This document shows, piece by piece, positions 1 to 64,000 of a stretch of DNA of 64,000 nt; positions within the stretch are counted from its first letter, which is position 1, and the number at the start of each line of letters is the position of its first letter. The notes beneath the pieces were generated by a model that worked only from the letters and a program-made list of their open reading frames with translations, did no database searches and had not been told where the DNA came from. Origin of the DNA: an uncultured Oscillospiraceae bacterium (lineage in GTDB: Bacteria > Bacillota > Clostridia > Oscillospirales > Oscillospiraceae); the NCBI GenBank assembly GCA_944385415.1, contig CALWXC010000008.1, positions 36,446 to 100,445 on the forward strand, read 5' to 3'. Made by a program: the position numbers and the translations under genes.

Positions 1-2
1 TG

Positions 3-371
3 CTCCACAACAACTGTCTCTATTATGAGGATGTGGCCCTCTGCGGCTCCCGGGGCTGGTTCTTTGAGGAGGACAACGGCGGCACCCACAATGAAAAGGT
101 CTACAACCGGGAGGTTCTGCGGCTGGAAGCGTCGCTGAAAGCGGCGGGGGAGAAAGAGAAACTCTGCTTTCTCCATTACCCGCCCCTGTACCGGGGCTAC
201 CGCTGCCCGGAGATTCTGGACCTGCTCCACCGCTACGGCGTTCGAGAGTGCTGCTACGGTCATCTCCATGGCCCGTCCCACCGTCTGGCCGTGGAGGGAG
301 ACGTGGACGGCATCGCCTACCGGCTGCTGGCGGCAGATTATGTAAACTTCACCCCCCAAAAACTCCGTTGA
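3..371 (+). CDS. Metallophosphoesterase, 5'-truncated at window edge
   Basis: Frame open from position 3 (LHNNCLYYEDVALCGSRGW...). It has the C-terminal calcineurin-like motifs LHYPP and YGHLHG. Confidence 0.75.
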   Translation, partial: LHNNCLYYEDVALCGSRGWFFEEDNGGTHNEKVYNREVLRLEASLKAAGEKEKLCFLHYPPLYRGYRCPEILDLLHRYGVRECCYGHLHGPSHRLAVEGDVDGIAYRLLAADYVNFTPQKLR

Positions 372-523
372 CGGCGGTGGAATGGCCGGTTTTTTTCGGA
401 AAACCGGGAAATGTTGAAAAAAACAGTGGAAATGCGCCGGGATTTCTGCTAGAATAATACGGCATATAATTCGGTGCAATATGGCTGCCCACCGGCAGCC
501 CACCACATAGGAGGAATACACCA

Positions 524-1966
524 ATGAACGTAAAGAGCGTTGAGAAAGAGAACGGCAATGCCAAAATCGTGATTGCGATTGCCAAGGACACCTTTGAGAA
601 CGGCCTCAACAAGGCCTATCTGAAGAACCGCAAGCACATCGCCATCCCCGGCTTCCGCAAGGGCAAGGCCCCCCGCAAGGTCATCGAGGGTATGTACGGC
701 GCCGAGGTGTTCTTTGAGGACGCCATCAATGAGCTGTTCCCCGAGATCTATGAGAAGGCCGTTGTGGAGCAGAAGCTGAACGCCGTGGGCATGCCCTCCG
801 TCGCCGACCTGAACAAGGAAGAGGACGGCACCGTCGTTCTGACCATCGAAACCGCTCTGTATCCCGAAGTGACCCTGGGCCAGTACAAGGGTCTGGAGGT
901 TCCCAAGGCCGAGGTCAACGTCACCGACGAGGAGATTGCTGCCGAGCTGGACCGTATGGCCGACCGCAACGCCCGCATCTCCACCGTGGACCGCGCCGCA
1001 GAAATGGGCGATACCCTGGTCTTCGACTTCGAGGGCTTTGTGGACGGCAAGCCCTTCGACGGCGGCAAGGCTGAGGGCTATGTCCTGAAGCTGGGCTCCC
1101 ATCAGTTCATCCCCGGCTTTGAAGAGGCCCTGGTGGGCGTCAAGGCCGACGAGGAGAAGGATGTGGAGGTCACCTTCCCCGAGCAGTACACCCCCGAGCT
1201 GGCCGGCAAGCCCGCCGTCTTCAAGTGCAAGGTCCACGAGGTCAAGGAGACCGTGCGCCCCGCGCTGGACGACGAGTTCGCCAAGGACGTGTCCGAGTTC
1301 GACACCCTGGACGCCCTGAAGGAGGACATCCGCAAGCGCTTTACCGAGAACCGTCAGCGTGCTGTGGACCAGGAGTTTGACAACACCGCCGTCACCATGG
1401 CCGCCGACAACATGACCTGTGAGATTCCCGCCTGCATGATCGACGAGCAGGTGGACAAGCAGATGGAGCAGTTCGGCTACCAGCTGCAGGCCAGCGGCAT
1501 GAAGATGGAGGACTACGCCAAGATGATGGGCGGCGACCTGAACGGCCTGCGCTCCAACATGCGTCCCATGGCTGAGAAGACCGTCCGCGCCAATGTGCTC
1601 CTGAGCCAGATTGTGGAGGAGGAGAAGATCGAGGTCTCCGAGGAGGAGATTGAGGCCGAGTACGCTTCCCTGGCCGAGCAGTATTCCATGGAGCTGGAGA
1701 AGGTCAAGGCCGCTCTGCCCGTGGAGAGCCTGAAGATTGACCTGGCCACCCGGAAGGCCGTCCGTCTGATTGCCGACAGCGCTGTGGCTGTGGCCCCCAA
1801 GGCCGTCGAGGAGACCGCTGAGGAAGAGGCTGAGAAGAAGCCCGCCAAGAAGCGCACCACCAAGAAGAAGGCCGACGAGACCGCGGAGGCTGCCGAGGGC
1901 GAGGAGAAGCCCAAGAAGCGCTCCACCCGCAAGAAGGCCGAGACGGAGACCAAGACCGAGGAATAA
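524..1966 (+). CDS. tig: Trigger factor
   Basis: GFRKGKAP ribosome-binding motif, FKBP domain (DFEGFVDGKPFDGG...FIPGFEE), RBS AGGAGG, upstream of clpP-clpX. Confidence 0.97.
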   Translation: MNVKSVEKENGNAKIVIAIAKDTFENGLNKAYLKNRKHIAIPGFRKGKAPRKVIEGMYGAEVFFEDAINELFPEIYEKAVVEQKLNAVGMPSVADLNKEEDGTVVLTIETALYPEVTLGQYKGLEVPKAEVNVTDEEIAAELDRMADRNARISTVDRAAEMGDTLVFDFEGFVDGKPFDGGKAEGYVLKLGSHQFIPGFEEALVGVKADEEKDVEVTFPEQYTPELAGKPAVFKCKVHEVKETVRPALDDEFAKDVSEFDTLDALKEDIRKRFTENRQRAVDQEFDNTAVTMAADNMTCEIPACMIDEQVDKQMEQFGYQLQASGMKMEDYAKMMGGDLNGLRSNMRPMAEKTVRANVLLSQIVEEEKIEVSEEEIEAEYASLAEQYSMELEKVKAALPVESLKIDLATRKAVRLIADSAVAVAPKAVEETAEEEAEKKPAKKRTTKKKADETAEAAEGEEKPKKRSTRKKAETETKTEE

Positions 1967-2020
1967 TTTTCCGGTCAGGCGGTTAGAATGTTTCATCCAA
2001 CGAAAGGAGACAGTAACCCC

Positions 2021-2605
2021 ATGAGCCTAGTTCCCTATGTCGTGGAGCAGACCAGCCGCGGTGAGCGGTCCTATGATATTTTCTCCCGGCTGCTCAACGA
2101 CCGCATTGTGATGCTTTCCGAGGGGGTCAACGATACGACCGCCAGCCTGATCGTCGCCCAGATGCTGTATCTGGAGGCCCAAGACCCCGATAAGGATATT
2201 CAGTTTTATATCAATTCCCCCGGCGGCTCCGTCACAGCCGGTATGGCCATCTACGATACGATGAATTACGTCAAGTGCGACGTTTCCACCATCTGCATCG
2301 GCATGGCCGCCAGCATGGGCGCGTTCCTGCTGTCCGCCGGCGCCAAGGGCAAGCGCATGGCGCTGCCCAACGCCGAAATCATGATCCATCAGCCCTCCGG
2401 CGGCGCCCGGGGCCAGGCCTCGGACATCAAGATCCAGGCCGAGTGGATGCTGCGGACCCGGGAGAAGCTCAACAAGATCCTCTCGGAGAACACCGGCAAG
2501 AGCATTGAGCAGATCGCCATCGACACCGAGCGCGACAACTTTATGCCCGCCGAGGAGGCCGTGGAATACGGTCTCATCGACAAGATCGTATACCCCAAAC
2601 GGTAA
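2021..2605 (+). CDS. clpP: ATP-dependent Clp protease proteolytic subunit
   Basis: [39 protein letters not shown] (catalytic Ser), IMIHQP. RBS AAAGGAG precedes ATG 2021. Confidence 0.98.
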
Positions 2606-2680
2606 CAACGGCCAAGGCGCATCGGACAGCCGTCTGATGCGCCGAAGTCGGTTTTTGAACAGACAGAAGGAGGCATTCCA

Positions 2681-3955
2681 TTGGCGCGCAACGACGAGCG
2701 CAGCGTTCGCTGCAGCTTTTGCGGCAAGACCCAGGATCAGGTGGTGCGGCTGATCGCCGGCCCCAACGTCTATATCTGCAATGAGTGTATCGAGCTGTGC
2801 TCCAGCATTCTGCACGACGAGATGGTGGACGATACCGACCACCAGTTGGTGCTGCCGGAAAAGCTGCCTACGCCCAAAGAGATCAAGGAATATATGGACG
2901 GCTATATCATCGGACAGGACGAGGCCAAAGTGGCCCTGTCGGTGGCCGTCTACAACCACTATAAGCGCATCTACTTCGAGAGCAGCGCCTCCGATGTGGA
3001 ATTGCAGAAGAGCAATATTCTGCTCATCGGTCCCACGGGCAGCGGCAAGACCCTCTTTGCCCAGACCCTGGCCAAGATTCTCAACGTGCCCTTTGCCATC
3101 GCCGACGCCACCACCCTCACCGAGGCCGGTTACGTGGGCGAGGACGTGGAGAACATTCTGCTGCGGCTGTTACAGGCCGCCGATTTCGATGTGGAACTGG
3201 CCCAGCGGGGCATCATCTATATCGACGAGATGGACAAGATCGCCCGCAAGAGCGAAAACACGTCCATCACCCGCGACGTGTCCGGCGAAGGCGTCCAGCA
3301 GGCCCTTTTGAAGATTCTGGAGGGCACCGTGGCCAATGTGCCGCCCCAGGGCGGCCGCAAGCACCCCCAGCAGGAATTTATCCAGATCGATACCTCCAAC
3401 ATCCTCTTTATCTGCGGCGGCGCCTTCGACGGTCTGGACAAGATCATCGGCCGCCGTACCGACCGCAGCTCCATCGGCTTCGGCGGCGAGGTCAAGAGCA
3501 AGAAGAACCGGGATGTGGGCGAGCTGTTCCGGGAGGTGCAGCCCCATGACCTGCTGAAATTCGGCATCATCCCCGAACTGGTGGGCCGTCTGCCGGTGAT
3601 TACCAGCTTGCAGAGCCTCCAGAAAGAGGATTTGATCAAGATTCTCACGGAGCCCAAGAACGCCCTGTGCAAGCAGTACGCCAAGCTCCTGGAATACGAT
3701 CATGTGGAGTTGAACTTTGAGCAGGAGGCGTTGGAGGCCGTGGCCGAAAAGGCCATGGAACGGCAAATCGGCGCCCGCGGCCTGCGGGCCATCCTGGAAG
3801 ACGTCATGACCGGTATCATGTACGAGATTCCCTCGGACCCCACCATTACACGGGTTCTGGTGACGGCGGACAGCGTCCGCAACGGCGCCAAGCCCCAGGA
3901 GTTCCGGGACGAGCGGGCCGTGCTGCCGGAGGCCGGCTCTGCCGACGCGTCGTAA
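2681..3955 (+). CDS. clpX: ATP-dependent Clp protease ATP-binding subunit
   Basis: C4 zinc finger CSFCG...ICNEC, Walker [12 protein letters not shown] loop, RKHP. TTG start after AAGGAGG. Confidence 0.98.
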
Positions 3956-4023
3956 TCGGGCCATGGGCCCCGAGTTCGGCGCAAGCCCGACGGAGAACCC
4001 CCCGACGGCCCAATACTTGCCAT

Positions 4024-4049
4024 AAAAGGGGGCCAAACGGCCCCCTTTT
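4024..4049. terminator. Intrinsic terminator-like hairpin between clpX and lon
   Basis: AAAAGGGGGCC-aaac-GGCCCCCTTTT perfect stem with A/T tracts. Confidence 0.7.
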
Positions 4050-4091
4050 GTCAATTTCCGCGGAGGATTCCCCGGAAAGGAGAGTGTAACC

Positions 4092-6527
4092 ATGAACGAT
4101 ATCATCCTGTCTGAGCGGCTGCCGGTGCTGGCGCTGCGCGGACTGTGTGTATTTCCCAAAATGCTGGTCCACTTTGACGTGGGCCGCGAAAAGTCCATCC
4201 GGGCCGTGGACGAGGCCATGCGGACCAACCAGGAGATTTTCCTGGTTGCCCAAAAGAACGTGGCCACCGACGAGCCGGGTATGGACGACCTCTACGAGAT
4301 CGGCACCGTGGCCCATATCCGCCAGGTCTTGAAGCTGCCCGGCGACACGGTGCGCATTCTGGTGGAGGGCGAATACCGGGCCCATGTGACCCAGTGGATT
4401 CAGGAGGAGCCCTTTTTCCGGGGCCGGGTGGATCTGCTGCCCGACGGCAAGTACAACCCCGACGCCGTCCGCAGCGAAGCGCTGCTGCGCCAGTGCCTGC
4501 AGCTGTTTGACCAGTTCCTGGAGCTGACGCCCAAGTCGGTCCAGGAGGGGCTCCATCAGGTGTTTGCCTCGGAGGATTTGAGCTATGTGGCGGACTTTGC
4601 CGCCCAGAACGCCTCTATTTCCTACAGCGACAAGCAGCGGGTTCTGGAACAGCTGGTCCCCACCAAGCGGGCCGCCGTCATCAGCGCCATGCTGGCCAAG
4701 GAAATCGAAGTCCTGCGGCTGGAAAACGAGCTCCAGGAGAAGGTCCAGGAGAGCGTCAACCGCAGTCAGAAGGAATACTATATCCGGGAGCAGATGAAGG
4801 TCCTGCGGCGGGAGCTGGGTGACGATGAGGACAGCGAGATTCTCGAGTACGAGGAACGCATCGAGGCCCTCAAGCTGCCGGAAGAGGTGGACAAGAAGCT
4901 CCACAAGGAGGTCCAGCGGCTGGCCCGTCAGCCCGGCGGCTCTTCGGAGGCCGCCGTCATCCGCAACTATCTGGACATCTGCCTGGAGCTGCCCTGGAAC
5001 GAGCGTACCAAGGAGCGGGTGGACGTGAAGGCGGCCAAAAAGCTGCTGGACCACGACCATTTCGGCCTGGATAAGGTGAAGGAGCGGGTTCTGGAGGTGC
5101 TGGCCGTCAAGAAGATGGCCCCGGAGCTGCCGGGACAGATCATCTGTCTGGTGGGCCCCCCCGGCACCGGTAAAACGTCCATCGCCATGTCCATCGCCAA
5201 GAGCCTGAACCGGAAGCTGGCCCGGATTTCCCTGGGCGGCGTCCACGACGAAGCCGACATCCGCGGCCACCGGAAAACGTATATCGGCGCCATGCCGGGC
5301 CGCATTATCAACGGCATTTTGCAGGCCGGTACCCGCAATCCGCTGATGCTCCTGGACGAGATCGACAAGATGGGCGCTGATTACAAGGGCGACCCGTCGG
5401 CGGCGCTGCTGGAGGTCCTGGACAGCGAGCAGAACGGCACGTTCCGGGACCATTATATTGAGCTGCCCTTCGATCTGTCGGAGTGCATGTTCATCACCAC
5501 GGCCAACACCCTGGATACGGTGCCCCGGCCGCTGCTGGACCGTATGGAGGTCATCGAGCTCAGCTCCTACACCGACGAGGAAAAGCTGCGCATTGCCAAG
5601 GACCATCTGCTGCCCAAGGTCATGGCCCGTCACGGCCTGACCAAGCAGCAGCTGCGGGTCACCGACGAGGCCATCCGGGAGACCATCACCTGCTACACCC
5701 GGGAATCCGGCGTCCGGAACCTGGAACGGCAGATGGCTGCCATCTGCCGCAAGGCCGACATGCGATTTGTCTCCGATCACGCTCCCAAGCGCATCACCGT
5801 GACCGGCTCCAATCTGGAGGAATTTCTCGGTGTCCGCCGGTATCTGCCCGATGAAAAGCCCGCCACCGACCAGGTGGGTCTGGTGACGGGTCTGGCCTGG
5901 ACGTCCGTTGGCGGTGAGACGCTGGAGGTGGAGGTCAACGTGGTGGATGGCACCGGTAAGCTGGAGCTTACCGGCAACCTGGGCGACGTCATGAAAGAGT
6001 CGGCCCACGCCGCCATGAGCTATATCCGGTCCCGTGCCGTCAAGTTTGGCATTGCGCCGGATTTCTACCAGACCAAGGATATCCACGTCCATTTCCCCGA
6101 GGGCGCGGTTCCCAAGGACGGTCCTTCGGCGGGCATTACTGTCTGTACGGCCATGGTGTCGGCCCTGACCGGAGCCACGGTCCGGCGGGACATTGCCATG
6201 ACCGGAGAGATTTCCATCCGGGGCCGGGTTCTGGCCATCGGCGGATTGAAGGAGAAAACCATGGCGGCATTGCGCCACGGCGTGAAAACCGTCATCATCC
6301 CCGCCGCCAACGAGAAGGATTTGGAAGAAATCGACCAGACGGTGCGCAAGGCCCTGAACTTTATCACCGTCCGCCATGTGGACGCCGTCATTGAGGCGGC
6401 GCTGGATTTTGGCCCCTGCCAGAAGAACGACGTTCCCACAGAGCCGGAACCGGAACCCCAGCCCGCCAAGGAGCTGCCCCTGCCGGTGCCGGAAACTGGC
6501 GGCGACCGGGCCGGCCTGCGCCAATGA
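4092..6527 (+). CDS. lon: Lon protease
   Basis: N-terminal LPVLALRG domain, GPPGTGKT, PKDGPSAG (catalytic Ser), IGGLKEK. Confidence 0.98.
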   Translation: MNDIILSERLPVLALRGLCVFPKMLVHFDVGREKSIRAVDEAMRTNQEIFLVAQKNVATDEPGMDDLYEIGTVAHIRQVLKLPGDTVRILVEGEYRAHVTQWIQEEPFFRGRVDLLPDGKYNPDAVRSEALLRQCLQLFDQFLELTPKSVQEGLHQVFASEDLSYVADFAAQNASISYSDKQRVLEQLVPTKRAAVISAMLAKEIEVLRLENELQEKVQESVNRSQKEYYIREQMKVLRRELGDDEDSEILEYEERIEALKLPEEVDKKLHKEVQRLARQPGGSSEAAVIRNYLDICLELPWNERTKERVDVKAAKKLLDHDHFGLDKVKERVLEVLAVKKMAPELPGQIICLVGPPGTGKTSIAMSIAKSLNRKLARISLGGVHDEADIRGHRKTYIGAMPGRIINGILQAGTRNPLMLLDEIDKMGADYKGDPSAALLEVLDSEQNGTFRDHYIELPFDLSECMFITTANTLDTVPRPLLDRMEVIELSSYTDEEKLRIAKDHLLPKVMARHGLTKQQLRVTDEAIRETITCYTRESGVRNLERQMAAICRKADMRFVSDHAPKRITVTGSNLEEFLGVRRYLPDEKPATDQVGLVTGLAWTSVGGETLEVEVNVVDGTGKLELTGNLGDVMKESAHAAMSYIRSRAVKFGIAPDFYQTKDIHVHFPEGAVPKDGPSAGITVCTAMVSALTGATVRRDIAMTGEISIRGRVLAIGGLKEKTMAALRHGVKTVIIPAANEKDLEEIDQTVRKALNFITVRHVDAVIEAALDFGPCQKNDVPTEPEPEPQPAKELPLPVPETGGDRAGLRQ

Positions 6528-6540
6528 GAGGAGGGACCTT

Positions 6541-7128
6541 GTGAATCTGCATAACGCGGAGTTTGTCATCTCCTCCACGGCCATTGCCGATTGTCCCCGG
6601 GACGGGTTGCCCCAGGTGGCCTTTGCCGGAAAATCCAACGTGGGCAAATCCTCGGTCATCAACCGGGTATTGCAGCGGAAGAACTTTGCCCGGGTGGGCG
6701 AGGCCCCCGGCAAGACCACCCATATCAACTATTTCCGCATCGACCAGAAATTGTATCTGGTGGACCTGCCGGGCTATGGCTATGCCAAGGTCAGTAAGGC
6801 CGAGAAAGACCGGTGGGGCAAGCTCATGGAGGCGTATTTTGCCTCAGGGCTGATTGATTACGGCGTGATGATTGTGGACGCCCGCCACAAGCCCACGGCC
6901 AACGATATGACCATGGCGGAGTGGTTCAAAAACTCCGGGAAACCCTTTGTCATCGTGGCCAACAAGCTGGACAAGCTGCGCAAGCGGGATATTGAACCCA
7001 ATCTGGCCCTCATCCGGCAGACGCTGGAGCTGCCGGAAACTGTGGAAATCATCGCCTTTTCTGCGGAAAAAGGCGACGGTCGCGACGCCCTGGTGGGAAT
7101 TCTCCAGAGTGTTGCCGGTGACGCCTAA
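6541..7128 (+). CDS. engB: Ribosome biogenesis GTP-binding protein YsxC/EngB
   Basis: GKSNVGKSS, PGKT, DLPGYG, NKLD. GTG at 6541 follows GAGGAGG; usual position after lon. Confidence 0.93.
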   Translation: MNLHNAEFVISSTAIADCPRDGLPQVAFAGKSNVGKSSVINRVLQRKNFARVGEAPGKTTHINYFRIDQKLYLVDLPGYGYAKVSKAEKDRWGKLMEAYFASGLIDYGVMIVDARHKPTANDMTMAEWFKNSGKPFVIVANKLDKLRKRDIEPNLALIRQTLELPETVEIIAFSAEKGDGRDALVGILQSVAGDA

Positions 7129-7136
7129 GCCATACA

Positions 7137-7450
7137 GGGGCGCGCTGCCTGGGTTGCAGCGCGCCCGTTGTCGTATGGCGGGACTTGTCCCCGCTGTTGG
7201 AAGTATTTCGTATTATCGTACGCACCTTGTAGGGGCCGATGCCTACATCGGCCCGCACACGGCACCACCGAACATCGCACCACTGGCATGCACCGAAAAT
7301 TACCGGACAGGTTGGTATAATCCACTCTGTAGGCGGGGGCTTGCCTCCGCCGCTGTGCCGCACTGCCGACCACCATCGGCGTAGGGGCCGGCATCCCTGA
7401 CGGCCCCGGATGGGGTGCGGTGTGGGCGCGTCAAGGATGCCGCGCCCTAC
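7137..7450. repeat. Cluster of GTAG-type REP-like palindromes
   Basis: GTAGGGGCCGATGCCTACATCGGCCC (7229), GTAGGCGGGGGCTTGCCTCCGCC (7329), GTAGGGGCCGGCATCCCTGACGGCCCC (7381), inverted copy 7424-7450. Related units occur at 27855, 49989-50184 and 59535-59767. Confidence 0.8.
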
Positions 7451-7556
7451 GGCAGTGCTGCGATGCGCCGCGCCACGCCCGGTGCGGCACTTTTCAATCG
7501 ACCGCGTCAGCGGTCACCACACTTCTTCACGTTTCACTATTCCATCTTACTTTGAC

Positions 7557-7981
7557 AAAAGGCCGCCGTCCGCCACCCGCTGACGGGGTGGGGACGGCGG
7601 CCTTGGGGCTTACGCCCCGGGGATTGCGCCATCTGCGGATGGCGCTTTGGGACGATTGGGGATTTCGCCCGCTGCGGCGGGCGGGAGTTCGCGCCGTGCG
7701 CGGCGCGGGTGTTTCGCTGGCTGCGGCCAGCGGGAGTTTCGCCCGTTGCGACAGGCGACCAGAGGCCCTGCCTCTGGACCCCGCGATTTTGGGCTGCACG
7801 CCGCCCGTTGGCAAGAGTGGTCGGCGAGGAATTTTTCGTCAGAGCAAGGTGTGGGTTCGCAGCCATACTGGATGTATGGCAAGAAACCGCACCGCAGCTA
7901 TGGCGGAAAAGGCCCGGCGAGCACCGCAGACACACGGGCGGTGGGTAGCCCTCACAAGAAAAAATCGAGTAAAACTTTTTA
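7557..7981 (+). repeat. Modular palindromic dispersed element, longest copy
   Basis: Modules AAAAGGCCGCCGTCC..GGACGGCGGCCTT, GCGCCATCTGCGGATGGCGC, TTCGCGCCGTGCGCGGCGCG, ending AAAAAATCGAGTAAAACTTTT; homologous to six other loci in the window. Confidence 0.85.
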
Positions 7982-8206
7982 TTCTGTGGTGGCGTCATGG
8001 GCTTCCCAGCAGGATGTCTCCCGGTTCCAGAATTCCGTGTGACTGCCGTCGTCGTCCATGGTCAGCCGGGCCAGATAGTTGCGCCGGTCCTTGCCATAGG
8101 CTTGTCGGGCCTCTGCTTCCGATTGGGTGACAAACACGTTGAGATAATCGCTGTGGCCCTCGGGGCCAAGGAACTGGATGCCGGTCTCATAGTAGACCAA
8201 TGCCAT
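7979..8206 (-). CDS. Small hypothetical protein (75 aa)
   Basis: Strong G/C third-position bias, GGAAGG SD-like site, upstream TGcTACAAT extended -10 (plus-strand 8243-8251). Confidence 0.65.
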   Translation of the reverse strand: MALVYYETGIQFLGPEGHSDYLNVFVTQSEAEARQAYGKDRRNYLARLTMDDDGSHTEFWNRETSCWEAHDATTE

Positions 8207-8309
8207 GGGGTATCCCGCCTTCCCGCTATATGTTTGTTGTTTATTGTAGCAGATTTCGCCGTCCTTGGATAGGGGCGGCGCGAGAAATTTCCTGCCGCCA
8301 GCCTGTCCC

Positions 8310-8338
8310 TTGCAAAAGGGCCGGGCCGGTGCTATACT
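8310..8338 (+). promoter_or_regulatory. SigA-type promoter of the S2P-scpA-scpB operon
   Basis: TTGCAA-17bp-TATACT with TG extension. Confidence 0.7.
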
Positions 8339-8367
8339 GGTTAAAACGACCCAAAGGAGGGGCTTTT

Positions 8368-9060
8368 TTGCACGGATTTACCGCGTGGCTCCATCAACTG
8401 CAATTCGGCTGGTTGTCGGACATGCTGCTCATCGTTCTGGCGTCTCTGCTGTGCATCACCATCCATGAGACGTGTCACGGTCTGGCCGCCTACCGCCTGG
8501 GGGACCCCACGGCCAAGCTGGCCGGACGGCTGACGTTGAACCCCCTGCGCCACATCGACATTCTCGGCCTTTTGATGATGGCCGTGGCACGGTTCGGCTG
8601 GGCCAAGCCGGTGCCGGTCAATATGTACAATTTCAAAAACCCCAAACGGGACATGGCCCTGACGGCCCTGGCCGGACCCGTCTCCAACATTCTGCTGGCC
8701 TGGGCGGCCCTGGTGGTCCGGGGACTGCTGATGGTGCTGATGATCCACCGGGGCCCCAATAGTCTGGGCCAATGGCTGATTACCTTTACCGAGTATGTGG
8801 CCATCCTGTCGGCCGGTCTGGCGGTGTTCAACCTGATTCCCATTTCCCCCCTGGATGGCTCCAAGGTCCTCTTTGCCGTTCTGCCGTCTCAAAAGTATGC
8901 CAAGCTCATGCGCTATGAGCGGTACGGTATGCTGTTGCTGATGGTGGTGCTGCTGGCTGGTTGGCTGGACGGCCCCCTCTACTATCTGCGCACCGGCCTG
9001 CTGAACCTGCTGCAGCCCCTGGCCCTGTGGCCTGCGGAACTGCTGCTGCGGCTGCGGTAG
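8368..9060 (+). CDS. Site-2 (M50 family) membrane metalloprotease
   Basis: HETCH zinc motif, RLTLNPLRH, AGPVSN, FNLIPISPLDGS. TTG start after AAAGGAGG. Confidence 0.92.
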   Translation: MHGFTAWLHQLQFGWLSDMLLIVLASLLCITIHETCHGLAAYRLGDPTAKLAGRLTLNPLRHIDILGLLMMAVARFGWAKPVPVNMYNFKNPKRDMALTALAGPVSNILLAWAALVVRGLLMVLMIHRGPNSLGQWLITFTEYVAILSAGLAVFNLIPISPLDGSKVLFAVLPSQKYAKLMRYERYGMLLLMVVLLAGWLDGPLYYLRTGLLNLLQPLALWPAELLLRLR

Positions 9061-9069
9061 GAGGGACCC

Positions 9070-9882
9070 ATGGAGACCCCAAGCTACTATTTGCCCGGCG
9101 TGGTGCAGACGAAAAGCGAGACCATGGAGGATTTTCAAGGCCCCCTGGACGTGATTTTCCTGCTGCTGAGCAAACATAAAATTGAGATCAGCAACGTGAG
9201 CATCTCGCAGATTCTGGAGCAGTATCTGGCCTATCTGGACGAGCAGAAGCGCATGGACATGGAGATTGCCAGCGAATTTATCGCCATGGCGTCCCATCTC
9301 ATGCTGATTAAAACGAAAATGCTCCTGTCGGTGACGGAGCAGGCCGAAGCCCAGTCGGAGATGGAGCTGTTGATTCACTCTTTGGAGGAGCGGCAGCGGG
9401 CGGCGGCCTATGAACAAATTCGCATGGCCGCGTCCTTTCTGGCGGACCGCAACGAAATCGGCTGTAACCTCTTTGTCAAGGAGCCGGAGCCGCTGCGGCG
9501 GGACAAAACGTACCAGTACCGCCATGACCCGTCGGATTTGGTGGCGGCCTGGGCGGCCCTGGCCGAACGCAGCGCCGCCGGTCTGGCGTCGCCCACCCAT
9601 CCCTTTGCCGCCATCGTGGGAGCGGAACCGTTCCCAGTGGTGACAAAAGCGGCCCACATTCTGCGGCGATTGCTGCAAGTGGGCGTGGGCAAATTCCGCA
9701 GCCTGTTTCGCGGCTGCAAAAGCCGGTCCGAGGTGGTGGCCACCTTTCTGGCGGTGCTGGAGCTGTGCAAGCTCTGTTCCGTCCGGGTGGTATCCGACGG
9801 CGGCGGCGACGCCGATGTGACCTTTCTCCAAATGCCCCAGGGAACCGTGGACGGACAGCCCTTCGGCAGCTCTGAGGAATAG
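9070..9882 (+). CDS. scpA: Segregation and condensation protein A
   Basis: DFQGPLDVIFLLL...HKIEI, EFIAMASHLMLIKTKMLL, FLAVLEL; adjacent to scpB. Confidence 0.92.
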   Translation: METPSYYLPGVVQTKSETMEDFQGPLDVIFLLLSKHKIEISNVSISQILEQYLAYLDEQKRMDMEIASEFIAMASHLMLIKTKMLLSVTEQAEAQSEMELLIHSLEERQRAAAYEQIRMAASFLADRNEIGCNLFVKEPEPLRRDKTYQYRHDPSDLVAAWAALAERSAAGLASPTHPFAAIVGAEPFPVVTKAAHILRRLLQVGVGKFRSLFRGCKSRSEVVATFLAVLELCKLCSVRVVSDGGGDADVTFLQMPQGTVDGQPFGSSEE

Positions 9883-9893
9883 AGGAGGCCAAA

Positions 9894-10472
9894 ATGGAAC
9901 AAACTGCAATTGAACGGGCTGTGGCGGCCATTCTGTTCGCGGCCGGTGAGCCGGTGGGCGCGTCGCGCATGGCCATGGCGGCGGGGGTGTCGGAGGATGC
10001 AATCCATACGGCGGCCCAATCCCTGATGAGCCGGTGGAATTATGAACGCTTTGGTATCCGCATTGTCCGGCTGGACGATGCCTACCAGATGTGTTCCTCC
10101 GGTGAGATGGCCGACGTGGTGACAAAAGCCCTGGAGACCCGCAAGCCGCCCCGGCTGTCTCCGGCCCAGCTGGAGGCGCTGACCATTGTGGCCTACTACC
10201 AGCCGGTGACGAAAGCCTATATTGAACAGCTGCGGGGGGTGGACAGCAGCTACGCCGTCAGCGCCCTGCTGGGCAAGCAGCTGATCACCGAGGCCGGACG
10301 GCTCAACGTGCCGGGCAGACCCATTCTCTATGAAACGACGCCGGTGTTTCTGCGAACCTTCGGCCTGACCAGTCTGGAGGAGCTGCCGCCCATTGAAAAG
10401 GCGGACATCCACATTCCCGAGGGCCAGCAGCTGCAATTGCCGGAGGTATCGAAGGAGGAGGGAACCGTATGA
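9894..10472 (+). CDS. scpB: SMC-Scp complex subunit ScpB
   Basis: AILFAAGEP, LSPAQLEALTIVAYYQPVT, GRPILYETTPVFLRTFGL. Confidence 0.95.
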   Translation: MEQTAIERAVAAILFAAGEPVGASRMAMAAGVSEDAIHTAAQSLMSRWNYERFGIRIVRLDDAYQMCSSGEMADVVTKALETRKPPRLSPAQLEALTIVAYYQPVTKAYIEQLRGVDSSYAVSALLGKQLITEAGRLNVPGRPILYETTPVFLRTFGLTSLEELPPIEKADIHIPEGQQLQLPEVSKEEGTV

Positions 10473-11068
10473 TCGCTGCCGTGACCGCGGCCCTGGTGCT
10501 GCTGATTCTGGCGCTGCCCCTGGGCGTGTGGTTCCGGTACGACGACGGGACGCTGGAAGCGGCGGCCAGTGTGGGACCGGTGACGGTGTTCCGTTACCCC
10601 ATGGAACCCCGGCGGCAAAAGCCGAAAAAGCCGCCCAAACCGAAAAAGGCGCGGCGGAAGGACTCGGACCAGCCGCCCGAGCCAAAGAAGAAAGGGAAGT
10701 TTCCCTGGAAGCTGCTCAAACCCCTGCTTTCCATTCTGCTGGATTTGCTGGGGAAGATGCGGCGAAAGCTCCTGGTTTCGGAGCTGTATCTCTGTGTCCG
10801 ATGCGGCGGCAAAGACGCGGCCCATACGGCCTTACAGTATGGAAAGGCGTGGGCCTTGATCGGGTCCCTGGACCCGGTGTTTCACAACTGCTTCCGCATT
10901 GCCCACCGGCAGGCGGAGGTGCTCTGCGATTACCATTCCGACCGCCTCCGGCTGCTGCTGGAGATGCGCGTCACCCTGCGGGTGGGCACGGCCTTATGGC
11001 TGGGCTTACAGGCGCTGTGCCGCCTGATTCCCGTGTTCCTACAATATAAGAAAAAGGCGGTGCAGTAA
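10469..11068 (+). CDS. DUF2953-type (YtfI-like) protein
   Basis: N-terminal hydrophobic anchor, basic region, DAAHTALQYG motif; lies between scpB and ytfJ. Confidence 0.7.
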   Translation: MIAAVTAALVLLILALPLGVWFRYDDGTLEAAASVGPVTVFRYPMEPRRQKPKKPPKPKKARRKDSDQPPEPKKKGKFPWKLLKPLLSILLDLLGKMRRKLLVSELYLCVRCGGKDAAHTALQYGKAWALIGSLDPVFHNCFRIAHRQAEVLCDYHSDRLRLLLEMRVTLRVGTALWLGLQALCRLIPVFLQYKKKAVQ

Positions 11069-11069
11069 C

Positions 11070-11483
11070 ATGAGTCATCCTCTTTCCGACATGATGGGCG
11101 TCAATATGGAGAAAATCCGCTCCATGGTGGATACCAATTCCGTCATCGGTGAGCCCATTACCACGCCCGACGGCGTGACCATCATCCCCGTGTCCAAGGT
11201 GTCTTTTGGATTTGCCAGCGGCGGCAGCGATTATGTGTCCAAGCATACCTCTGCCGACGGTACCAACCCCTTCGGCGGCGGCGCCGGCGCCGGCGTCACC
11301 ATTCAGCCCGTTTCCTTTATCGTCATCAAGGGCGAATCGGTGCGGATGTTGCCGGTGGTGGCTCCCGCGGCGTCCTCCCTGGACCGCATCATCGAATTGC
11401 TGCCGGACCTCACCGACAAGCTTTCCGAACTGCTGAAAAAGGACAAAAAACCGAAAGACATCGACGAGACCGGCGAATTTTAA
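11070..11483 (+). CDS. ytfJ: GerW/YtfJ family sporulation protein
   Basis: MVDTNSVIGEPI, IIPVSKVSFGFASGG, FGGGAGAGVTIQPV. Confidence 0.92.
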   Translation: MSHPLSDMMGVNMEKIRSMVDTNSVIGEPITTPDGVTIIPVSKVSFGFASGGSDYVSKHTSADGTNPFGGGAGAGVTIQPVSFIVIKGESVRMLPVVAPAASSLDRIIELLPDLTDKLSELLKKDKKPKDIDETGEF

Positions 11484-11485
11484 CA

Positions 11486-11516
11486 GGCATACTCCATCTC
11501 CGGCGGTGCATACTGT
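11486..11516 (+). promoter_or_regulatory. Putative SigE promoter upstream of dacB
   Basis: gGCATA-17bp-CATACTGT matches the SigE consensus ATa-N16-18-cATAcanT; dacB is SigE-dependent in B. subtilis. Confidence 0.55.
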
Positions 11517-11531
11517 TACCGGTGATGAACG

Positions 11532-12626
11532 ATGAAACAACGGATGCAGTGGGCGGCGGCAATTTTCCTGTCCGCCGCCCTTTTGCTGAGTACCACGGCG
11601 GAGGCCGTGGGGACAATTTCGGCCCACAGCGCCATTTTGATGGACGCTGCCACGGGCCAGGTCCTCTATGAGAAGAACAGCCACGAAAAAAGCCTCATTG
11701 CCAGCACCACGAAAATCATGACGGGGCTGCTGGCGGCGGAGTCGGGACGGCTTTCGGAGACTGTGACCATTCCGCCGGAGGCCGTGGGCATCGAGGGGTC
11801 TTCCCTGTATCTCAAGGCCGGGGAACGGCTGACCGTGGAGCAGCTGCTCTACGGTCTCATGCTCCATTCGGGCAACGACGCCGCCGTGGCTTTGGCCCTC
11901 CATCTGGCGGGGGAGGTGGAGGACTTTGTGGACCGGATGAACGAAAAGGCCGCGGAATTGGGACTGACGGAAACCCACTTTGCCAATCCCAACGGTCTCG
12001 ACGACGAGGGCAACTATGGAACGGCCTACGATCTGGCGGTGCTGGCGGCGGCGGCCCTGGAAAACCAGGTATTCCGGCAGGTGGTCTCCACCAAAACGTA
12101 TACCGTGGGCCAGCGGCAGTTGACCAACCACAACAAGCTCCTGTGGCGGTATGAGGGAGCCATGGGCGTTAAAACAGGCTTTACCAAGGCCGCCGGACGG
12201 CTGCTGGTCAGCGCGGCGGAACGGCAGGGGCGGCGGCTCATTGCCGTCACCATCAACGCTCCCGATGACTGGAACGACCACAGCAAGCTGCTGGATGACG
12301 GCTTTTCCCGTCTGACAGCCCATACAGCCCTGACGGACGGCATGCTGCTGGGCAGCGTCCCCATCGTCGGCGGCACGGCGGAGACCGTAACCTGCCGCGT
12401 CCGGGGCGATCTGTCCTGTGCCCTGCTGCCGGAGGAGACGCCCACAGTCACCGTCTGTCTGCCCCGGATGGCCTTTGCGCCGGTCCGGGCCGGAGATACG
12501 GCGGGTTGGGTGGAGCTCCGGGTGGGGGAGGCCGTTCTGGCCCGGACGGAACTGATCTACGATACGGCGGCGGCGGTGCTGCCGGACAAGCCGCGGTCCT
12601 TTCTGGAGCGGCTTTTGAAAGGGTAG
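11532..12626 (+). CDS. dacB: D-alanyl-D-alanine carboxypeptidase (S11, DacB/DacF type)
   Basis: Signal peptide, IASTTK (SxxK), HSGND (SxN), VKTGFT (KTG). Confidence 0.85.
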   Translation: MKQRMQWAAAIFLSAALLLSTTAEAVGTISAHSAILMDAATGQVLYEKNSHEKSLIASTTKIMTGLLAAESGRLSETVTIPPEAVGIEGSSLYLKAGERLTVEQLLYGLMLHSGNDAAVALALHLAGEVEDFVDRMNEKAAELGLTETHFANPNGLDDEGNYGTAYDLAVLAAAALENQVFRQVVSTKTYTVGQRQLTNHNKLLWRYEGAMGVKTGFTKAAGRLLVSAAERQGRRLIAVTINAPDDWNDHSKLLDDGFSRLTAHTALTDGMLLGSVPIVGGTAETVTCRVRGDLSCALLPEETPTVTVCLPRMAFAPVRAGDTAGWVELRVGEAVLARTELIYDTAAAVLPDKPRSFLERLLKG

Positions 12627-12635
12627 GAATCCAAT

Positions 12636-13346
12636 ATGGAAGAACAACGACTGCAAAAGGTGCTGTCGGCCCACGGCGTCGCGTCCCGCCGCCAGGCCGA
12701 ACAGATGATCACCGAGGGCCGGGTCCGGGTCAACGGCAATACGGCCCGCTTGGGGGACAAGGTGACGGAAACCGACGTCATCGAGGTGGACGGCGCAGTG
12801 CTGCGCCGTGCGCCCCGTCCCGTGTACATCATGCTGCATAAACCTCGGGGGTATGTGACCACCTGCAAGGACGAGCAGGGACGGCGCGACGTGACGGAAC
12901 TGGTCCGGGACTGCCCGGAGCGGGTTTACCCCGTGGGACGGCTCGATTTGAATTCCGAGGGGCTGCTGCTGCTGACTAACGACGGCGCGTTGGCCAATCG
13001 GCTGATGCACCCGTCGGGACAGGTGGAAAAGGTCTATCTCTGCTGGGTTACCGGCTACAAAGCCGGGGCCGAGGACAAGCTGCGGCCCCCCCTGGAGCTG
13101 GACGGACGCCCGCTGAATCCGGCCCGGGTGGTGCTGCGGCGGGTCAACGGAGACCAGGCCATGATCGAGGTGGGCATCACCGAGGGCCGCAACCGGCAGG
13201 TCCGCCGCATGTGCGAGCTGGCGGGACTCCATGTGACGCGGCTCAAGCGCATCGGCGAGGGACAGCTGCGGCTGGACCGGCTGCCCGTGGGCCAGTGGCG
13301 GTACCTGACCGACGAGGAAGTATCGTATCTCCACAGCCTGCTGTGA
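12636..13346 (+). CDS. rluB: rRNA pseudouridine synthase (RluB/RsuA family)
   Basis: N-terminal S4 domain RLQKVL..SRRQAE, HKPRGY, GRLD, EGRNRQVRRM. Confidence 0.88.
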   Translation: MEEQRLQKVLSAHGVASRRQAEQMITEGRVRVNGNTARLGDKVTETDVIEVDGAVLRRAPRPVYIMLHKPRGYVTTCKDEQGRRDVTELVRDCPERVYPVGRLDLNSEGLLLLTNDGALANRLMHPSGQVEKVYLCWVTGYKAGAEDKLRPPLELDGRPLNPARVVLRRVNGDQAMIEVGITEGRNRQVRRMCELAGLHVTRLKRIGEGQLRLDRLPVGQWRYLTDEEVSYLHSLL

Positions 13347-13354
13347 AGTTTTTC

Positions 13355-13383
13355 TTGCAAATTTTCGGGAAACCCCGTATCAT
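13355..13383 (+). promoter_or_regulatory. SigA-type promoter of the rpiR-cmk-ispH operon
   Basis: TTGCAA-17bp-TATCAT. Confidence 0.6.
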
Positions 13384-13425
13384 ACAGTAAACTACAGAAT
13401 CGATCCGGAAAGGGGATGGTACAAT

Positions 13426-14289
13426 ATGGCAACGGATATCCTTTCCAAAATTCAAAAGGATTTGCCCACCTTTTCTAAAGGACAGCGGCGAATTTCAGAA
13501 TACATCATGGAGTCCTACGACAAGGCCGCCTTTATGACGGCCAGCCGTCTGGGCAAGACCGTGGGCGTCAGTGAGTCCACGGTGGTGCGCTTTGCCGTGG
13601 AACTGGGCTATAACGGCTACCCGGCCATGCAGAAGGCCATGCAGGAGATGGTCCGCAACAAGCTGACGTCGGTGCAGCGCATGGGCGTCATCAACGATCT
13701 GCTGGGCAATCAGGACGTGGTGTCCATGGTGCTTCAGTCGGACATGGAGACGCTGCGGATGACCGGGGAAGCGCTGGACCGGCAGGTGTTCGACCAGGTG
13801 GTGGAGCGCATGATGTCCGCCCGCACCATCTATATCATCGGTGTCCGGTCCTCCATGGCGTTGGCCACCTTCCTCAACTTCCATCTGCGCAATATGCTCC
13901 ACCATGTGCGGCTGGTGGAGCCCTATTCCATCAGTGAAATGCTGGAGCAGCTGGTTCATGTGGGCCCCCAGGATGTGGTCATCGGCATCAGCTTTCCCCG
14001 GTATTCCAGCCGCACCATCAAGGCCATGGATTTTTGCCGCAAGGCCGGGGCCACGGTGGTGGCCATCACCGACACGCCGGAGGCTCCGGGCGCCCGGGTA
14101 TCCACCCATGTGCTGCTGGCCAAGAGCGATATGGTGTCCATCGTGGACTCCCTGGTGGCGCCCATGAGCGTCATCAACGCTCTCGTTGTGTCGGTAGGCC
14201 GCAAGAACGAAAACGACCTGTCCAGGACCTATGAGGAGCTGGAACAGATTTGGGAAGAGTACGAAGCCTATGAACGAATGGAAAACTGA
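13426..14289 (+). CDS. MurR/RpiR family transcriptional regulator
   Basis: HTH (GVSESTVVRFAVELGYNGY) plus SIS domain (IGISFPRYS). Confidence 0.92.
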   Translation: MATDILSKIQKDLPTFSKGQRRISEYIMESYDKAAFMTASRLGKTVGVSESTVVRFAVELGYNGYPAMQKAMQEMVRNKLTSVQRMGVINDLLGNQDVVSMVLQSDMETLRMTGEALDRQVFDQVVERMMSARTIYIIGVRSSMALATFLNFHLRNMLHHVRLVEPYSISEMLEQLVHVGPQDVVIGISFPRYSSRTIKAMDFCRKAGATVVAITDTPEAPGARVSTHVLLAKSDMVSIVDSLVAPMSVINALVVSVGRKNENDLSRTYEELEQIWEEYEAYERMEN

Positions 14290-15526
14290 CGTCCTGGTGG
14301 TGGGCGCCGGGGCCGCCGGGATGATGGCCGCCGGTACGGCGGCGGAGCTGGGGGCCAGGGTGGTGCTTTTGGAGCACAACGACCGCTTGGGCAAAAAACT
14401 GTACATCACCGGCAAGGGCCGCTGCAACGTCACCAACTGCTGCACCCCCCAGGAGGTTTTGCAGAACGTGCCCCGCAACAGCCGCTTTCTCTACAGCGCC
14501 ATGGAAGCCTTCCCGCCGGAGGAGGTCATGGCCTTTTTTGAAGGGCTGGGGTGCCGTCTCAAGGTGGAGCGGGGCAACCGGGTGTTTCCCGAAAGCGACA
14601 AGGCTGCGTCGGTCATTGACGCCCTGCGGGCGTATTTGAAGCGCACCGGCGTCCGGGTGGTGACGGCTCACGTCCAGTCTCTGCAAACGGAAGGCGGCGC
14701 GGTGACCGGCGTGGTCACCGACCAGGGAACGTATCAGGCCGGACGGGTGATTCTCTGCACCGGCGGCTGTTCCTATCCGCTGACCGGCTCCACCGGCGAC
14801 GGCTACGACATGGCCGCTGCCGTGGGCCATACCATTGTGGAGCCTCGCGGCTCCCTGGTGCCCCTGGAAGTGGCCGAGGCCGACGAGTGCCGGGCCATGA
14901 TGGGACTGAGCCTGCGCAATGTGGCTGTCCGCATGAAAAACCAGAAAGGAAAGACAGTCTTCGAGGACTTCGGAGAGCTGCTGTTTACCCATTTCGGCGT
15001 GTCCGGCCCAACGATTCTGTCGGCCAGCGCCCACCGGAAGGAAAAGGATTCCTATACCATTGAAATCGATTTGAAACCAGCGCTGGACGAGAAAAAGCTG
15101 GATGAACGCATTCTGCGGGATTTTGAAAAGTACCAGAACCGGGATTTTGAAAACGCCCTGGGAGATTTGCTGCCCAGCAGCATGATTCCCGTGGTGGTGG
15201 CCCGGACGGGCATCCATCCGGCGGAAAAGGTCCATTCCGTCACCAAACAGCAGCGGCGGGCGCTGCTGGAAACCATGAAACGGTTTACCCTTACGGTCAC
15301 CGGGGCCCGTCCCGTCAAGGAGGCCATTGTCACCGCCGGCGGCGTCAAGGTGTCGGAGGTGGACCCCAAGACCATGGCATCCAAGAAATGTTCCGGCCTG
15401 TATCTGGCCGGGGAACTGCTGGACGTGGACGCCTATACCGGCGGATTTAACTTACAGATTGCCTGGGCCACCGGCCGCGCCGCGGGATTGGCCGCCGCCG
15501 GGACCAGCAAGGAGGATATAAAATGA
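14270..15526 (+). CDS. HI0933/YhiN-BaiN family NAD(P)/FAD-dependent oxidoreductase
   Basis: GAGAAG, GKKLYITGKGRCNVTN, GRVFP, GGCSYPLTGSTGDG, LLDVDAYTGGFNLQ. Confidence 0.92.
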   Translation: MNEWKTDVLVVGAGAAGMMAAGTAAELGARVVLLEHNDRLGKKLYITGKGRCNVTNCCTPQEVLQNVPRNSRFLYSAMEAFPPEEVMAFFEGLGCRLKVERGNRVFPESDKAASVIDALRAYLKRTGVRVVTAHVQSLQTEGGAVTGVVTDQGTYQAGRVILCTGGCSYPLTGSTGDGYDMAAAVGHTIVEPRGSLVPLEVAEADECRAMMGLSLRNVAVRMKNQKGKTVFEDFGELLFTHFGVSGPTILSASAHRKEKDSYTIEIDLKPALDEKKLDERILRDFEKYQNRDFENALGDLLPSSMIPVVVARTGIHPAEKVHSVTKQQRRALLETMKRFTLTVTGARPVKEAIVTAGGVKVSEVDPKTMASKKCSGLYLAGELLDVDAYTGGFNLQIAWATGRAAGLAAAGTSKEDIK

Positions 15527-16212
15527 CAACGAAACGCAACTACGCCATCGCCATCGACGGCCCTGCCGGCAGCGGCAAAAGCACCATGGCCCGGAGAGTG
15601 GCCAAGGATTTGGGCTTTGTCTATGTGGACACCGGGGCCATCTACCGGACCGTGGGCTACCATATGGATTTTTACGGCATCGGACCCAAGGACACCGACG
15701 GCATTACCCGCCTCATTGGCGATGTGAACATTGTCATCGAGTACGACGCCGACGGCCTCCAGCATATGATTCTCAATGGCCGGGACGTCACCGAGGAAAT
15801 CCGCACGCCGGAGATGTCCAAGATTGCGTCGGTGATTTCTGCCCAGAAGGTGGTCCGGGACTATCTGCTGGACATGCAGCGCCAGCTGGCCCGGACCCAC
15901 AACGTGGTTATGGACGGCCGGGATATCGGCACCGTGGTGCTGCCGGGGGCAGACGTGAAAATCTTCCTGACAGCGGACCCGGAGGTTCGCGCCCGCCGAC
16001 GCTTTGACGAGCTGACGGCCAAGGGGGAGAAGGTCCAGTATGAAAAGGTGCTCCAGGACCTGATCGCCCGGGATGAGCAGGACAAGAACCGGAAGATTGC
16101 GCCCCTGCGTCCGGCCAAGGACGCCGTCCACCTGGATACCACCGACCTGGACATTGAACAGGCGGCGGCGGCCATGGAGTCCATCATAAAGGAGAAGCTG
16201 GGGCAGCGATGA
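15523..16212 (+). CDS. cmk: Cytidylate kinase
   Basis: IAIDGPAGSGKST, VDTGAIYR, VMDGRDIGTVV. Confidence 0.97.
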   Translation: MTTKRNYAIAIDGPAGSGKSTMARRVAKDLGFVYVDTGAIYRTVGYHMDFYGIGPKDTDGITRLIGDVNIVIEYDADGLQHMILNGRDVTEEIRTPEMSKIASVISAQKVVRDYLLDMQRQLARTHNVVMDGRDIGTVVLPGADVKIFLTADPEVRARRRFDELTAKGEKVQYEKVLQDLIARDEQDKNRKIAPLRPAKDAVHLDTTDLDIEQAAAAMESIIKEKLGQR

Positions 16213-16811
16213 AAGCAAATGCAGTCGTATATCACATTCTGGAGCGGCTGGCCCGCTTCGGCATGTTTTTCTACCATCCGGTGTTCCGGGTCACGGGCCG
16301 GGAGCACATTCCCGAGGGTGCCTGCGTCATTTGCAGCAACCACATCGGTATGGCAGACCCCCTGTGGGCTATTTTCGGCCTGAAACAGGGCCCCTTTTTC
16401 CGCATTATGGCCAAAGAATCCCTGCTGGAAGCGCCCCTGCTGGGAAAACTGCTCCATTGGGCGGGCATCATCGGCGTCAAGCGGGGCGAGGGCGATATCA
16501 ACGCCATCAAGGAGGCGCTGAAAACCCTGAAAGAGGGGAAAAAGCTGCTGCTCTATCCCGAGGGTACCCGGGCCAAGGACGGCCCTCTGGAGGGCAAGAC
16601 CGGCGCGGTCATGCTGGCCAACCGGGTAAAGTGCCCCATTCTGCCGGTGTATATCAAGCGGAAACGCTTCCCGTTCAGCCCCATGGCCCTGGTCATCGGC
16701 GAACCCTTCGAGGTGGTCACCGCCACGGGCAAGGCCACGGCGGAGGAGCTGCGCAGCGAGACGGACCGGATGATGGACATGATTTACAAGCTGGGGGAGG
16801 GCGTCGGATGA
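16209..16811 (+). CDS. plsC: 1-acyl-sn-glycerol-3-phosphate acyltransferase
   Basis: NHIGMAD (HX4D), YPEGTR. Confidence 0.88.
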   Translation: MKANAVVYHILERLARFGMFFYHPVFRVTGREHIPEGACVICSNHIGMADPLWAIFGLKQGPFFRIMAKESLLEAPLLGKLLHWAGIIGVKRGEGDINAIKEALKTLKEGKKLLLYPEGTRAKDGPLEGKTGAVMLANRVKCPILPVYIKRKRFPFSPMALVIGEPFEVVTATGKATAEELRSETDRMMDMIYKLGEGVG

Positions 16812-18763
16812 AGGTCTATCTTGCCAAGACGGCGGGGTTCTGCTTCGGCGTGGACCGGGCCGTGTCCATGGTGGAGCAGGCGGCCAAAGACGGTCTGCGG
16901 GCCGTGACCCTGGGCCCCATCATCCACAACCGCCATGTGGTGCAGCGCTTCGCGGAAATGGGCGTGCGGCAGGTGGACGAGGTTTCGGAAATCGAGGACG
17001 GCTGTGCCGTCATCATCCGCAGCCACGGCGTCAGCCGGGCCGTTTATGAGGAACTGGAAGCCAGAAATCTCACCATTCTGGACGCCACCTGTCCCTTTGT
17101 CAAGCGCATCCATGAAATTGTCCGCAAGGCCACGGAGCAGGGGCGCCAGGTCATCATCATCGGCACCCGGACCCATCCGGAAATCGTGGCCATCGCCGGA
17201 TGGTGCGATCACCCGGTGGTGTTTGAAAATGCCGGGGAGTTACAGGCGTGGCTGGACGAGGACCCCAAGCGGGCTGCATTGCCCGTTACCATGGTGGCAC
17301 AGACCACCAGCACCGAGGCCCTATGGAAAAGTTGTTGTGAAATTATAAAAAAAGTGTATACAAATGCCGAAATATTTGATACAATATGTGGAGCGACGGA
17401 AAAACGGCAGAAAGAAGCCATAGCCCTTGCCGGGCTATGCGATGGAATGGTCATAGTCGGTGATGCAATGAGCTCCAATACGAAGCGCCTTGCGATGATT
17501 TGCAGAGAACACTGCAAGCTGGTTTCCCTGGTGGACAGTGCCGATGAATTGGACACTACGCTTTTCTCTAATGTGCAATCCGTTGGTATCACTGCCGGGG
17601 CGTCAACGCCGGCGTGGATAATAAAGGAGGTCAACAACCATATGAGCGACGAAATTCGTGTTGAAAATGCTGCCATGGAGGAGAACTTTGCCGAGCTTCT
17701 CGAGCAGTCCATCAAGACTTTAAATACAGGAGACAAGGTGACCGGCATCGTCACGTCCATCACCCCCACCGAAGTGTATGTGGACCTGGGCACCAAGCAC
17801 GCCGGCTACATCCCCTACAGCGAGATCAGCAGCGACCCCGCTGCCAAGGCCGAGGACCTGTTCAACGTGGGCGATGAGATCGAGGTCTATGTGGTCCGTG
17901 TCAACGACATGGAGGGCACCGTGATGCTGTCCAAGAAGCGTCTGGACACCGTCAAGAGCTGGGACGAGATCGAGACTGCCTGCGAGGAGAAGACGGTCGT
18001 CGAGGGCGTCATCACCGAGGAGAACAAGGGCGGCCTGGTTGCCAATGTCAAGGGTGTCCGCGTGTTCATTCCCGCTTCCCAGACCGGTATTCCCAAGGGC
18101 GGCGACCTGAGCCAGCTGATCCGTCAGACCGTCAGCATGAAGATCACCGAGGTCAACCGCGCCCGCCGCAGAGTGGTCGGCTCCATCCGTGCCGTCACCG
18201 CTGAGGCCCGCAAGGCTGCCGCCGAGCAGATCTGGAACGAGATTGCCGAGGGCAAGACCTATCATGGCGTTGTCAAGAGCCTCACTTCCTACGGCGCGTT
18301 CGTCGATATCGGCGGCGTGGACGGCATGGTGCACGTTTCCGAGCTGAGCTGGAGCCGCATCAAGAACCCCGCTGAGGTTGTCAAGGTGGGCGACGAGATC
18401 GACGTCTATGTTATCGGCTTTGATCCCGAGAAGAAGAAGATCTCTCTGGGCTACAAGACCGCTGAGACCAACCCCTGGAACCTGTTCCTGAACCAGTTCC
18501 AGGTGGGTGACGTGGCCACCGTTAAGATCGTCAAGCTGATGACCTTCGGCGCTTTCGCTGAGATCATCCCCGGCGTGGACGGCCTGATCCACATCTCCCA
18601 GATCGCTGACCGCCGCATCGGCAAGCCCGAGGATGTGCTGTCCGAGGGTCAGGAGGTCGAGGCCAAGATCATCGACATCGACGAGGAGAACAAGCGTATC
18701 TCCCTGTCCATCCGCGCCCTGCTGGTGGAGGGTGACGACGAGGAGTACGGCGACGAGGAGTAA
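16808..18763 (+). CDS. ispH: Fused IspH (HMBPP reductase) / ribosomal protein S1
   Basis: AGFCFGV, DATCPFV, DTICGAT (three Fe-S Cys), GITAGASTP, then S1 repeats (YGAFVDIGGVDGMVHVSE; FGAFAEIIPGVDGLIHISQ) with no stop between them. Confidence 0.95.
   Translation: MKVYLAKTAGFCFGVDRAVSMVEQAAKDGLRAVTLGPIIHNRHVVQRFAEMGVRQVDEVSEIEDGCAVIIRSHGVSRAVYEELEARNLTILDATCPFVKRIHEIVRKATEQGRQVIIIGTRTHPEIVAIAGWCDHPVVFENAGELQAWLDEDPKRAALPVTMVAQTTSTEALWKSCCEIIKKVYTNAEIFDTICGATEKRQKEAIALAGLCDGMVIVGDAMSSNTKRLAMICREHCKLVSLVDSADELDTTLFSNVQSVGITAGASTPAWIIKEVNNHMSDEIRVENAAMEENFAELLEQSIKTLNTGDKVTGIVTSITPTEVYVDLGTKHAGYIPYSEISSDPAAKAEDLFNVGDEIEVYVVRVNDMEGTVMLSKKRLDTVKSWDEIETACEEKTVVEGVITEENKGGLVANVKGVRVFIPASQTGIPKGGDLSQLIRQTVSMKITEVNRARRRVVGSIRAVTAEARKAAAEQIWNEIAEGKTYHGVVKSLTSYGAFVDIGGVDGMVHVSELSWSRIKNPAEVVKVGDEIDVYVIGFDPEKKKISLGYKTAETNPWNLFLNQFQVGDVATVKIVKLMTFGAFAEIIPGVDGLIHISQIADRRIGKPEDVLSEGQEVEAKIIDIDEENKRISLSIRALLVEGDDEEYGDEE
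17357..17385 (+). promoter_or_regulatory. Putative internal promoter for the S1 moiety within ispH
   Basis: TATACA-17bp-TACAAT with TG extension and upstream A-tracts, in a 30% GC patch (18/60 G+C at 17341-17400). AAGGAGGT (17624-17631) and in-frame ATG 17642 lie downstream. Confidence 0.5.
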
Positions 18764-18794
18764 TCCTTTGTCTGTGCTCTGTAAATCGCAATAT

Positions 18795-18878
18795 AAACCG
18801 GGCTGCTGCGGCAGCCCGGTTTTTTGCACCGTATGGCGGTAATGAGAAACCGGGCGTGCCGCATGCGGCACGCCCGGC
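18795..18878. terminator. Back-to-back terminators of rpsA and ridA
   Basis: AAACCGGGCTGC-tgcg-GCAGCCCGGTTTTT, and the perfect palindrome CCGGGCGTGCCGCATGCGGCACGCCCGG. Confidence 0.7.
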
Positions 18879-18894
18879 TGACGGTTTTCAGCAA

Positions 18895-19272
18895 TTACTT
18901 GACGGCGATGACTTCCATCTCCACCACGCCGCCCAGGGGCAGGGCAGCCACCTGCACGCAGGAGCGGGCGGGATGCTCGCCGGTAAAGTTCTCAGCGTAG
19001 ATGCCGTTCAGCTCGGCAAAGCCGGCCAGATCGGTCATAAACACGGTGGTCTTGACCACGTTGCTCAGATCCATGCCGTTCTCGGCCAGAACAGCCTTGA
19101 CATTGGCGAACATCTGACGGGCCTGGGCAGCCAGACCGCCCTCGGCCAGCTTACCGGTCTCAGGCACCAGACCCAGCTGGCCGGAGCAGTACAGGGTGTC
19201 GCCTACAAAAATCGCCTGGGAATAGGGACCCACAGCGGCGGGAGCGTTCTTGGAGCAGATCACAGTTTTCAT
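18895..19272 (-). CDS. ridA: RidA (YjgF/YER057c/UK114) enamine deaminase
   Basis: APAAVGPYSQA, SGQLG, VVKTTVF, PARSCVQVAALP, EMEVIA. Promoter TTAACA-17-TAGAAT at 19336-19308. Confidence 0.92.
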   Translation of the reverse strand: MKTVICSKNAPAAVGPYSQAIFVGDTLYCSGQLGLVPETGKLAEGGLAAQARQMFANVKAVLAENGMDLSNVVKTTVFMTDLAGFAELNGIYAENFTGEHPARSCVQVAALPLGGVVEMEVIAVK

Positions 19273-19366
19273 GGTTGAAAACCTTCCTTTCGTAAATTGG
19301 TACATCCATTCTATCATAGTCATTCCCATCTGTTAAGGGCCAAATATAAAATTTTTGTAAATGTAC

Positions 19367-19394
19367 TTGAAAAAATTTCAGAGCGCGGTATAAT
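19367..19394 (+). promoter_or_regulatory. SigA promoter of htpG
   Basis: TTGAAA-16bp-TATAAT immediately upstream of CIRCE. Confidence 0.75.
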
Positions 19395-19398
19395 AGCA

Positions 19399-19425
19399 TT
19401 AGCACTCAAAAGTTGTGAGTGCTAA
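19399..19425. promoter_or_regulatory. CIRCE operator (HrcA binding site)
   Basis: Perfect TTAGCACTC-N9-GAGTGCTAA between the -10 and the RBS of htpG. Confidence 0.97.
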
Positions 19426-19450
19426 TGCTGAATACAAAGGATGACATATC

Positions 19451-21343
19451 ATGGAAAAGCAGCAATTCAAAGCCGAATCCAAACGGCTTCTTGATCTGAT
19501 GATCAACTCCATTTACACCCATCAGGAGATTTTTCTCCGTGAGATCATTTCCAACGCCTCCGACGCCATGGACAAGCTGGCTTATTTGAGCCTGACGGAC
19601 CAGAACGTGGGCCTCAGCCGCAGCGACTTCGCCATCGATATTACGGTGGACGAGAAGGAACGTCTGCTGACTGTGTCCGACAATGGCATCGGCATGAGCC
19701 GGGAGGACATGGAGGAAAATCTGGGCACCATCGCCAAGAGCGGTTCCCTCCAGTTCAAAAAGGACATGGAACAGCAGGAGGACATCGACATCATCGGCCA
19801 GTTCGGCGTGGGCTTCTACTCCGCCTTTATGGTGGCCGACGCCGTCACCGTCATTTCCAAGAAGTACGGTTCCGATGAGGCCTGGATGTGGCAGTCCTCC
19901 GGCGCCGACGGCTATACCATCACCCAGTGTGAAAAGGACGCCGCCGGTACCCAGGTCATCATGCACCTGAAAGCCGACACCGAGGACGAGAACTACAGCC
20001 GGTTCCTCCAGGAACACGAACTGCGGTCTCTGGTCCGCAAATACTCCGACTATATCCGCTATCCCATCCGCATGGACGTGACCAAGACCCGCGTCAAGGA
20101 GGAAACCAAGGACAGCGACAAGCCCGAGTATGAAACCTACACGGAGAACGAGACCCTCAACTCCATGGTGCCCCTGTGGCAGCGGGCCAAGAAGGACGTC
20201 ACCGAGGAGGAGTACAACCGGTTCTATCAGGAGAAGTTCTTCGACTATGAAAACCCCCTGGCCACCATCCATCTGAGCATCGAGGGCAACATCACCTATA
20301 AGGCCCTGCTCTATATCCCTGCCCGGGCCCCCTATGACTTCTATACCAAGGAGTACAAGAAGGGCTTGCAGCTCTATTCCTCCGGCGTTCTGATTATGGA
20401 GAACTGTGAGGACCTGCTGCCGGAGCACTTCCGCTTTGTCAAGGGCATTGTGGATTCCCAGGATCTGAGCCTGAACATCTCCCGTGAGATGCTCCAGCAT
20501 GACCGTCAGCTGAAACTCATCGCCTCCAATCTGGAAAAGAAGATCAAGTCCGAATTGAAGAAGCTCCTGGAAAACGACCGGGAGAAGTACGAGAAGTTTT
20601 TCAACGCCTTTGGCCGCAACCTGAAATACGGTCTGGTGTCCGAGTACGGTATGCATAAGGAACTGCTCCAGGATTTGATGCTGTTCTGGTCCAGCAAGGA
20701 GCAGAAGCTGGTAACCCTCCAGGAGTATGTGGACGGTATGGCCGAGGGCCAGGAGCACATCTACTTTGCCGCCGGTGAGAGCCGCCAGCGCCTGTCCCAG
20801 CTGCCCCAGATGGAGCTGCTCCAGGACAAGGGCTACGACGTGCTGTTCTTCACAGAGGATGTGGACGAATTTATTCCTCAAACCCTCCAGAAGTTTGCCG
20901 AAAAGGACTTCAAGAACATTGCGTCCGACGACCTGGGCCTGACCTCCGACGAGGAGAAGAAGGCCATGGAGGAGAAGAACGAAGCCGCCAAGCCCACCCT
21001 GGATTTCATCAAGGAGACCCTGGGCGACCGGGTCAAGGACGTGCGGCTCAGCGCCACCCTCAAGAGCCATCCGGTCTGCCTGGTTCCCGACGAGGGCATG
21101 AGCTTCGAGATGGAGAAATACTTCCAGAAGATGAACCCGGAAATGGGCTTCAAGGCCGGCCGGATTCTGGAGCTGAACCCGGAGCACGCCGTCTTTGCCA
21201 CCTTGCAGATTGCCGTGGCCCAGGACCCGGAGAAGGCCAAGAAGTATGTGGAGGTCCTCTATGACCAGTCCTTGCTCATGGCGGGCCTGCCTATCGACAA
21301 CCCCACCGAGTATACCGACCGCATCTGCTCTTTGATGCAGTAA
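19451..21343 (+). CDS. htpG: Molecular chaperone HtpG (Hsp90)
   Basis: NSIYTHQEIFLREIISNASDA, DNGIGM, IGQFGVGFYSAF. Confidence 0.98.
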   Translation: MEKQQFKAESKRLLDLMINSIYTHQEIFLREIISNASDAMDKLAYLSLTDQNVGLSRSDFAIDITVDEKERLLTVSDNGIGMSREDMEENLGTIAKSGSLQFKKDMEQQEDIDIIGQFGVGFYSAFMVADAVTVISKKYGSDEAWMWQSSGADGYTITQCEKDAAGTQVIMHLKADTEDENYSRFLQEHELRSLVRKYSDYIRYPIRMDVTKTRVKEETKDSDKPEYETYTENETLNSMVPLWQRAKKDVTEEEYNRFYQEKFFDYENPLATIHLSIEGNITYKALLYIPARAPYDFYTKEYKKGLQLYSSGVLIMENCEDLLPEHFRFVKGIVDSQDLSLNISREMLQHDRQLKLIASNLEKKIKSELKKLLENDREKYEKFFNAFGRNLKYGLVSEYGMHKELLQDLMLFWSSKEQKLVTLQEYVDGMAEGQEHIYFAAGESRQRLSQLPQMELLQDKGYDVLFFTEDVDEFIPQTLQKFAEKDFKNIASDDLGLTSDEEKKAMEEKNEAAKPTLDFIKETLGDRVKDVRLSATLKSHPVCLVPDEGMSFEMEKYFQKMNPEMGFKAGRILELNPEHAVFATLQIAVAQDPEKAKKYVEVLYDQSLLMAGLPIDNPTEYTDRICSLMQ

Positions 21344-21426
21344 GGGATTTCGCGCCGTGCGCGGCGCGACCGGGGACGCTGTCCCCTGGACCCCTGCGAT
21401 TTTTGAAAAAATCGAGTAAACTTTTT
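21344..21426 (+). repeat. Short copy of the dispersed element
   Basis: GGGATTTCGCGCCGTGCGCGGCGCGACCGGGGACGCTGTCCCCTGGACCCCTGCGATTTTTGAAAAAATCGAGTAAACTTTT; near reverse complement of 39654-39741. Confidence 0.85.
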
Positions 21427-21480
21427 ATGTTGGGGCCCGGGTGCAGTATTTGGGATTCAAAGCAACATAGGAAATAATTT

Positions 21481-21509
21481 TGCCCCGGATTCCATGGGAA
21501 TCCGGGGCA
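21481..21509. terminator. Hairpin between convergent htpG and GH-like gene
   Basis: TGCCCCGGATTCC-atg-GGAATCCGGGGCA, 13-bp perfect stem. Confidence 0.7.
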
Positions 21510-21510
21510 T

Positions 21511-21563
21511 TTAAAGTTTTACGCTATTATTTTAAAAATTGCAGGGTACGGGGCAACGCCCCG
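21511..21563 (-). repeat. Diverged inverted copy of the element terminus
   Basis: TAAAGTTTTACGCTATTATTTTAAAAATTGCAGGGTACGGGGCAACGCCCCG aligns by eye with AAAAGTTTTACTCGATTTTTTCAAAAAATCGCAGGGGTCCAGGGGGCAGCGCCCC (39656 onward). Confidence 0.6.
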
Positions 21564-21574
21564 CAAACCACCTG

Positions 21575-22597
21575 TCACTCCTCGTCATCCGCCGTCACCG
21601 CCGGACGCAGCACGCCGTAATCGGAAAAGCGGGTGTCCCGGGAGTCGGTGAGAAAAACCACGCGATCATGGAGCGTGTCGTAGACGTCGGAGAAGGTGTC
21701 CACCAGGTCCTGGACCTGGGAGCCGTCGCTGCTGGTCAGATACACCCGGTCGGCGTAGGCGGCCAGAGCGGGGTCTGTGGTGGCCATAGACAGGGCAGGG
21801 GAGCTCTCTGTCTGGTTGGAGGACAGCCGCTGGGCGGCGTCCAGCACAGCGGCCACCCGGTCACCGTCATAGGCGATGTTCTGACTGGAAGGGAAGGTGA
21901 AGTCCGACAGGACCACTTCCTCAAAGCCCAGACCGGCCAGCTCTGAGAGAATGCTCTGGAGATAGGAAAGGACCTGCTGATTGGCCGGGTCCAGCCAGTA
22001 ACAGCTGTCGCTGTCCATCCACAACGCGCCGTTGTCCAGGGGAAGGCCGCAGGACTGATTGGCCAGGGCATAGGCGCTGTCCCGGAACGCCGGCAGACGG
22101 GCGATGAGATAGACGCGGCCGTTGGCGTTGAGATCGGCAATAAGCTGGTCCACAGCGGTCACATCCACCGAGGAGGACGTCTCCGCGCCGGGAATGGCGG
22201 TGGAGTAACAGAAATTGCCGTAAATGCTTTTCACGTCCAGCAGCACAGCCACCTGTCCCTCCGCGGACTGGACGGCCTCCAAAATGGCGTCAGTCTCGTC
22301 CAGCATATCGGTGGTCACATAAATGCCCTCCAGACGGGTCATGGCGCTGGTGTCCTCCATGGGACTGGTGTCCACTACCACCTGGGCGTCGGGCAGGGGT
22401 TCCAGCTTTTCGCGGACGGCGCTGCGCTCTGTGGACGGAGAGAACTCCAGCCGGACGCCGTCGGCGGAGTAAACCAGAAAGCGCTGCAAATAGATGACAA
22501 AGCCTATGGCGGTCAGCAGCAGCAGCACGACGATGATAACCAGGGCAACGGCCAGCTTGCGCAGACGCACCCGGGTGCGATAGGGAATGTATGGCAA
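21575..22597 (-). CDS. Membrane-anchored putative glycoside hydrolase-like (TIM-barrel) protein
   Basis: One N-terminal TM helix; YLIARLPAFRD, WLDP and GFEEVVLSDFTFP motifs resemble DUF4015-like GH folds. TTG start after GAGGAGG. Confidence 0.6.
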   Translation of the reverse strand: MPYIPYRTRVRLRKLAVALVIIVVLLLLTAIGFVIYLQRFLVYSADGVRLEFSPSTERSAVREKLEPLPDAQVVVDTSPMEDTSAMTRLEGIYVTTDMLDETDAILEAVQSAEGQVAVLLDVKSIYGNFCYSTAIPGAETSSSVDVTAVDQLIADLNANGRVYLIARLPAFRDSAYALANQSCGLPLDNGALWMDSDSCYWLDPANQQVLSYLQSILSELAGLGFEEVVLSDFTFPSSQNIAYDGDRVAAVLDAAQRLSSNQTESSPALSMATTDPALAAYADRVYLTSSDGSQVQDLVDTFSDVYDTLHDRVVFLTDSRDTRFSDYGVLRPAVTADDEE

Positions 22598-22610
22598 GGT
22601 TGCAGCCTCC

Positions 22611-23579
22611 TCAGCAGGTGGCGCTCAGCTGGCACCAGTCGTCCATCTGATTGCAGCCGGTGATGGTGAGACCCGCCGCTTCCAGCGCCGCCTTTACCTC
22701 ATCCAGCCGCACATTGAGCACGCCGGAGCACAGGAACACGCCGCCCTTGCGGAGGAAATGGGGCACCACCGGGGCCAGGGGAATGATGACGTCGGCCACA
22801 ATGTTGGCCAACACCACATCGTAGCCGCCTTCTGCCAGTTCCTCCATGCGGGCCTGGTCTTCAATGACATTGCCGGTGACGGCGGTAAACCGGGAGCCGT
22901 CCAGACCGTTCATGGCGGCGTTTTCTCGGGCGATGTCCTCGGCCTTGGGGTCAATGTCCACACCCGTGGCCGTGGCGGCGCCCAGCAGCAGCGCCGTAAA
23001 GGACAGAATACCGCTGCCGCTGCCCAGGTCAATGACCCGCTCGCCGCCGTGAATGCACTGTTCCAGCGCCTTCATGCACATCTGGGTAGAGGCGTGGGCG
23101 CCGGTACCGAAGATCATGCCCGGGTCCAGCCGCACCTCAATGCGGCCCTCGGGGTTTTCCGGGTGAAGCCACTGGGGCACCACCAACAATTTCTCACCGA
23201 TGGGCAAGGGCTGATAATACTGCTTCCAGCTGTTCTCCCAATCCTCATCCCGGCAGCCCGCCGCGGACACCGTCAGGGGGCCAAAGTCCACGGCCGGAAA
23301 CTGCCGGCGCAGCAGGGAAAGCTGCTCGCTGAGGTAGGACGCGGTTTCCACAGCCTGGGGCGTGTCCTCCACATAGAGGCGAATTTGGGAAACACCGGCC
23401 ATCTTTTCTTCCAGTTCCTCGTCCACATAGTCCCAATACTGACGATTCTGCTCCAAAAAATCATGAAACTCCTGTTGATCGTCCATAATAAAGCTGTCGA
23501 AGCCCAAGGCCGTCAGCCGTGCCGCCACCAGCTCAATGCCCGCGGGCGCGGTGGCGATGGTCAGTTCGATCCATTGCAT
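22611..23579 (-). CDS. prmA: Ribosomal protein L11 methyltransferase
   Basis: DWENSWKQYY, LDPGMIFGTGAHAST, IDLGSGSGIL, ANIVADVI. RBS AAGGAGG; promoter TTGTCA-17-TAAACT at 23691-23663. Confidence 0.95.
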   Translation of the reverse strand: MQWIELTIATAPAGIELVAARLTALGFDSFIMDDQQEFHDFLEQNRQYWDYVDEELEEKMAGVSQIRLYVEDTPQAVETASYLSEQLSLLRRQFPAVDFGPLTVSAAGCRDEDWENSWKQYYQPLPIGEKLLVVPQWLHPENPEGRIEVRLDPGMIFGTGAHASTQMCMKALEQCIHGGERVIDLGSGSGILSFTALLLGAATATGVDIDPKAEDIARENAAMNGLDGSRFTAVTGNVIEDQARMEELAEGGYDVVLANIVADVIIPLAPVVPHFLRKGGVFLCSGVLNVRLDEVKAALEAAGLTITGCNQMDDWCQLSATC

Positions 23580-23775
23580 GTAGTATGCCTCCTTATTGAC
23601 AGGCGACACCGTCTCCCTGCGGCCCGTTTGCCACAACGGATACAGCGTTGCCATAGTTTATTAGTTTACAGGAAAAGCGCCGTTCTGACAAGCAGTTTCC
23701 AACATATTTTACTTTTTTGACGAACTGTGGTATGATGACCCAATAGGTCACCATACCCTGGAAAGGATGAATTGA

Positions 23776-25047
23776 TTGAACAGACGAACAGAACTTCTGC
23801 CCGGTGTATTCCTCACCTGTGTGCAGAGTGAAAAATTCAAAACCGGTTGTCTCAGCCTCTCCCTGCTGCGCCCCCTGCGGCGGGAGGAAGCGGCGGCCAA
23901 TGCGCTGCTGCCGGCGGTGCTTCTGCGGGGCTGCGAGGGCTGCCCGGACATGCGGGAGATTTCCGCATTCCTCGACGGCTACTATGGGGCCAGCGTGGGC
24001 AGTCTCGTCCGCAAAAAAGGCGAGGTGCAGACCACGGGCTTCTATGCGGCGTTTCTGGAGGACCGCTACGCATTGGACGGCGAACCCATTCTGGCCCCCA
24101 TGGTGGACTTTGTCTGCCGCCTGCTGCTAAAACCGGTGACGGAGGACGGCGCGTTTGTCTCCGCCTTTGTGGACGGCGAAAAGCAGAACCTCATCAACAC
24201 CATGGAAGCCCGCATCAACAACAAGCGCAGCTATGTGGTGTCCCAGCTGCTGCGGACCATGTGCAAGGACGAGGCCTACGGCCTGCCCCGTCTGGGTGAT
24301 GTGGAAGAGGTGGAGCCCATCACGGCTAAGAGCCTTTATGGCCACTACCGCCACATTCTGGCCCACTCCCGCATGGAGATTTTCTACCACGGAAGCTGTG
24401 ACGCTGACACGGTGGCGGACCTGCTGAAAGCGGGCCTGTCGGACCTGCCCCGCGGCGAGGCCGACGCGTTCTCCACCGTGATTGTGGACCAGGCGGAGAC
24501 GGTCCAGACGAAGCGGGAAGCGCTGGACGTGACCCAGGGCAAGCTGGCCATGGGCTTCCGTCTGGGATGCACCGCCGACGATGTGGAGCGGTATCCGGCG
24601 GCCCTGATGATGAACGCCGTATTCGGTTCCGGCGTCACCAGCAAGCTGTTTCTGAATGTCCGGGAAAAGATGTCCCTGTGCTATTATGCCAGCTCCACCA
24701 TTGAAAAGTTCAAAGGCGTTATGGTGGTGTCGTCGGGCATTGAATTTGACAAATTTGAGGTGGCCCGGGACGAGATTCTCCACCAGCTGGAACTGACCCG
24801 GCAAGGGGAGATCACCGAGGAAGAGTTGGAGGGCGCCCGCATTGCGCTGCTGTCCTCCCTGAAAACCGGCATGGACAGTCCCGGACGGCTGGACGATTAC
24901 GCCCTGGGCCAGGCTATTTTGGGTCAGGAGGGCACCATGGCCGATCTGGCGAACTCGTTGGAGACGGTGACGGCGGAGCAGGTGGCCGAGGCCGCCCGTC
25001 GGGTGACGCTGGACACGGTGTATTTTATTGAGGGGGTGGCAAAATGA
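23776..25047 (+). CDS. M16 peptidase-like protein, inactive subunit (YmfF/YfmF-like)
   Basis: KFKTGCLSL, SKLFLNVREKMSLCYYASS; no HxxEH; paired with the next gene. Confidence 0.85.
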   Translation: MNRRTELLPGVFLTCVQSEKFKTGCLSLSLLRPLRREEAAANALLPAVLLRGCEGCPDMREISAFLDGYYGASVGSLVRKKGEVQTTGFYAAFLEDRYALDGEPILAPMVDFVCRLLLKPVTEDGAFVSAFVDGEKQNLINTMEARINNKRSYVVSQLLRTMCKDEAYGLPRLGDVEEVEPITAKSLYGHYRHILAHSRMEIFYHGSCDADTVADLLKAGLSDLPRGEADAFSTVIVDQAETVQTKREALDVTQGKLAMGFRLGCTADDVERYPAALMMNAVFGSGVTSKLFLNVREKMSLCYYASSTIEKFKGVMVVSSGIEFDKFEVARDEILHQLELTRQGEITEEELEGARIALLSSLKTGMDSPGRLDDYALGQAILGQEGTMADLANSLETVTAEQVAEAARRVTLDTVYFIEGVAK

Positions 25048-26324
25048 AAAAGGTTGTGCTGGACCAGCTGCGGGAGACATTTTACGAGGAGCGACTGCCC
25101 AACGGGCTTTTGATCCGCGTCATTCCCCGGCCCGACTTTGCCAAGACGTATTCCTTTTTTGCCACGGACTTCGGTTCCATCGACACCAAGTTCACCATGG
25201 ACGGCAAGGTGTATGAGACGCCCGCCGGTGTGGCCCACTATCTGGAGCATAAGCTGTTCGACATGCCCGAGGGCAATGTGATGCAGCAGTTTTCCGCCCT
25301 GGGCGGCAGTCCCAACGCCTTCACCGGCTATTCCATGACGGCATATCATGTAGAATCCACGGAAAACTGGCGGGAAAATCTGGAACTGCTGCTGCGGTAC
25401 GTGTCCACGCCCTATTTCACCGAGGAGAGCGTGGAGAAGGAGCGGGGCATCATCGCCCAGGAAATCCGCATGTACGAGGACAGTTCCGGCTCCCGGATGT
25501 ATGAGAACCTCTTCGCGGCCCTGTATCAGCACCATCCCATTCGGGTGCCCATCGCCGGTACCGTGGAATCCATCCAGGATATCACTGCCCAGACGCTGTA
25601 CGACTGCCACAAGGCGTTTTATGACCCGTCCAATATGATGCTCTGTGTGGCGGGTCCTGTGGACCCGGAGCTGGTGGTAAAGAGTGCAAGAGAGATTCTG
25701 CCCAAGACTCCCGGCGGCGTGGGTGGCCGGGACTACGGCCCCGCCGAGCCCCTGACAGCGGAGAAGATGGCGCGGGTGGAGCAGAACATGGAGGTGTCCA
25801 TGCCGGGCTTCACCGTGGCGTTCCGCTGCGACACGCCCAAAACCGGCGCGGATATTCTCCGGCAGGAGCTGGTGGGCGATTTGGCGGCGGAGCTGCTGGT
25901 GGGCGAGTCCACGGCCTTTTATACGAAGCTGTACGAGGACGGTCTCATCGACTGCGATTTTTCCGCCGGTTACGAGGGCGTCAAAACCCTGGGTATGCTG
26001 TCCATCGGCGGCGACAGCAACGAGCCGGAGCGGGTGGTGGACGCCGTGCTCAAAGAGGCGGAACGGCTGGGCCGGGAGGGCGCCGACGAAGCCCTGTTCC
26101 AGCGGCTCAAGCGTTCGGCCTTTGGACGGCGGATCCGGGAGCTTGACAGTTTCGAGAACATCTGCTACCGTATGTGCCAGAGCACCTTTGAGGGGGCGTT
26201 CTATTACGACTTCCCGGATTTGTACCGCTCCATCACCCTGGACGAGACGGTAAAAATGATCCGGGATACGGTGGTCCCCCAGCGGGCGGCCCTCTCCCTC
26301 ATCTATCCCAACGCGAAAGGATGA
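25044..26324 (+). CDS. M16 peptidase (YmfH/YfmH-like)
   Basis: PAGVAHYLEHKLF (HxxEH), NAFT, VEKERGIIAQEIRMYED. Confidence 0.9.
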   Translation: MKKVVLDQLRETFYEERLPNGLLIRVIPRPDFAKTYSFFATDFGSIDTKFTMDGKVYETPAGVAHYLEHKLFDMPEGNVMQQFSALGGSPNAFTGYSMTAYHVESTENWRENLELLLRYVSTPYFTEESVEKERGIIAQEIRMYEDSSGSRMYENLFAALYQHHPIRVPIAGTVESIQDITAQTLYDCHKAFYDPSNMMLCVAGPVDPELVVKSAREILPKTPGGVGGRDYGPAEPLTAEKMARVEQNMEVSMPGFTVAFRCDTPKTGADILRQELVGDLAAELLVGESTAFYTKLYEDGLIDCDFSAGYEGVKTLGMLSIGGDSNEPERVVDAVLKEAERLGREGADEALFQRLKRSAFGRRIRELDSFENICYRMCQSTFEGAFYYDFPDLYRSITLDETVKMIRDTVVPQRAALSLIYPNAKG

Positions 26325-26330
26325 CGCATT

Positions 26331-27203
26331 GTGTTTTTGGCATCCCCCATCACGTTCCCCAATCTGGGCATTGACATCAACCCCTCGCCGGTGGCCTTTT
26401 CTCTTGGTGATAAACCCATCTACTGGTATGGCATTCTCATTGCCATCGGCTTTGCCCTGGCGGTGCTCTACGGCTGCCGCTGCGCCAAACAGTTCGGTCT
26501 CACCGAGGACAACATTCTCGATATGCTGCTGCTGGCCGCCCCCCTGGGCATCATCGGCGCACGGCTCTATTACTGCATCTTCTATTGGGAGCTGTACGCC
26601 GACAATCCCATCTCCGTCCTCTATATCTGGGAGGGTGGTCTGGCCATCTACGGCGGCGTCATCGGCGCGGCCATCGGTGTGATTCTCCATTCCCGATGGA
26701 AAAAAACGCCCCTGCTGCCCATGCTGGATATCGGTTCCATGGGATTGCTCATCGGTCAGTCCATCGGTCGCTGGGGCAACTTCATGAACCGGGAGGCCCA
26801 CGGCGGCATCACCGACAGCTTTTTTAAAATGGGACTTCAGGACAGCGCCGGTGTGGTGACGTATTATCACCCCACATTCCTCTATGAATCCGTCTGGAAC
26901 GCGGTGGGATTTCTGGCCCTGCACTTCTATTTCAAAAAGCGCCGCCGCTATGACGGTCAGATTTTCACCCTGTATGTGGCCTGGTACGGCCTGGGCCGGG
27001 CCTGGATTGAGGGCATGCGCACCGACAGCCTGTACCTGTTCAACACCGGCATCCGGGTCAGTCAACTGTTGGCGGCCCTGTCCTGCCTGGTGGCCGTGGG
27101 CTTTTTGGTGTGGAACCTGAAAATCCGGCCCCATGACCCGGCCAATCTGGCGGTCAACCGGCAGAAAGCCGCCGCCGCGGAAGCGGAAGAAAAGACGGAC
27201 TGA
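26331..27203 (+). CDS. lgt: Prolipoprotein diacylglyceryl transferase
   Basis: IYWYGILI, GARLYY, WEGGLAIYGG, GRWGNFMNREAHG, HPTFLYES. Confidence 0.95.
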   Translation: MFLASPITFPNLGIDINPSPVAFSLGDKPIYWYGILIAIGFALAVLYGCRCAKQFGLTEDNILDMLLLAAPLGIIGARLYYCIFYWELYADNPISVLYIWEGGLAIYGGVIGAAIGVILHSRWKKTPLLPMLDIGSMGLLIGQSIGRWGNFMNREAHGGITDSFFKMGLQDSAGVVTYYHPTFLYESVWNAVGFLALHFYFKKRRRYDGQIFTLYVAWYGLGRAWIEGMRTDSLYLFNTGIRVSQLLAALSCLVAVGFLVWNLKIRPHDPANLAVNRQKAAAAEAEEKTD

Positions 27204-27284
27204 CTCTTCCCACAAGGGGAAAACCGTGGTATAATGGCGAAAAATAAGGAAACAACCCCACAGGACTGAAAGGAGCGATTCCCT

Positions 27285-27725
27285 ATGGCAACATTCAATG
27301 ATTATCTGGAGACGTTCAAGGGCATGGCCGTGGAGGGTGCTCAGACGGCAGTGAAGAAGACCCGCCAGCTGGCATCCGTGGCCAAGGCCAATCTGGCCAT
27401 CCGCACCGAAGAGGAAAAGATCAAAAAGGCCCAGATTGAGCTGGGCAAGCTGTACTATAAGGACTATATTGTGGGCCAGACCCCGGACCCGGCGGTGTAT
27501 ACGCCTTGGTGTGAGCGGATTTCCGAGTCCAAGATCGCCATCGAGGACTTGAAAATCGCCATTGAGGAGCTGCGCAGCCAGGGCCATGACGACGACGATG
27601 AGATTGTCACCGACGATTATGTGGTGGATATCACCGAGGATGATCTGGTGACAGAGCCCAAGTCTGCCGAATCCGTTGTCATCGACGTGGACGTTGCCGA
27701 CAACGACGACGAAGACAAGCAGTAA
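27285..27725 (+). CDS. Hypothetical coiled-coil protein with acidic tail
   Basis: RBS AAAGGAG, upstream TGgTATAAT, ELGKLYY motif, D/E-rich C-terminus. Confidence 0.75.
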   Translation: MATFNDYLETFKGMAVEGAQTAVKKTRQLASVAKANLAIRTEEEKIKKAQIELGKLYYKDYIVGQTPDPAVYTPWCERISESKIAIEDLKIAIEELRSQGHDDDDEIVTDDYVVDITEDDLVTEPKSAESVVIDVDVADNDDEDKQ

Positions 27726-27854
27726 AGAAGCAGGAACGCATACCAACCGGGGACGCCGCAGCAGCAATGTCCCCGGTTTTGCGTCCATGGGAAAGACCGA
27801 ATGTATATAATTGCCCGGCGGTGTGCATCGAAATCCCCGGACGGAATGCGGTGC

Positions 27855-28101
27855 GGGCGCGTCAGGGATGCCGCGCCCTACGGTGGGGGGTACAAAAAAG
27901 GCCGCCGTCCACCACCCGCGATGGGGTGGGGACGGCGGCCTTGCGGCATACGCCGCGGGGATTGCGCCATCTGCGGATGGCGCTGGGAACGATGGGGGAG
28001 TTCGCGCCGTGCGCGGCGCGGGAATTTCGCCCGCTGCGGCGACCACCGCAGACACACGGGTGGTGGGTAGCCCTCACAAGAAAAAATCGAGTCAAACTTT
28101 T
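27855..28101 (+). repeat. Medium copy of the dispersed element with 5' GTAG-REP
   Basis: Inverted GTAG REP at 27855-27881, hairpin modules, and a tail CACCGCAGACACACGGG..GGGTAGCCCTCACAAGAAAAAATCGAGTCAAACTTTT nearly identical to 7922-7980. Confidence 0.85.
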
Positions 28102-28128
28102 AATGTTGGGTGCGTGGGAAAGTGCGGG

Positions 28129-29373
28129 TCAGAACAAGCTGTCGGGCTCCTCGTTCATGCGGTCCTCCAGCAGACAGGCCGTGGCATAGAGCAGGTTGGC
28201 AGCGTCGCGGCGGGTCATGGTCTCGTCATAGGCGCCCACCGGCAGACCGGCTTCATCCAGGGCGCAGACGGCCTCGGCGGCCCAGGCGGGCACACTCTCA
28301 TCGGCCAGCTGGCCGGAAACCTCCGTCACGGCGGGCAGCTGCAGCACATTCTGCACCATAACGGCGGCTTCGGCGGTTGTCAGCTCCGCCGTGGGACGGA
28401 ATACCACGCCGTCATCCTGAGTGGTGCCGGAAATATACCCGGCCCGCAGAGCCGATACGATATAGGGCCGCATCCAGGAGGGGGTCAGGGCTTCATCGTC
28501 AAAGCCGGAGGTCATCTGAGCATCGTCGGGCTCCAACTCCGTCAGCTGGGCCAGCATCACCAGAAATTCACCGCGGGTCACGGCCTTGTCCGGGTTGAAG
28601 CACAGGGTACCGCCTACGGACTCGCCGGAGAACAGCTGCCGCTCCCGCAGCCACAGGGCTGTGAAGTGGTCGCCGTCGCCCTCCATATCACTGTAGGTGA
28701 TTTTGTCCATGGGCTTGAGAATCTCAATTTCCACAGTGGCCTCGTTGGACACGTTGCCGGCGGCGTCGGTGACGGTGTAGGTGAACCGGTCGGACCCCAC
28801 CTTGTTGTTGGCGGGGGTATAGGTGTACGTGCCGTCGGCCCGCAGCTCCACCTCGCCGCGCTTGGGTGCGCCGGTGAGTTCATAGCGGAGACTGTCGCCC
28901 TCCGGGTCTGTCACGTCCAGTGTGCCGTCATTGGCAATGTTCTTGTACGTTTCCAGCGTGCCGTCCTGGGCCGTGGGGGCGTGGTTTTCTCCGGAGGAAA
29001 TGGAGATGGATACGGTTTGCATCTCACCCAGCCCCTCTTCGGTGATGGGCAGATAGCAGACGGCGGCTTCCTGATCGCCGGTGCAGACGGGCCGCAGCGT
29101 CAGACTGGTCAGAGCCGAAGCGGGCAGCACGTCACCGGCTTGCAGGACCCGGTTTCCATAGCACAGCTTGCCCACGGAGGGGGACGGGACCTCGGTGAGG
29201 AAAATACCGGTCAGCTCTTGGCTGTCGGTAAAGTCCGCCGCCTCAAAACAGTAGACGGCGTCATACAGCGTTTCCCGCTGGGCAGCGGCCGCACCGGTGG
29301 CCAGCACGCAGACGCAGAGCACCGCGCCTGCCGCCGGAGCCACACGGCGCAGGGGAGAGAAATTGGATGTCAA
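28129..29373 (-). CDS. Secreted S-layer homology domain protein with cadherin/Ig-like domain
   Basis: Signal peptide, NHAPTAQD..DPEGD..YTYTP..GSDRFTYTVTD (cadherin-like), SLH motifs FNPDKAVTRGEF, FRPTAELTTAEA, MTRRDAA. TTG after AAGGAGG. Confidence 0.8.
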   Translation of the reverse strand: MTSNFSPLRRVAPAAGAVLCVCVLATGAAAAQRETLYDAVYCFEAADFTDSQELTGIFLTEVPSPSVGKLCYGNRVLQAGDVLPASALTSLTLRPVCTGDQEAAVCYLPITEEGLGEMQTVSISISSGENHAPTAQDGTLETYKNIANDGTLDVTDPEGDSLRYELTGAPKRGEVELRADGTYTYTPANNKVGSDRFTYTVTDAAGNVSNEATVEIEILKPMDKITYSDMEGDGDHFTALWLRERQLFSGESVGGTLCFNPDKAVTRGEFLVMLAQLTELEPDDAQMTSGFDDEALTPSWMRPYIVSALRAGYISGTTQDDGVVFRPTAELTTAEAAVMVQNVLQLPAVTEVSGQLADESVPAWAAEAVCALDEAGLPVGAYDETMTRRDAANLLYATACLLEDRMNEEPDSLF

Positions 29374-29544
29374 GGGAAATACCTCCTTTTGGATTTGTCA
29401 GAGGTATTGTTTGCTATGACAGGAGAAATATTCGAGACTGTAAAAAAACTTCTGGAAGACTTTTCGGCAGAGCGAACAGGAAGGCGCGGGGGACCCCAAA
29501 GCCCCCCGCGCCCCGCTTCTGTCTTATGATGATTCTAGGATGGT

Positions 29545-30237
29545 TCAGCGATTGACAAACCACTGGGTCCAGTAGCCGTCCACATGGCCCACGCCGATCT
29601 CGGTGTACTTGTCCGAGAGGATGTTGGCCCGGTGACCGGGGGAATTCATCCAGCCGTCCACCACGGCTTCCGCCGTGCGGTAACCCATGGCGATGTTCTC
29701 CGCGGCGGCCCGGTAGGTGATGCCCAGAGAACGCATCATTTCAAAGGGCGTGCCGTAGGTGGGGCTGTTGTGGTCAAAGTACCGGTTGTCCCGCATGTCC
29801 TGGGACTTGAGCCGTGCACCGTCGCTGAGATCAGTGCTGAGGGTCAGGGGAGACAGGCCGTAGGCGGCACGCTCCTGATTGACCAGGGCCACCACCTGCC
29901 GCTCCAGGGAGCTGACGGAACCGCTGTCCGGCGTGGTATCCGTGCCGGGCTTGTTGTCGGTGTCCGGGGTGGTGTCCGGCTTGCTGTCGGTATCGGGCGT
30001 CGTATCAATGTCGGGCGTATTGTCGGTATCGGGCGTATTGTCGACGTCGGGCGTGTTGTCTGTATCCGGCGTCGTGTCCGGCACCGTCTGGTCGGGACAG
30101 AGCTGGATGAAATTCCAGTTGTTCCAGTTCCAATGCCAATTGGGCCGGGCGGCGGACGCCGGAGTGACCATGGCGCCGGTCAGCAGCAGGGCCGCCAGAG
30201 CGGCAGATACGGTACGATATGTATGTTTCTGGTTCAT
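29545..30237 (-). CDS. Secreted CAP (SCP/YkwD-like) domain protein with D/T/P-rich linker
   Basis: Signal peptide, LVNQERA, KSQDM..YFDHNSPTYGTPFEMM, AENIA, WMNSPGHRANIL, WTQWF. Confidence 0.9.
   Translation of the reverse strand: MNQKHTYRTVSAALAALLLTGAMVTPASAARPNWHWNWNNWNFIQLCPDQTVPDTTPDTDNTPDVDNTPDTDNTPDIDTTPDTDSKPDTTPDTDNKPGTDTTPDSGSVSSLERQVVALVNQERAAYGLSPLTLSTDLSDGARLKSQDMRDNRYFDHNSPTYGTPFEMMRSLGITYRAAAENIAMGYRTAEAVVDGWMNSPGHRANILSDKYTEIGVGHVDGYWTQWFVNR
29935..30085 (-). repeat. Coding tandem repeat (TPDTDN-type, 18-bp units)
   Basis: PDTTPDTDNTPDVDNTPDTDNTPDIDTTPDTDSKPDTTPDTDNKPGTDTTPD in the CAP protein. Confidence 0.85.
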
Positions 30238-30388
30238 TTTGCATTACCTCCTGGCCATATGGTAACAAAAAGTTACAAAGAATTACAAGCTGTAATATTT
30301 TCCATGGTAGAACTTCCTTGTACTTTGCCATCAAATGGGCTATAATGGAGCATAATTAACATAGAAAGAACCATAACGAGGTGAGCCG

Positions 30389-30976
30389 ATGGAACAGCGT
30401 GGATTTATCCACTCCATGATGGATGTAAAAGTATTGATTCTCTATGCCATGAGCCGGGTGGAAGGGACGGCCACGGCTCAGAAAATTTACGAGTTGTGCT
30501 TCCAGGACGACTGCGTCAGTTATTTTGATATTCAGGAGGCGCTGCCGCAGCTGGCGGCCTCGGGCCATCTGGCCCTGTTGGGGGACAACACCTATGAGAT
30601 CACCGCCGAGGGCCGGGAGACCGGCGCGTTGGTGGAGGACTCTCTGGCCTATCCGGTGGCCCAGCGGGTGGAGGCGGCGGTGGCCCAGTACAACCGGGAG
30701 CAGCGGCGGCAAAACCGCATCCGGGCCGAAATCCATGCACGGGACAACGGCGATTATACCGTGGCCATGGGGCTCCATGACCATATGGGCAGTCTGATGT
30801 CCCTGGAGCTGATGGCCCCTTCGGAGCAGCAGGCGAAACGCATGGCCGACGCGTTCCGCAATCACGCCGAGGAGATCTTCCAGCAGATCATGGCCGTGAT
30901 GCTGGAGCGCACCGAGGGACGGCGCAGTTCCAAGGGGTCCGCCGCTGGAAATCCCGGTGAAAACCAGGAAGTCTGA
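30389..30976 (+). CDS. DUF4364-like winged-helix protein
   Basis: KVLILYAM..VSYFDIQEAL..YEITAEGRE; C-terminal LMSLELMAPSEQQA. Promoter TTGTAC-17-TATAAT at 30318-30346. Confidence 0.75.
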   Translation: MEQRGFIHSMMDVKVLILYAMSRVEGTATAQKIYELCFQDDCVSYFDIQEALPQLAASGHLALLGDNTYEITAEGRETGALVEDSLAYPVAQRVEAAVAQYNREQRRQNRIRAEIHARDNGDYTVAMGLHDHMGSLMSLELMAPSEQQAKRMADAFRNHAEEIFQQIMAVMLERTEGRRSSKGSAAGNPGENQEV

Positions 30977-31026
30977 GAACTTTTTCTAGGTAAATCATTG
31001 ACATTGTGAAGCTGCACACTTTTGGC

Positions 31027-31054
31027 TTGCAAAATGGCCGATATGTGGTATAAT
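31027..31054 (+). promoter_or_regulatory. SigA promoter of hpf
   Basis: TTGCAA-16bp-TATAAT with TG extension. Confidence 0.7.
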
Positions 31055-31110
31055 ATGCACAGGGAAACTATACCAAAGGTCCCCGGAGGGGGACGAAAGG
31101 AGCGACGCAT

Positions 31111-31653
31111 ATGAAAATCCAGTTTCTTGAGAAAAAGCTCAACCTGCCCGGCACCGTTCGTGACTACGCCGAGAAGAAGGTCACCAAGCTGGATCGCTAT
31201 TTCCGTGATGACGCTGAGGCTCTGGTTGCCTTCAGTGTAGAGAAAAACCGGAATATCGTAGAGCTCACGGTTCATGCCGCCAATACCTACTTCCGCGCCA
31301 GCGAGAGTACGTCCGACATGTTCGCGTCCATCGACGCGGCGGTTGGCACCATTGAGGGGCAGATCCGTAAGAATAAAACGCGGTTGGCCCGCCGCATCCG
31401 GCAGGATGCCTTTGTCCGGTCTCCCGAGGCCGTTTCCTCCTTTGCTCCCGAGGAGCCGGAGGAGGGCGAGTTCAACCTGATCCGCACCAAGTCCTTCCCC
31501 ATGAAGCCCATGACCCGCGACGAGGCCATTTTGCAGATGAACCTGCTGGATCATACGTTCTTCGCGTTCCGCGACGAGGAGAACGGCGGCGCGTTTGCCG
31601 TGGTCTATAAGCGCCATAACGGCGGTTATGGTCTCATTGAGGACGCACCGTAA
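31111..31653 (+). CDS. hpf: Ribosome hibernation promoting factor (long HPF)
   Basis: YAEKKVTKLDRYF, DMFASIDAAV..QIRKNKTRL, C-terminal KPMTRDEAILQMNLLDH..VVYKR..YGLIE. Confidence 0.95.
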   Translation: MKIQFLEKKLNLPGTVRDYAEKKVTKLDRYFRDDAEALVAFSVEKNRNIVELTVHAANTYFRASESTSDMFASIDAAVGTIEGQIRKNKTRLARRIRQDAFVRSPEAVSSFAPEEPEEGEFNLIRTKSFPMKPMTRDEAILQMNLLDHTFFAFRDEENGGAFAVVYKRHNGGYGLIEDAP

Positions 31654-31670
31654 TTGTATTTGTTTCCCGG

Positions 31671-31701
31671 CCGGACACCTTCGGGTGTCCGGCCCTTTTT
31701 T
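31671..31701 (+). terminator. Intrinsic terminator of hpf
   Basis: GCCGGACACC-ttcg-GGTGTCCGGC followed by CCTTTTTT. Confidence 0.85.
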
Positions 31702-31765
31702 GCGGATATGCTGCATGCTCTAATGGTCCCAGAATGGCGGTAATGGGCATCGAAGACGAAAAGAT

Positions 31766-31810
31766 AAAAGTTTTACTCGATTTTTTTCAAAAAAATCGAG
31801 TAAAACTTTT
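31766..31810. repeat. 45-bp perfect palindrome made of two element termini
   Basis: AAAAGTTTTACTCGATTTTTTT-C-AAAAAAATCGAGTAAAACTTTT (22-bp arms). Confidence 0.9.
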
Positions 31811-32145
31811 TATTTTGCGTTTCCGGTACTGCCATGCGGAATCCCCGAGGTCGGTGGCGGATTGGGCAAAATGACAGATTTCCTGCACCAGCAATTTAAT
31901 AAAATACTGTGCAATAGAATATAAAAACAGGTGTCTATATGGTGAAAACATACGGTTAAAATCTGTATTTGATAGATAGACGTACGGAAAATCCAAAAAA
32001 CATCGGTATCAAACGGAATTTCATGGTGCAAGACAGAGTTTTTGTTTTGAAAATTCACTGACGGTAATGTAAATAATTTGGGGCCTGCCGGGGCCTTTGA
32101 TTCTGGATAAATCGTACAAACTTTTTTGAATGGGGGAATTCCTGT

Positions 32146-32174
32146 TTGACCTGGCCCGGTAAACGTCGTATAAT
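32146..32174 (+). promoter_or_regulatory. SigA promoter of gltBD
   Basis: TTGACC-17bp-TATAAT. Confidence 0.85.
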
Positions 32175-32281
32175 CTCCGTAAAATATAGAGGATATGATT
32201 GGGAGTTTGGGGAAACGCTCCGGCGTGTTCGTCGTTTTAACCAAAAACTCCCCGGTCCGGAAAGGTCAAGGTGAAGCGGTT

Positions 32282-35200
32282 ATGGAAGAAAGAGGGTTAT
32301 ACGTCCCCCAGCTGGAGCATGACGCCTGCGGCATCGGCGCCGTCGTCCGCATCGACGGCAAGCCCGACCACGGCGCCGTGGATGACGCGCTGAAAATCGT
32401 GGAAAAGCTGGAGCACCGCGCCGGTAAGGACGCCGCCGGAGAAACCGGCGACGGCGTGGGTATCCTGCTGCAAATTTCCCATAAATTCTTCAAAAAGGCG
32501 GCGGCAGCCTGTGGCATCACCCTGGGCAGCGCCCGGGACTACGGCGTGGGTATGTTCTTTATGCCGCAGAACCGGCTCCTGCGCAATCAGGCCAAGAAGA
32601 TGCTGGAGATCATCGCCAACAAGGAGGGCGTCCGCTTCCTGGGCTGGAGAGAGGTACCGGTCCATCCGGAGGTCCTGGGCCAGAAGGCGTTGGACTGCAT
32701 GCCCTCCATTCTCCAGTGCTTTGTGGAGCGGCCACAGGACGTGGAGCGGGGCATTGCCTTTGACCGGAAGCTGTACATCATCCGCCGGGAGTTCGAGCAG
32801 AGCAACGACAACACCTATGTGGCGTCGTTCTCCAGCCGGACCATCGTCTATAAAGGTATGTTCCTGGTGGGCCAGCTGCGACGGTTCTATGAGGATTTGC
32901 AGAGCGAGGACTATCAATCGGCCATCGCCCTGGTCCACTCCCGGTTCTCCACCAACACCAATCCCAGTTGGGAGCGGGCCCACCCCAACCGTATGATTCT
33001 CCATAACGGCGAAATCAACACCATCCGGGGCAATGCGGACCGCATGCTGTCCCGGGAGGAGACCATGTCCTCCCGGATTATGCAGGACGATATCGACAAG
33101 ATTCTGCCGGTCATCAACGGTGCGGGCTCCGACTCGGCCATGCTGGACAACACCATCGAGTTTTTGACCATGAACGGCATGGACCTGCCCCTGGCCATGA
33201 TGATTACTGTCCCCGAGGCGTGGCAGAAAGACGAAATCATGGACCGAAAAAAGAGGGATATGTACCACTATTACGCCACCATGATGGAGCCTTGGGACGG
33301 CCCCGCCGCCATCGTCTTTTCCGACGGCGACGTGGTGGGCGCGCTGCTGGACCGCAACGGTCTGCGGCCCTCCCGCTACTATGTGACCAAGGACAAGACG
33401 CTGATTCTGGCGTCCGAGGTGGGCGTCCTGGATATTCCGCCGGAGTCCGTGGTCCGCAAATCCCGTCTCCAGCCCGGCAAAATGCTGCTGGTGGACACGG
33501 TCAAGGGAAAGATCATCGAGGACGACGAGCTGAAAAGCGCCTATGCCGCCCGGCTGCCCTACGGCGAATGGCTGGACCAGCATTTGGTGACCCTCAAGGA
33601 CCTGCCCATCCCCAACAAAAAGGCCGTCACCCTGGACAGCGACTACCGGGCCAGATTGCAAAAAGCCTTTGCCTACTCCTATGAGGATATCAAGGACACC
33701 ATTCTCCCCATGGCCCGCAGCAGTGCCGAGCCCACGGCGGCCATGGGCGACGACTTGCCCCTGGCGGTGCTGTCGGAAAAGCACCAGCCCCTCTTTAACT
33801 ATTTCAAGCAGATGTTTGCCCAGGTGACCAACCCGCCCATCGACGCCATCCGGGAGGAATCCGTCACCGATACGACGGTCTATGTGGGCTCCGACGGCAA
33901 TCTGCTGGAGGACCGGGCAGAGAACTGCAACGTCCTGCAAATCAACAACCCCATTCTCACCAATGTGGATTTGCTGAAAATCAAGTACATGGACCGGCCC
34001 GGCTTCAAAGTGGAAACCGTGTCCCTCCTCTATTATAAAAACACCCGGCTGGACCGGGCCCTGGACCATCTGTTTGTGGCCTGTGACCGGGCCTACAAAA
34101 ACGGGGCCAATATCCTGATTCTCTCCGACCGGGGCGTGGATGAAAACCATGTGGCCATTCCGTCTCTGCTGGCTGTGGCCGCATTGGAACAGCATTTGAT
34201 CCGCACCAAGAAGCGCACCGCCGTGTCCGTCATTCTGGAATCGGCGGAGCCCCGCAACGTCCACCACTTTGCCACCCTCCTGGGCTACGGCGCCCGGGCC
34301 GTCAACCCCTATCTGGCCCACGAGTGCATCCGCCAGGCCATCCATGAGGGATTGCTGGACAAGGACTACACTGTAGCTGTGGACGACTACAACAGCGCCG
34401 TCCTCCATGGCATTGTCAAGGTGGCGTCCAAAATGGGCATTTCCACCATCCAGTCCTACCAGTCAGCGCAGATTTTCGAGGCCATCGGCATCCGGAAGGA
34501 CGTCATGGACCGCTATTTTACCAATACCATCTCCCGTGTCGGCGGCGTGGGCCTGGAAGAGATTGCCGAGGGCGTCGAGTATTACCACTCCCACGCCTTT
34601 GACCCCCTGGGTCTGCCCAACGACACCACTCTGGAGTCCAATGGCTACGAGCGGCTCCGCAGCGGCAGCCAGAAGGAAGACCATATGTACAATCCCCAGG
34701 TCATCTGGCTGCTCCAGCAGTCCACCCGCAACCGGGATTATGAGATGTTCCAGCAGTATACCCATCTGGTGGACGATGAATCCACCCCCCACACCCTGCG
34801 GGGTCTGCTGACCTTCGCCACGCCGGAGAGCGGCCCCATCCCCATCGAAGAGGTGGAGCCGGTCAGCGAGATTGTCAAACGATTTAAGACCGGCGCCATG
34901 TCCTACGGCTCCATTTCCCAGGAGGCCCACGAATGTCTGGCACTGGCCATGAACCGGCTGGGCGGCAAGTCCAACTCCGGCGAGGGCGGCGAGGACACGG
35001 CCCGGCTCAAGTCCGACAAGTGCAGCGCCATCAAGCAGGTGGCTTCGGGCCGCTTCGGCGTCACGTCGGAATATCTCGTCAGCGCCGAGGAATTGCAGAT
35101 CAAAATGGCCCAGGGTGCAAAGCCCGGCGAGGGCGGCCATCTGCCCGGTAAAAAGGTCTATCCTTGGATTGCCAAAACCCGCCATTCCACGCCGGGTATC

Positions 35201-36802
35201 TCCCTGATCTCTCCGCCGCCTCACCACGATATCTACTCCATCGAGGACCTCTCCCAGCTGATCTACGACCTGAAAAACGCCAACGATAAGGCGAGAATCT
35301 CCGTCAAGCTGGCGTCGGAGGCCGGCGTCGGCACCATCGCCGCCGGCGTGGCCAAGGCCGGAGCTCAAGTGGTCCTGATCTCCGGCTATGACGGCGGCAC
35401 CGGCGCGGCGCCCCAGACCTCCATCCATAACGCCGGTCTGCCCTGGGAGCTGGGTCTGGCCGAGGCCCATCAGGCATTGATTGCCAACGGCCTGCGCTCC
35501 CGTGTGGTCCTGGAAACCGACGGCAAGTTGATGAACGGTTACGATGTGGCCGTGGCCTGTATGCTGGGCGCGGAGGAATTCGGCTTCGCCACGGCCCCGC
35601 TGGTCACCCTGGGCTGCGTCATGATGCGCGTCTGCAACCAGGACACCTGTCCCGCCGGTGTGGCCACCCAGAATCCGGAGCTGCGGAAATGCTTCCGGGG
35701 CAAGCCGGAATACGTCATGACCTTTATGGAATTTGTGGCCCAGCAGCTGCGGGAGATCATGGCGTCTCTGGGTATCCGCCGGGTTCGGGATCTGGTGGGC
35801 CGCACGGACCTGCTGAAGCCCGTGGAGCACTCCATCAGCCATCGGGCGGAATCGGTGGACCTGTCCGGCATCCTGAAAAACCCCTACGCCGGAGAAAAAG
35901 GCACCAGCTTTGAACCGCGGGATGTGTACAACTTCCATCTGGAGCGGACCCTGGACCAGAAAATTCTGCTCAAGAAGCTGGCCAGCGCCCTGCTGGCTGG
36001 AAAGCCCGCCAGCCTGTCTCTGGACATTTCCAGCACTGACCGGGCCTTCGGTACCCTGTTCGGTTCGGAGATCACCCGCCGTCACGGCGACCGTCTGGCC
36101 GAGGATACCTACCAGATTCGCTGCACCGGCGGCGCGGGTCAGAGCTTCGGCGCATTCATCCCCAAGGGCCTGACGCTGGAACTGGAGGGCGACTCCAACG
36201 ACTATTTCGGCAAGGGCCTTTCCGGCGGCAAGCTCATTGTCTACCCGCCGAAGAAGAGCAAATTCAAGGCCGAGGAAAATATCATCATCGGCAACGTGGC
36301 CCTGTACGGCGCAACCTCCGGCAAGGCATTTGTCCGGGGCATGGCCGGTGAGCGGTTCTGTGTCCGCAACTCCGGCGCAACGGCGGTGGTCGAGGGCGTG
36401 GGCAACCACGGCTGTGAGTACATGACCGGCGGCTGTGCCGTCATCCTGGGCCCCGTGGGAGCAAACTTCGCGGCCGGTATGTCCGGCGGCGTGGCCTATG
36501 TGCTGGACCCGGACCACGATCTGTATCTGCGGGTCAACAAGGAGCTGGTGTCCATGTCCTCCGTCACGGAAAAGCATGACATTCAGGCGTTGAAAGCCCT
36601 CATCGAGGAACACACCGCCGCCACCGGCTCCGCCATTGGCCGGGAACTGCTGGATCACTTCGATCAGCGGTTGGGCGACTTCAAAAAGATCATGCCCAAG
36701 GACTTCAAGCGCATGATGGACGTCATCGCCTCCTTTGAGGCCAGAGGCATGGCCAGAGAAGCGGCGGAAATCGAGGCGTTTTACGCCATGACTGGGAAAT
36801 AA
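32282..36802 (+). CDS. gltB: Glutamate synthase large subunit
   Basis: EHDACGIG N-terminal nucleophile, VHSRFSTNT, HNGEINT, MEPWDGPA, IKQVASGRFGV, QGAKPGEGGHLP, GCVMMRVC..CPAG. Confidence 0.98.
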   Translation: MEERGLYVPQLEHDACGIGAVVRIDGKPDHGAVDDALKIVEKLEHRAGKDAAGETGDGVGILLQISHKFFKKAAAACGITLGSARDYGVGMFFMPQNRLLRNQAKKMLEIIANKEGVRFLGWREVPVHPEVLGQKALDCMPSILQCFVERPQDVERGIAFDRKLYIIRREFEQSNDNTYVASFSSRTIVYKGMFLVGQLRRFYEDLQSEDYQSAIALVHSRFSTNTNPSWERAHPNRMILHNGEINTIRGNADRMLSREETMSSRIMQDDIDKILPVINGAGSDSAMLDNTIEFLTMNGMDLPLAMMITVPEAWQKDEIMDRKKRDMYHYYATMMEPWDGPAAIVFSDGDVVGALLDRNGLRPSRYYVTKDKTLILASEVGVLDIPPESVVRKSRLQPGKMLLVDTVKGKIIEDDELKSAYAARLPYGEWLDQHLVTLKDLPIPNKKAVTLDSDYRARLQKAFAYSYEDIKDTILPMARSSAEPTAAMGDDLPLAVLSEKHQPLFNYFKQMFAQVTNPPIDAIREESVTDTTVYVGSDGNLLEDRAENCNVLQINNPILTNVDLLKIKYMDRPGFKVETVSLLYYKNTRLDRALDHLFVACDRAYKNGANILILSDRGVDENHVAIPSLLAVAALEQHLIRTKKRTAVSVILESAEPRNVHHFATLLGYGARAVNPYLAHECIRQAIHEGLLDKDYTVAVDDYNSAVLHGIVKVASKMGISTIQSYQSAQIFEAIGIRKDVMDRYFTNTISRVGGVGLEEIAEGVEYYHSHAFDPLGLPNDTTLESNGYERLRSGSQKEDHMYNPQVIWLLQQSTRNRDYEMFQQYTHLVDDESTPHTLRGLLTFATPESGPIPIEEVEPVSEIVKRFKTGAMSYGSISQEAHECLALAMNRLGGKSNSGEGGEDTARLKSDKCSAIKQVASGRFGVTSEYLVSAEELQIKMAQGAKPGEGGHLPGKKVYPWIAKTRHSTPGISLISPPPHHDIYSIEDLSQLIYDLKNANDKARISVKLASEAGVGTIAAGVAKAGAQVVLISGYDGGTGAAPQTSIHNAGLPWELGLAEAHQALIANGLRSRVVLETDGKLMNGYDVAVACMLGAEEFGFATAPLVTLGCVMMRVCNQDTCPAGVATQNPELRKCFRGKPEYVMTFMEFVAQQLREIMASLGIRRVRDLVGRTDLLKPVEHSISHRAESVDLSGILKNPYAGEKGTSFEPRDVYNFHLERTLDQKILLKKLASALLAGKPASLSLDISSTDRAFGTLFGSEITRRHGDRLAEDTYQIRCTGGAGQSFGAFIPKGLTLELEGDSNDYFGKGLSGGKLIVYPPKKSKFKAEENIIIGNVALYGATSGKAFVRGMAGERFCVRNSGATAVVEGVGNHGCEYMTGGCAVILGPVGANFAAGMSGGVAYVLDPDHDLYLRVNKELVSMSSVTEKHDIQALKALIEEHTAATGSAIGRELLDHFDQRLGDFKKIMPKDFKRMMDVIASFEARGMAREAAEIEAFYAMTGK

Positions 36803-36814
36803 GGAGGGAACGAC

Positions 36815-38284
36815 ATGGGAAAATCCACCGGATTTCTGGAATTTGAGCGGCGGGAGGACGGCGCGGAAGCGCCCAAGAGCCGCGTAAAGCACTGGGGGGA
36901 GTTCCATCGGACCCTTCCCAAAGAGGACCGCATGGAGCAGGGCGGCCGCTGTATGAACTGCGGCGTCCCGTTCTGCCAGAGCGGCGTCAGCTACGGCGGC
37001 GACGTCTTCGGCTGCCCCCTGCACAATCTGATTCCCGAATGGAACGACATGCTGTGGAGCGACAACTTCGGCCACGCCTTGTCGCGGCTGCTGAAACAGA
37101 ACAATTTCCCGGAGTTTACGGGCCGGGTCTGTCCGGCGCTGTGCGAGCAGGCCTGTACCTGCGCCGTGGCGGGGAAGCCCGCCGTCACGGTCCGGGAAAA
37201 TGAGCTGGGCATCATTGAGGACGGCTTCGCCAATGGCCGCATGGTCCCCAATGTGCCAAAGGTCCATTCCGGCTGTAAGGTGGCCATTGTGGGCTCCGGA
37301 CCGGCGGGCCTGGCCTGTGCCGACCAGCTGAACCACCGGGGCCACAGCGTCACGGTCTTCGAGCGGGAGGACCGGGTGGGCGGTCTGCTGACCTACGGCA
37401 TCCCCAATATGAAGCTGGACAAGGACATTGTGGACCGCCGGGTGCGGCTCATGCGGTTTGAGGGCGTGGAGTTCCGCACCAACAGCCCCATTGTGACCAA
37501 AGAGGACGCGGAAAAGCTGCTGGCCGACTACGACGCGGTGGTACTGGCCTGCGGCGCGGAACAGCCCCGGCCCTATGCCGCCGCTTCCACGGACATTCCC
37601 GGCGTCAGCTTCGCCGTACCCTATCTGAAAGCGGCCACCAAAACGCTGCTGGACGGCGTGGAGAACCCGCTGGACGCCAAAGACAAGCATGTGGTCATCA
37701 TCGGCGCGGGCTATACCAGTTCCGACTGTGTGGCCACAGCCATCCGTCAGGGCTGCGCTTCGGTGACCCAGATTATCCGCAAGCCCGCCGAACTGGCCCG
37801 CCAGCGGAAAGGGCTGTGGGGCAAACTGCCGGAGGAGCACGACTACGCCATTGAGGAGGCCGTGGCCGTCTTCGGTACGGACCCGCGCCAATATGAGACC
37901 GTGCTGACCGGCACGGTGACGGACGAGGAAACGGGCGTGTTAAAGGCCGTAAAAATCGTGGATGTCCAGTGGATTCGGGTGGACGGTATTGTGATGATGG
38001 AGGAGCTGACGGAGACGGAGCGGGAGATTCCCGCCGACCTGCTGCTCATTGCCAACGGTTTTTCCGGCTGTGATACCACGGTGCTGGACGCCTTCGGTCT
38101 GGAGCCGGACAGCCGCGGCAACCTGTGCCTGGAGGGGCAGGATTCCCATGCCACGGCCAGAGAGGGTGTGTTCACCGCCGGCGATATGCGCCGGGGTGCG
38201 TCGCTGGTGGTGTGGGCCATTGCAGAGGGCCGCGCCACGGCCCGGGATGTGGACGAATATCTGACCGGTTACCGGAGCCTTTGA
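36815..38284 (+). CDS. gltD: Glutamate synthase small subunit
   Basis: RCMNCGVPFC, GCPLHNLIPEWN, NNFPEFTGRVCPALCE, GSGPAGL, GDMRRGASLVVWAIAEGR. Confidence 0.95.
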   Translation: MGKSTGFLEFERREDGAEAPKSRVKHWGEFHRTLPKEDRMEQGGRCMNCGVPFCQSGVSYGGDVFGCPLHNLIPEWNDMLWSDNFGHALSRLLKQNNFPEFTGRVCPALCEQACTCAVAGKPAVTVRENELGIIEDGFANGRMVPNVPKVHSGCKVAIVGSGPAGLACADQLNHRGHSVTVFEREDRVGGLLTYGIPNMKLDKDIVDRRVRLMRFEGVEFRTNSPIVTKEDAEKLLADYDAVVLACGAEQPRPYAAASTDIPGVSFAVPYLKAATKTLLDGVENPLDAKDKHVVIIGAGYTSSDCVATAIRQGCASVTQIIRKPAELARQRKGLWGKLPEEHDYAIEEAVAVFGTDPRQYETVLTGTVTDEETGVLKAVKIVDVQWIRVDGIVMMEELTETEREIPADLLLIANGFSGCDTTVLDAFGLEPDSRGNLCLEGQDSHATAREGVFTAGDMRRGASLVVWAIAEGRATARDVDEYLTGYRSL

Positions 38285-38292
38285 AAAAAATA

Positions 38293-38329
38293 ACCGCCGC
38301 CGCAGGTGCAACTTGCGGCGGCGCTTTTT
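38293..38329 (+). terminator. Terminator of gltBD overlapping the promoter of the ECF sigma gene
   Basis: GCCGCCGCAG-gtgcaac-TTGCGGCGGC followed by GCTTTTT. Confidence 0.6.
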
Positions 38330-38376
38330 CGTGTTATACTGTAGAGGACATCAAAACGAAAAAGGAGGTGGCCGCC

Positions 38377-38937
38377 GTGGAGGATGAGGCCATCATTGAC
38401 CTGTACTGGCAGCGGGATGAGGAAGCCCTGCGCCAGAGCGACAAAAAGTACGGCGCGTTCTGCCGTCAGATTGCCCTGCGGATTGTGGGGATTCTGGAGG
38501 ATGCGGAGGAGTGCGTCAATGACACCTGGCTGCGGGCCTGGGAAGCCATGCCGCCGTCGCGGCCCTGCCCCCTGCGGGCGTTCCTGGGCCGAATCACGAG
38601 AAATCTTTCACTGGACCGGTATCGGGCCGGGCGGGCCCAGAAGCGGGGAGGCGGTACCATGGATGTATTGCTGGAGGAACTGACCCATTGTCTGCCGTCC
38701 ACCGAATCGGTGGAGGGACAGTACGATGCCAATGAGACGGCGGCGGTCATCAATCGCTTTCTGGCGGAGCTGCCGCCGGAGAAACGGCAGATGTTTCTGC
38801 GCCGGTACTGGTTTGGCGACAGCGTGGAGGAGATTGCCGGACGGTTTGCCATGCGGCCCGGCACAGTCAAATCCAGTCTCCACCGGCTGCGTCAACGGCT
38901 GCGGGAGACGCTGGAAAAAGAGGGGGTGGCCGTATGA
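38377..38937 (+). CDS. ECF RNA polymerase sigma factor
   Basis: DAEECVNDTWLRAW, FLGRITRNLSLD, region 4 FLRRYWFGDSVEEIA..GTVKSSLHRLRQRL. GTG after AAGGAGGT. Confidence 0.92.
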   Translation: MEDEAIIDLYWQRDEEALRQSDKKYGAFCRQIALRIVGILEDAEECVNDTWLRAWEAMPPSRPCPLRAFLGRITRNLSLDRYRAGRAQKRGGGTMDVLLEELTHCLPSTESVEGQYDANETAAVINRFLAELPPEKRQMFLRRYWFGDSVEEIAGRFAMRPGTVKSSLHRLRQRLRETLEKEGVAV

Positions 38938-39653
38938 GCCGGGCGGAAAAGCTGTTTGAGGCCATCGGTCTGGTGGATGATGCGTACATCGAAGAGGCCG
39001 CCGACGCCCAGGTGGTGCGGACCCCGTCCCAGTGGCAGCGCTGGGGCACGTTGGCGGCCACACTGGTTCTGGTGGCGGGCCTGGGCCTGGCGGCTACCAC
39101 CCAGCTGCGGGGCTGCGGCTCCAAGAGCATGACCGCCGATACAGCGGCGCCGGAGAGCGGCATGGCGCAGGAGAGTACCACCGCCGACAGTGCATCCGAT
39201 AACGTCACGGGCGGCAGTGCGGAAAGCGCGACTGGCGAGGACAAGGGCGACGGCGCTTCCGACGGAACGGACAATGGTATGGCCCTGCCCACCGACGCAA
39301 TCGGTACGGAACTGGCGGTATTGACGATATCGGACGGCGCATGGACCGTGGACCGTCACACGGCAGTGGAGGCGGCGGAACAGGTCACAGTGACCGACAC
39401 TTATTTGGTGACCAACAATGGCGGCGCGGACCAGGAGCTGGAAGCGCAGATTGTGGCTCCCGGTGAGACGGTGGAACTCGACATGGTGACCACCAGCACC
39501 GAGACGGAGTTGGTACTGATGCCGGTGGAGAATGTGACGCCGGGCGTGTGGACTGTCACAGTTACCGCCGCCGACGGCTACGAAGTGGAAGGGCTGACAG
39601 AGGGTGAACTGTCCTGGGAGAGCCACGCTTTTACCGTGTCTCAGCCGGAATAG
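38934..39653 (+). CDS. Putative membrane anti-sigma factor
   Basis: ATGA overlap with the ECF gene, N-terminal LFEAIGLVDDAYIEEA, one TM helix, acidic extracytoplasmic domain. Confidence 0.65.
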   Translation: MSRAEKLFEAIGLVDDAYIEEAADAQVVRTPSQWQRWGTLAATLVLVAGLGLAATTQLRGCGSKSMTADTAAPESGMAQESTTADSASDNVTGGSAESATGEDKGDGASDGTDNGMALPTDAIGTELAVLTISDGAWTVDRHTAVEAAEQVTVTDTYLVTNNGGADQELEAQIVAPGETVELDMVTTSTETELVLMPVENVTPGVWTVTVTAADGYEVEGLTEGELSWESHAFTVSQPE

Positions 39654-39741
39654 ATAAAAGTTTTACTCGATTTTTTCAAAAAATCGCAGGGGTCCAGGGG
39701 GCAGCGCCCCCGGTCGCGCCGCGCACGGCGCGAAATCTCCC
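39654..39741 (-). repeat. Short copy of the dispersed element, reverse orientation
   Basis: Reverse complement of 21344-21426 with few differences; begins directly after the TAG of the anti-sigma gene. Confidence 0.85.
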
Positions 39742-39797
39742 AATCGGCCCCCAGTTGCCGTCCCTTGCAGGGCGGCAGCCGGGGGCGTTCTTCCGTC

Positions 39798-39826
39798 TTG
39801 CCACCCTGCCGTCTTTTTGGTATACT
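39798..39826 (+). promoter_or_regulatory. SigA promoter of the acetate kinase-like gene
   Basis: TTGCCA-17bp-TATACT. Confidence 0.75.
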
Positions 39827-39860
39827 GTACCCATCATTTTACCGAAAAAGGAGTGGTCCT

Positions 39861-41051
39861 ATGAAGCTACTGATCTGCAATGTGGGCAGCACGTCCCTCA
39901 AATACCAGCTCTTCGACATGGACAACGGCGAACAGGTTCTGGCCAGCGGCGGCGCCGAACGGGTCGGCACCGAGAAAAGCGAATTCTATTGGAAAAACCT
40001 TGTGAACGGCACCGAGGGCCGGGAATCGAACCACTTTCCCACCCATAAGGAAGCCATCAGCCGGATGCTGGAGGCGCTGCTGGATGGCGTTCTTGCCAAG
40101 CTGGAGGACCTGGGCTGTGTGGGCTTCAAGGTGGTCCACGCCAAAGGCGTTTCCGGCGTCCAATATCTGACGGAGGACGTTCTGGAGGCCATGGCCGCGT
40201 TCAACACCGTGGCCCCGGCCCACAATCCCCCCTATATTGCCGCCATCCGGCAGTTCCGGGAGCTGCTGCCCCATACGCCCCTCATCGGTTCCTTTGAGAC
40301 GGCGTTCCATCAGACGCTGCCCCCCAAAGCCTATCTCTATTCCATTCCGGCGGAATTGGCCCGGAAGGAGGGTATCCGCCGATACGGCTTCCACGGCGCG
40401 TCCCTGGAATATCTGTCCACCTGGGCGGCGAAGGAGCTGGGCCGTACCAATTGCAAGCTCATCTGCTGCCACCTGGGCGGCAGCAGCTCCATCTGTGCCG
40501 TGGAAAACGGGAAAAGCGTGGACACCAATCTGGGCATTGGCCTGCAATGCGGCGTGATGCACAACAACCGCATCGGCGATATGGACCCCTATGTGATTTT
40601 CCATCTGGTGGAAGCCTGCGGCATGGAGCTGAGCGAGGTCAAAACCATGCTCCAGAAGCAGAGCGGTTTTCTCGGAATGTCCGGCGGCGTCTCCGGCGAT
40701 CTGCGGGACGTGGAGGAGGCGGCAGCCGCCGGCAATGTGGATTGCCGCAACGCATTGGACAGCTATTGCTATAACATTAAAAAATATATCGGCGCGTATA
40801 CGGCGGCCATGGGCGGCGTGGATGCCATTGTGTTCGGCGGCGGTATCGGTCGTAACGGTAAGACGGTCCGGGCCGGGGCGTTGGGGAATCTCCAGTGTTT
40901 GGGCATCCATCTGGACCCGGCCAAGAATGAAACGGCTGTGGGCGGACAGGATATCTCTGTGGACGGCAGCCCGGTGCGGATTTATGTGGTGGATACCAAC
41001 GAGGAAATCATCGTGGCCCGTAAAGCCAAAGCACTGCTGGAATCCCGCTAA
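39861..41051 (+). CDS. Acetate/propionate kinase family protein, divergent paralogue
   Basis: CNVGSTSLKY, APAHNP, RRYGFHG, HLG, DLRD, TNEE; but GFKVVH and FETAFH replace GHRVVH and FDTAFH. Confidence 0.85.
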   Translation: MKLLICNVGSTSLKYQLFDMDNGEQVLASGGAERVGTEKSEFYWKNLVNGTEGRESNHFPTHKEAISRMLEALLDGVLAKLEDLGCVGFKVVHAKGVSGVQYLTEDVLEAMAAFNTVAPAHNPPYIAAIRQFRELLPHTPLIGSFETAFHQTLPPKAYLYSIPAELARKEGIRRYGFHGASLEYLSTWAAKELGRTNCKLICCHLGGSSSICAVENGKSVDTNLGIGLQCGVMHNNRIGDMDPYVIFHLVEACGMELSEVKTMLQKQSGFLGMSGGVSGDLRDVEEAAAAGNVDCRNALDSYCYNIKKYIGAYTAAMGGVDAIVFGGGIGRNGKTVRAGALGNLQCLGIHLDPAKNETAVGGQDISVDGSPVRIYVVDTNEEIIVARKAKALLESR

Positions 41052-41054
41052 ATA

Positions 41055-41092
41055 CAAGGGCGTGTTGCAAAATTCATTGCAACACGCCCTTG
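41055..41092. terminator. Palindrome between the convergent kinase and larE genes
   Basis: CAAGGGCGTGTTGCAA-aattca-TTGCAACACGCCCTTG, 16-bp perfect arms. Confidence 0.7.
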
Positions 41093-41145
41093 TTCGCAGT
41101 ATGGTGGTAACGGGAAAATGTTTATGATTTGGTGCGCAGCAAGGT

Positions 41146-42327
41146 TTAAAGATGCAACGTCTTTCGGACCTCTGCTAAGGTACAATTCTGCTCCATGGCC
41201 CGCGCTGCCAGGTCGTCAAATTCCGCCTTTTCCTTGGCGATTCCATCGCCGCCGGCACATTTGACCCGGATGCCGTCCCGCTGCGTCACGGTACGGTGCA
41301 GCATCGTCCGTCCACAGTCCCGCCGCCGGACCCCCAGGGTTGTGGTATGGCGCAGCATCAGCCGCGTAAACTCTTCGACCCGCTGGACAGGGCACAAACA
41401 CGTCAGCAGCACCGCGGGCCGGTTCTTTTTCATATAGATGGGAGCCGTCCACACATCCAGCGCCCCGGCGTCCAGCAGCCGCGACGACGCAAAGGCGATG
41501 TCTTCTCCAGTCATATCGTCCAGATTGCATTGCAGCTCCGCCACCGCGTCATGCAGGAAACTGTCCGCAATTTGTACCGATGATTGCCGGGGCGTCAAGT
41601 CCAGAGACACCGTCCCCACCAGAGGCGACAGCGTTTCCACCAGTGTTTCCCGTTGGGAAAGGGCCCGGAACAGCTGCGGTTCCGTCAGTTCCAGACGGCA
41701 GCCCTCTGCCGTCAGCCGCACCCGGAAGTCGGAAAAGCCCAGCGCCGTCACCGCCGCCTCGGCACGGGCCACCCGGTCCAGGGCCGCCGCCGTAATGGGC
41801 GTATGGGTGGGGATACGGGTGGCCAGACAGGCAGCGGCGGGCTTGTCCCAGGTGGGCAGACCGGCTTCCCGGGACAGCCGCCGAAGCTCTGGTTTTGTCA
41901 GACCGCAGAGCCGCAGCGGCGACAGGACCCCCAATTCCTGCAATGCCTGCCAGCCGGGCCGGTCGTCCACATCGTCGGAAGCGTTGGTACCCTCCAGCAC
42001 GACGCCGCAGCCGTCGGCGGCAGCCTGGGAAAGAATGGCGGTGAAAATAGCCTTTTTACAGAAGTAGCAGCGCCGGGGCCCGTTGGCGGCCACACCGTCC
42101 TGGGCCAGCGCGTCCAGACGGATCACCCGCAGAGGGACCGAAAGGGACTCCGCCAGCTGTTGGGCGTCTGCATCTTCGGCGTCGGTCTGAAACGAGGTTT
42201 TGACATAGTAGGCCGTGGGCTGTGCGCCCCAGCGGACGGCGCTCCACAGCAGAAACGCCGAGTCGGCGCCGCCGGAAAAGGCAACGGCGGGGCGGGGATG
42301 GGCGGAAAAGAAGTCGCGCAGGTCCAT
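41146..42327 (-). CDS. larE: Fusion: LarE-family sulfur transferase plus LarC C-terminal (LarC2-like) domain
   Basis: PP-loop AFSGGADS, RCYFCK, EGTNASDDVDDRPG, WDKPAAACLATRIP, GFSDFRVR; then CNLDDMTGE, DVWTAPIYMKKNRPA, TTTLGVR, KAEFDD. RBS AGGAGG; promoter TTGCGC-17-TATGAT at 42387-42359. Confidence 0.85.
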   Translation of the reverse strand: MDLRDFFSAHPRPAVAFSGGADSAFLLWSAVRWGAQPTAYYVKTSFQTDAEDADAQQLAESLSVPLRVIRLDALAQDGVAANGPRRCYFCKKAIFTAILSQAAADGCGVVLEGTNASDDVDDRPGWQALQELGVLSPLRLCGLTKPELRRLSREAGLPTWDKPAAACLATRIPTHTPITAAALDRVARAEAAVTALGFSDFRVRLTAEGCRLELTEPQLFRALSQRETLVETLSPLVGTVSLDLTPRQSSVQIADSFLHDAVAELQCNLDDMTGEDIAFASSRLLDAGALDVWTAPIYMKKNRPAVLLTCLCPVQRVEEFTRLMLRHTTTLGVRRRDCGRTMLHRTVTQRDGIRVKCAGGDGIAKEKAEFDDLAARAMEQNCTLAEVRKTLHL

Positions 42328-42515
42328 GGGGAATCCTCCTGAAATTGAAGTTACCGCCATCATACCACGACAAAGACCACAGCGCAAGACAGGGAAAAGT
42401 TATCAAAACCACAGTTTGTCAACGGAACTTCTTCCATTTAAAGCTAAAAAAACAGAATAAAACGCTTGGAAATTGTATACATTCCACAAGACCGGCGGGA
42501 ATTTAGCGATAGTCC

Positions 42516-42543
42516 TTGACGCAACTGGGAGAACTGCTATAAT
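42516..42543 (+). promoter_or_regulatory. SigA promoter of the atp operon
   Basis: TTGACG-16bp-TATAAT with TG extension. Confidence 0.75.
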
Positions 42544-42611
42544 AATTGGTATCATCGAAAACGCGGTGCGGCAGTTAAAAGACAGCTGCGGCAGGGAGGA
42601 GGCGGCGCGTT

Positions 42612-42875
42612 TTGCAACCTTGGTTCCGAACGCTGCGCAACCTCACCTGGCTGACCCAGCTGGGCTTTTCCCTGGTGGCGCCGCCGATTTTGTGCGTCGG
42701 CGGCTGCTGGTGGTTGCAGCAGCGGTTTTCCATGGGCGGATGGATTGTGGTCGTGGGTCTGATTCTGGGCCTGGGCGGCTCGGTCAGTACGGCGATAGGC
42801 TTCTATCGCCACGCTTGCCGGCAGTCCCAAAAGAATCAGAAACAACGGCCCGATGCATTCAATACCCATAAGTAG
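42612..42875 (+). CDS. AtpZ/AtpI-family (ATPase gene 1) membrane protein
   Basis: LTQLGFSLVAPPILC..GLILGLGGS, two TM helices, first gene of the atp operon. TTG after GGAGGAGG. Confidence 0.75.
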   Translation: MQPWFRTLRNLTWLTQLGFSLVAPPILCVGGCWWLQQRFSMGGWIVVVGLILGLGGSVSTAIGFYRHACRQSQKNQKQRPDAFNTHK

Positions 42876-42893
42876 GCAGGAGGGATCGTTATA

Positions 42894-43307
42894 GTGCATT
42901 TACAGCCTGCGACACGCAGGGAGATCAAGCGCATTTCCACCGGTGTGCTCCTGGGCAGCGCATTGATGGTGGCGGTGTTTGCCGTCCTGGACCGGTTCTC
43001 GTGGCCGGTGCTCTGGGGCGCACTGCTGGGCGACGCTGTGGCCATCGGCAACTTTGTGTTTTTGGGCATCAGCGTCCAGAAGGCCGCTGCCGCCGAGGCG
43101 CTCCGGGCCCGTCAGATCATGCAGTTCACCTATTCGCTGCGCATGCTGATCGTGGTGGCAGCCTTGGCATTGTCCATGGCTGTGGAGGTGTTCTACTGGT
43201 TGGCTGTGCTGATTCCGCTGCTGCTGCCGCGCATCACCATTTTGGTGTTGCAGATCACCGGCGCCTACAAGCCCGACAAGGGCGCCAACGAAGCGAAGGG
43301 GGAATGA
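42894..43307 (+). CDS. atpI: ATP synthase subunit I
   Basis: Four TM helices, GNFVFL, YSLRML; immediately upstream of atpB. Confidence 0.75.
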   Translation: MHLQPATRREIKRISTGVLLGSALMVAVFAVLDRFSWPVLWGALLGDAVAIGNFVFLGISVQKAAAAEALRARQIMQFTYSLRMLIVVAALALSMAVEVFYWLAVLIPLLLPRITILVLQITGAYKPDKGANEAKGE

Positions 43308-43314
43308 GATTGCA

Positions 43315-44055
43315 ATGAATGTAGAAATCAACGGCGCACCCATATACTTTGAACTCTTTGGCTGCATCCCCATTACAGCCACCATGGTGGTCTCGTGGGT
43401 CATCATGATTATCCTCACGGGCCTGTGCATCTGGCTCACCAGAGATCTCAAGGTACAGAACGTGTCCAAGCGCCAAGCCGTGGCGGAATTCCTAGTCAAG
43501 ACGGCGGAGAAATTCGTCAACACCAACATGGGACCAAAATTTGCCCACTATGTGCCGTTTGTGGCGGCGCTGTTCTGCCTGTCGGTGTTTTCCAGCCTGT
43601 CCAGTCTGATCGGCTGCTTCTCACCCACGGCGGACCTGTCCACCACCCTGGCCTGGGCCATTGTGGTCTTTATCATGATCACCGCCACCAAAATCCGCAC
43701 CGGCGGCCTGGGCGGTTATCTGCTGGGCTTCACCAAGCCCATTCCGGTGCTGACGCCCTTCAACGTCATCTCTGAGTGCGCCACGCCCATTTCCATGGCG
43801 TTCCGTCACTTCGGCAACATCGTCTCCGGTATGGTCATCTCCACGCTGGTCTATGCGGCGCTGACCGTGGCCAACCAGGCCCTCTTCGGCCTGCTGCCGG
43901 GCCTGCTGGGCGATATCCTGGGAAGCATTCCCTTCCTGACGGTGGGCGTTCCGGCGTTCCTGTCCCTGTATTTTGACTGGTTCTCCAGCTTTATGCAGGC
44001 CTTTATCTTCTGCATGCTGACGACGCTGTATATCGCCAACGCCGCGGAAGAGTGA
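43315..44055 (+). CDS. atpB: F0 ATP synthase subunit a
   Basis: PTADLSTTLA, ISMAFRHFGN, MQAFIFCMLT. Confidence 0.93.
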   Translation: MNVEINGAPIYFELFGCIPITATMVVSWVIMIILTGLCIWLTRDLKVQNVSKRQAVAEFLVKTAEKFVNTNMGPKFAHYVPFVAALFCLSVFSSLSSLIGCFSPTADLSTTLAWAIVVFIMITATKIRTGGLGGYLLGFTKPIPVLTPFNVISECATPISMAFRHFGNIVSGMVISTLVYAALTVANQALFGLLPGLLGDILGSIPFLTVGVPAFLSLYFDWFSSFMQAFIFCMLTTLYIANAAEE

Positions 44056-44075
44056 TTCCTTTTATCAATCCTTAA

Positions 44076-44369
<294 letters not shown>

Positions 44370-44405
44370 TTCGGGTTTGCCCATCAATCGGAGAGGAGGG
44401 AACGC

Positions 44406-44909
44406 ATGGATTTTCAGTCCCTGGTAACCGTTGCGCCCTGGACCTTTATCGCGCAGATCTGCAATCTGTTTATTCAGGCGTATCTGTTTAAGAGATTCCT
44501 GTTTAAACCCATTCAGAACATCATCCGCCAGCGGCAGGAGCAGGTCAACAAGATCTATGACGATGCCGCCGAGGCGCAGAAGAGCGCCGAGGCCGACAAG
44601 GCCACCTATGAAAAGCTCCTGGCCGACGCCCGCGGCGAGGCCGCCGAGCTGGTGCGCACCGCCACGGTCACGGCCCAGCAGCGCGGCGAGGAAATCGTCC
44701 GCCAGGCCAAGCAGGAGGTCGGCCATCTCAAGGAGAAGGCCGAGGCCGAGATTGCGCAGGAGCGGAAGAAGGCCCGCAACGAGGTGAAGAACGAGATTTC
44801 CGGCATTGCCATGGAGATTGCCTCCAAGGTAGTTGAGCGGGAGATCAACGAAAAGGACCACCGGGATCTGGTGGAGGAATTCATCGAGAAAATGGGTGAG
44901 AAAGCATGA
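44406..44909 (+). CDS. atpF: F0 ATP synthase subunit b
   Basis: N-terminal TM (QICNLFI..FLFKPI) followed by a long coiled coil. Confidence 0.92.
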   Translation: MDFQSLVTVAPWTFIAQICNLFIQAYLFKRFLFKPIQNIIRQRQEQVNKIYDDAAEAQKSAEADKATYEKLLADARGEAAELVRTATVTAQQRGEEIVRQAKQEVGHLKEKAEAEIAQERKKARNEVKNEISGIAMEIASKVVEREINEKDHRDLVEEFIEKMGEKA

Positions 44910-45445
44910 CCCAGACAGCCAGAACTTACGGCGAGGCCCTCTATGAGCTGGCACTGGAGGAAGGTCTGACCGCGCAGCTGCAGGAGCAGCTGGCCGCGGT
45001 GGCCGCCATTCTGCGGGAGAATCCCCAGTATGTGCGGCTTCTGAGCCTGCCGTCCCTGCCCAAGGCCGAGCGCTGTGCCGCGCTGGACGAGAGCTTCGGC
45101 CCCCAGGTCCACCCGTATCTTCTCAACTTTATGAAGATCCTCACGGAAAACGGCACCATCCGCCAGCTGCCCGGCTGCGAGGAGGCCTACCGCCGCCGCT
45201 TCAATGAGGACAACGGTATCCTGGAAGTCACCGCCGTTACGGCTGTGGCCTTGCAGGAGGACCTGAAAGAAAAGCTCCAGGCTGCACTGGAGCGCCGCAC
45301 CGGCAAGACCATCCATCTGACCACTCGGGTGGACGAGCGTTTGCTGGGCGGCGTGCGCCTGGAAACCGAGGGCCTGCGCCTGGACGGTACCGTTCGCAAC
45401 CGTCTGGACGAGCTCCAGGCTCTGCTCCGGGGCGCCGCCCTGTAA
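44906..45445 (+). CDS. atpH: F1 ATP synthase subunit delta
   Basis: YGEALYELA, VTAVAL, VDERLLGG, LDGTVRNRL. Confidence 0.92.
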   Translation: MTQTARTYGEALYELALEEGLTAQLQEQLAAVAAILRENPQYVRLLSLPSLPKAERCAALDESFGPQVHPYLLNFMKILTENGTIRQLPGCEEAYRRRFNEDNGILEVTAVTAVALQEDLKEKLQAALERRTGKTIHLTTRVDERLLGGVRLETEGLRLDGTVRNRLDELQALLRGAAL

Positions 45446-45502
45446 TTGTGAAAGAACGCTACAATCCGGCAGCGGCGCTGCCGGTGAGAAAGTAGGTAGA
45501 TC

Positions 45503-47017
<1,515 letters not shown>

Positions 47018-47030
47018 GGAGGAGTGAGAC

Positions 47031-47876
47031 ATGGCCGGAGTATCCATGAAGGATATCAAGCTGCGGATTCGCAGCATGGAGAGCACCAAGCAGATCACCA
47101 AGGCCATGGAGATGGTGGCTTCCTCCAAGCTGCGCCGCGCGCAGGAACGGGTGCTCACCAGCCGTCCTTACTTTGAAGCGCTCTACGAGACCGTCACCGG
47201 CATCGCCGCCGAAAACTGGGACTTCTCCTCGCCCTATGTCCAGGTGCGGGAGGAGGGCCCGGTCTGTGAAATTGTCATCGCCGGTGACCGCGGTCTGGCC
47301 GGCGGTTACAACCACAACGTCATCAAGCTGGCCCAGGAGGATGTCAAGGGCAAAGACGCCGCCATCCTGCCCGTGGGCAAGAAGGCCCTGGAGTATTTCC
47401 GCAGCCACGGCCATACGGTGATCTCCGACGCCTATGCAGAGGCTGCCGGACTCACCAGCGGCGACTGCTTCTCCCTGGCAAAGGCCATCTGCGACGGCTA
47501 CCGGACGGGCAAATATTCCGCTGTTCGGCTGGTGTATACCAGCTTCGTGTCGGTGCTGACCCAGACGCCCTATGTGCTGCCTCTGCTGCCCCTGCCGGCG
47601 CCGGAGAAGCATGAGAAGGCCCGGGAGCTGACCCTGTACGATCCCAGCATCGAAAGCGTGTTCAACGCCATCGTGCCGGAGTATCTGGGCGGCCTGATTT
47701 ACGGCGCCCTCTGCGAGTCTGTGGCCAGTGAGCTGGGGGCCCGCCGCACCGCCATGGACGCCGCCACCAAGAACGCGGAGGAAATGATCGACGATTTGAG
47801 CCTCAAGTACAACCGTGCCCGCCAGGGTGCCATCACCCAGGAGATCACGGAAATCGTCGCCGGCGCCGACGCGTGA
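47031..47876 (+). CDS. atpG: F1 ATP synthase subunit gamma
   Basis: KQITKAMEMVASSK, DRGLAGGYN, SELGARRTAM, YNRARQGAITQEITEI. Confidence 0.97.
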   Translation: MAGVSMKDIKLRIRSMESTKQITKAMEMVASSKLRRAQERVLTSRPYFEALYETVTGIAAENWDFSSPYVQVREEGPVCEIVIAGDRGLAGGYNHNVIKLAQEDVKGKDAAILPVGKKALEYFRSHGHTVISDAYAEAAGLTSGDCFSLAKAICDGYRTGKYSAVRLVYTSFVSVLTQTPYVLPLLPLPAPEKHEKARELTLYDPSIESVFNAIVPEYLGGLIYGALCESVASELGARRTAMDAATKNAEEMIDDLSLKYNRARQGAITQEITEIVAGADA

Positions 47877-47940
47877 GTTCGTCAAAACGTGTTTTGACGA
47901 ACTCACGGCGAACATGCAACTTTTTGAAGTTGCATGTTCG
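47873..47940. repeat. Two adjacent perfect hairpins in the atpG-atpD spacer
   Basis: GTGAGTTCGTCAAAAC-gt-GTTTTGACGAACTCAC (16-bp arms) and CGAACATGCAACTT-tttg-AAGTTGCATGTTCG (14-bp arms). Confidence 0.85.
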
Positions 47941-48048
47941 GTCTATTGCAATCCGTGCAGGGGACGTTTTGTCCCCCGCACACACCCCCTGCTGCTCTGT
48001 CGCGGCAGCTTTGTGGGGACTTTGGCAGTCTGAGGTGCTGACGCCTAG

Positions 48049-49485
<1,437 letters not shown>

Positions 49486-49487
49486 GT

Positions 49488-49898
49488 ATGAACGCCTACC
49501 ATCTGCAAATCGTCACGCCGGACGGTCTGCGCTTTGACGGAGAGGCTCAGAGCCTGCTGGTGCGTACCACCACGGGTGATGTGGGCATCCGTGCCCGCCA
49601 CGCCAACTATGTGGCGCCGTTGGGTATGGGTGTTGCCCGGGTGACCATTGACGGTCAGGAGCGCCGCGGCGCTTGTGTTGGCGGCATGGTATCGGTGCTC
49701 AAAGGCGAGGTGCGGCTGTTGGCCACCAGCTTTGAGTGGGCCGAGGATATTGATGTGGAACGGGCCAAGGCCGCCGAGGCCGGCGCCCGCGCCATCCTGG
49801 ACCATCCCGACCAGCATGACGCCGAGACGCTGGAACTGGCCGAAGGCCGTCTGCGCCGGGCGTTGATCCGCCAGAGCGCGGCGGAAAAGCCCCAATAA
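49488..49898 (+). CDS. atpC: F1 ATP synthase subunit epsilon
   Basis: LQIVTPD, GDVGIRARHA, AEDIDVERA. Confidence 0.95.
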   Translation: MNAYHLQIVTPDGLRFDGEAQSLLVRTTTGDVGIRARHANYVAPLGMGVARVTIDGQERRGACVGGMVSVLKGEVRLLATSFEWAEDIDVERAKAAEAGARAILDHPDQHDAETLELAEGRLRRALIRQSAAEKPQ

Positions 49899-49909
49899 GG
49901 TTTGACAAA

Positions 49910-49937
49910 GGAGTGCTGCACCTGCAGCACTCCTTTT
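49910..49937 (+). terminator. Terminator of the atp operon
   Basis: AAAGGAGTGCTGCA-cc-TGCAGCACTCCTTTT. Confidence 0.8.
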
Positions 49938-49988
49938 GTGCCGTTTTCGGTTCCGCCCTATCAATAGGAAGGGACCGCCGCCAGAATA

Positions 49989-50435
49989 TGCGGGGCGGGA
50001 CCTGTGTGTCCCGCCGCCGGAAGGCACTTGCTGGTTTCCACCGGCCGATTGGTTCCAATCTGTAGGGCGGGGACTTGCCCCGCCGCCAGGATGCACCATT
50101 AACCATTCTGGACGTAGGAGCCGGCATCCCTGACGGACCCGGATGGTAATACAATATGGGCGCGTCAAGGATGCCGCGCCCTATGGATAGTGGGGGTATA
50201 AAAAGGCCGCCGTCCGCCACCCGCGATGGGGTGGGGACGACGGCCTTACGGCTGACGCCGTGGGGATAGCGCCATCTGCGGATGGCGCTTTGGGACGACT
50301 GGGGATTTCGCCCGCTGCGGCGGGCGGGAATTTCGCTGGCTGCGGCCAGCGGGTATTTCGCCCCGTGCGCGGGGCAACCGGGGGCGCTGCCCCCTGGACC
50401 CCTACGTTTTTTTGAAAAAAATCGAGTAAAACTTT
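49989..50435 (+). repeat. GTAG-REP cluster plus medium copy of the dispersed element
   Basis: REPs at 49989, 50062, 50114 and inverted 50158-50184; modules 50200-50435 end AAAAAAATCGAGTAAAACTTT. Confidence 0.85.
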
Positions 50436-50453
50436 AGTGTTTGGGTGCGGTGG

Positions 50454-50888
50454 TTACAGATAGGGCCACAAATCCCGTTGGAGACGCTGTTCGGCGGCAA
50501 TCAAATCTGTGGCCACGGTCCGGGCCTCCTGGGCCGCCTGGGGGTATCGATTACAATACTTATGCAGGGACTTGATGCCCATACTGCACCCGTCGGCCAA
50601 CAGGTCCGCCACCGACTGATCCCCCGGCTGCAGCGTCAGTTTCACGGTGGTTTTGAGACTGCTCATGCCCTTTGCCACAGCGCTGGGCGCTTTGGGCCGT
50701 CCGTCAAACCGGTGGAGCAGGTCATGGGTCTGCCGCCACAAAATTTGATGGTCCTCCTTGCACCGGTGCAGCTGGCGGCGCAGCTGGGGGCTTTCCACCG
50801 ACGGCAGCACCTCGTCAATGGCGTGCAGCGCCATCTGGATGCCGGAATCACATTCGCCCAACAGTTTGCGGGTATCGTCCTGAATCAT
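50454..50888 (-). CDS. Conserved hypothetical helical (ferritin-like) protein
   Basis: RBS CAGGAGG; helical pattern CDSGIQMA..DEV..HQ and DGCSMGIKSL, suggestive of a four-helix bundle. Confidence 0.6.
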   Translation of the reverse strand: MIQDDTRKLLGECDSGIQMALHAIDEVLPSVESPQLRRQLHRCKEDHQILWRQTHDLLHRFDGRPKAPSAVAKGMSSLKTTVKLTLQPGDQSVADLLADGCSMGIKSLHKYCNRYPQAAQEARTVATDLIAAEQRLQRDLWPYL

Positions 50889-50960
50889 GGTAAGTACCTC
50901 CTGTGTCCGTTTGGGATAAGGATGCACCGTTTTGCCGCAAACTATAAGGGGAATGGTCCA

Positions 50961-51464
50961 TTAACCAAAGACTTTTTTGACCTGCTGGGCAAACCGCTGT
51001 CCGAAAATCTTCATCAGGGCCGCGCCCTCGGTCTCCTGGTCCCGTAGGCACACGGGGCCCAGATGGATAAAGGGCTGACCGTAAGCGCCGCCGCCGGAAT
51101 AGACCATGGCGCCCTGGACCATCAGATGGGTCAGAATATGTTCTACAGCCACCACCGGGCCGCCCACGGCAAAATTGGCCGTGGCAAACGCGCCGCACAG
51201 CTTGCCCGCCATCTTGCAGGGGCAGACGTCCAGCCACTGCTTGATCTGCCAGGCTTCTCCGGCGTAATAGTCCGGCGTGCCCACCAAAACACCGTCGGCG
51301 CTGTTGACAAACTCCACGGCCTCGGTGTTTTCCTTGGTCACATCAGTGATGGACAGGCAGCGGACTTCACAGCCGGGTTCCTGCTCCAGAATGCCGGCGG
51401 CGATGGCTTCGGCCATGGCCTTGGTGCGACCTGTGGCGGAGAAATAACAAATGGCGATTTTCAT
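50961..51464 (-). CDS. Flavodoxin / WrbA-like flavoprotein
   Basis: YFSATGRTKAMAEAIA FMN loop, GTPDYY, HLGPV. Confidence 0.85.
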   Translation of the reverse strand: MKIAICYFSATGRTKAMAEAIAAGILEQEPGCEVRCLSITDVTKENTEAVEFVNSADGVLVGTPDYYAGEAWQIKQWLDVCPCKMAGKLCGAFATANFAVGGPVVAVEHILTHLMVQGAMVYSGGGAYGQPFIHLGPVCLRDQETEGAALMKIFGQRFAQQVKKVFG

Positions 51465-51522
51465 GGTATGGTGCTCCTTTGTTTTGAGATGGTCCCATTA
51501 TAGCACCATTCCACCCCCGCCG

Positions 51523-52206
51523 TCAAAAGCAACCATAGGACACGCCTGGCTCCAATGTCCCGTTATGCACCAGGGCCAGTTCCGACACAGTGCAGAATTG
51601 ATATCCTTGGGCTTCCAGCTGGTCAATGGCCAGCAGCACCCCCTGCACGGAACTGTTGTGGAGATCGTGGAGCAGCACAATGCTGCCGTCTTCCACTGTT
51701 TCCACAATTCGCTGTGCAACAATTTGCGGATTGTCACAGCACCAGTCCATGGTGTCCACATTCCAAAGGATGATAGGCAGCCCCAGTTCCGCCGCCGTCT
51801 CCCGTACCGTATCGCTGAGCAGGCCCCCCGGCGGCCGCAGCACCGTGGGCCGCTGCCCCGTCAGGGCCGCAATTCGGTCCGCCGTGGTTGTGATTTCTTC
51901 TACCACCTTGTCCCGCGACAGGTCGTTGAGGTAACAGTGGGAGTAGCCATGGACGCCCAGCTCATGGCCGTTTTCCGCAATTTGTTCCACAAGCTGTGGA
52001 GCGTTTTCCATGCGGTAGCCGCAGAGAAAGAAGGTGGCTGACACGTACCGTTCCGCCAGCCCCGCCAACAGCCGTTCCGTGACGCCGGGCGTAGGCCCGT
52101 CGTCAAAGGTCAGCGCCACAAATTTTTCCGGCCCCTTCTGGGCCTGAACCGGTCCCAGCAGCACACAGGCCGCCGTCACTGCCCACAGCCACCGGCTGCA
52201 TTTCAT
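51523..52206 (-). CDS. Secreted polysaccharide deacetylase (NodB domain)
   Basis: Signal peptide, ALTFDDGP, GVHGYSH, LRPPGG, DTMDW, VLLHD. Confidence 0.92.
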   Translation of the reverse strand: MKCSRWLWAVTAACVLLGPVQAQKGPEKFVALTFDDGPTPGVTERLLAGLAERYVSATFFLCGYRMENAPQLVEQIAENGHELGVHGYSHCYLNDLSRDKVVEEITTTADRIAALTGQRPTVLRPPGGLLSDTVRETAAELGLPIILWNVDTMDWCCDNPQIVAQRIVETVEDGSIVLLHDLHNSSVQGVLLAIDQLEAQGYQFCTVSELALVHNGTLEPGVSYGCF

Positions 52207-52306
52207 ACCATCGCCCCCCTGTGGGCATAGTATGTGCCGAAAGAACATTTGACGGCCATAGAAATTTGCAGTAAAATAAGAAGGATTATGGAAAGGGGGG
52301 AAGAAC

Positions 52307-53113
52307 ATGGTACGTACCGTGTGTCCCGTCTGCGGACAGCCGCTGACGATGGAAAAACCGGCCTGGCACTGTGACACCGGTCACAGCTTCGATGTGGCAA
52401 GACAGGGTTATGTAAACTTACTGACCGTGGACCGGAAGCACTCCAAACAGCCGGGCGATTCCACAGCCCAGGTGGAGGCCCGCCGGGCCTTTCTCAGTGC
52501 GGGCTATTATGCGCCCATGGCGGCGCGGCTGGCGGAGATTGTGGCAGGGGAGCGGCCCCGGACCATCCTCGACGCCGGATGCGGCGAGGGATACTATTTG
52601 ACGGAATTGGGCAAAGCATTGCCGGAGACGGAGCGGTGGGGCATCGATATTTCCCGGGAAGCCGTCCGCCGGGCGGCGGGCCGGGACAAGCAGGCCCATT
52701 GGCTCACGGCCACGGCGGCCCATCTGCCCTTTGCAGACGGCAGCTTTGACTGTGTTCTCTCCCTGTTCGCCCTGACGGCGGCGGAGGAATTTCACCGGGT
52801 GCTGCGGCCCGGCGGCCTGTTTTTGCAGGTGGTGGCGGGGCCGGACCATCTGCGGGGCCTGCGGACTATCATCTATGACACGGTGGCGGAAAAGGAAAAA
52901 GAGCGGTCCCGCCCCTTGCCGGGCTTCGTGCTGGAACGGTCGGAAACGGTGGAATTTTCCTTTACATTGACGGAAACCGGCCGGGTTCTGGAATTGCTTG
53001 CCATGACGCCCCATTTTATGTGGATTTCCAAGGCCGGGGCCGACCGGGCCAGGGCGGCGGAAGGACTGACCGATACCTTCCAGGCGGTGTGCAACGGCTA
53101 CCGCGCCATTTGA
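52307..53113 (+). CDS. rlmA: RlmA-like 23S rRNA m1G methyltransferase
   Basis: Zn finger CPVC..CDTGHSFD, QGYVNLL, ARRAFLSAGYY, LDAGCGEGYY. Confidence 0.75.
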   Translation: MVRTVCPVCGQPLTMEKPAWHCDTGHSFDVARQGYVNLLTVDRKHSKQPGDSTAQVEARRAFLSAGYYAPMAARLAEIVAGERPRTILDAGCGEGYYLTELGKALPETERWGIDISREAVRRAAGRDKQAHWLTATAAHLPFADGSFDCVLSLFALTAAEEFHRVLRPGGLFLQVVAGPDHLRGLRTIIYDTVAEKEKERSRPLPGFVLERSETVEFSFTLTETGRVLELLAMTPHFMWISKAGADRARAAEGLTDTFQAVCNGYRAI

Positions 53114-53132
53114 AAACAAGAAGGAGAAACGT

Positions 53133-54206
53133 ATGCTGGATAAGCTGAAGCTGGTGGAAGAAAAGTACATGGAGATGGAGGAACGCTCCACCCAGCCGGA
53201 CTTCTACAGCGACCCCAAGGCGGCGGCCAAGCTGCTGAAGGAGCAGAGAGATTTGGAACCGGTGGTGGAAGCCTACCGGGCCTACCGCAAGACCCAACAG
53301 GAGCTCCACGATCTGCGGGAGATGCTGGACGGTTCCCTGGAACCGGACATGCGGGACCTGTGCCAGGAGGAGTTCACCCAGGCCAAAAAGGATTTGGAAG
53401 CGTTGGAACAGCAGTTGAAAATCCTGCTGCTGCCAAAGGACCCCAACGACGACAAAAACGTCATTCTCGAAATCCGCGGCGGTGTGGGCGGCGAGGAAAG
53501 CGCCCTGTTTGCCCACTCGCTGTTCCGGATGTATCAGATGTACGCCGCGTCCAAGGGCTGGACCATGGAGATTCTCAACTACAACGAGACGGAGCTGGGC
53601 GGCGTCAAGGAGGCGGACTGCATCATCAACGGCAGCGGCGCCTATTCCCGTTTGAAATTTGAAAGCGGCGTTCATCGGGTCCAGAGGGTGCCGGAGACCG
53701 AGTCCGGCGGCCGTGTCCACACCTCCACGGCCACTGTGGCCGTGCTGCCGGAGATGGAAGAGGTGGACGTGGAAATCCGTCCCGAGGATATTGAGATGCA
53801 GGTATTTCGGTCCTCCGGCGCCGGCGGCCAGCACATCAACAAGACGTCCTCGGCGGTGCGTCTGATTCACAAGCCCTCGGGCATTGTGGTGGCCTGCCAG
53901 GAGGAACGCAGCCAAGTCCAGAACCGGGAAAAGTGCATGAAAATGCTGGCGTCCAAGCTGTATGAAATTGAACAGACCCGCATTGAGACGGAGCACTCAG
54001 ACCAGCGCCGCTCCCAGGTGGGCACCGGTATGCGCAACGAGCGTATCCGCACCTATAACTTTCCCCAGGGGCGGGTGACAGACCACCGCATCGGCCTGAC
54101 CCTCTACAAAATCGACGCCTTTATGGACGGCGATCTCGATGAAATGATCGACGCGCTGGTGACGGCAGATCAGGCCGAAAAGCTCCAGCGCAGCGAGAAA
54201 GCGTGA
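53133..54206 (+). CDS. prfA: Peptide chain release factor 1
   Basis: GVHRVQRVPETE (PxT), GAGGQHINKT, RIRTYNFPQGRVTDHRI. Confidence 0.98.
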   Translation: MLDKLKLVEEKYMEMEERSTQPDFYSDPKAAAKLLKEQRDLEPVVEAYRAYRKTQQELHDLREMLDGSLEPDMRDLCQEEFTQAKKDLEALEQQLKILLLPKDPNDDKNVILEIRGGVGGEESALFAHSLFRMYQMYAASKGWTMEILNYNETELGGVKEADCIINGSGAYSRLKFESGVHRVQRVPETESGGRVHTSTATVAVLPEMEEVDVEIRPEDIEMQVFRSSGAGGQHINKTSSAVRLIHKPSGIVVACQEERSQVQNREKCMKMLASKLYEIEQTRIETEHSDQRRSQVGTGMRNERIRTYNFPQGRVTDHRIGLTLYKIDAFMDGDLDEMIDALVTADQAEKLQRSEKA

Positions 54207-54210
54207 GACC

Positions 54211-55242
54211 ATGGAAACACTGTTTTTACCGGCCCAGGACCCGCAGACGGCGGAGAAAGCCGCGGAAATTCTCAAACACGGCGGCTTGGTGGCGTTGCCC
54301 ACGGAGACCGTTTACGGTCTGGGAGCCAATGGCCTGGACGGCGACGCCGTCTTGAAAATCTTTGAGGCCAAGGGCCGTCCCCAGGATAACCCGCTGATTC
54401 TCCATGTGGCCCAACCGGAGGATATCCGGGAAATTTGCGACCCCATTCCCGAAACCGCCTGGCGTCTGGCGGAACGATTCTGGCCGGGTCCTCTGACCAT
54501 GGTGCTGGCCTGCCGCCCGTCGGTGCCCAGGCGTACCACGGCGGGGCTGGACACGGTGGCGGTCCGCTGCCCGCGCACGCCCATTACACGGGAGATCATC
54601 CGGTTATCCGGCGTACCCATTGCGGCCCCGTCGGCCAACCGGTCCGGCAAGCCCAGCACCACCACGGCGGATCATGTGCGCCACGATATGGAGGGCCGCA
54701 TTGACGCCATTGTGGACGGCGGTCCCTGCGACGTGGGTGTGGAATCCACCATTGTTGATTTGACCGGCCCCGTGGCCCGGCTCCTGCGGCCCGGCGGCGT
54801 CACGCCGGAGCAGCTGCGGGACGTGGTGGGGGAACTGATCGTCGATAAAGCCGTCACCTCGCAAATTGACAAGGACGCTGTGGTCCGGGCCCCCGGTATG
54901 AAATATAAGCACTACGCCCCCCAGGGCGAGGTGAAAATCATTGCCGGGCCCAGAGAAAAGGCCGCGGCCTACATCCGCCGTCACTTCCAGGACGGCGACG
55001 CCGTTTTGTGCTTTGAAGAGGAGCTGCCCCTCTACGAGGGCTGCAACCCCACGGCCTACGGCAGGGAATCCGACACAGCCACCCTGGCCCATGGCCTGTT
55101 TGCGGCCCTGCGGGATTTGGACCGGGCCGATATCCGGGTGATTTTCGCCCGCTGCCCCGAGGGCGGCGGTGTGGCCTATGCGGTCCAGAACCGGCTGCGA
55201 AAGGCTGCCGGGTTCCAGATCGTCACGGAGGACCAGCTATGA
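54211..55242 (+). CDS. sua5: Threonylcarbamoyl-AMP synthase (Sua5)
   Basis: PTETVYGLGA, KGRPQDNPLI, AAPSANRSG, RAPGMKYKHYAP plus a SUA5 C-terminal domain. Confidence 0.95.
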   Translation: METLFLPAQDPQTAEKAAEILKHGGLVALPTETVYGLGANGLDGDAVLKIFEAKGRPQDNPLILHVAQPEDIREICDPIPETAWRLAERFWPGPLTMVLACRPSVPRRTTAGLDTVAVRCPRTPITREIIRLSGVPIAAPSANRSGKPSTTTADHVRHDMEGRIDAIVDGGPCDVGVESTIVDLTGPVARLLRPGGVTPEQLRDVVGELIVDKAVTSQIDKDAVVRAPGMKYKHYAPQGEVKIIAGPREKAAAYIRRHFQDGDAVLCFEEELPLYEGCNPTAYGRESDTATLAHGLFAALRDLDRADIRVIFARCPEGGGVAYAVQNRLRKAAGFQIVTEDQL

Positions 55243-57236
55243 AGGTGCTGGGTATCACCGGCGGCACCGGCTGCGGTAAGACGACGCTGCTGCATCAGGT
55301 GGAAGCCCTGGGCGGCTGTGTCATCGATTGCGACGAAGTTTACCACCGGCTGCTGGAGACAGACCACGACTTGCTGGCCGCCATTGACTGCGCCTTTCCC
55401 GGCGTGGTACAGGACGGCGTATTGCAGCGCAGAAAACTGGGCAAAGTGGTCTTTGGAGACGAAGCCGCGTTGCAGCGGCTCAATGCCCTGGTCCACCCCT
55501 TTATCATCGGGGCTGTGGAGCAGCGGCTGAAACAGGCCCAACAGGGCGGCCGCCCGCTGGCGGCCATCGACGCCGTGGGACTGGTGGAAAGCGGCCTGGG
55601 CCAGCTGTGCGACGGTACCGTGGCTGTGACAGCCCCGGCGGAAGACCGGGTGCGGCGGCTGATGGCCCGGGAGGGCATCGACGAGGACTACGCCAGGCTG
55701 CGCATTGCCGCCCAAAAATCCGATTTGGAATTTGCTGCCCAATGTACGTGGCAGATTCACAATAATTACGCCACTGCCGCGGACTTTTCGACGGTCTGCG
55801 GACGGTGGCTGCACCAATGGTTAGGAGGAACTATAATGTCTGAAATGGACTGGAAAGCTGTCCGCGAGACGCTGCTGCACAACCCCAAGCAGGCCCGTCT
55901 CGACGACAAGGACAAAGAGGAACTGAACGTCTACTGCAAGGACTACATGCAATTCATGGACCGGGCCAAGACGGAGCGGGAAGCCGTGGAAGTGGCCGTG
56001 GAGGCCGCCCGTGCCGCCGGTTTCGTGGAGTTCAACCCGGAGATGCAGCTGCGTCCCGGTGACAAGGTCTACTGTGTCAACCGCAAAAAGGCCGTGTCCT
56101 TTGTGGTCATCGGCAAGAAGCCCCTGGACAAGGGTACCCGCATGGTCATCGCCCATACGGATTCCCCCCGTCTGGACCTGAAGCCCGTGCCTCTGTATGA
56201 GGAGGGCGAAATTGCCTACTTCAAGACCCATTACTATGGCGGCATCAAGAAGTACCAGTGGCCCACGGTGCCCCTGGCCCTCCACGGCATCCTGGCCCTC
56301 ACCGACGGCAGCGTGCTGAAGGTCAATATCGGCGAGGACGACAACGACCCTGTGTTCTGCGTTTCCGATCTGCTGGTCCACCTGTCCGGCGAGCAGATGA
56401 AGAAGACCCTCAGCGAGGGTATTACCGGCGAGCAGCTCAATGTGATTCTGGGTACCCGTCCCCTGGACGATGACGACGGCGACAGCAACCGCATCAAGCT
56501 GGCCATTATGATGCTGCTCCATGACAAGTACGGCATCACGGAGGAGGATTTCCTGTCTGCCGAGCTGACCATGGTCCCGGCCCTCAAGGCCAGAGAGGTG
56601 GGTCTGGACCGGAGTCTCATCGGCGCTTACGGCCACGACGACCGGGTGTGCGCCTATGCCGGTTTCTACCCCATGCTGCATATGCAGGAGGCCCCCGAGC
56701 ATACGTCCATCTGCATTTTCGCAGACAAGGAGGAAATCGGTTCCGAGGGCGTCACCGGCATTCAGTCTCAGGACTTTGAAACCATGATGGAGGACCTGTG
56801 CGCCTGCCAGAAGGTCAGCGTCCGCCGCTGCCTGGGCAACTCCATCTGCTTCTCCGCCGATGTGACGGCGGCCTACGACCCCAGCTTCTCCGAGGTCTTC
56901 GACCGCCGCAACTCCGCCATGCTGAACCATGGCATTGCCCTGTGCAAGTACACCGGCTCCCGCGGCAAGGCCGGCGCGTCCGACGCTGCCGGTGAAGTCA
57001 TGGCCCGGTTCCGCCGCGCCTTCCAGCGGGGCGGCGTGGCCTGGCAGGTCTGCGAAATGGGCAAGGTGGACGCCGGCGGCGGCGGCACCGTAGCCAAGTA
57101 TATGGCTGCCCGGAATATCGATACCCTGGACGCCGGTGTGCCGGTGCTGTCCATGCACGCTCCCTGGGAGCTGGTCTCCAAGGTGGATTGCTTCATGACC
57201 ATGAAGGCGTGCCGCGTGTTCTATCACATGGACTGA
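55239..57236 (+). CDS. coaE: In-frame fusion: dephospho-CoA kinase plus M18 family aminopeptidase
   Basis: GITGGTGCGKT, IDCD, RLNALVHP; then AHTDSPRLDLK, KTHYYGGIKKYQW, GHDDR, DKEEIGS, SMHAPWE. No stop; internal AGGAGG and ATG at 55836. Confidence 0.85.
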   Translation: MKVLGITGGTGCGKTTLLHQVEALGGCVIDCDEVYHRLLETDHDLLAAIDCAFPGVVQDGVLQRRKLGKVVFGDEAALQRLNALVHPFIIGAVEQRLKQAQQGGRPLAAIDAVGLVESGLGQLCDGTVAVTAPAEDRVRRLMAREGIDEDYARLRIAAQKSDLEFAAQCTWQIHNNYATAADFSTVCGRWLHQWLGGTIMSEMDWKAVRETLLHNPKQARLDDKDKEELNVYCKDYMQFMDRAKTEREAVEVAVEAARAAGFVEFNPEMQLRPGDKVYCVNRKKAVSFVVIGKKPLDKGTRMVIAHTDSPRLDLKPVPLYEEGEIAYFKTHYYGGIKKYQWPTVPLALHGILALTDGSVLKVNIGEDDNDPVFCVSDLLVHLSGEQMKKTLSEGITGEQLNVILGTRPLDDDDGDSNRIKLAIMMLLHDKYGITEEDFLSAELTMVPALKAREVGLDRSLIGAYGHDDRVCAYAGFYPMLHMQEAPEHTSICIFADKEEIGSEGVTGIQSQDFETMMEDLCACQKVSVRRCLGNSICFSADVTAAYDPSFSEVFDRRNSAMLNHGIALCKYTGSRGKAGASDAAGEVMARFRRAFQRGGVAWQVCEMGKVDAGGGGTVAKYMAARNIDTLDAGVPVLSMHAPWELVSKVDCFMTMKACRVFYHMD

Positions 57237-57246
57237 TCCTTTGCAA

Positions 57247-57283
57247 CAAAAAGAACCAACCGCTTCAGCGGTTGGTTCTTCTT
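57247..57283. terminator. Bidirectional terminator
   Basis: AAAAAGAACCAACCGCT-tc-AGCGGTTGGTTCTTCTT between convergent genes. Confidence 0.8.
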
Positions 57284-57284
57284 G

Positions 57285-59222
57285 TTATCGGTGCTTTTTC
57301 CGGCGGTCATTGGCCGGGTTCCGGCTGGGCCGTTTGGCCTTGGGCGGGCCCACCCGTCCGTCCCGCTTGGCTTTGGGCGGCTGCTTGCCCGCCTGGGGAT
57401 GCTTCGGCTTCCGGGCCGCCGCTTCACCGGCTCTGGGCCGGATGAGACAATGTTTATCAAACCCGATCAAATCCGTCCGTCCCGCCTTGGTCAACGCCTC
57501 ATGGACCAAGGCGTAATTTTTCGGGTTCCGGTACTGAATCAACGCCCGCTGCATGGCCTTTTCATGGGGATTGGTGGGCACATACACCGGTTCCATGGTC
57601 CGGGGGTCCAATCCTGTATAATACATGACTGTGGACAGGGTGGAGGGGGTGGGGTAGAAGTCCTGGACCTGCTCCGGCATATACCCCAGGTCCCGCAGAT
57701 ATTCCGCCAGCGTCACGGCCTCTTTCAGCGTGGAACCGGGATGGGAGGACATGAGGTAGGGGACCACATACTGTTTCAGTCCGTACTGCTCATTAAGCCG
57801 CTTGTATTTCTCCAGGAACTGGTCATACACGGCCCGGCGGGGCTTGCCCATTTTATCCAACACCGCGTCGGCCACATGCTCCGGGGCCACTTTCAGCTGG
57901 CCGGAAACGTGGTAGCGGACCAGTTCCTTAAAGAATACGTCGCTTTCGTCGGCCAGCATATAGTCGAAGCGGATGCCGGAACGGATGAAGACCTTCTTCA
58001 CATTGGGCAGGTTCCGCAGCTCCCGCAGGAGCTTCAGATAATCCCGGTGGTCGGCAATGAGATTTTTGCAGGGCTTGGGGAACAGACATTGTTTGGTGGG
58101 ACAGACACCGGATTTCAGCTGTTTTTTACAGGCGGGCTGCCGAAAATTGGCCGTGGGGCCGCCCACGTCGTGGATATAGCCCTTGAAATCCGGTTCCCAG
58201 GTCATCTGACGGGCTTCGGCCAGAATAGACTCATGGCTTCTGGTCTGGATAATTCTGCCCTGATGGAACGTCAGAGCGCAGAAGCTGCACCCGCCGAAGC
58301 AGCCGCGGCAGGACACCAGACTGAACCGCACCTCCTCAATGGCAGGGACGCCGCCGGCCTTTTCATAAGAGGGATGATAGGTGCGCATATAGGGCAGACC
58401 GTAGACCCGGTCCATCTCCCGCTGGGAAAGGGGCTTCTGGGGCGGATTCTGCACCACAAATTCTTTCGGCCCGTAGGGTTCCACCAATGCCTTGCCGGAA
58501 AAGGGGTCCGTGTTGCAATACTGGGTATAGAAACTCTCGGCATACTTCCGCTTGTTTTTGCAGAGTTCCTCATAGGAGGGCAGGACCTTGTGGGGCACCG
58601 GCACCGTGGGTTCGGTGGAACGGTATACAGTACCGTCCACAAAAGTGATATCTCTGGGATGGAGGCCGCTGTTGAGGGCTTCCGCCACCTCCACAATGGA
58701 CCGCTCGCCCATGCCGTACAGCAGCAAATCCGCCTGGGAATCCAGCAAAATGGAGCGTTTCAGCTTGTCGGACCAGTAATCGTAATGGGCCAGACGGCGC
58801 AGACTGGCTTCGATGCCGCCGATGATAATGGGAATATCATGATAGACCCGGCGAATCAGATTGCAATAGACCACCGTGGCATAGTCGGGCCGCTTGCCCA
58901 TGACGCCGCCGGGGGTAAAGGCGTCGTTTTTGCGGCGCTTCTTGGAGACGGCGTAGTGATTGACCATGGAATCCATATTGCCGCCGGTGACGAGGAACCC
59001 CAGGCGGGGACGGCCCAGGGCCGTGATGGACTGGGGGTTCTTCCAGTCGGGCTGGGACAGAATGCCGACTTTATAGCCGTTGGCTTCCAGAACCCGGCTG
59101 ATGATGGCATGGCCGAAGGACGGATGATCCACATAGGCATCGCCGATGATATAGATAAAATCGCATTGCTCCCAGCCGCGGGCATTCATGTCGGCCTTGG
59201 AAATGGGCAAAAATTCACGCAT
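57285..59222 (-). CDS. YgiQ family radical SAM protein
   Basis: [63 protein letters not shown]. Confidence 0.95.
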
Positions 59223-59308
59223 GATGATTCCTCCTGTATTCGTATCTCCCAGTATAGCAAAGAAATGGAGAGAATAAAAGAGGGAAGTGGCGGAAAAACC
59301 GAAAAGAG

Positions 59309-59767
59309 AAAGCTTTTACTCAATTTTTTCTCGAAAAAATTGCGGGGTCCAGGGGCAGCGCCCCGGTCGCCCGCCGCAGCGGGCGAAATACCCGCTGGCC
59401 GCAGCCAGCGAAACACCTCTAGCGTCCCCAAGCGCCATCCGCAGATGGCGCAATCCCCGGCGAAGCCGAAGGCCGCTGTCCCCACCCTATTGCGGGTGGT
59501 GGGCGGCGGCCTTTTCGCGTACCTCTACCGGCGGCGGGGGCAAGCCCCCACCCTACGGGGTGGAACCCATCGGCCTTGCAGGCAATGGTCCATTTGTACT
59601 GGCGGCGGGACACATCGGTCCTGCCCTACATTCTATGTCGGTAGTTTGTTCGTGGCTGTAGGGCGCGGCATCCTTGACGCGCCCAATCTGCGGCCCATCC
59701 GGGGCCGTCAGGGATGCCGGCCCCTACGCGGTAGTGAGGTAGGGCGGCGATTATGTAGGGCCGCACC
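59309..59767 (-). repeat. Dispersed element (reverse) plus GTAG-REP cluster
   Basis: Diverged terminus AAGCTTTTACTCAATTTTTT at 59309, modules to 59515, then GTAG REPs at 59535-59556, 59597-59629, 59658-59684 and 59701-59727. Confidence 0.85.
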
Positions 59768-59774
59768 ACAAGAA

Positions 59775-59806
59775 AAGGGGAGCGCTGCTCCTTGCAGCGC
59801 TCCCCA
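59775..59806 (-). terminator. Terminator of the DUF134-NifX gene
   Basis: GGGGAGCGCTGC-tcctt-GCAGCGCTCCCC with an A-tract on the plus strand (U-tract in the transcript). Confidence 0.75.
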
Positions 59807-59827
59807 AGGTAAAATAAAAATATGCAA

Positions 59828-60586
59828 TTAGTGGCAGGAGCCGTGGCCGCACTGGTGGCCTTCGCCGTGGTGATGACCACACTGATGGCCCTCGCCGTGA
59901 TGGCTGCAGGTGATATCAGGCTGGTACTGGAGCGTTCCGGCCAGCAGGGCTTCCACCGCTGCGTCGGCATCGCCAGTGACACCGCCATACAGCTTGATGC
60001 CCGCTTCGGCCAGGGCCATTTGGGCGCCGCCGCCGATGCCGCCGCAGATGAGGGTATCCACCTGATGGCCGCCCAGGAAGCCCGCCAAAGCGCCGTGGCC
60101 GCTGCCGTTGGTGTCCACCACCTGGGCGTCGGTGACCTTGCCGCCCTCCACGGTGTAGACCTTGAACTGCTTGCTGTGGCCGAAATGCTGATAGACCTGA
60201 CCGTTTTCATAGGTGACTGCGATTTTCATATGGGACGTCTCCTTGTCATTTAATTTGGCAACCTGTGCCGGAACGGGGCAGCCGGTACAGCCCGCGCCGC
60301 CGCAAACCCGATAACTGCCGCCCTCGATGCGCAGCTCCAATCCATCCACAATGCAGCGGGCCAGCTTTTCCCTGGCGCTGTTGTAGATGCTCTGGGCCGT
60401 GGTGCGGGCCACATTCATGCGGGCGGCGCAGTCCTCCTGGCTCAGACCCTCCAGATCAATCTGACGAATGGCCTCCAGCTCCTCCACGGTCATGATTGCC
60501 ACGCCGTAGGGGCCGTCATCCAGGGGACCGAAGCGGCACGTCCCCGGCAGACGGCAGATGCGGCGGTCCTTCTTCGGTCTGGCCAT
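59828..60586 (-). CDS. DUF134 HTH domain fused to NifB/NifX-family (FeMo-co-binding-like) domain with His/Cys tail
   Basis: MARPKKDRRIC, EELEAIRQIDLEGLSQEDCAARMNVARTT, IEGGSY; then KIAV..HFGH, ICGGIGGGA, and tail CSHHGEGHQCGHHHGEGHQCGHGSCH. Confidence 0.88.
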   Translation of the reverse strand: MARPKKDRRICRLPGTCRFGPLDDGPYGVAIMTVEELEAIRQIDLEGLSQEDCAARMNVARTTAQSIYNSAREKLARCIVDGLELRIEGGSYRVCGGAGCTGCPVPAQVAKLNDKETSHMKIAVTYENGQVYQHFGHSKQFKVYTVEGGKVTDAQVVDTNGSGHGALAGFLGGHQVDTLICGGIGGGAQMALAEAGIKLYGGVTGDADAAVEALLAGTLQYQPDITCSHHGEGHQCGHHHGEGHQCGHGSCH

Positions 60587-60627
60587 TGGCTGCCTCCATT
60601 TCTGGCATATGCCGTTTATTTACCCCC

Positions 60628-60655
60628 ATTATACAGCGCCGATGGAAAAAGTCAA
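60628..60655 (-). promoter_or_regulatory. SigA promoter of DUF134-NifX
   Basis: TTGACT-16bp-TATAAT on the minus strand. Confidence 0.75.
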
Positions 60656-60924
60656 GGCGAAAGGGAAGACAAATTTTTTTACATTGTGAGGATACCGTGA
60701 TTTTACAAATGTGCAGATTCCTTAAATTCCGACAGGGGAATTTGGAAGATATCCATAAAAAATATTGGCTGTGACGGGATTTTACAAAAAATCCGCAGGA
60801 TTTGGATTTAACATAGATTTGATTTTACACTTCTTTCGTATTTTACAAAGGATTTGTATCATCATAACTGTAAGTTCCCTCGCCAAGCGCGAGAACACCG
60901 CAAAACAAAAGGAGATATGTCACA

Positions 60925-61854
60925 ATGAAAAAGTTCGTCTGCCTGGCTCTGTCCCTGATGACGGTCCTGGCCATGTTCACCGGCTGCGGCTCCAAGACCG
61001 ACACCCCCGCCGCCACCACTGAGGATACCGCCAATCAGGACACCGCTTCCCAGGATACCGCTGCGGAAGATGCTGCCGCCGAGGACAACGCTGCCGAGGA
61101 GACCAACGGCACGGCCGAAGCTCTTGCCGGCACCGTCAACACCGACGGCTCCACCTCCATGAATGAGATGATGCTCATTATGATGGAAGTCTTTGAGGAG
61201 CTGAACCCTGATGTCACTGTCAACTACTCCGGCACTGGTTCCGGCGCAGGCATTGAGGCGGTTCTCAATGAGACCGTGGATATCGGTCTGGCTTCCCGCG
61301 CCCTGAAGGACGAGGAAAAGACCAACGGCGCGGTGGAGCACATTGTGGCTTTGGACGGCGTGGCTGTGGTGGTCAACCCCGCCAATACCGTCACCGACCT
61401 GACGGTGGACCAGATCGCTCAGATTTACAAGGGCGAAGTCACCAACTGGAGTGAGCTGGGCGGCGCCGATCAGGAGATTGCCGTTCTGGGCCGTGAAGAT
61501 GGTTCCGGTACCCGCAGCGCCTTTGAGGAGATTGTGGGTGTAGAGGGCGAGTGCAAGTACACCAACGAGTACTCCTCCACCGGCGACGTCATCGGCCAGG
61601 TGGCTTCCAACCCCGGCGCCATCGGCTATGCCTCCCTGTCTGCCGTCGATGAGACTGTGGCCGCTGTGAAGGTAGACGGCGTGGCCCCCTCCGAGGAGAC
61701 CGTCAAGGACGGCAGCTATACCCTGCAGCGTCCCTTCGTCATGGTTACCAAGGACGGTGTGGAGCTGAGCGCCGCCGCCCAGGGCTTCCTGGACTTCGTC
61801 ATGAGCGACGAGGCTGCCCAGTATATCACCATGGCCGGTGTGGTTGCTCCCTGA
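60925..61854 (+). CDS. pstS: Phosphate ABC transporter substrate-binding lipoprotein
   Basis: Lipobox FTGC, DGSTSM, GSGAGI, IGLASR, REDGSGTRSAF, IGYAS. Confidence 0.93.
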   Translation: MKKFVCLALSLMTVLAMFTGCGSKTDTPAATTEDTANQDTASQDTAAEDAAAEDNAAEETNGTAEALAGTVNTDGSTSMNEMMLIMMEVFEELNPDVTVNYSGTGSGAGIEAVLNETVDIGLASRALKDEEKTNGAVEHIVALDGVAVVVNPANTVTDLTVDQIAQIYKGEVTNWSELGGADQEIAVLGREDGSGTRSAFEEIVGVEGECKYTNEYSSTGDVIGQVASNPGAIGYASLSAVDETVAAVKVDGVAPSEETVKDGSYTLQRPFVMVTKDGVELSAAAQGFLDFVMSDEAAQYITMAGVVAP

Positions 61855-61956
61855 CGCAAGCATCATACGGTTCCAAGCAGGTGCGGCCGGCCTACCGGCC
61901 GTGCCTGTTCGCCGCGATTCCAACAAACCGACAAACCGAAAGGCTGAACAAAACGT

Positions 61957-62883
61957 ATGAAAGACGCCATGACCTCTCCGAATCCCCAGCCGGAGCAGAC
62001 GGCGGCCCGTTCCTTCCGCGCCGCCATCAAGCCCGCTGAGCGGATTATGCAGATTCTCTTTTTGATTTGCGGCCTGGTGGCCGTAGGCTTTGTGCTGATC
62101 ATCAGCATTTACCTCATTGTTTCCGGCATTCCCGCCATCCGGGAAGTGGGCCTGTTCAACTTCCTCTTTGGCACTACCTGGTCGGCCCAGAACGATCAAT
62201 ATGGTATCCTGGGCTTCATTCTGACCTCCATCTACGGTACCGCCGGGGCCATCGTCATCGGCGTGCCCATCGGCTTCTTTACCGCCGTCTACCTCTCCAA
62301 GGTGGCGCCCCCCAAGGTGGCCGCCGTCATCCGTACCACGGTCAATTTGCTGGCCGGTATCCCCTCCGTCGTCTACGGTCTGGTGGGCATGTTCGTCCTG
62401 GTGCCGTGGATTCGGGAAACCTTCAACCTGCCCGCCGGTGACAGCCTGTTTGCCGCCATCATCGTGCTGGCCATTATGATTCTGCCTTCCATCATCTCCG
62501 TGTCGGAAACGGCCCTCAACGCCGTGCCGCAGGACTATGAGGCCGCCTCCCTGGCCCTGGGCGCCACGGAGCTGGAAACGTATTTCCGCGTCAGCGTCCC
62601 CGCGGCCAAAAGCGGCATTGCCGCCGCCGTGGTCCTGGGCATCGGCCGCGCCATCGGTGAAGCCATGGCCATCATCATGGTGGCCGGCAACGTGGCCAAT
62701 ATGCCGTCGCTGTTTTCCAGTGTCCGCTTCCTGACCACCGGCATCGCCATCGAGATGAATTACGCTTCCGTGGGAAGCCTTCAGAGAAACGCCCTGTACT
62801 CCATCGGTCTGGTGCTGTTCCTCTTCATTATGCTCATCAACGTACTGCTCAACACTCTGCTCAAGCGGGATAAGGAGGGGTAA
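61957..62883 (+). CDS. pstC: Phosphate ABC transporter permease
   Basis: LLAGIPSVVYG, ILPSII, EAASLALGAT, GRAIGEAMA. Confidence 0.95.
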   Translation: MKDAMTSPNPQPEQTAARSFRAAIKPAERIMQILFLICGLVAVGFVLIISIYLIVSGIPAIREVGLFNFLFGTTWSAQNDQYGILGFILTSIYGTAGAIVIGVPIGFFTAVYLSKVAPPKVAAVIRTTVNLLAGIPSVVYGLVGMFVLVPWIRETFNLPAGDSLFAAIIVLAIMILPSIISVSETALNAVPQDYEAASLALGATELETYFRVSVPAAKSGIAAAVVLGIGRAIGEAMAIIMVAGNVANMPSLFSSVRFLTTGIAIEMNYASVGSLQRNALYSIGLVLFLFIMLINVLLNTLLKRDKEG

Positions 62884-62889
62884 TCTGGT

Positions 62890-63753
62890 ATGAATAAACT
62901 GTCGCCCTCCCGCCGGGCCTATGAAATCGTGACCCGGACCATGCTCTATCTCTGCGCCTCCATCACCTGCCTGCTGCTGGTGTGTCTCATCGGCTACATC
63001 CTCTATCAGGGTATACCCGGTATCAGCTGGGAATTTCTGACCACGGAACGGAGCATCCTCCGGGGGACCATGGGTATTTTCCCGGCCATCTGCAACACCC
63101 TGTATGTCATCGTTGCGTCCCTGATTATCTCCCTGCCGTTGGGCGTGGGCGCCGCCATCTATCTGACGGAATACGCCCGGAACCGCCGTCTGGTGGAGAT
63201 CATCGAGTTTGCCACCGAGACGCTGGCCGGTATTCCTTCCATCATTTACGCCATGGTGGGCTCCATGGTGTTCTGCATCTCCCTGAACATGGGTAAAACC
63301 CTGCTGGCCGGTTCGCTGACCCTGGTGATCATGGTCCTGCCCACCATCATCCGCACCACCCAGGAAAGTCTCAAGACCGTGCCCCAGTCCTACCGGGAAG
63401 GCTCTCTCGGTCTGGGCAGCGGCAAATGGCACATGATCCGCACGGTGGTGCTGCCCAGCTCCATCGACGGCATTGTGACCGGCTGCATTCTGGCCGTGGG
63501 CCGTATCGTGGGCGAAAGCGCCGTGCTCATGTACACCGTCAGTATGGCCGTGGGTATGCAGGACTTCTCCACCATCTCCGGTATTATGAAGAGCTCCGGC
63601 GCCACCCTGACCGTGGCCCTGTATGTCTATGCCAAGGAAGAGGCCGAGTTTGCTGTGGCCTTCTCCATCGCCACCGTCCTGCTGGTGCTGACGGTGCTCA
63701 TCAACTTCGCCGCCTCGTTGGCCGGCAAGAAGCTCAAGCCCGAAAACAAATAA
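62890..63753 (+). CDS. pstA: Phosphate ABC transporter permease
   Basis: LAGIPSIIY, LPTIIRTTQESL, REGSLGLG, GRIVGESA. Confidence 0.95.
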   Translation: MNKLSPSRRAYEIVTRTMLYLCASITCLLLVCLIGYILYQGIPGISWEFLTTERSILRGTMGIFPAICNTLYVIVASLIISLPLGVGAAIYLTEYARNRRLVEIIEFATETLAGIPSIIYAMVGSMVFCISLNMGKTLLAGSLTLVIMVLPTIIRTTQESLKTVPQSYREGSLGLGSGKWHMIRTVVLPSSIDGIVTGCILAVGRIVGESAVLMYTVSMAVGMQDFSTISGIMKSSGATLTVALYVYAKEEAEFAVAFSIATVLLVLTVLINFAASLAGKKLKPENK

Positions 63754-63765
63754 AGGAGTATCGCC

Positions 63766-64000
63766 ATGGCTGACACGACCATTTTACGTTCGGAAAATCT
63801 GGATTTGTACTACGGTGACCATCAGGCCCTGAAAGGCATCACCATGTCCATTCCCGAGAAGAAGATCACCGCCCTCATCGGCCCCTCCGGCTGCGGCAAA
63901 TCCACGTTTATGAAGACCATCAACCGCATGAATGACCTGGTCCCCGGCGTCACCATCAAGGGACAGCTCCTGTACCGGGAACAGAACATCTACGGCAGCG
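63766..64000 (+). CDS. pstB: Phosphate ABC transporter ATP-binding subunit, 3'-truncated at window edge
   Basis: MADTTILRSENLDLYYG..ITALIGPSGCGKSTF..NRMNDL; RBS AAAGGAG. Confidence 0.93.
   Translation, partial: MADTTILRSENLDLYYGDHQALKGITMSIPEKKITALIGPSGCGKSTFMKTINRMNDLVPGVTIKGQLLYREQNIYGS

Follow-up and report, generated by a model that had tools for sequence, protein, structure and literature searches.

The 64-kb window considered here (the whole stretch of DNA that was analysed) carries a series of hairpin-rich loci, and the question they raise is whether these are copies of a mobile element, of a structured RNA, of a termination cassette or of something else. The loci belong to a real family, the multi-hairpin mosaic repeat, which is small, non-coding, built of hairpins and present in many copies, and which has no earlier name. 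It is best read, and we consider this reading probable, as a set of short mosaic DNA repeats, interspersed and non-coding, which belongs to the Oscillospiraceae and related Clostridia and resembles BOX and BIME elements. A likeness to REP/BIME and BOX repeats is preferred to a new machine because the family occurs in many gut Oscillospiraceae, is located after genes and is reshuffled rapidly between strains.

Anatomy and copies of the repeat

The core of the repeat comprises about 90 nt and consists of two hairpins (P1 and P2) and an AT-rich hairpin (P3) followed by a tail, AGTAAAACTTT, with the following consensus:

P1 hairpin: TTTCGC-N4-TGCG-N4-GCGA
P2 hairpin: CC-N3-GGC-KCT-GCC-N3-GG
P3, AT-rich hairpin: N5-TTTT-G-AAAA-N5
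Tail: R-N-N-AAAAYTTT

What had been described as the fixed terminus of the element is the 3' portion of this three-hairpin core, and it does not hold as a general element end since in other genomes lineage-specific conserved sequence runs past it. The window derives from an Avoscillospira-like member of the Oscillospiraceae of the chicken gut, a Firmicute and not a proteobacterium. In this lineage the core is enlarged by tandem 25-nt P1 units with differing stems, and further by a long head hairpin (A), a small hairpin and hairpin B. The resulting order is A-small-B-(P1)n-P2-P3-tail, where n ranges from 1 to 4 among the window copies. The copies are arranged as follows:

7557-7981, plus strand: long copy 1, with hairpin A (7559-7604), a small hairpin and hairpin B (7626-7645)
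7663-7790, plus strand: central part of long copy 1, four 25-nt P1 units (7663-7757), P2 (7759-7777) and the P3 left arm (7783-7790)
7791-7958, plus strand: 168-nt palindrome, an independent element that is nested as an insertion in the P3 tip of copy 1
7959-7979, plus strand: end of long copy 1, P3 right arm and tail, after the nested palindrome that splits P3
21337-21430, plus strand: minimal copy (P1-P2-P3-tail) beginning immediately past the htpG TAA stop
21508-21588, minus strand: degenerate copy (P2, decayed P3, tail) abutting the stop of a DUF4015 gene
27895-28105, plus strand: long copy 3, hairpin A (27898-27942), hairpin B (27964-27983), one full and one truncated P1 unit
28037-28101, plus strand: end of long copy 3, the final 44 nt of a nested palindrome (28037-28080), then tail (28081-28101)
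31766-31810, both strands: perfect 45-bp tail-tail palindrome made of two tail-plus-P3-arm halves
39652-39746, minus strand: minimal copy, its tail 3 nt past the TAG stop of ORF 38934-39653
50200-50440, plus strand: canonical long copy 6, hairpin A (50203-50247), small hairpin and hairpin B
50306-50436, plus strand: rest of canonical long copy 6, three P1 units (50306-50376), P2, P3 and tail (50416-50436)
59305-59515, minus strand: long copy 7, hairpin A (59469-59513), hairpin B, two P1 units and P2

Copy 7 ends in a compensated P3 variant (CAATTTTTT/AAAAAATTG) and a tail variant.

The repeat loci of the original prediction are borne out by matches of the terminus, of the P1 pattern and of a covariance model. 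The 21-mer terminus AAAAAATCGAGTAAAACTTTT, with up to 3 mismatches allowed, has 8 matches in the 64-kb window compared to 0 in 100 shuffles, and the P1-type pattern TTTCGC-N4-TGCG-N4-GCG has 15 where 0.23 are expected, all of them within the predicted loci. Tandem arrays of 25 nt are found by TRF at 7659-7750 and 50301-50363. A covariance model had been proposed as a check on the family; the one built from copies in other genomes recovers the predicted window loci and yields no other credible match. The positions are:

21-mer terminus matches: 7959-7979 (+), 21406-21426 (+), 28081-28101 (+), 31766-31786 (-), 31790-31810 (+), 39656-39676 (-), 50416-50436 (+) and 59309-59329 (-)
Intact cores by the covariance model: 21337-21430 (+), 39652-39746 (-), 50345-50440 (+) and 59305-59399 (-)
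Other covariance-model matches: interrupted 7726-7983 (+), rearranged 27993-28105 (+), degenerate 21508-21588 (-) and the palindrome 31762-31814

Beyond the window the core is found in more than 45 Clostridia genomes with a GC content of 28-64%, and a 19-mer, which as a seed skews the copy sample towards one subfamily, is present in more than 116 contigs that nearly all belong to Clostridia/Oscillospiraceae MAGs and isolates in the same GC range. In DNA reads the modules reach about 60 times the single-copy level. The element is multicopy, non-autonomous and hairpin-built with one conserved and one variable side, as had been proposed. It matches no Rfam family: a search of the whole window against Rfam 15 gave no match at gathering thresholds, and in E-value scans of 7300-8100, 50180-50470 and L029:5120-5320 the top score was 26.9 bits, far short of a gathering threshold of 81. 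Phage and plasmid collections contain nothing that matches the core, and a search of IMG/VR returned only 7 contigs. String searches of the literature for the terminus gave chance matches only, and keyword searches for REP/RAYT or MITEs in Clostridia/Oscillospiraceae found nothing on this hairpin family.

Pairing, palindromes and turnover between strains

The stems are maintained by compensatory change. Over the 134 distinct copies 97.2% of cells are paired and double-sided changes occur at 22/22 stem pairs; compensatory cells number 423 compared to 90 in shuffles, and the covariation score of 0.368 is reached by 0/500 shuffles (0.113 shuffled), while slid controls score at most 0.089. Among approximately 2,650 paired cells G:T occurs 25 times and A:C 31 times (binomial p = 0.50), each about 1% of pairs, and there is thus no G-U excess over A-C on either strand. 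Covariation that is restricted to Watson-Crick pairs and shows no wobble preference would place the constraint, or the process that generates the stems, at the level of hairpins or palindromes in DNA and not of folded RNA. The pair statistics therefore do not support a multicopy structured RNA, one of the two natures originally proposed for the family, and a DNA-level reading, as single strand or cruciform, is favoured by the missing wobble bias.

A process that is able to account for part of this pattern is quasipalindrome correction, in which replication errs through intrastrand template switching and which is well established in E. coli. From imperfect or one-armed inverted repeats it would produce perfect palindromes in one step, such as the 25-nt inverted duplication at the hpf site and the 31-nt P2 palindrome of the copy-3 site, and would also generate 'covariation' of the Watson-Crick type only. 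It is, however, a process and not a family, which explains the upkeep and growth of stems but not the dispersal of copies. At the hpf site (31766-31810) most strains have the right half alone, and the window allele carries an extra 25 nt which are the exact reverse complement of the neighbouring tail. This palindrome was considered as an empty target site and rejected because only a single half is present in most strains.

The hairpin modules had also been thought to be swapped, with CACACGGG..CTCACAAG as an interchangeable alternative. The stretch 7770-7985 folds into a single long hairpin (z = -7.1), and the supposed module is instead the end of the separate 168-nt palindrome that is nested in the P3 tip of copy 1. 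The same insertion into P3 is present in L071 and L096, and in L072 a relative lies outside any P3. The swappable-hairpin reading was dropped in favour of a nested palindromic insertion. The P3 tip is where breakpoints cluster, whether of nested insertions, of solo right halves or of tail-tail and left-left palindromes.

Turnover between strains of one species is rapid. The htpG site has at least 4 alleles in one population, including the loss of two P1 units and one wholly different arrangement. At the atpC site strains differ by the deletion of a 25-nt unit, by gain or loss of REPs and by a replaced P3/tail with a compensated stem, and the copy-3 site exists in two 3' alleles, in one of which P2 is lengthened into a 31-nt perfect palindrome, other strains having the canonical P2-P3-tail. 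The site after atpC is unoccupied in one relative (AtpC identity 69%) and carries a copy in the opposite orientation in another (AtpC identity 66%). A metagenome scan with AtpC gave one match, which was uninformative, and exact-protein look-ups for three flanking genes gave none. Turnover is supported in that strain alleles differ and that the atpC site, the one orthologous site compared in distant relatives, is not fixed; with no Rfam match either, neither of the two observations that were to count against the original prediction, a described family or copies fixed at orthologous positions, was made. Among the alleles compared there was no clean pair of empty and filled sites with exact boundaries, and for this reason transposition itself is not demonstrated. 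Homologous recombination between strains (allele replacement) could account for much of the polymorphism.

It is proposed that the copies are remodelled by slippage or unequal exchange among units, by nested insertion and by gene conversion or allele replacement in which other copies act as donors, and that intrastrand template switching may convert adjoining sequence into perfect palindromes. New copies would probably arise through an activity supplied in trans, for which the conserved loops, the tip of P3 and the tail would serve as recognition features.

Position after genes and the transcribed strand

The copies occupy gene-poor 'safe' spots directly behind stop codons, notably between convergent genes, and are rapidly remodelled. 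In the window stop codons touch or overlap three copies, in agreement with the earlier observation that copies sit 3' of genes and several of them at stops. The tail of copy 1 shares sequence with the stop codon of ORF 7979-8377 on the minus strand. Copy 6 follows atpC and the terminator that belongs to atpC, and a distance of 18 nt separates it from the stop of ORF 50454-50927, also on the minus strand. Copy 7 is placed between two minus-strand genes, and the copy at 39652-39746 is antisense to the plus-strand genes on both sides (ackA starts at 39861). A conventional hairpin terminator sits between the copies at 21337-21430 and 21508-21588. In the context set of 116 loci, where the longest ORF was simply taken as the gene (a crude rule), the neighbour on the tail side has its stop towards the tail in 77 cases versus 35 (p = 9e-5), the reverse strand of the element is the sense strand in 34 co-directional gene pairs versus 8 (p = 7e-5), and 33/93 intervals are convergent. 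Tails are located 0-30 nt past stop codons. In L084 two elements are arranged head-to-head, and a convergent gene has its stop directly at the tail of each.

The complement of the '+' strand of the original prediction would usually be co-transcribed with the gene that abuts the tail. On this reverse strand hairpin A (-39 to -43 kcal/mol) is followed by U4-U6 in 4/4 long copies of the window, and in the long form the transcript would finish at hairpin A and its U-run, so that the element may double as 3' UTR and terminator. The predicted 'termination cassette' is plausible for the long form only, in the shape of hairpin A and its U-run, and on the strand opposite to that on which it had been placed. 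About a third of the hairpins A in related genomes have no U-run of at least 4, a scan of 49800-50600 with an intrinsic-terminator consensus found no site, and the arrangement of stem and U-run is absent from P1-P3 in either orientation. The long form is in this respect similar to dispersed terminator-like repeats near the 3' ends of coding regions, which it resembles in the reverse-strand hairpin A and U-run; the difference is that only the head hairpin of this genus-specific form is terminator-like and not the conserved core. A promoter of the form TTGAAA-17-TAnnnT across P3 and tail was also considered and rejected because its -10 position is not conserved between genomes and the scan of 49800-50600 finds none.

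These observations bear on a rather unlikely alternative, in which the repeat is primarily a cis-acting structured RNA that forms the 3' UTR of the tail-abutting gene on the strand complementary to '+', with its spread being secondary. Such an RNA would, on an equally doubtful view, shield the mRNA from 3' exonucleases or act as a processing or termination cassette. The orientation bias, the short distance of tails from stop codons, the terminator-like hairpin on the appropriate strand and the strong conservation of loops and tail across copies are all consistent with it, but the wobble statistics described above are not, and neither strand of the minimal core contains a terminator. Three metatranscriptomes, represented by assembled contigs that carry no strand information, contain module k-mers where the depth of the neighbouring single-copy gene is 0. 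Against this, the modules reach 0.4-25 times the depth of atpC in RNA runs compared to approximately 62 times in DNA, which implies a low level of RNA per copy, and mouse-gut 'RNA' runs behave like DNA. Orthologous genes moreover carry differing copies or none, and Rfam has no match to the element.

Mobilisation, partners and relation to known repeats

The long copies of the window are flanked on the head side by a second, distinct family of GTAG REPs:

7381-7450, both strands: GTAG REP doublet, REPIN-like, two inverted REPs, head side of copy 1; separate repeat family
27856-27881, minus strand: single GTAG REP; copy 3 starts 14 nt away (27895), and the distance to the stem of its hairpin A is 16 nt
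50062-50184, both strands: a GTAG REP doublet and a single REP of the GGGCTTGCCC type, three in all, head side of copy 6; number strain-variable
59533-59727, both strands: GTAG REPs, one at 59533-59556 and a doublet at 59658-59727, head side of copy 7

The reported adjacency of REPs to the long copies is thus correct for 4/4 of them in the window, but the association is lineage-specific and not obligatory. At the copy-3 site other strains have two additional GTAG REPs. High numbers of these REPs are confined to the lineage of the window, and most genomes that carry the core have none.

The original prediction of a single-stranded element moved by an HUH or rolling-circle mechanism was not confirmed. 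As an alternative to the BOX/BIME-like reading it would have an HUH (Y1) transposase mobilise the repeat as single-stranded DNA, in the manner of REPIN/RAYT or of IS200/IS605 PATEs, with P3 and the tail as the cleavage end, and we regard it as improbable. It would fit the Watson-Crick-only hairpins, the conserved hairpin tip and 11-nt 3' tail and the clustering of breakpoints at the P3 tip, although palindrome instability alone (hairpin cleavage, template switching) could yield the same breakpoints. It would also fit the finding, made as predicted at the window copies, that there are neither terminal inverted repeats, the element ends AAAAGGCCGCC... and ...AAAACTTTT being unrelated, nor a duplicated target flank at any copy. 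A Y1_Tnp/RAYT-like ORF is present in a sister MAG (L084:2373-2969, Pfam E = 4e-6), but this sole Y1-like gene carries GTAG REPs and not P1-P3, which have neither a GTAG nor a CGTC tag, and many genomes with the hairpin family have no GTAG REPs. In approximately 0.9 Mb examined, no transposase was found next to any of about 130 copies, and hence no full-length relative with the same ends that encodes a TnpA (Y1), as known for PATEs. Unlike IS608-type elements the copies show no link between orientation and local GC skew, the '+' strand being G-rich at 53 and C-rich at 61 loci by an 8-kb skew that is a weak proxy, and the window has GC skew of one sign yet mixed element orientation. No recurrent coding partner exists, as the recurrent nearby 'ORFs' are translations of the repeats themselves; the real neighbours are housekeeping genes, including those for ABC transporters, PurL, an RluD-like protein and DUF1846, as expected by chance, and inverted pairs of copies enclose ordinary genes.

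A protein could recognise the repeat without moving it, as BIMEs bind gyrase, IHF and Pol I. That the family is a dispersed protein-binding DNA site, in which the AT-rich P3/tail and the GC hairpins serve a nucleoid protein, a topoisomerase or a regulatory protein, is nevertheless highly improbable. The motif TTTTGAAAAAAATCGAGTAAAACTTT is very strongly conserved among genomes of 28-64% GC, the T4/A4 tracts are kept even where the P3 stem covaries, and solo half-P3-plus-tail units persist alone, as such a site might; the P3 arms themselves covary rather than stay conserved, however, which favours the recognition of a hairpin over that of a duplex operator. The neighbouring genes show no tie to a particular gene class, and resemblances to IHF, CodY, cre and attC were weighed by eye on the consensus and dropped, with no apparent IHF, CodY or cre consensus.

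The BOX/BIME-like reading is arrived at by comparison with described repeats. BOX elements of Streptococcus pneumoniae are modular repeats of the form boxA-boxB(n)-boxC that are reported with terminal inverted repeats and target duplications (PMC3049150), neither of which the multi-hairpin repeat has. The likeness lies in a Firmicute host, a non-coding and hairpin-rich sequence of up to a few hundred bp, and fixed outer modules around internal tandem units whose number varies between strains, one or two units being lost in some of them; both families are enriched after genes and between convergent genes, and their elements nest in one another. The descriptions further set the two apart in that the three-hairpin core spans many genera of 28-64% GC while BOX is confined to streptococci.

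REPs and REPINs are short palindromes, imperfect in their pairing, that bear a conserved tetranucleotide, GTAG or CGTC, at one end. The multi-hairpin repeat shares with REP/BIME and REPIN-RAYT systems the mosaics of extragenic GC-rich palindromes and short linker motifs, the high copy number, the strain-variable composition, the location at 3' ends of genes and the compensatory stem changes. It differs in that P1, P2, P3, A and B have no such tag (the GTAG REPs being the distinct neighbouring family), in that P1 units follow head-to-tail with a 25-nt period in one orientation whereas the REPs of BIMEs alternate, and in that it ends in a conserved AT-rich hairpin and tail. MITE traits, that is IS-matching terminal inverted repeats and a target duplication of fixed length, are absent at the window copies. 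IS200/IS605 PATEs have subterminal hairpins at both ends and lack terminal inverted repeats and target duplications. In the multi-hairpin repeat there are hairpins and neither inverted repeats nor duplications; the left end of the minimal form is, however, variable and not set by a conserved hairpin, and the orientation bias with replication direction is missing on the same weak skew proxy. Integron attC sites form a same-orientation cassette array by intI, whereas these copies are scattered between housekeeping genes and point either way, and the consensus contains no R''/R' boxes of the form RYYYAAC...GTTRRRY.

Loops, P3 tip and tail are almost base-identical across Oscillospiraceae genomes of 28-64% GC. 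A near-invariant P3/tail of 30 nt despite such varied GC is unusual for selfish repeats and hints at a conserved host function or partner. A tentative explanation, which we hold to be possible although doubtful, is that the core is the substrate of a vertically inherited host enzyme, either a Firmicute counterpart of REPIN-RAYT or a recombinase that cleaves hairpin tips, or else a conserved 3'-UTR element with a cellular role. If so, the family would represent a long-lived, family-wide system rather than decaying junk.

Many uncultured gut Clostridia carry the repeat tens of times, and contigs end inside it, so that short-read assemblies are broken. The covariance model described above could become an annotation model that prevents spurious ORF calls in these repeats, and the length polymorphism between strains beside housekeeping genes could serve for strain typing. 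The multi-hairpin repeats provide a clean natural case of inverted duplication that creates palindromes and makes them perfect. Should the core prove to depend on a dedicated enzyme or to function as RNA, REPIN/RAYT-like or 3'-UTR cassette biology would be extended to the Firmicutes.

A hairpin-built repeat family and its conserved core

The repeat family described in the original prediction is real. The 21-mer AAAAAATCGAGTAAAACTTTT has eight matches in the window (up to three mismatches), which fall exactly at the places listed as terminus sites, compared to none in 100 dinucleotide-preserving shuffles, and the P1-type pattern TTTCGC-N4-TGCG-N4-GCG is found 15 times against 0.23 expected, always inside the predicted loci. 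The locus sequences confirm the ordered set of hairpins and contain no terminal inverted repeats, as had been claimed, and three copies touch stop codons. The flanking genes are real and encode an EngB-like GTPase, HtpG, a DUF4015 protein, an SLH/Ig-domain protein, acetate kinase, ATP synthase epsilon, a radical-SAM protein and HPF. No Rfam family matches the repeat.

Long copies and tandem arrays (Tandem Repeats Finder) in the window
7557-7981 (+), copy 1
7659-7750, 25-nt tandem array
27895-28105 (+), copy 3
50200-50440 (+), copy 6
50301-50363, 25-nt tandem array
59305-59515 (-), copy 7

An alignment of copies from about 30 genomes defines a core of about 90 nt which is composed of three hairpins (P1, P2 and P3) and a tail, with the consensus GG(A/T)ATTTCGC-N4-TGCG-N4-GCGA-CC-N3-GGC-KCT-GCC-N3-GG-(A/G)AYCC(T)G-CGATTTTTT-G-AAAAAAATCG-AGTAAAACTTT; all three stems are recovered by RNAalifold. 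The predicted terminus is the 3' part of this core. In other genomes lineage-specific conserved sequence extends beyond the core on both sides, and the supposed fixed end is therefore a trait of the window's genus and not of the family. A covariance model built from the alignment and run on 0.73 Mb of related loci retrieved 137 copies. Among 134 distinct copies, 97.2% of the cells in core stems are paired, double-sided changes occur in 22 of 22 stem pairs, and compensatory cells number 423 versus 90 in shuffles. The covariation score of 0.368 (0.113 in shuffles) was reached by none of 500 shuffles, and slid-partner controls gave 0.089 at most. Several divergent subfamilies among the retrieved copies carry a fully compensated P3 stem (CAAGCTTTT/AAAAGCTTG, CCACCTTTT/AAAAGGTGG, GAATTTTTT/AAAAAATTC and CCAGTTTTT/AAAAACTGG), across which the P3 tip TTTT-N-AAAA and the tail R-N-N-AAAAYTTT are unchanged.

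Other repeats also occur in the window. Five GATTTTACA-like direct repeats at 60690-60860, including an 18-nt tandem array (60797-60859), look like Pho-box-type operator repeats; the gene downstream of them (60925-61854) encodes a PstS-like phosphate-binding protein and is followed by a binding-protein-dependent ABC permease gene. An 18/36-nt tandem repeat of about five units (29925-30080) lies within a minus-strand CAP-domain protein gene (29545-30237) that is called at 218-238 aa depending on the strain, suggestive of a low-complexity linker that varies.

Level of the pairing constraint

On its own strand, an RNA whose fold is under selection usually accepts G-U much more readily than A-C. 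In the core stems a G-U wobble would show as G:T if the forward strand were the RNA and as A:C if it were the reverse strand; the approximately 2,650 paired cells include 25 G:T and 31 A:C pairs (p = 0.50), both as frequent as random transitions would be. In most strains the hpf site carries just half of P3 and the tail; the window has an extra 25 nt there that repeat the adjoining tail exactly in reverse complement, so that a perfect palindrome of 45 bp results. In one allele of the copy-3 site P2 is lengthened to a 31-nt perfect palindrome. Perfect stems can thus be reached in one step. Intrastrand template switching, or quasipalindrome correction, is an established process of which the hpf and P2 palindromes appear to be the signature. 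The similar numbers of G:T and A:C pairs, together with these one-step palindromes, support, at moderate confidence, a pairing constraint that operates at the DNA level.

The RNA evidence consists of assembled contigs that carry no strand information. In chicken-gut metatranscriptomes the modules reach 0.4-25 times the depth of atpC and REPs stay close to 0; the neighbouring minus-strand gene has depth 0 in three of these runs. The corresponding values in a DNA run are about 60x single-copy for the modules (2,500-2,600 vs 40) and 5-19x for REPs, and mouse-gut 'RNA' runs on an Anaerotruncus locus show DNA-like ratios. The metatranscriptome depths show that some copies are transcribed, as expected of 3' UTR sequence, at low per-copy abundance.

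Long form, nested element and GTAG REPs

The long form, in which 5' modules are added to the core, is found in the window, in the sister MAG BRZ_BM__bin16 and in Avoscillospira genomes. At the head stands the long hairpin A, after which come a small hairpin, hairpin B (GCGCCATCTGCGGATGGCGC) and one to four extra P1 units of 25 nt, whose stems differ and whose order varies. In all four long window copies the reverse strand of hairpin A has a folding energy of -39 to -43 kcal/mol and runs into U4-U6, a predicted intrinsic-terminator shape; in related genomes about two in three hairpin A copies have a U-run of at least four.

Nested element, GTAG REPs and RAYT-like gene
Window 7791-7958, nested palindromic element, 168 nt, inside P3 tip of copy 1
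L071 (locus in another genome) 6681-6855, nested palindromic element, P3 tip, same point as in copy 1
L096 (likewise) 3950-4124, nested palindromic element, P3 tip, same point as in copy 1
L072 (likewise) 2042-2153, relative of the nested palindrome, alone in an unrelated intergenic region
Window 7381-7450, 27856-27881, 50062-50184 and 59533-59727, GTAG REPs, mostly inverted doublets (REPIN-like)
L084 (locus in BRZ_BM__bin16) 2373-2969 (-), Y1_Tnp/RAYT-like ORF, Pfam Y1_Tnp E = 4e-6, VVMPNHVH...YIENNP

What had been taken for an alternative module is instead the nested element, which splits the P3 tip of copy 1 (P2-GACCCCGCGATTTT, 168 nt, AAAAAATCGAGTAAAACTTTT) and, with its flanks (7770-7985), forms one long hairpin (z = -7.1). 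Copy 3 contains a truncated P1 unit fused to the final 44 nt of this palindrome. The P3 tip is also the breakpoint of other insertions and solo right halves (L006, L047, L095), and palindromic hybrids of both kinds exist, tail-P3-tail (window 31766-31810) and P2-P3-P2 (L113).

The GTAG REPs are a separate, narrower family. As predicted, each of the four long window copies has such REPs beside it, often as inverted doublets and at 14-107 nt from its head; the rest of the window contains none. Of 37 REPs in related loci, 13 have no hairpin A within 260 nt, and a REP lies within 150 nt of only about half of the hairpin A copies. Of the related genomes compared, BRZ_BM__bin16 alone is rich in GTAG hairpins (44 in 106 kb); most other core-carrying genomes have few or none, and Avoscillospira sp. 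LCP25S3_F1 has none in 32 kb, yet 22 P1 hairpins. These classical REPs of a Firmicute are abundant only in the window's species and its sister MAG, in strain-variable number, and the literature searched yielded no description of REP/RAYT systems for Clostridia. Two inverted GTAG REPs lie within the reading frame of the Y1-like ORF and leave it unbroken; the ORF directly downstream starts 4 nt past its stop and has the look of an operon partner.

Gene context, strain turnover and spread

Gene context was counted at 116 loci with genes called by a crude longest-ORF rule. By these calls the tail-side gene runs on the strand opposite to the element and has its stop towards the tail in 77 vs 35 cases (p = 9e-5), the head side shows no preference (50 vs 61), the reverse strand of the element is sense in 34 vs 8 co-directional intervals (p = 7e-5), and 33 of 93 classifiable copies are in convergent and 18 in divergent intervals. 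Stops, mostly TAA, are located 0-33 nt before the reverse-strand tail and in some cases overlap it. In L084 two long elements stand head-to-head between convergent genes, each tail abutting one stop, with REPs between them. This bias, the nearby stops, hairpin A with its U-run and the L084 pair suggest that, for the gene abutting its tail, the long form probably also serves as 3' UTR and terminator. Orientation does not track local GC skew (53 vs 61), and no recurrent neighbouring gene or transposase lies beside copies in the loci examined.

Strains with identical flanking protein differ in their elements. The interval from atpC to the next called gene ranges from 404 to 667 nt as REPs are gained or lost and a single 25-nt P1 unit is deleted, and in some strains P3 and tail are swapped for the compensated variant GCAACTTTTT-AAAAAAAGTTGACAAAAACTTT. 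The htpG site has at least four alleles: one type has lost two P1 units, and the window type (minimal copy, conventional terminator, degenerate inverted copy) has no order in common with the others. The copy-3 site has two different 3' alleles and differing REP numbers; in place of the window's fusion other strains carry a canonical P2-P3-tail arrangement there. Downstream of hpf, in one strain's allele of window ~31810 (L142 ~1560-2343), a DDE_Tnp_1 IS is inserted right behind the solo tail (AAAACTTTTTA). Comparison of empty with filled sites, as originally proposed, revealed differing occupancy and orientation at atpC, where, of two relatives compared, the one at 69% AtpC identity has a lone P1-like hairpin only and the one at 66% a copy in opposite orientation, but no clean pair with exact junctions among the strain and relative sites compared. 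The elements are hence not fixed at this orthologous site across more distant relatives.

The window (gene order tig-clpP-clpX-lon, GC ~60%) is contained in reads from chicken-gut metagenomes; L028 of BRZ_BM__bin16 is syntenic with 20408-27984 at 93-96% identity, and the HPF of one Avoscillospira sp. isolate is identical to that of the window. The 19-mer AAAAATCGAGTAAAACTTT is present in at least 116 contigs in a scan of one genome per species. Among the matches listed, nearly all are Clostridia or Oscillospiraceae MAGs or isolates, including Avoscillospira, Faecivivens, Anaerotruncus, Merdivicinus, Fimenecus, Gallacutalibacter, Anaerofilum, Acutalibacteraceae and others, with GC from 28 to 64%. 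Phage and plasmid collections gave no match, and the searched literature no mention of the sequence. Short-read contigs and unitigs break inside the repeats (L135-L137, L162; window 21373/21396, 27876/28063 and 31787), so that the family fragments assemblies of these gut bacteria; translated hairpin arrays show up as spurious ORFs. Anaerotruncus sp. G3(2012), a cultured mouse-gut isolate, has three core copies in one orientation at 243-nt spacing (L092:6080-6659), and read depth suggests dozens there too; copy number and cultivation make it a practical strain for experiments.

In pneumococcal BOX elements the outer modules are fixed, an internal unit is repeated in tandem a variable number of times and length varies with the strain; they are enriched both after genes and between convergent genes, and they nest in one another (PMC3049150). 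The hairpin family resembles them in its outer modules, tandem unit, length variation, siting and nesting, and works like REP/BIME mosaics, but it differs from BOX, REP and BIME in lacking terminal inverted repeats, target duplications, the GTAG tag and alternating orientation. It is best read as a new family of small mosaic repeats with an interspersed distribution, and it stands out for a three-hairpin core whose loops, P3 tip and tail are conserved over many genera of widely different base composition. The most economical explanation for its dispersal would be a trans-acting enzyme that reads the conserved single-stranded features, and HUH activity might hypothetically be involved.

Follow-up and report, generated by a model that had tools for sequence, protein, structure and literature searches.

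The locus described here raises the question of why LarE should share one polypeptide with the CTP-binding half of LarC (LarC2), with LarA, LarB and the nickel-binding half of LarC (LarC1) missing from its surroundings, and whether such a protein could still serve NPN biosynthesis. The gene lies in a stretch of 64,000 nucleotides, the whole of which was analyzed and is referred to as the window. Positions 41146-42327 of its minus strand hold a single ORF of 393 aa plus a stop codon, with the ATG at 42327. The first-pass annotation had described one 393-aa reading frame in which LarE, with CYFC and a third cysteine (ACLATR), is followed by the C-terminal CTP-binding half of LarC but not by its N-terminal His-rich half. 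The ORF coordinates, the TIGR00268 and NF052512 matches (LarE over residues 3-246, LarC2 over residues 262-374, both above cut-off), the partial PF01969 match and the presence of C87, C90 and C167 agree with this description in every part. The gene and its ribosome-binding site are located as follows:

41146..42327, minus strand: larE~larC2 fusion gene, 393 codons and the stop codon at 41146-41148, delimited by the ORF and by Pfam and NCBIfam profiles.
42335..42340, minus strand: Shine-Dalgarno sequence AGGAGG, 7 nt before the ATG, read from the sequence.

The LarE domain is a PP-loop ATP pyrophosphatase predicted to function as a sulfur insertase. Residues 3-246 match the NCBIfam LarE model TIGR00268 with 226.9 bits against a cut-off of 150, the domain matches the LarE structures 5UDQ and 6B2O in the PDB with an E-value of 1e-28, and its predicted fold reaches a TM of 0.8 to LarE in Foldseek. 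Moreover, stand-alone LarE relatives (247-251 aa) stop where this domain ends, and unlike them the fusion carries LarC2 at the C-terminus of its LarE. The domain and its motifs are located as follows:

41590..42327, minus strand: LarE domain, residues 1-246, defined by TIGR00268, the PDB match and Foldseek.
42259..42276, minus strand: PP-loop SGGADS, residues 18-23, invariant in 23 fusions and aligned to SGGIDS of LarE_Lp.
42058..42069, minus strand: C87-Y-F-C90, the CxxC of the [4Fe-4S]-type LarE motif, invariant in the 23 aligned fusions.
41827..41829, minus strand: C167, third predicted cluster-ligand cysteine (AACLATR), invariant in the 23 fusions and one residue past the position of Cys176 in LarE_Lp.

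The CxxC...C cluster motif of [4Fe-4S]-dependent LarE has been defined previously, and in the case of LarE_Tm from Thermotoga maritima the third cysteine is likewise shifted by one residue (PMC9283937). As in LarE_Tm, the LarE domain of the fusion combines the PP-loop SGGxDS with the CxxC...C motif, whereas LarE_Lp (PDB 5UDQ) has W and A at the positions of C87 and C90. The arginines of the FRVR motif align to R212 and R214 of LarE_Lp, which bind the substrate phosphate. All sequence features of the [4Fe-4S] subtype, namely the CxxC, the distant third cysteine and the one-residue shift, are present, and the domain is predicted to belong to it. The NCBIfam name "sacrificial" is probably unsuited to LarE of the CxxC...C type.

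The second half of the protein is LarC2. The nickel_LarC2 model NF052512 matches residues 262-374 over profile positions 1-118 of 118, with 127.3 bits against a cut-off of 50, while the match to PF01969 covers only profile positions 235-374 of 375 and thereby indicates that the LarC1 part is absent. The fusion is thus not a full-length LarC, as its chain lacks the N-terminal LarC1 region that holds the His cluster and the acidic pocket. The domain matches LarC2_Lp (PDB 6BWO) with an E-value of 3e-20, and its NLDDMTGE, MKKNRPA and HTTTLGVR motifs align to NLDDQTGE, MKKDRPA and ETTTIGVR of that structure. The elements common to both (NLDDxTGE, MKKxRP and TTTxGVR) are invariant over the 23 fusions, down to 41% identity; they presumably include the CTP-contacting residues, which we assign from the 6BWO work. 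NCBIfam holds a separate model for the LarC2 domain. The linker and LarC2 are located as follows:

41551..41589, minus strand: interdomain linker, residues 247-259, placed by columns 250-270 of the fusion alignment and by low pLDDT at residues 251-260.
41149..41550, minus strand: LarC2 domain, residues 260-393, defined by NF052512, PF01969 and PDB 6BWO.

The AF2 model of the monomeric fusion has a mean pLDDT of 90.8, with residues 251-260 (pLDDT 66) as the sole low block. The linker, of about 12 residues, differs in length and sequence among the aligned fusions, and a dN/dS comparison places it under purifying selection. Relative to the fusion of a congener (G171), dN/dS is 0.128 overall, 0.17 in the LarE half and 0.07 in the LarC2 half.

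The larE~larC2 gene is convergent with an acetate-kinase-like gene and is transcribed away from the divergent atp operon; in this layout it requires a promoter of its own, within 42341-42500. A monocistronic transcript and a product of about 43 kDa are expected. The first-pass annotation had assigned it one; the layout and a candidate picked out by eye speak for this, while a consensus scan returned no sigma-70 site on the minus strand. The candidate and a hairpin at the other end of the gene are located as follows:

42355..42395, minus strand: candidate promoter TTGCGC-17 nt-TATGAT with a TG extension (TGgTATGAT), seen by eye only and without a match in the consensus scan.
41055..41092, no strand assigned: 17-bp hairpin in the gap between the convergent acetate-kinase-like and larE~larC2 genes, -35.2 kcal/mol, z -8.55.

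The hairpin is likely a bidirectional terminator, which the terminator scan missed because it has no clean U-run.

The first-pass annotation had noted no larA, larB or larC1 nearby, and the window indeed contains none of the three. A profile search of all contigs of the genome, which is 96% complete, returned exactly one LarE, one LarC2, one LarC1 and one LarB, with LarB and LarC1 matching on contig 24 only. LarB scores 282 bits against a cut-off of 175; the LarC1-only protein is a His-rich chain of 244 aa that scores 197 bits against a cut-off of 90. Their genes overlap by ATGA and are translationally coupled. The LarC1 protein keeps D15, E104, H108, H116, H118, E119, D124, D128, H160 and E187 of LarC_Mt, the M. 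thermoacetica enzyme for which the roles of the residues are described in PMC13510736, and judging by these residues it appears functional. The genome therefore encodes a complete set for NPN biosynthesis, comprising the LarB, LarE and LarC functions.

We consider it probable (roughly 0.75) that NPN/NPMN biosynthesis is re-wired here into two modules, the bifunctional LarE~LarC2 and larB-larC1 on contig 24. In the contig 24 module, LarB would make P2CMN from NaAD, and LarC1 would act as the free-standing, nickel-binding and nickel-inserting half of LarC. In the fusion, the [4Fe-4S]-type LarE domain would convert P2CMN to the dithio product P2TMN, and the tethered LarC2 would use CTP to convert P2TMN to its activated, CMPylated form, P2TCD. 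LarC1 would then take over P2TCD in trans, inserting nickel and releasing CMP. We infer this chemistry, the channelling from LarE to LarC2 and the in-trans action of LarC1. A channelling enzyme that works with a separately encoded LarC1 was also the first suggestion of the first-pass annotation, and it is strengthened by the finding of a single His-rich LarC1-only gene coupled to the single larB, in a genome whose only LarC2 is the fusion. The order of steps follows a published model, in which CMPylation of P2TMN by LarC2 precedes transfer of the intermediate to LarC1 (PMC13510736). In the same study, altering the covalent LarC1-LarC2 linker of LarC_Mt lowered activity to below 10%, so that in-trans action of LarC1 is not guaranteed to work.

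The architecture extends beyond this genome. Clustering at 90% identity gives about 55 clusters with the same fusion, reaching down to 41% identity and stemming from NCBI, ENA, JGI and Logan assemblies, with the frame uninterrupted; the names of the cluster members carry almost no taxonomy. At 50% identity it makes up 6 of >1,200 clusters and is thus not a common form. On sequence evidence, the LarE-LarC2 architecture is rare yet conserved, a natural re-wiring of a known pathway. It had been put forward as uncharacterized, and a full-text literature search indeed found no description of a LarE-LarC2 fusion. Sequence databases already contain such proteins and name them automatically.

The congener G171 has the same fusion (93-95% identity) together with larB-larC1, and the division into two modules, [larB-larC1] and [larE~larC2], is seen repeatedly, in several lineages. 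LarC1-only genes of other lineages always follow larB with a 4-nt overlap and have no larC2 or larE nearby, and in none of the six genomic contexts examined does the fusion adjoin larB or larC1. Two further genomes were considered as split cases and rejected: G071 has an ordinary larE-larB-larC operon truncated by the end of its contig, and G055, a MAG that is 73% complete, has larB-larC1-larE, with LarC2 not found.

Related Oscillospiraceae carry larE-larB-larC as one operon with C1 and C2 fused. The patterns of this related-locus survey were drawn from the LarE half and hence returned mostly stand-alone LarE operons, which makes it a reference for the ancestral order and not a survey of fusions. 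From an ancestral order larE-larB-larC1-larC2, the inner larB-larC1 segment may have relocated, leaving larE beside larC2, and loss of the larE stop codon would then have fused the two; we infer this origin from the arrangement in the relatives. In the trees of both domains, a relative whose larE and larC2 are separate genes, with 16 nt between them, is nested among the fusions. As to a single origin of the fusion, both trees force at least two changes, though their backbone is poorly supported.

The genome was also searched for an enzyme that uses the cofactor. The LarA model NF033504 had no match at E<=1 in the whole genome, which therefore has no LarA-family (DUF2088) protein of a lactate racemase system, and an ornithine cyclodeaminase (OCD) family protein is likewise absent from it. 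Two candidate clients were considered, and neither gained support. The only Lar_N match in the genome (25 bits) is a DUF362 plus Fer4 protein of the LarA clan; its orthologs occur in 68 genomes, 31 of them with LarC, and show no association. The only AKR of the genome (C2:173081-174175) has NphT (9YEB), an NPMN-dependent aldo-keto reductase, as its best PDB match and contains both His/Lys cofactor-binding residues. Orthologs of this AKR occur equally in genomes with and without LarC (32 of 70, compared with a base rate of 84 of 201), and in the latter, too, they keep the motif. In G171, an AKR+Fer4 gene immediately precedes a second larB-larC1 pair and is a first candidate for the client. No supported NPN-using enzyme was thus found in the genome, which, together with the lack of LarA and of an OCD-family protein, counts against the pathway model. 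The two-module model is further weakened by two fusion-bearing genomes, G063 (90% complete) and G600, in which neither LarB nor LarC1 was detected.

These observations bear on a different reading, akin to the second suggestion of the first-pass annotation, in which LarE~LarC2 is a self-sufficient enzyme repurposed for work independent of LarC1: it would thiocarboxylate and cytidylylate toward a non-NPMN product, such as a nickel-free cofactor or one of a dinucleotide type, or salvage an imported intermediate. Besides G063 and G600, the separation of the fusion from larB and larC1 in all six contexts and the absence of LarA would fit such a role, and NPAD, a variant of the cofactor that is a dinucleotide, has already been reported (cited in PMC13524815). 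We nonetheless regard this reading as unlikely. The present genome and G171 have an intact, complementary larB-larC1 module, so that it is not needed here, and without the fusion LarB and LarC1 would have neither a LarE nor a LarC2. Both halves also score at equivalog level as LarE and LarC2. Moreover, G063 and G600 are draft MAGs, in which one missing contig would remove a unit as small as larB-larC1. A combined form, to which we give equally little weight, is that the two-step enzyme works without LarB and LarC1 in some organisms, making or salvaging a pincer-type non-NPMN product, and here doubles as the supplier of LarE and LarC2 functions for LarC1 as an independent nickel insertase.

Decay of the pathway is less probable still. 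The fusion would then be a by-product of operon rearrangement, with LarC2 vestigial or an oligomerization scaffold and no cofactor made, as the lack of a known NPN client and the split of the operon into two loci might suggest. Against this, dN/dS is lowest in the LarC2 half (0.07), whose motifs shared with 6BWO do not vary among the 23 fusions, even at 41% identity; moreover, LarC1 retains all residues that proved essential in LarC_Mt, and the layout persists across several lineages. An artefact, in which a stop or frameshift was missed at about 41550-41590 between separate genes such as the close relative truly has 16 nt apart, can be dismissed, since the frame is uninterrupted in about 55 clusters from four sources of assemblies, in G171 and in six 50%-identity clusters, and the linker is under purifying selection; by this conservation of the open frame in many independent assemblies, the fusion is confirmed as a real gene.

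In the preferred two-module reading, the system differs from known ones in how LarC is divided. In L. plantarum, LarC1 and LarC2 are made by a programmed frameshift, and the structure of its LarC2 is 6BWO, whose NLDDxTGE, MKKxRP and TTTxGVR motifs the fusion keeps. In L. plantarum and in about 13 of 137 sampled LarC-bearing Clostridia genomes, split larC1 and larC2 are adjacent, whereas here they lie apart. Other LarE-LarC fusions exist in databases, with the orders LarC1-LarC2-LarE (P0138, P0150 and P0205; 665-764 aa) and LarE-LarC1-LarC2 (P0256; 688 aa). They join LarE covalently to LarC domains, as here, but keep LarC1 in the chain, and as independent Rosetta-stone cases they indicate that LarE and LarC work in concert. 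The organism would also add to the gut anaerobes predicted to make the nickel-pincer cofactor without LarA, and since these have no LarA, their cofactor-using enzyme would have to be sought among other proteins.

A further comparison is with the full-length LarC_Mt, for which a 2026 cryo-EM study assigned CTP activation to LarC2 and nickel insertion to LarC1, >25 Å apart (PMC13510736). The arrangement found here bears on how LarC makes the nickel-carbon bond. Both the His cluster and the acidic pocket of LarC_Mt are retained in the LarC1 encoded on contig 24, and the linker of the fusion joins LarC2 at the same N-terminal point, with about 12 residues against 13. Unlike in LarC_Mt, LarC1 and LarC2 are different polypeptides encoded on different contigs, and LarE takes the place of LarC1 on the N-terminus of LarC2. 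Nature has thus cut LarC at precisely the linker whose alteration nearly abolishes LarC_Mt activity, in an arrangement that is under purifying selection and found in several lineages. It offers a ready-made system for studying the channelling of P2TMN from LarE to LarC2, the diffusion or in-trans handover of the CMPylated intermediate to LarC1, and each half of LarC alone. If LarC1 acts here as an independent nickel insertase, the covalent LarC1-LarC2 link of enzymes such as LarC_Mt would be dispensable in nature.

The larE~larC2 gene is a single open reading frame that joins two domains of the nickel-pincer cofactor (NPN) pathway. The gene, its domains and its neighbors in the window are as follows.

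41146-42327, minus strand: larE~larC2 fusion gene, single ORF of 393 codons
ATG at 42327, minus strand: start codon, with the Shine-Dalgarno sequence AGGAGG upstream at a 7-nt spacer (from the sequence)
Residues 3-246: LarE domain, TIGR00268 (NCBIfam), 226.9 bits against a cut-off of 150
Residues 262-374: LarC2 domain, NF052512 (NCBIfam), 127.3 bits against a cut-off of 50
39861-41051, plus strand: acetate-kinase-family gene, PF00871, 361 bits
42516-42543, plus strand: atp operon promoter, near-consensus sigma-70 TTGACG-16-TATAAT with TG extension, 11/12 matches

Both domain matches pass their cut-offs, and the Pfam model of whole LarC (PF01969) is matched only at positions 235-374/375, so that the His-rich LarC1 part is missing; the first-pass annotation had described just such a 393-aa LarE-LarC2 ORF without the LarC1 region. 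Lacking LarC1, the protein is not a LarC; its two halves are typical LarE and LarC2 domains. Among solved structures, the N-terminal half matches L. plantarum LarE (5UDQ/6B2O, E ~1e-28), and the C-terminal half matches L. plantarum LarC2 (6BWO, E 3e-20) as well as M. thermoacetica LarC (12BI). An AlphaFold2 model generated from 23 fusion sequences has a mean pLDDT of 90.8, with a sole low-confidence block at residues 251-260, the linker; its pTM of 0.63 is as expected for two freely moving domains. Using Foldseek, the N-terminal domain superposes on LarE with a TM-score of ~0.8.

The catalytic motifs are retained in both halves. The PP-loop SGGADS, C87-x-x-C90 and C167 are all present and invariant across 23 aligned fusions, and the arginines of the FRVR motif align with the substrate-phosphate arginines of L. 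plantarum LarE. Where the L. plantarum enzyme carries Trp and Ala, the fusion has the two cysteines of CxxC, and the sacrificial Cys176 of that enzyme aligns one residue ahead of C167. T. maritima LarE, which depends on a [4Fe-4S] cluster, shows exactly the same pattern, a CxxC with a third cysteine shifted by one residue (PMC9283937). Judged from these residues, the LarE half is most likely of the cluster-dependent, non-sacrificial type. In the LarC2 half, NLDDMTGE, MKKNRPA and HTTTLGVR match the conserved blocks of 6BWO and do not vary among the fusions.

By its layout the gene is monocistronic. Downstream lies the convergent acetate-kinase-family gene, separated by a 17-bp hairpin (-35.2 kcal/mol, z -8.6), and upstream the divergent atp operon. 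An own promoter had been proposed for the fusion: TTGCGC-17-TGgTATGAT can be picked out upstream by eye as a candidate, while the promoter scan returned no consensus promoter for this gene. An acetate kinase gene is also found ~3 kb from the unfused larE + larC2 pair described below (L093).

The remainder of the pathway is encoded elsewhere in the same genome, a 2.63-Mb draft that is 96% complete. PF01969 matches two loci, the fusion and contig 24 6357-7103, the latter over profile positions 1-244. This second match is a LarC1-only ORF of 244 aa (TIGR00299.2 'nickel_LarC1', 197 bits), which includes HGHQDAHHHHHH; larB (NF033503, 282 bits) lies directly upstream and shares an ATGA overlap with it, and no LarC2-like sequence follows downstream. 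It retains all ten residues corresponding to D15, E104, H108, H116, H118, E119, D124, D128, H160 and E187 of M. thermoacetica LarC, at which substitutions lowered activity, several abolishing it (PMC13510736). Whole-genome tblastn recovers exactly one each of LarE, LarC2, LarC1 and LarB. The LarA profile NF033504 has no match in the genome at E<=1, and the single weak Lar_N match is a DUF362 plus ferredoxin protein. The earlier statement that larA, larB and larC1 are absent near the fusion thus stands, and the separately encoded LarC1 that it proposed in one of two readings is this one ORF coupled to larB. At 4777-5549 (+) of the contig 24 locus, just ahead of larB-larC1 and in the same orientation, the annotation of a near-identical relative has an AsnC-type regulator (140 aa) and a DUF1622 protein (107 aa); these genes may belong to the larB-larC1 operon.

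That the fusion has a role independent of LarC1 appears improbable; pointing to such a role are two fusion-bearing genomes, one of the same genus (G063, 90% complete) and one encoding the fusion P0148 (G600), in which LarC1 and LarB were not detected. Each absence could be put down to a single missing contig, but at two of the four searchable fusion genomes it is more frequent than expected.

The LarE~LarC2 architecture is rare but recurrent. A homologous-protein search yielded the same architecture in ~55 clusters at 90% identity (387-408 aa), which span 41-95% identity and were drawn from NCBI, ENA, JGI and Logan assemblies. Among 1.84 billion representatives at 50% identity, with 1,207 LarE-like matches at E<=1e-30, the fusion occurs in six clusters (P0016, P0052, P0056, P0148, P0152, P0160). 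The ortholog in a congener (G171) is 93-95% identical; dS is 0.30 and dN/dS (Nei-Gojobori) 0.128 over the whole gene, with the LarE half at 0.17 and the LarC2 half at 0.07. Because the fusion is conserved, a missed stop or frameshift at the LarE-LarC2 junction is untenable. Two further proteins, P0140 and P0156 (~530-550 aa), carry a ~280-aa N-terminal part of no assigned family followed by LarE.

In the related Oscillospiraceae Flavonifractor, Pseudoflavonifractor capillosus, Dysosmobacter and Gemmiger, the genes form a single larE-larB-larC operon whose larC encodes both LarC1 and LarC2. LarC is present in 84 of 201 same-family genomes, nearly always at full length, and a LarC2-only match within a ~420-aa frame is restricted to three genomes of the window's genus. 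In a survey of 399 Clostridia genomes, and among the matches listed, LarC occurs in 137, adjacent separate larC1 and larC2 ORFs of the L. plantarum style in ~13, and the fusion type in the window's genome only. Removal of the inner larB-larC1 from a larE-larB-larC1-larC2 arrangement would place larE beside larC2 and generate both modules in one step. Three observations fit this removal. A stand-alone LarE (P0062, 247 aa) has a 150-aa LarC2-only gene 16 nt downstream of it, and this pair is sister to the fusion P0025 within the main fusion clade, in the LarE tree as well as in the LarC2 tree. LarC1-only proteins of 242-251 aa, 53-98% identical to that of contig 24, always lie behind larB with a 4-nt overlap, with neither larE nor larC2 nearby. 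Finally, one of these larB-larC1 contigs shares its ENA sample with the contig of the unfused larE + larC2 pair. No larB or larC1 adjoins the fusion gene in any context read. The trees, whose backbone is weakly supported, imply that the fused state changed at least twice, P0054/56/57 and P0052 falling outside the main clade.

Proline-synthesis genes recur beside Lar modules, which may be chance: a Lachnospiraceae fusion shares 4 nt at its 3′ end with a P5C-reductase gene (L087:9212-10006), and proC-proA-proB is convergent to a larB-larC1 pair (L134:3017-5870). An NPAD-dependent ornithine cyclodeaminase is known, as cited in PMC13524815; the window's genome contains no OCD-family protein.

Candidate enzymes using the cofactor were also considered. 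The genome's only aldo-keto reductase (AKR; contig 2 173081-174175, plus strand; L097:1369-2466) combines an AKR barrel with two C-terminal [4Fe-4S] motifs, and its best PDB match is NphT (9YEB), an NPMN-dependent AKR reported in 2026 (PMC13524815). In the alignment it has His at the NphT nickel ligand His144 and Lys at the tethering Lys200, where the canonical AKRs that match next best carry Phe/Leu and Phe/Ser. Of the 201 family genomes, 70 have an ortholog; LarC is present in 32 of the 70 against a base rate of 84/201, and the orthologs of LarC-lacking genomes retain both residues, so the motif is not diagnostic here and a client role is unsupported. The DUF362 protein with two [4Fe-4S] motifs and the weak Lar_N match (contig 2 57100-58224, minus strand; L003:955-2079), from a family in the LarA Pfam clan, shows no association either (68 genomes carry an ortholog, and 31 of these have LarC). 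On contig 30 of the congener (1-6000, minus strand; L099), a second larB-larC1 pair (75% and 47% identity) immediately follows MFS transporter, SDR and AKR+Fer4 genes and adjoins an integrase, forming a possibly mobile cluster that may include an NPN client. Its AKR+Fer4 protein belongs to a different subfamily (21% identity) and is absent from the window's genome.

NCBIfam holds separate models for LarC1 and LarC2, databases name such fusions 'nickel insertion protein' or 'LarE', and full-text literature searches, largely outside subscription journals, returned no paper describing or testing a LarE-LarC2 fusion. Rather than new chemistry, the fusion represents a LarC that nature has divided at the linker, and it is directly relevant to the unsettled question of how LarC2 delivers the intermediate to LarC1. 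According to the LarC model, LarC2 uses CTP to CMPylate P2TMN, the dithio product of LarE, to P2TCD, which then passes to LarC1, where nickel is inserted and CMP released; LarC2 forms a hexameric core, with LarC1 attached to its N-terminus via a 13-residue linker (PMC13510736). Deleting, shortening, stiffening or replacing this linker reduces LarC activity to <10% (PMC13510736), and without a covalent link the fusion would need either a non-covalent complex with LarC1 or a diffusing intermediate. In the simplest reading, the LarE domain would produce P2TMN, the tethered LarC2 would activate it at once, and free LarC1 would complete the cofactor. The L. plantarum LarE crystal contains six chains per asymmetric unit. 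This LarE is described as a hexamer, which would suit the LarC2 hexamer core. Compared with M. thermoacetica LarC, the LarE of the fusion takes the N-terminal attachment point of LarC1, with a linker of ~12 residues instead of 13. Triple-domain fusions in public data, LarC1-LarC2-LarE (P0138, P0150, P0205; 665-764 aa) and LarE-LarC1-LarC2 (P0256; 688 aa), argue independently for LarE and LarC acting together; unlike these, the 393-aa fusion has no LarC1 in its chain.
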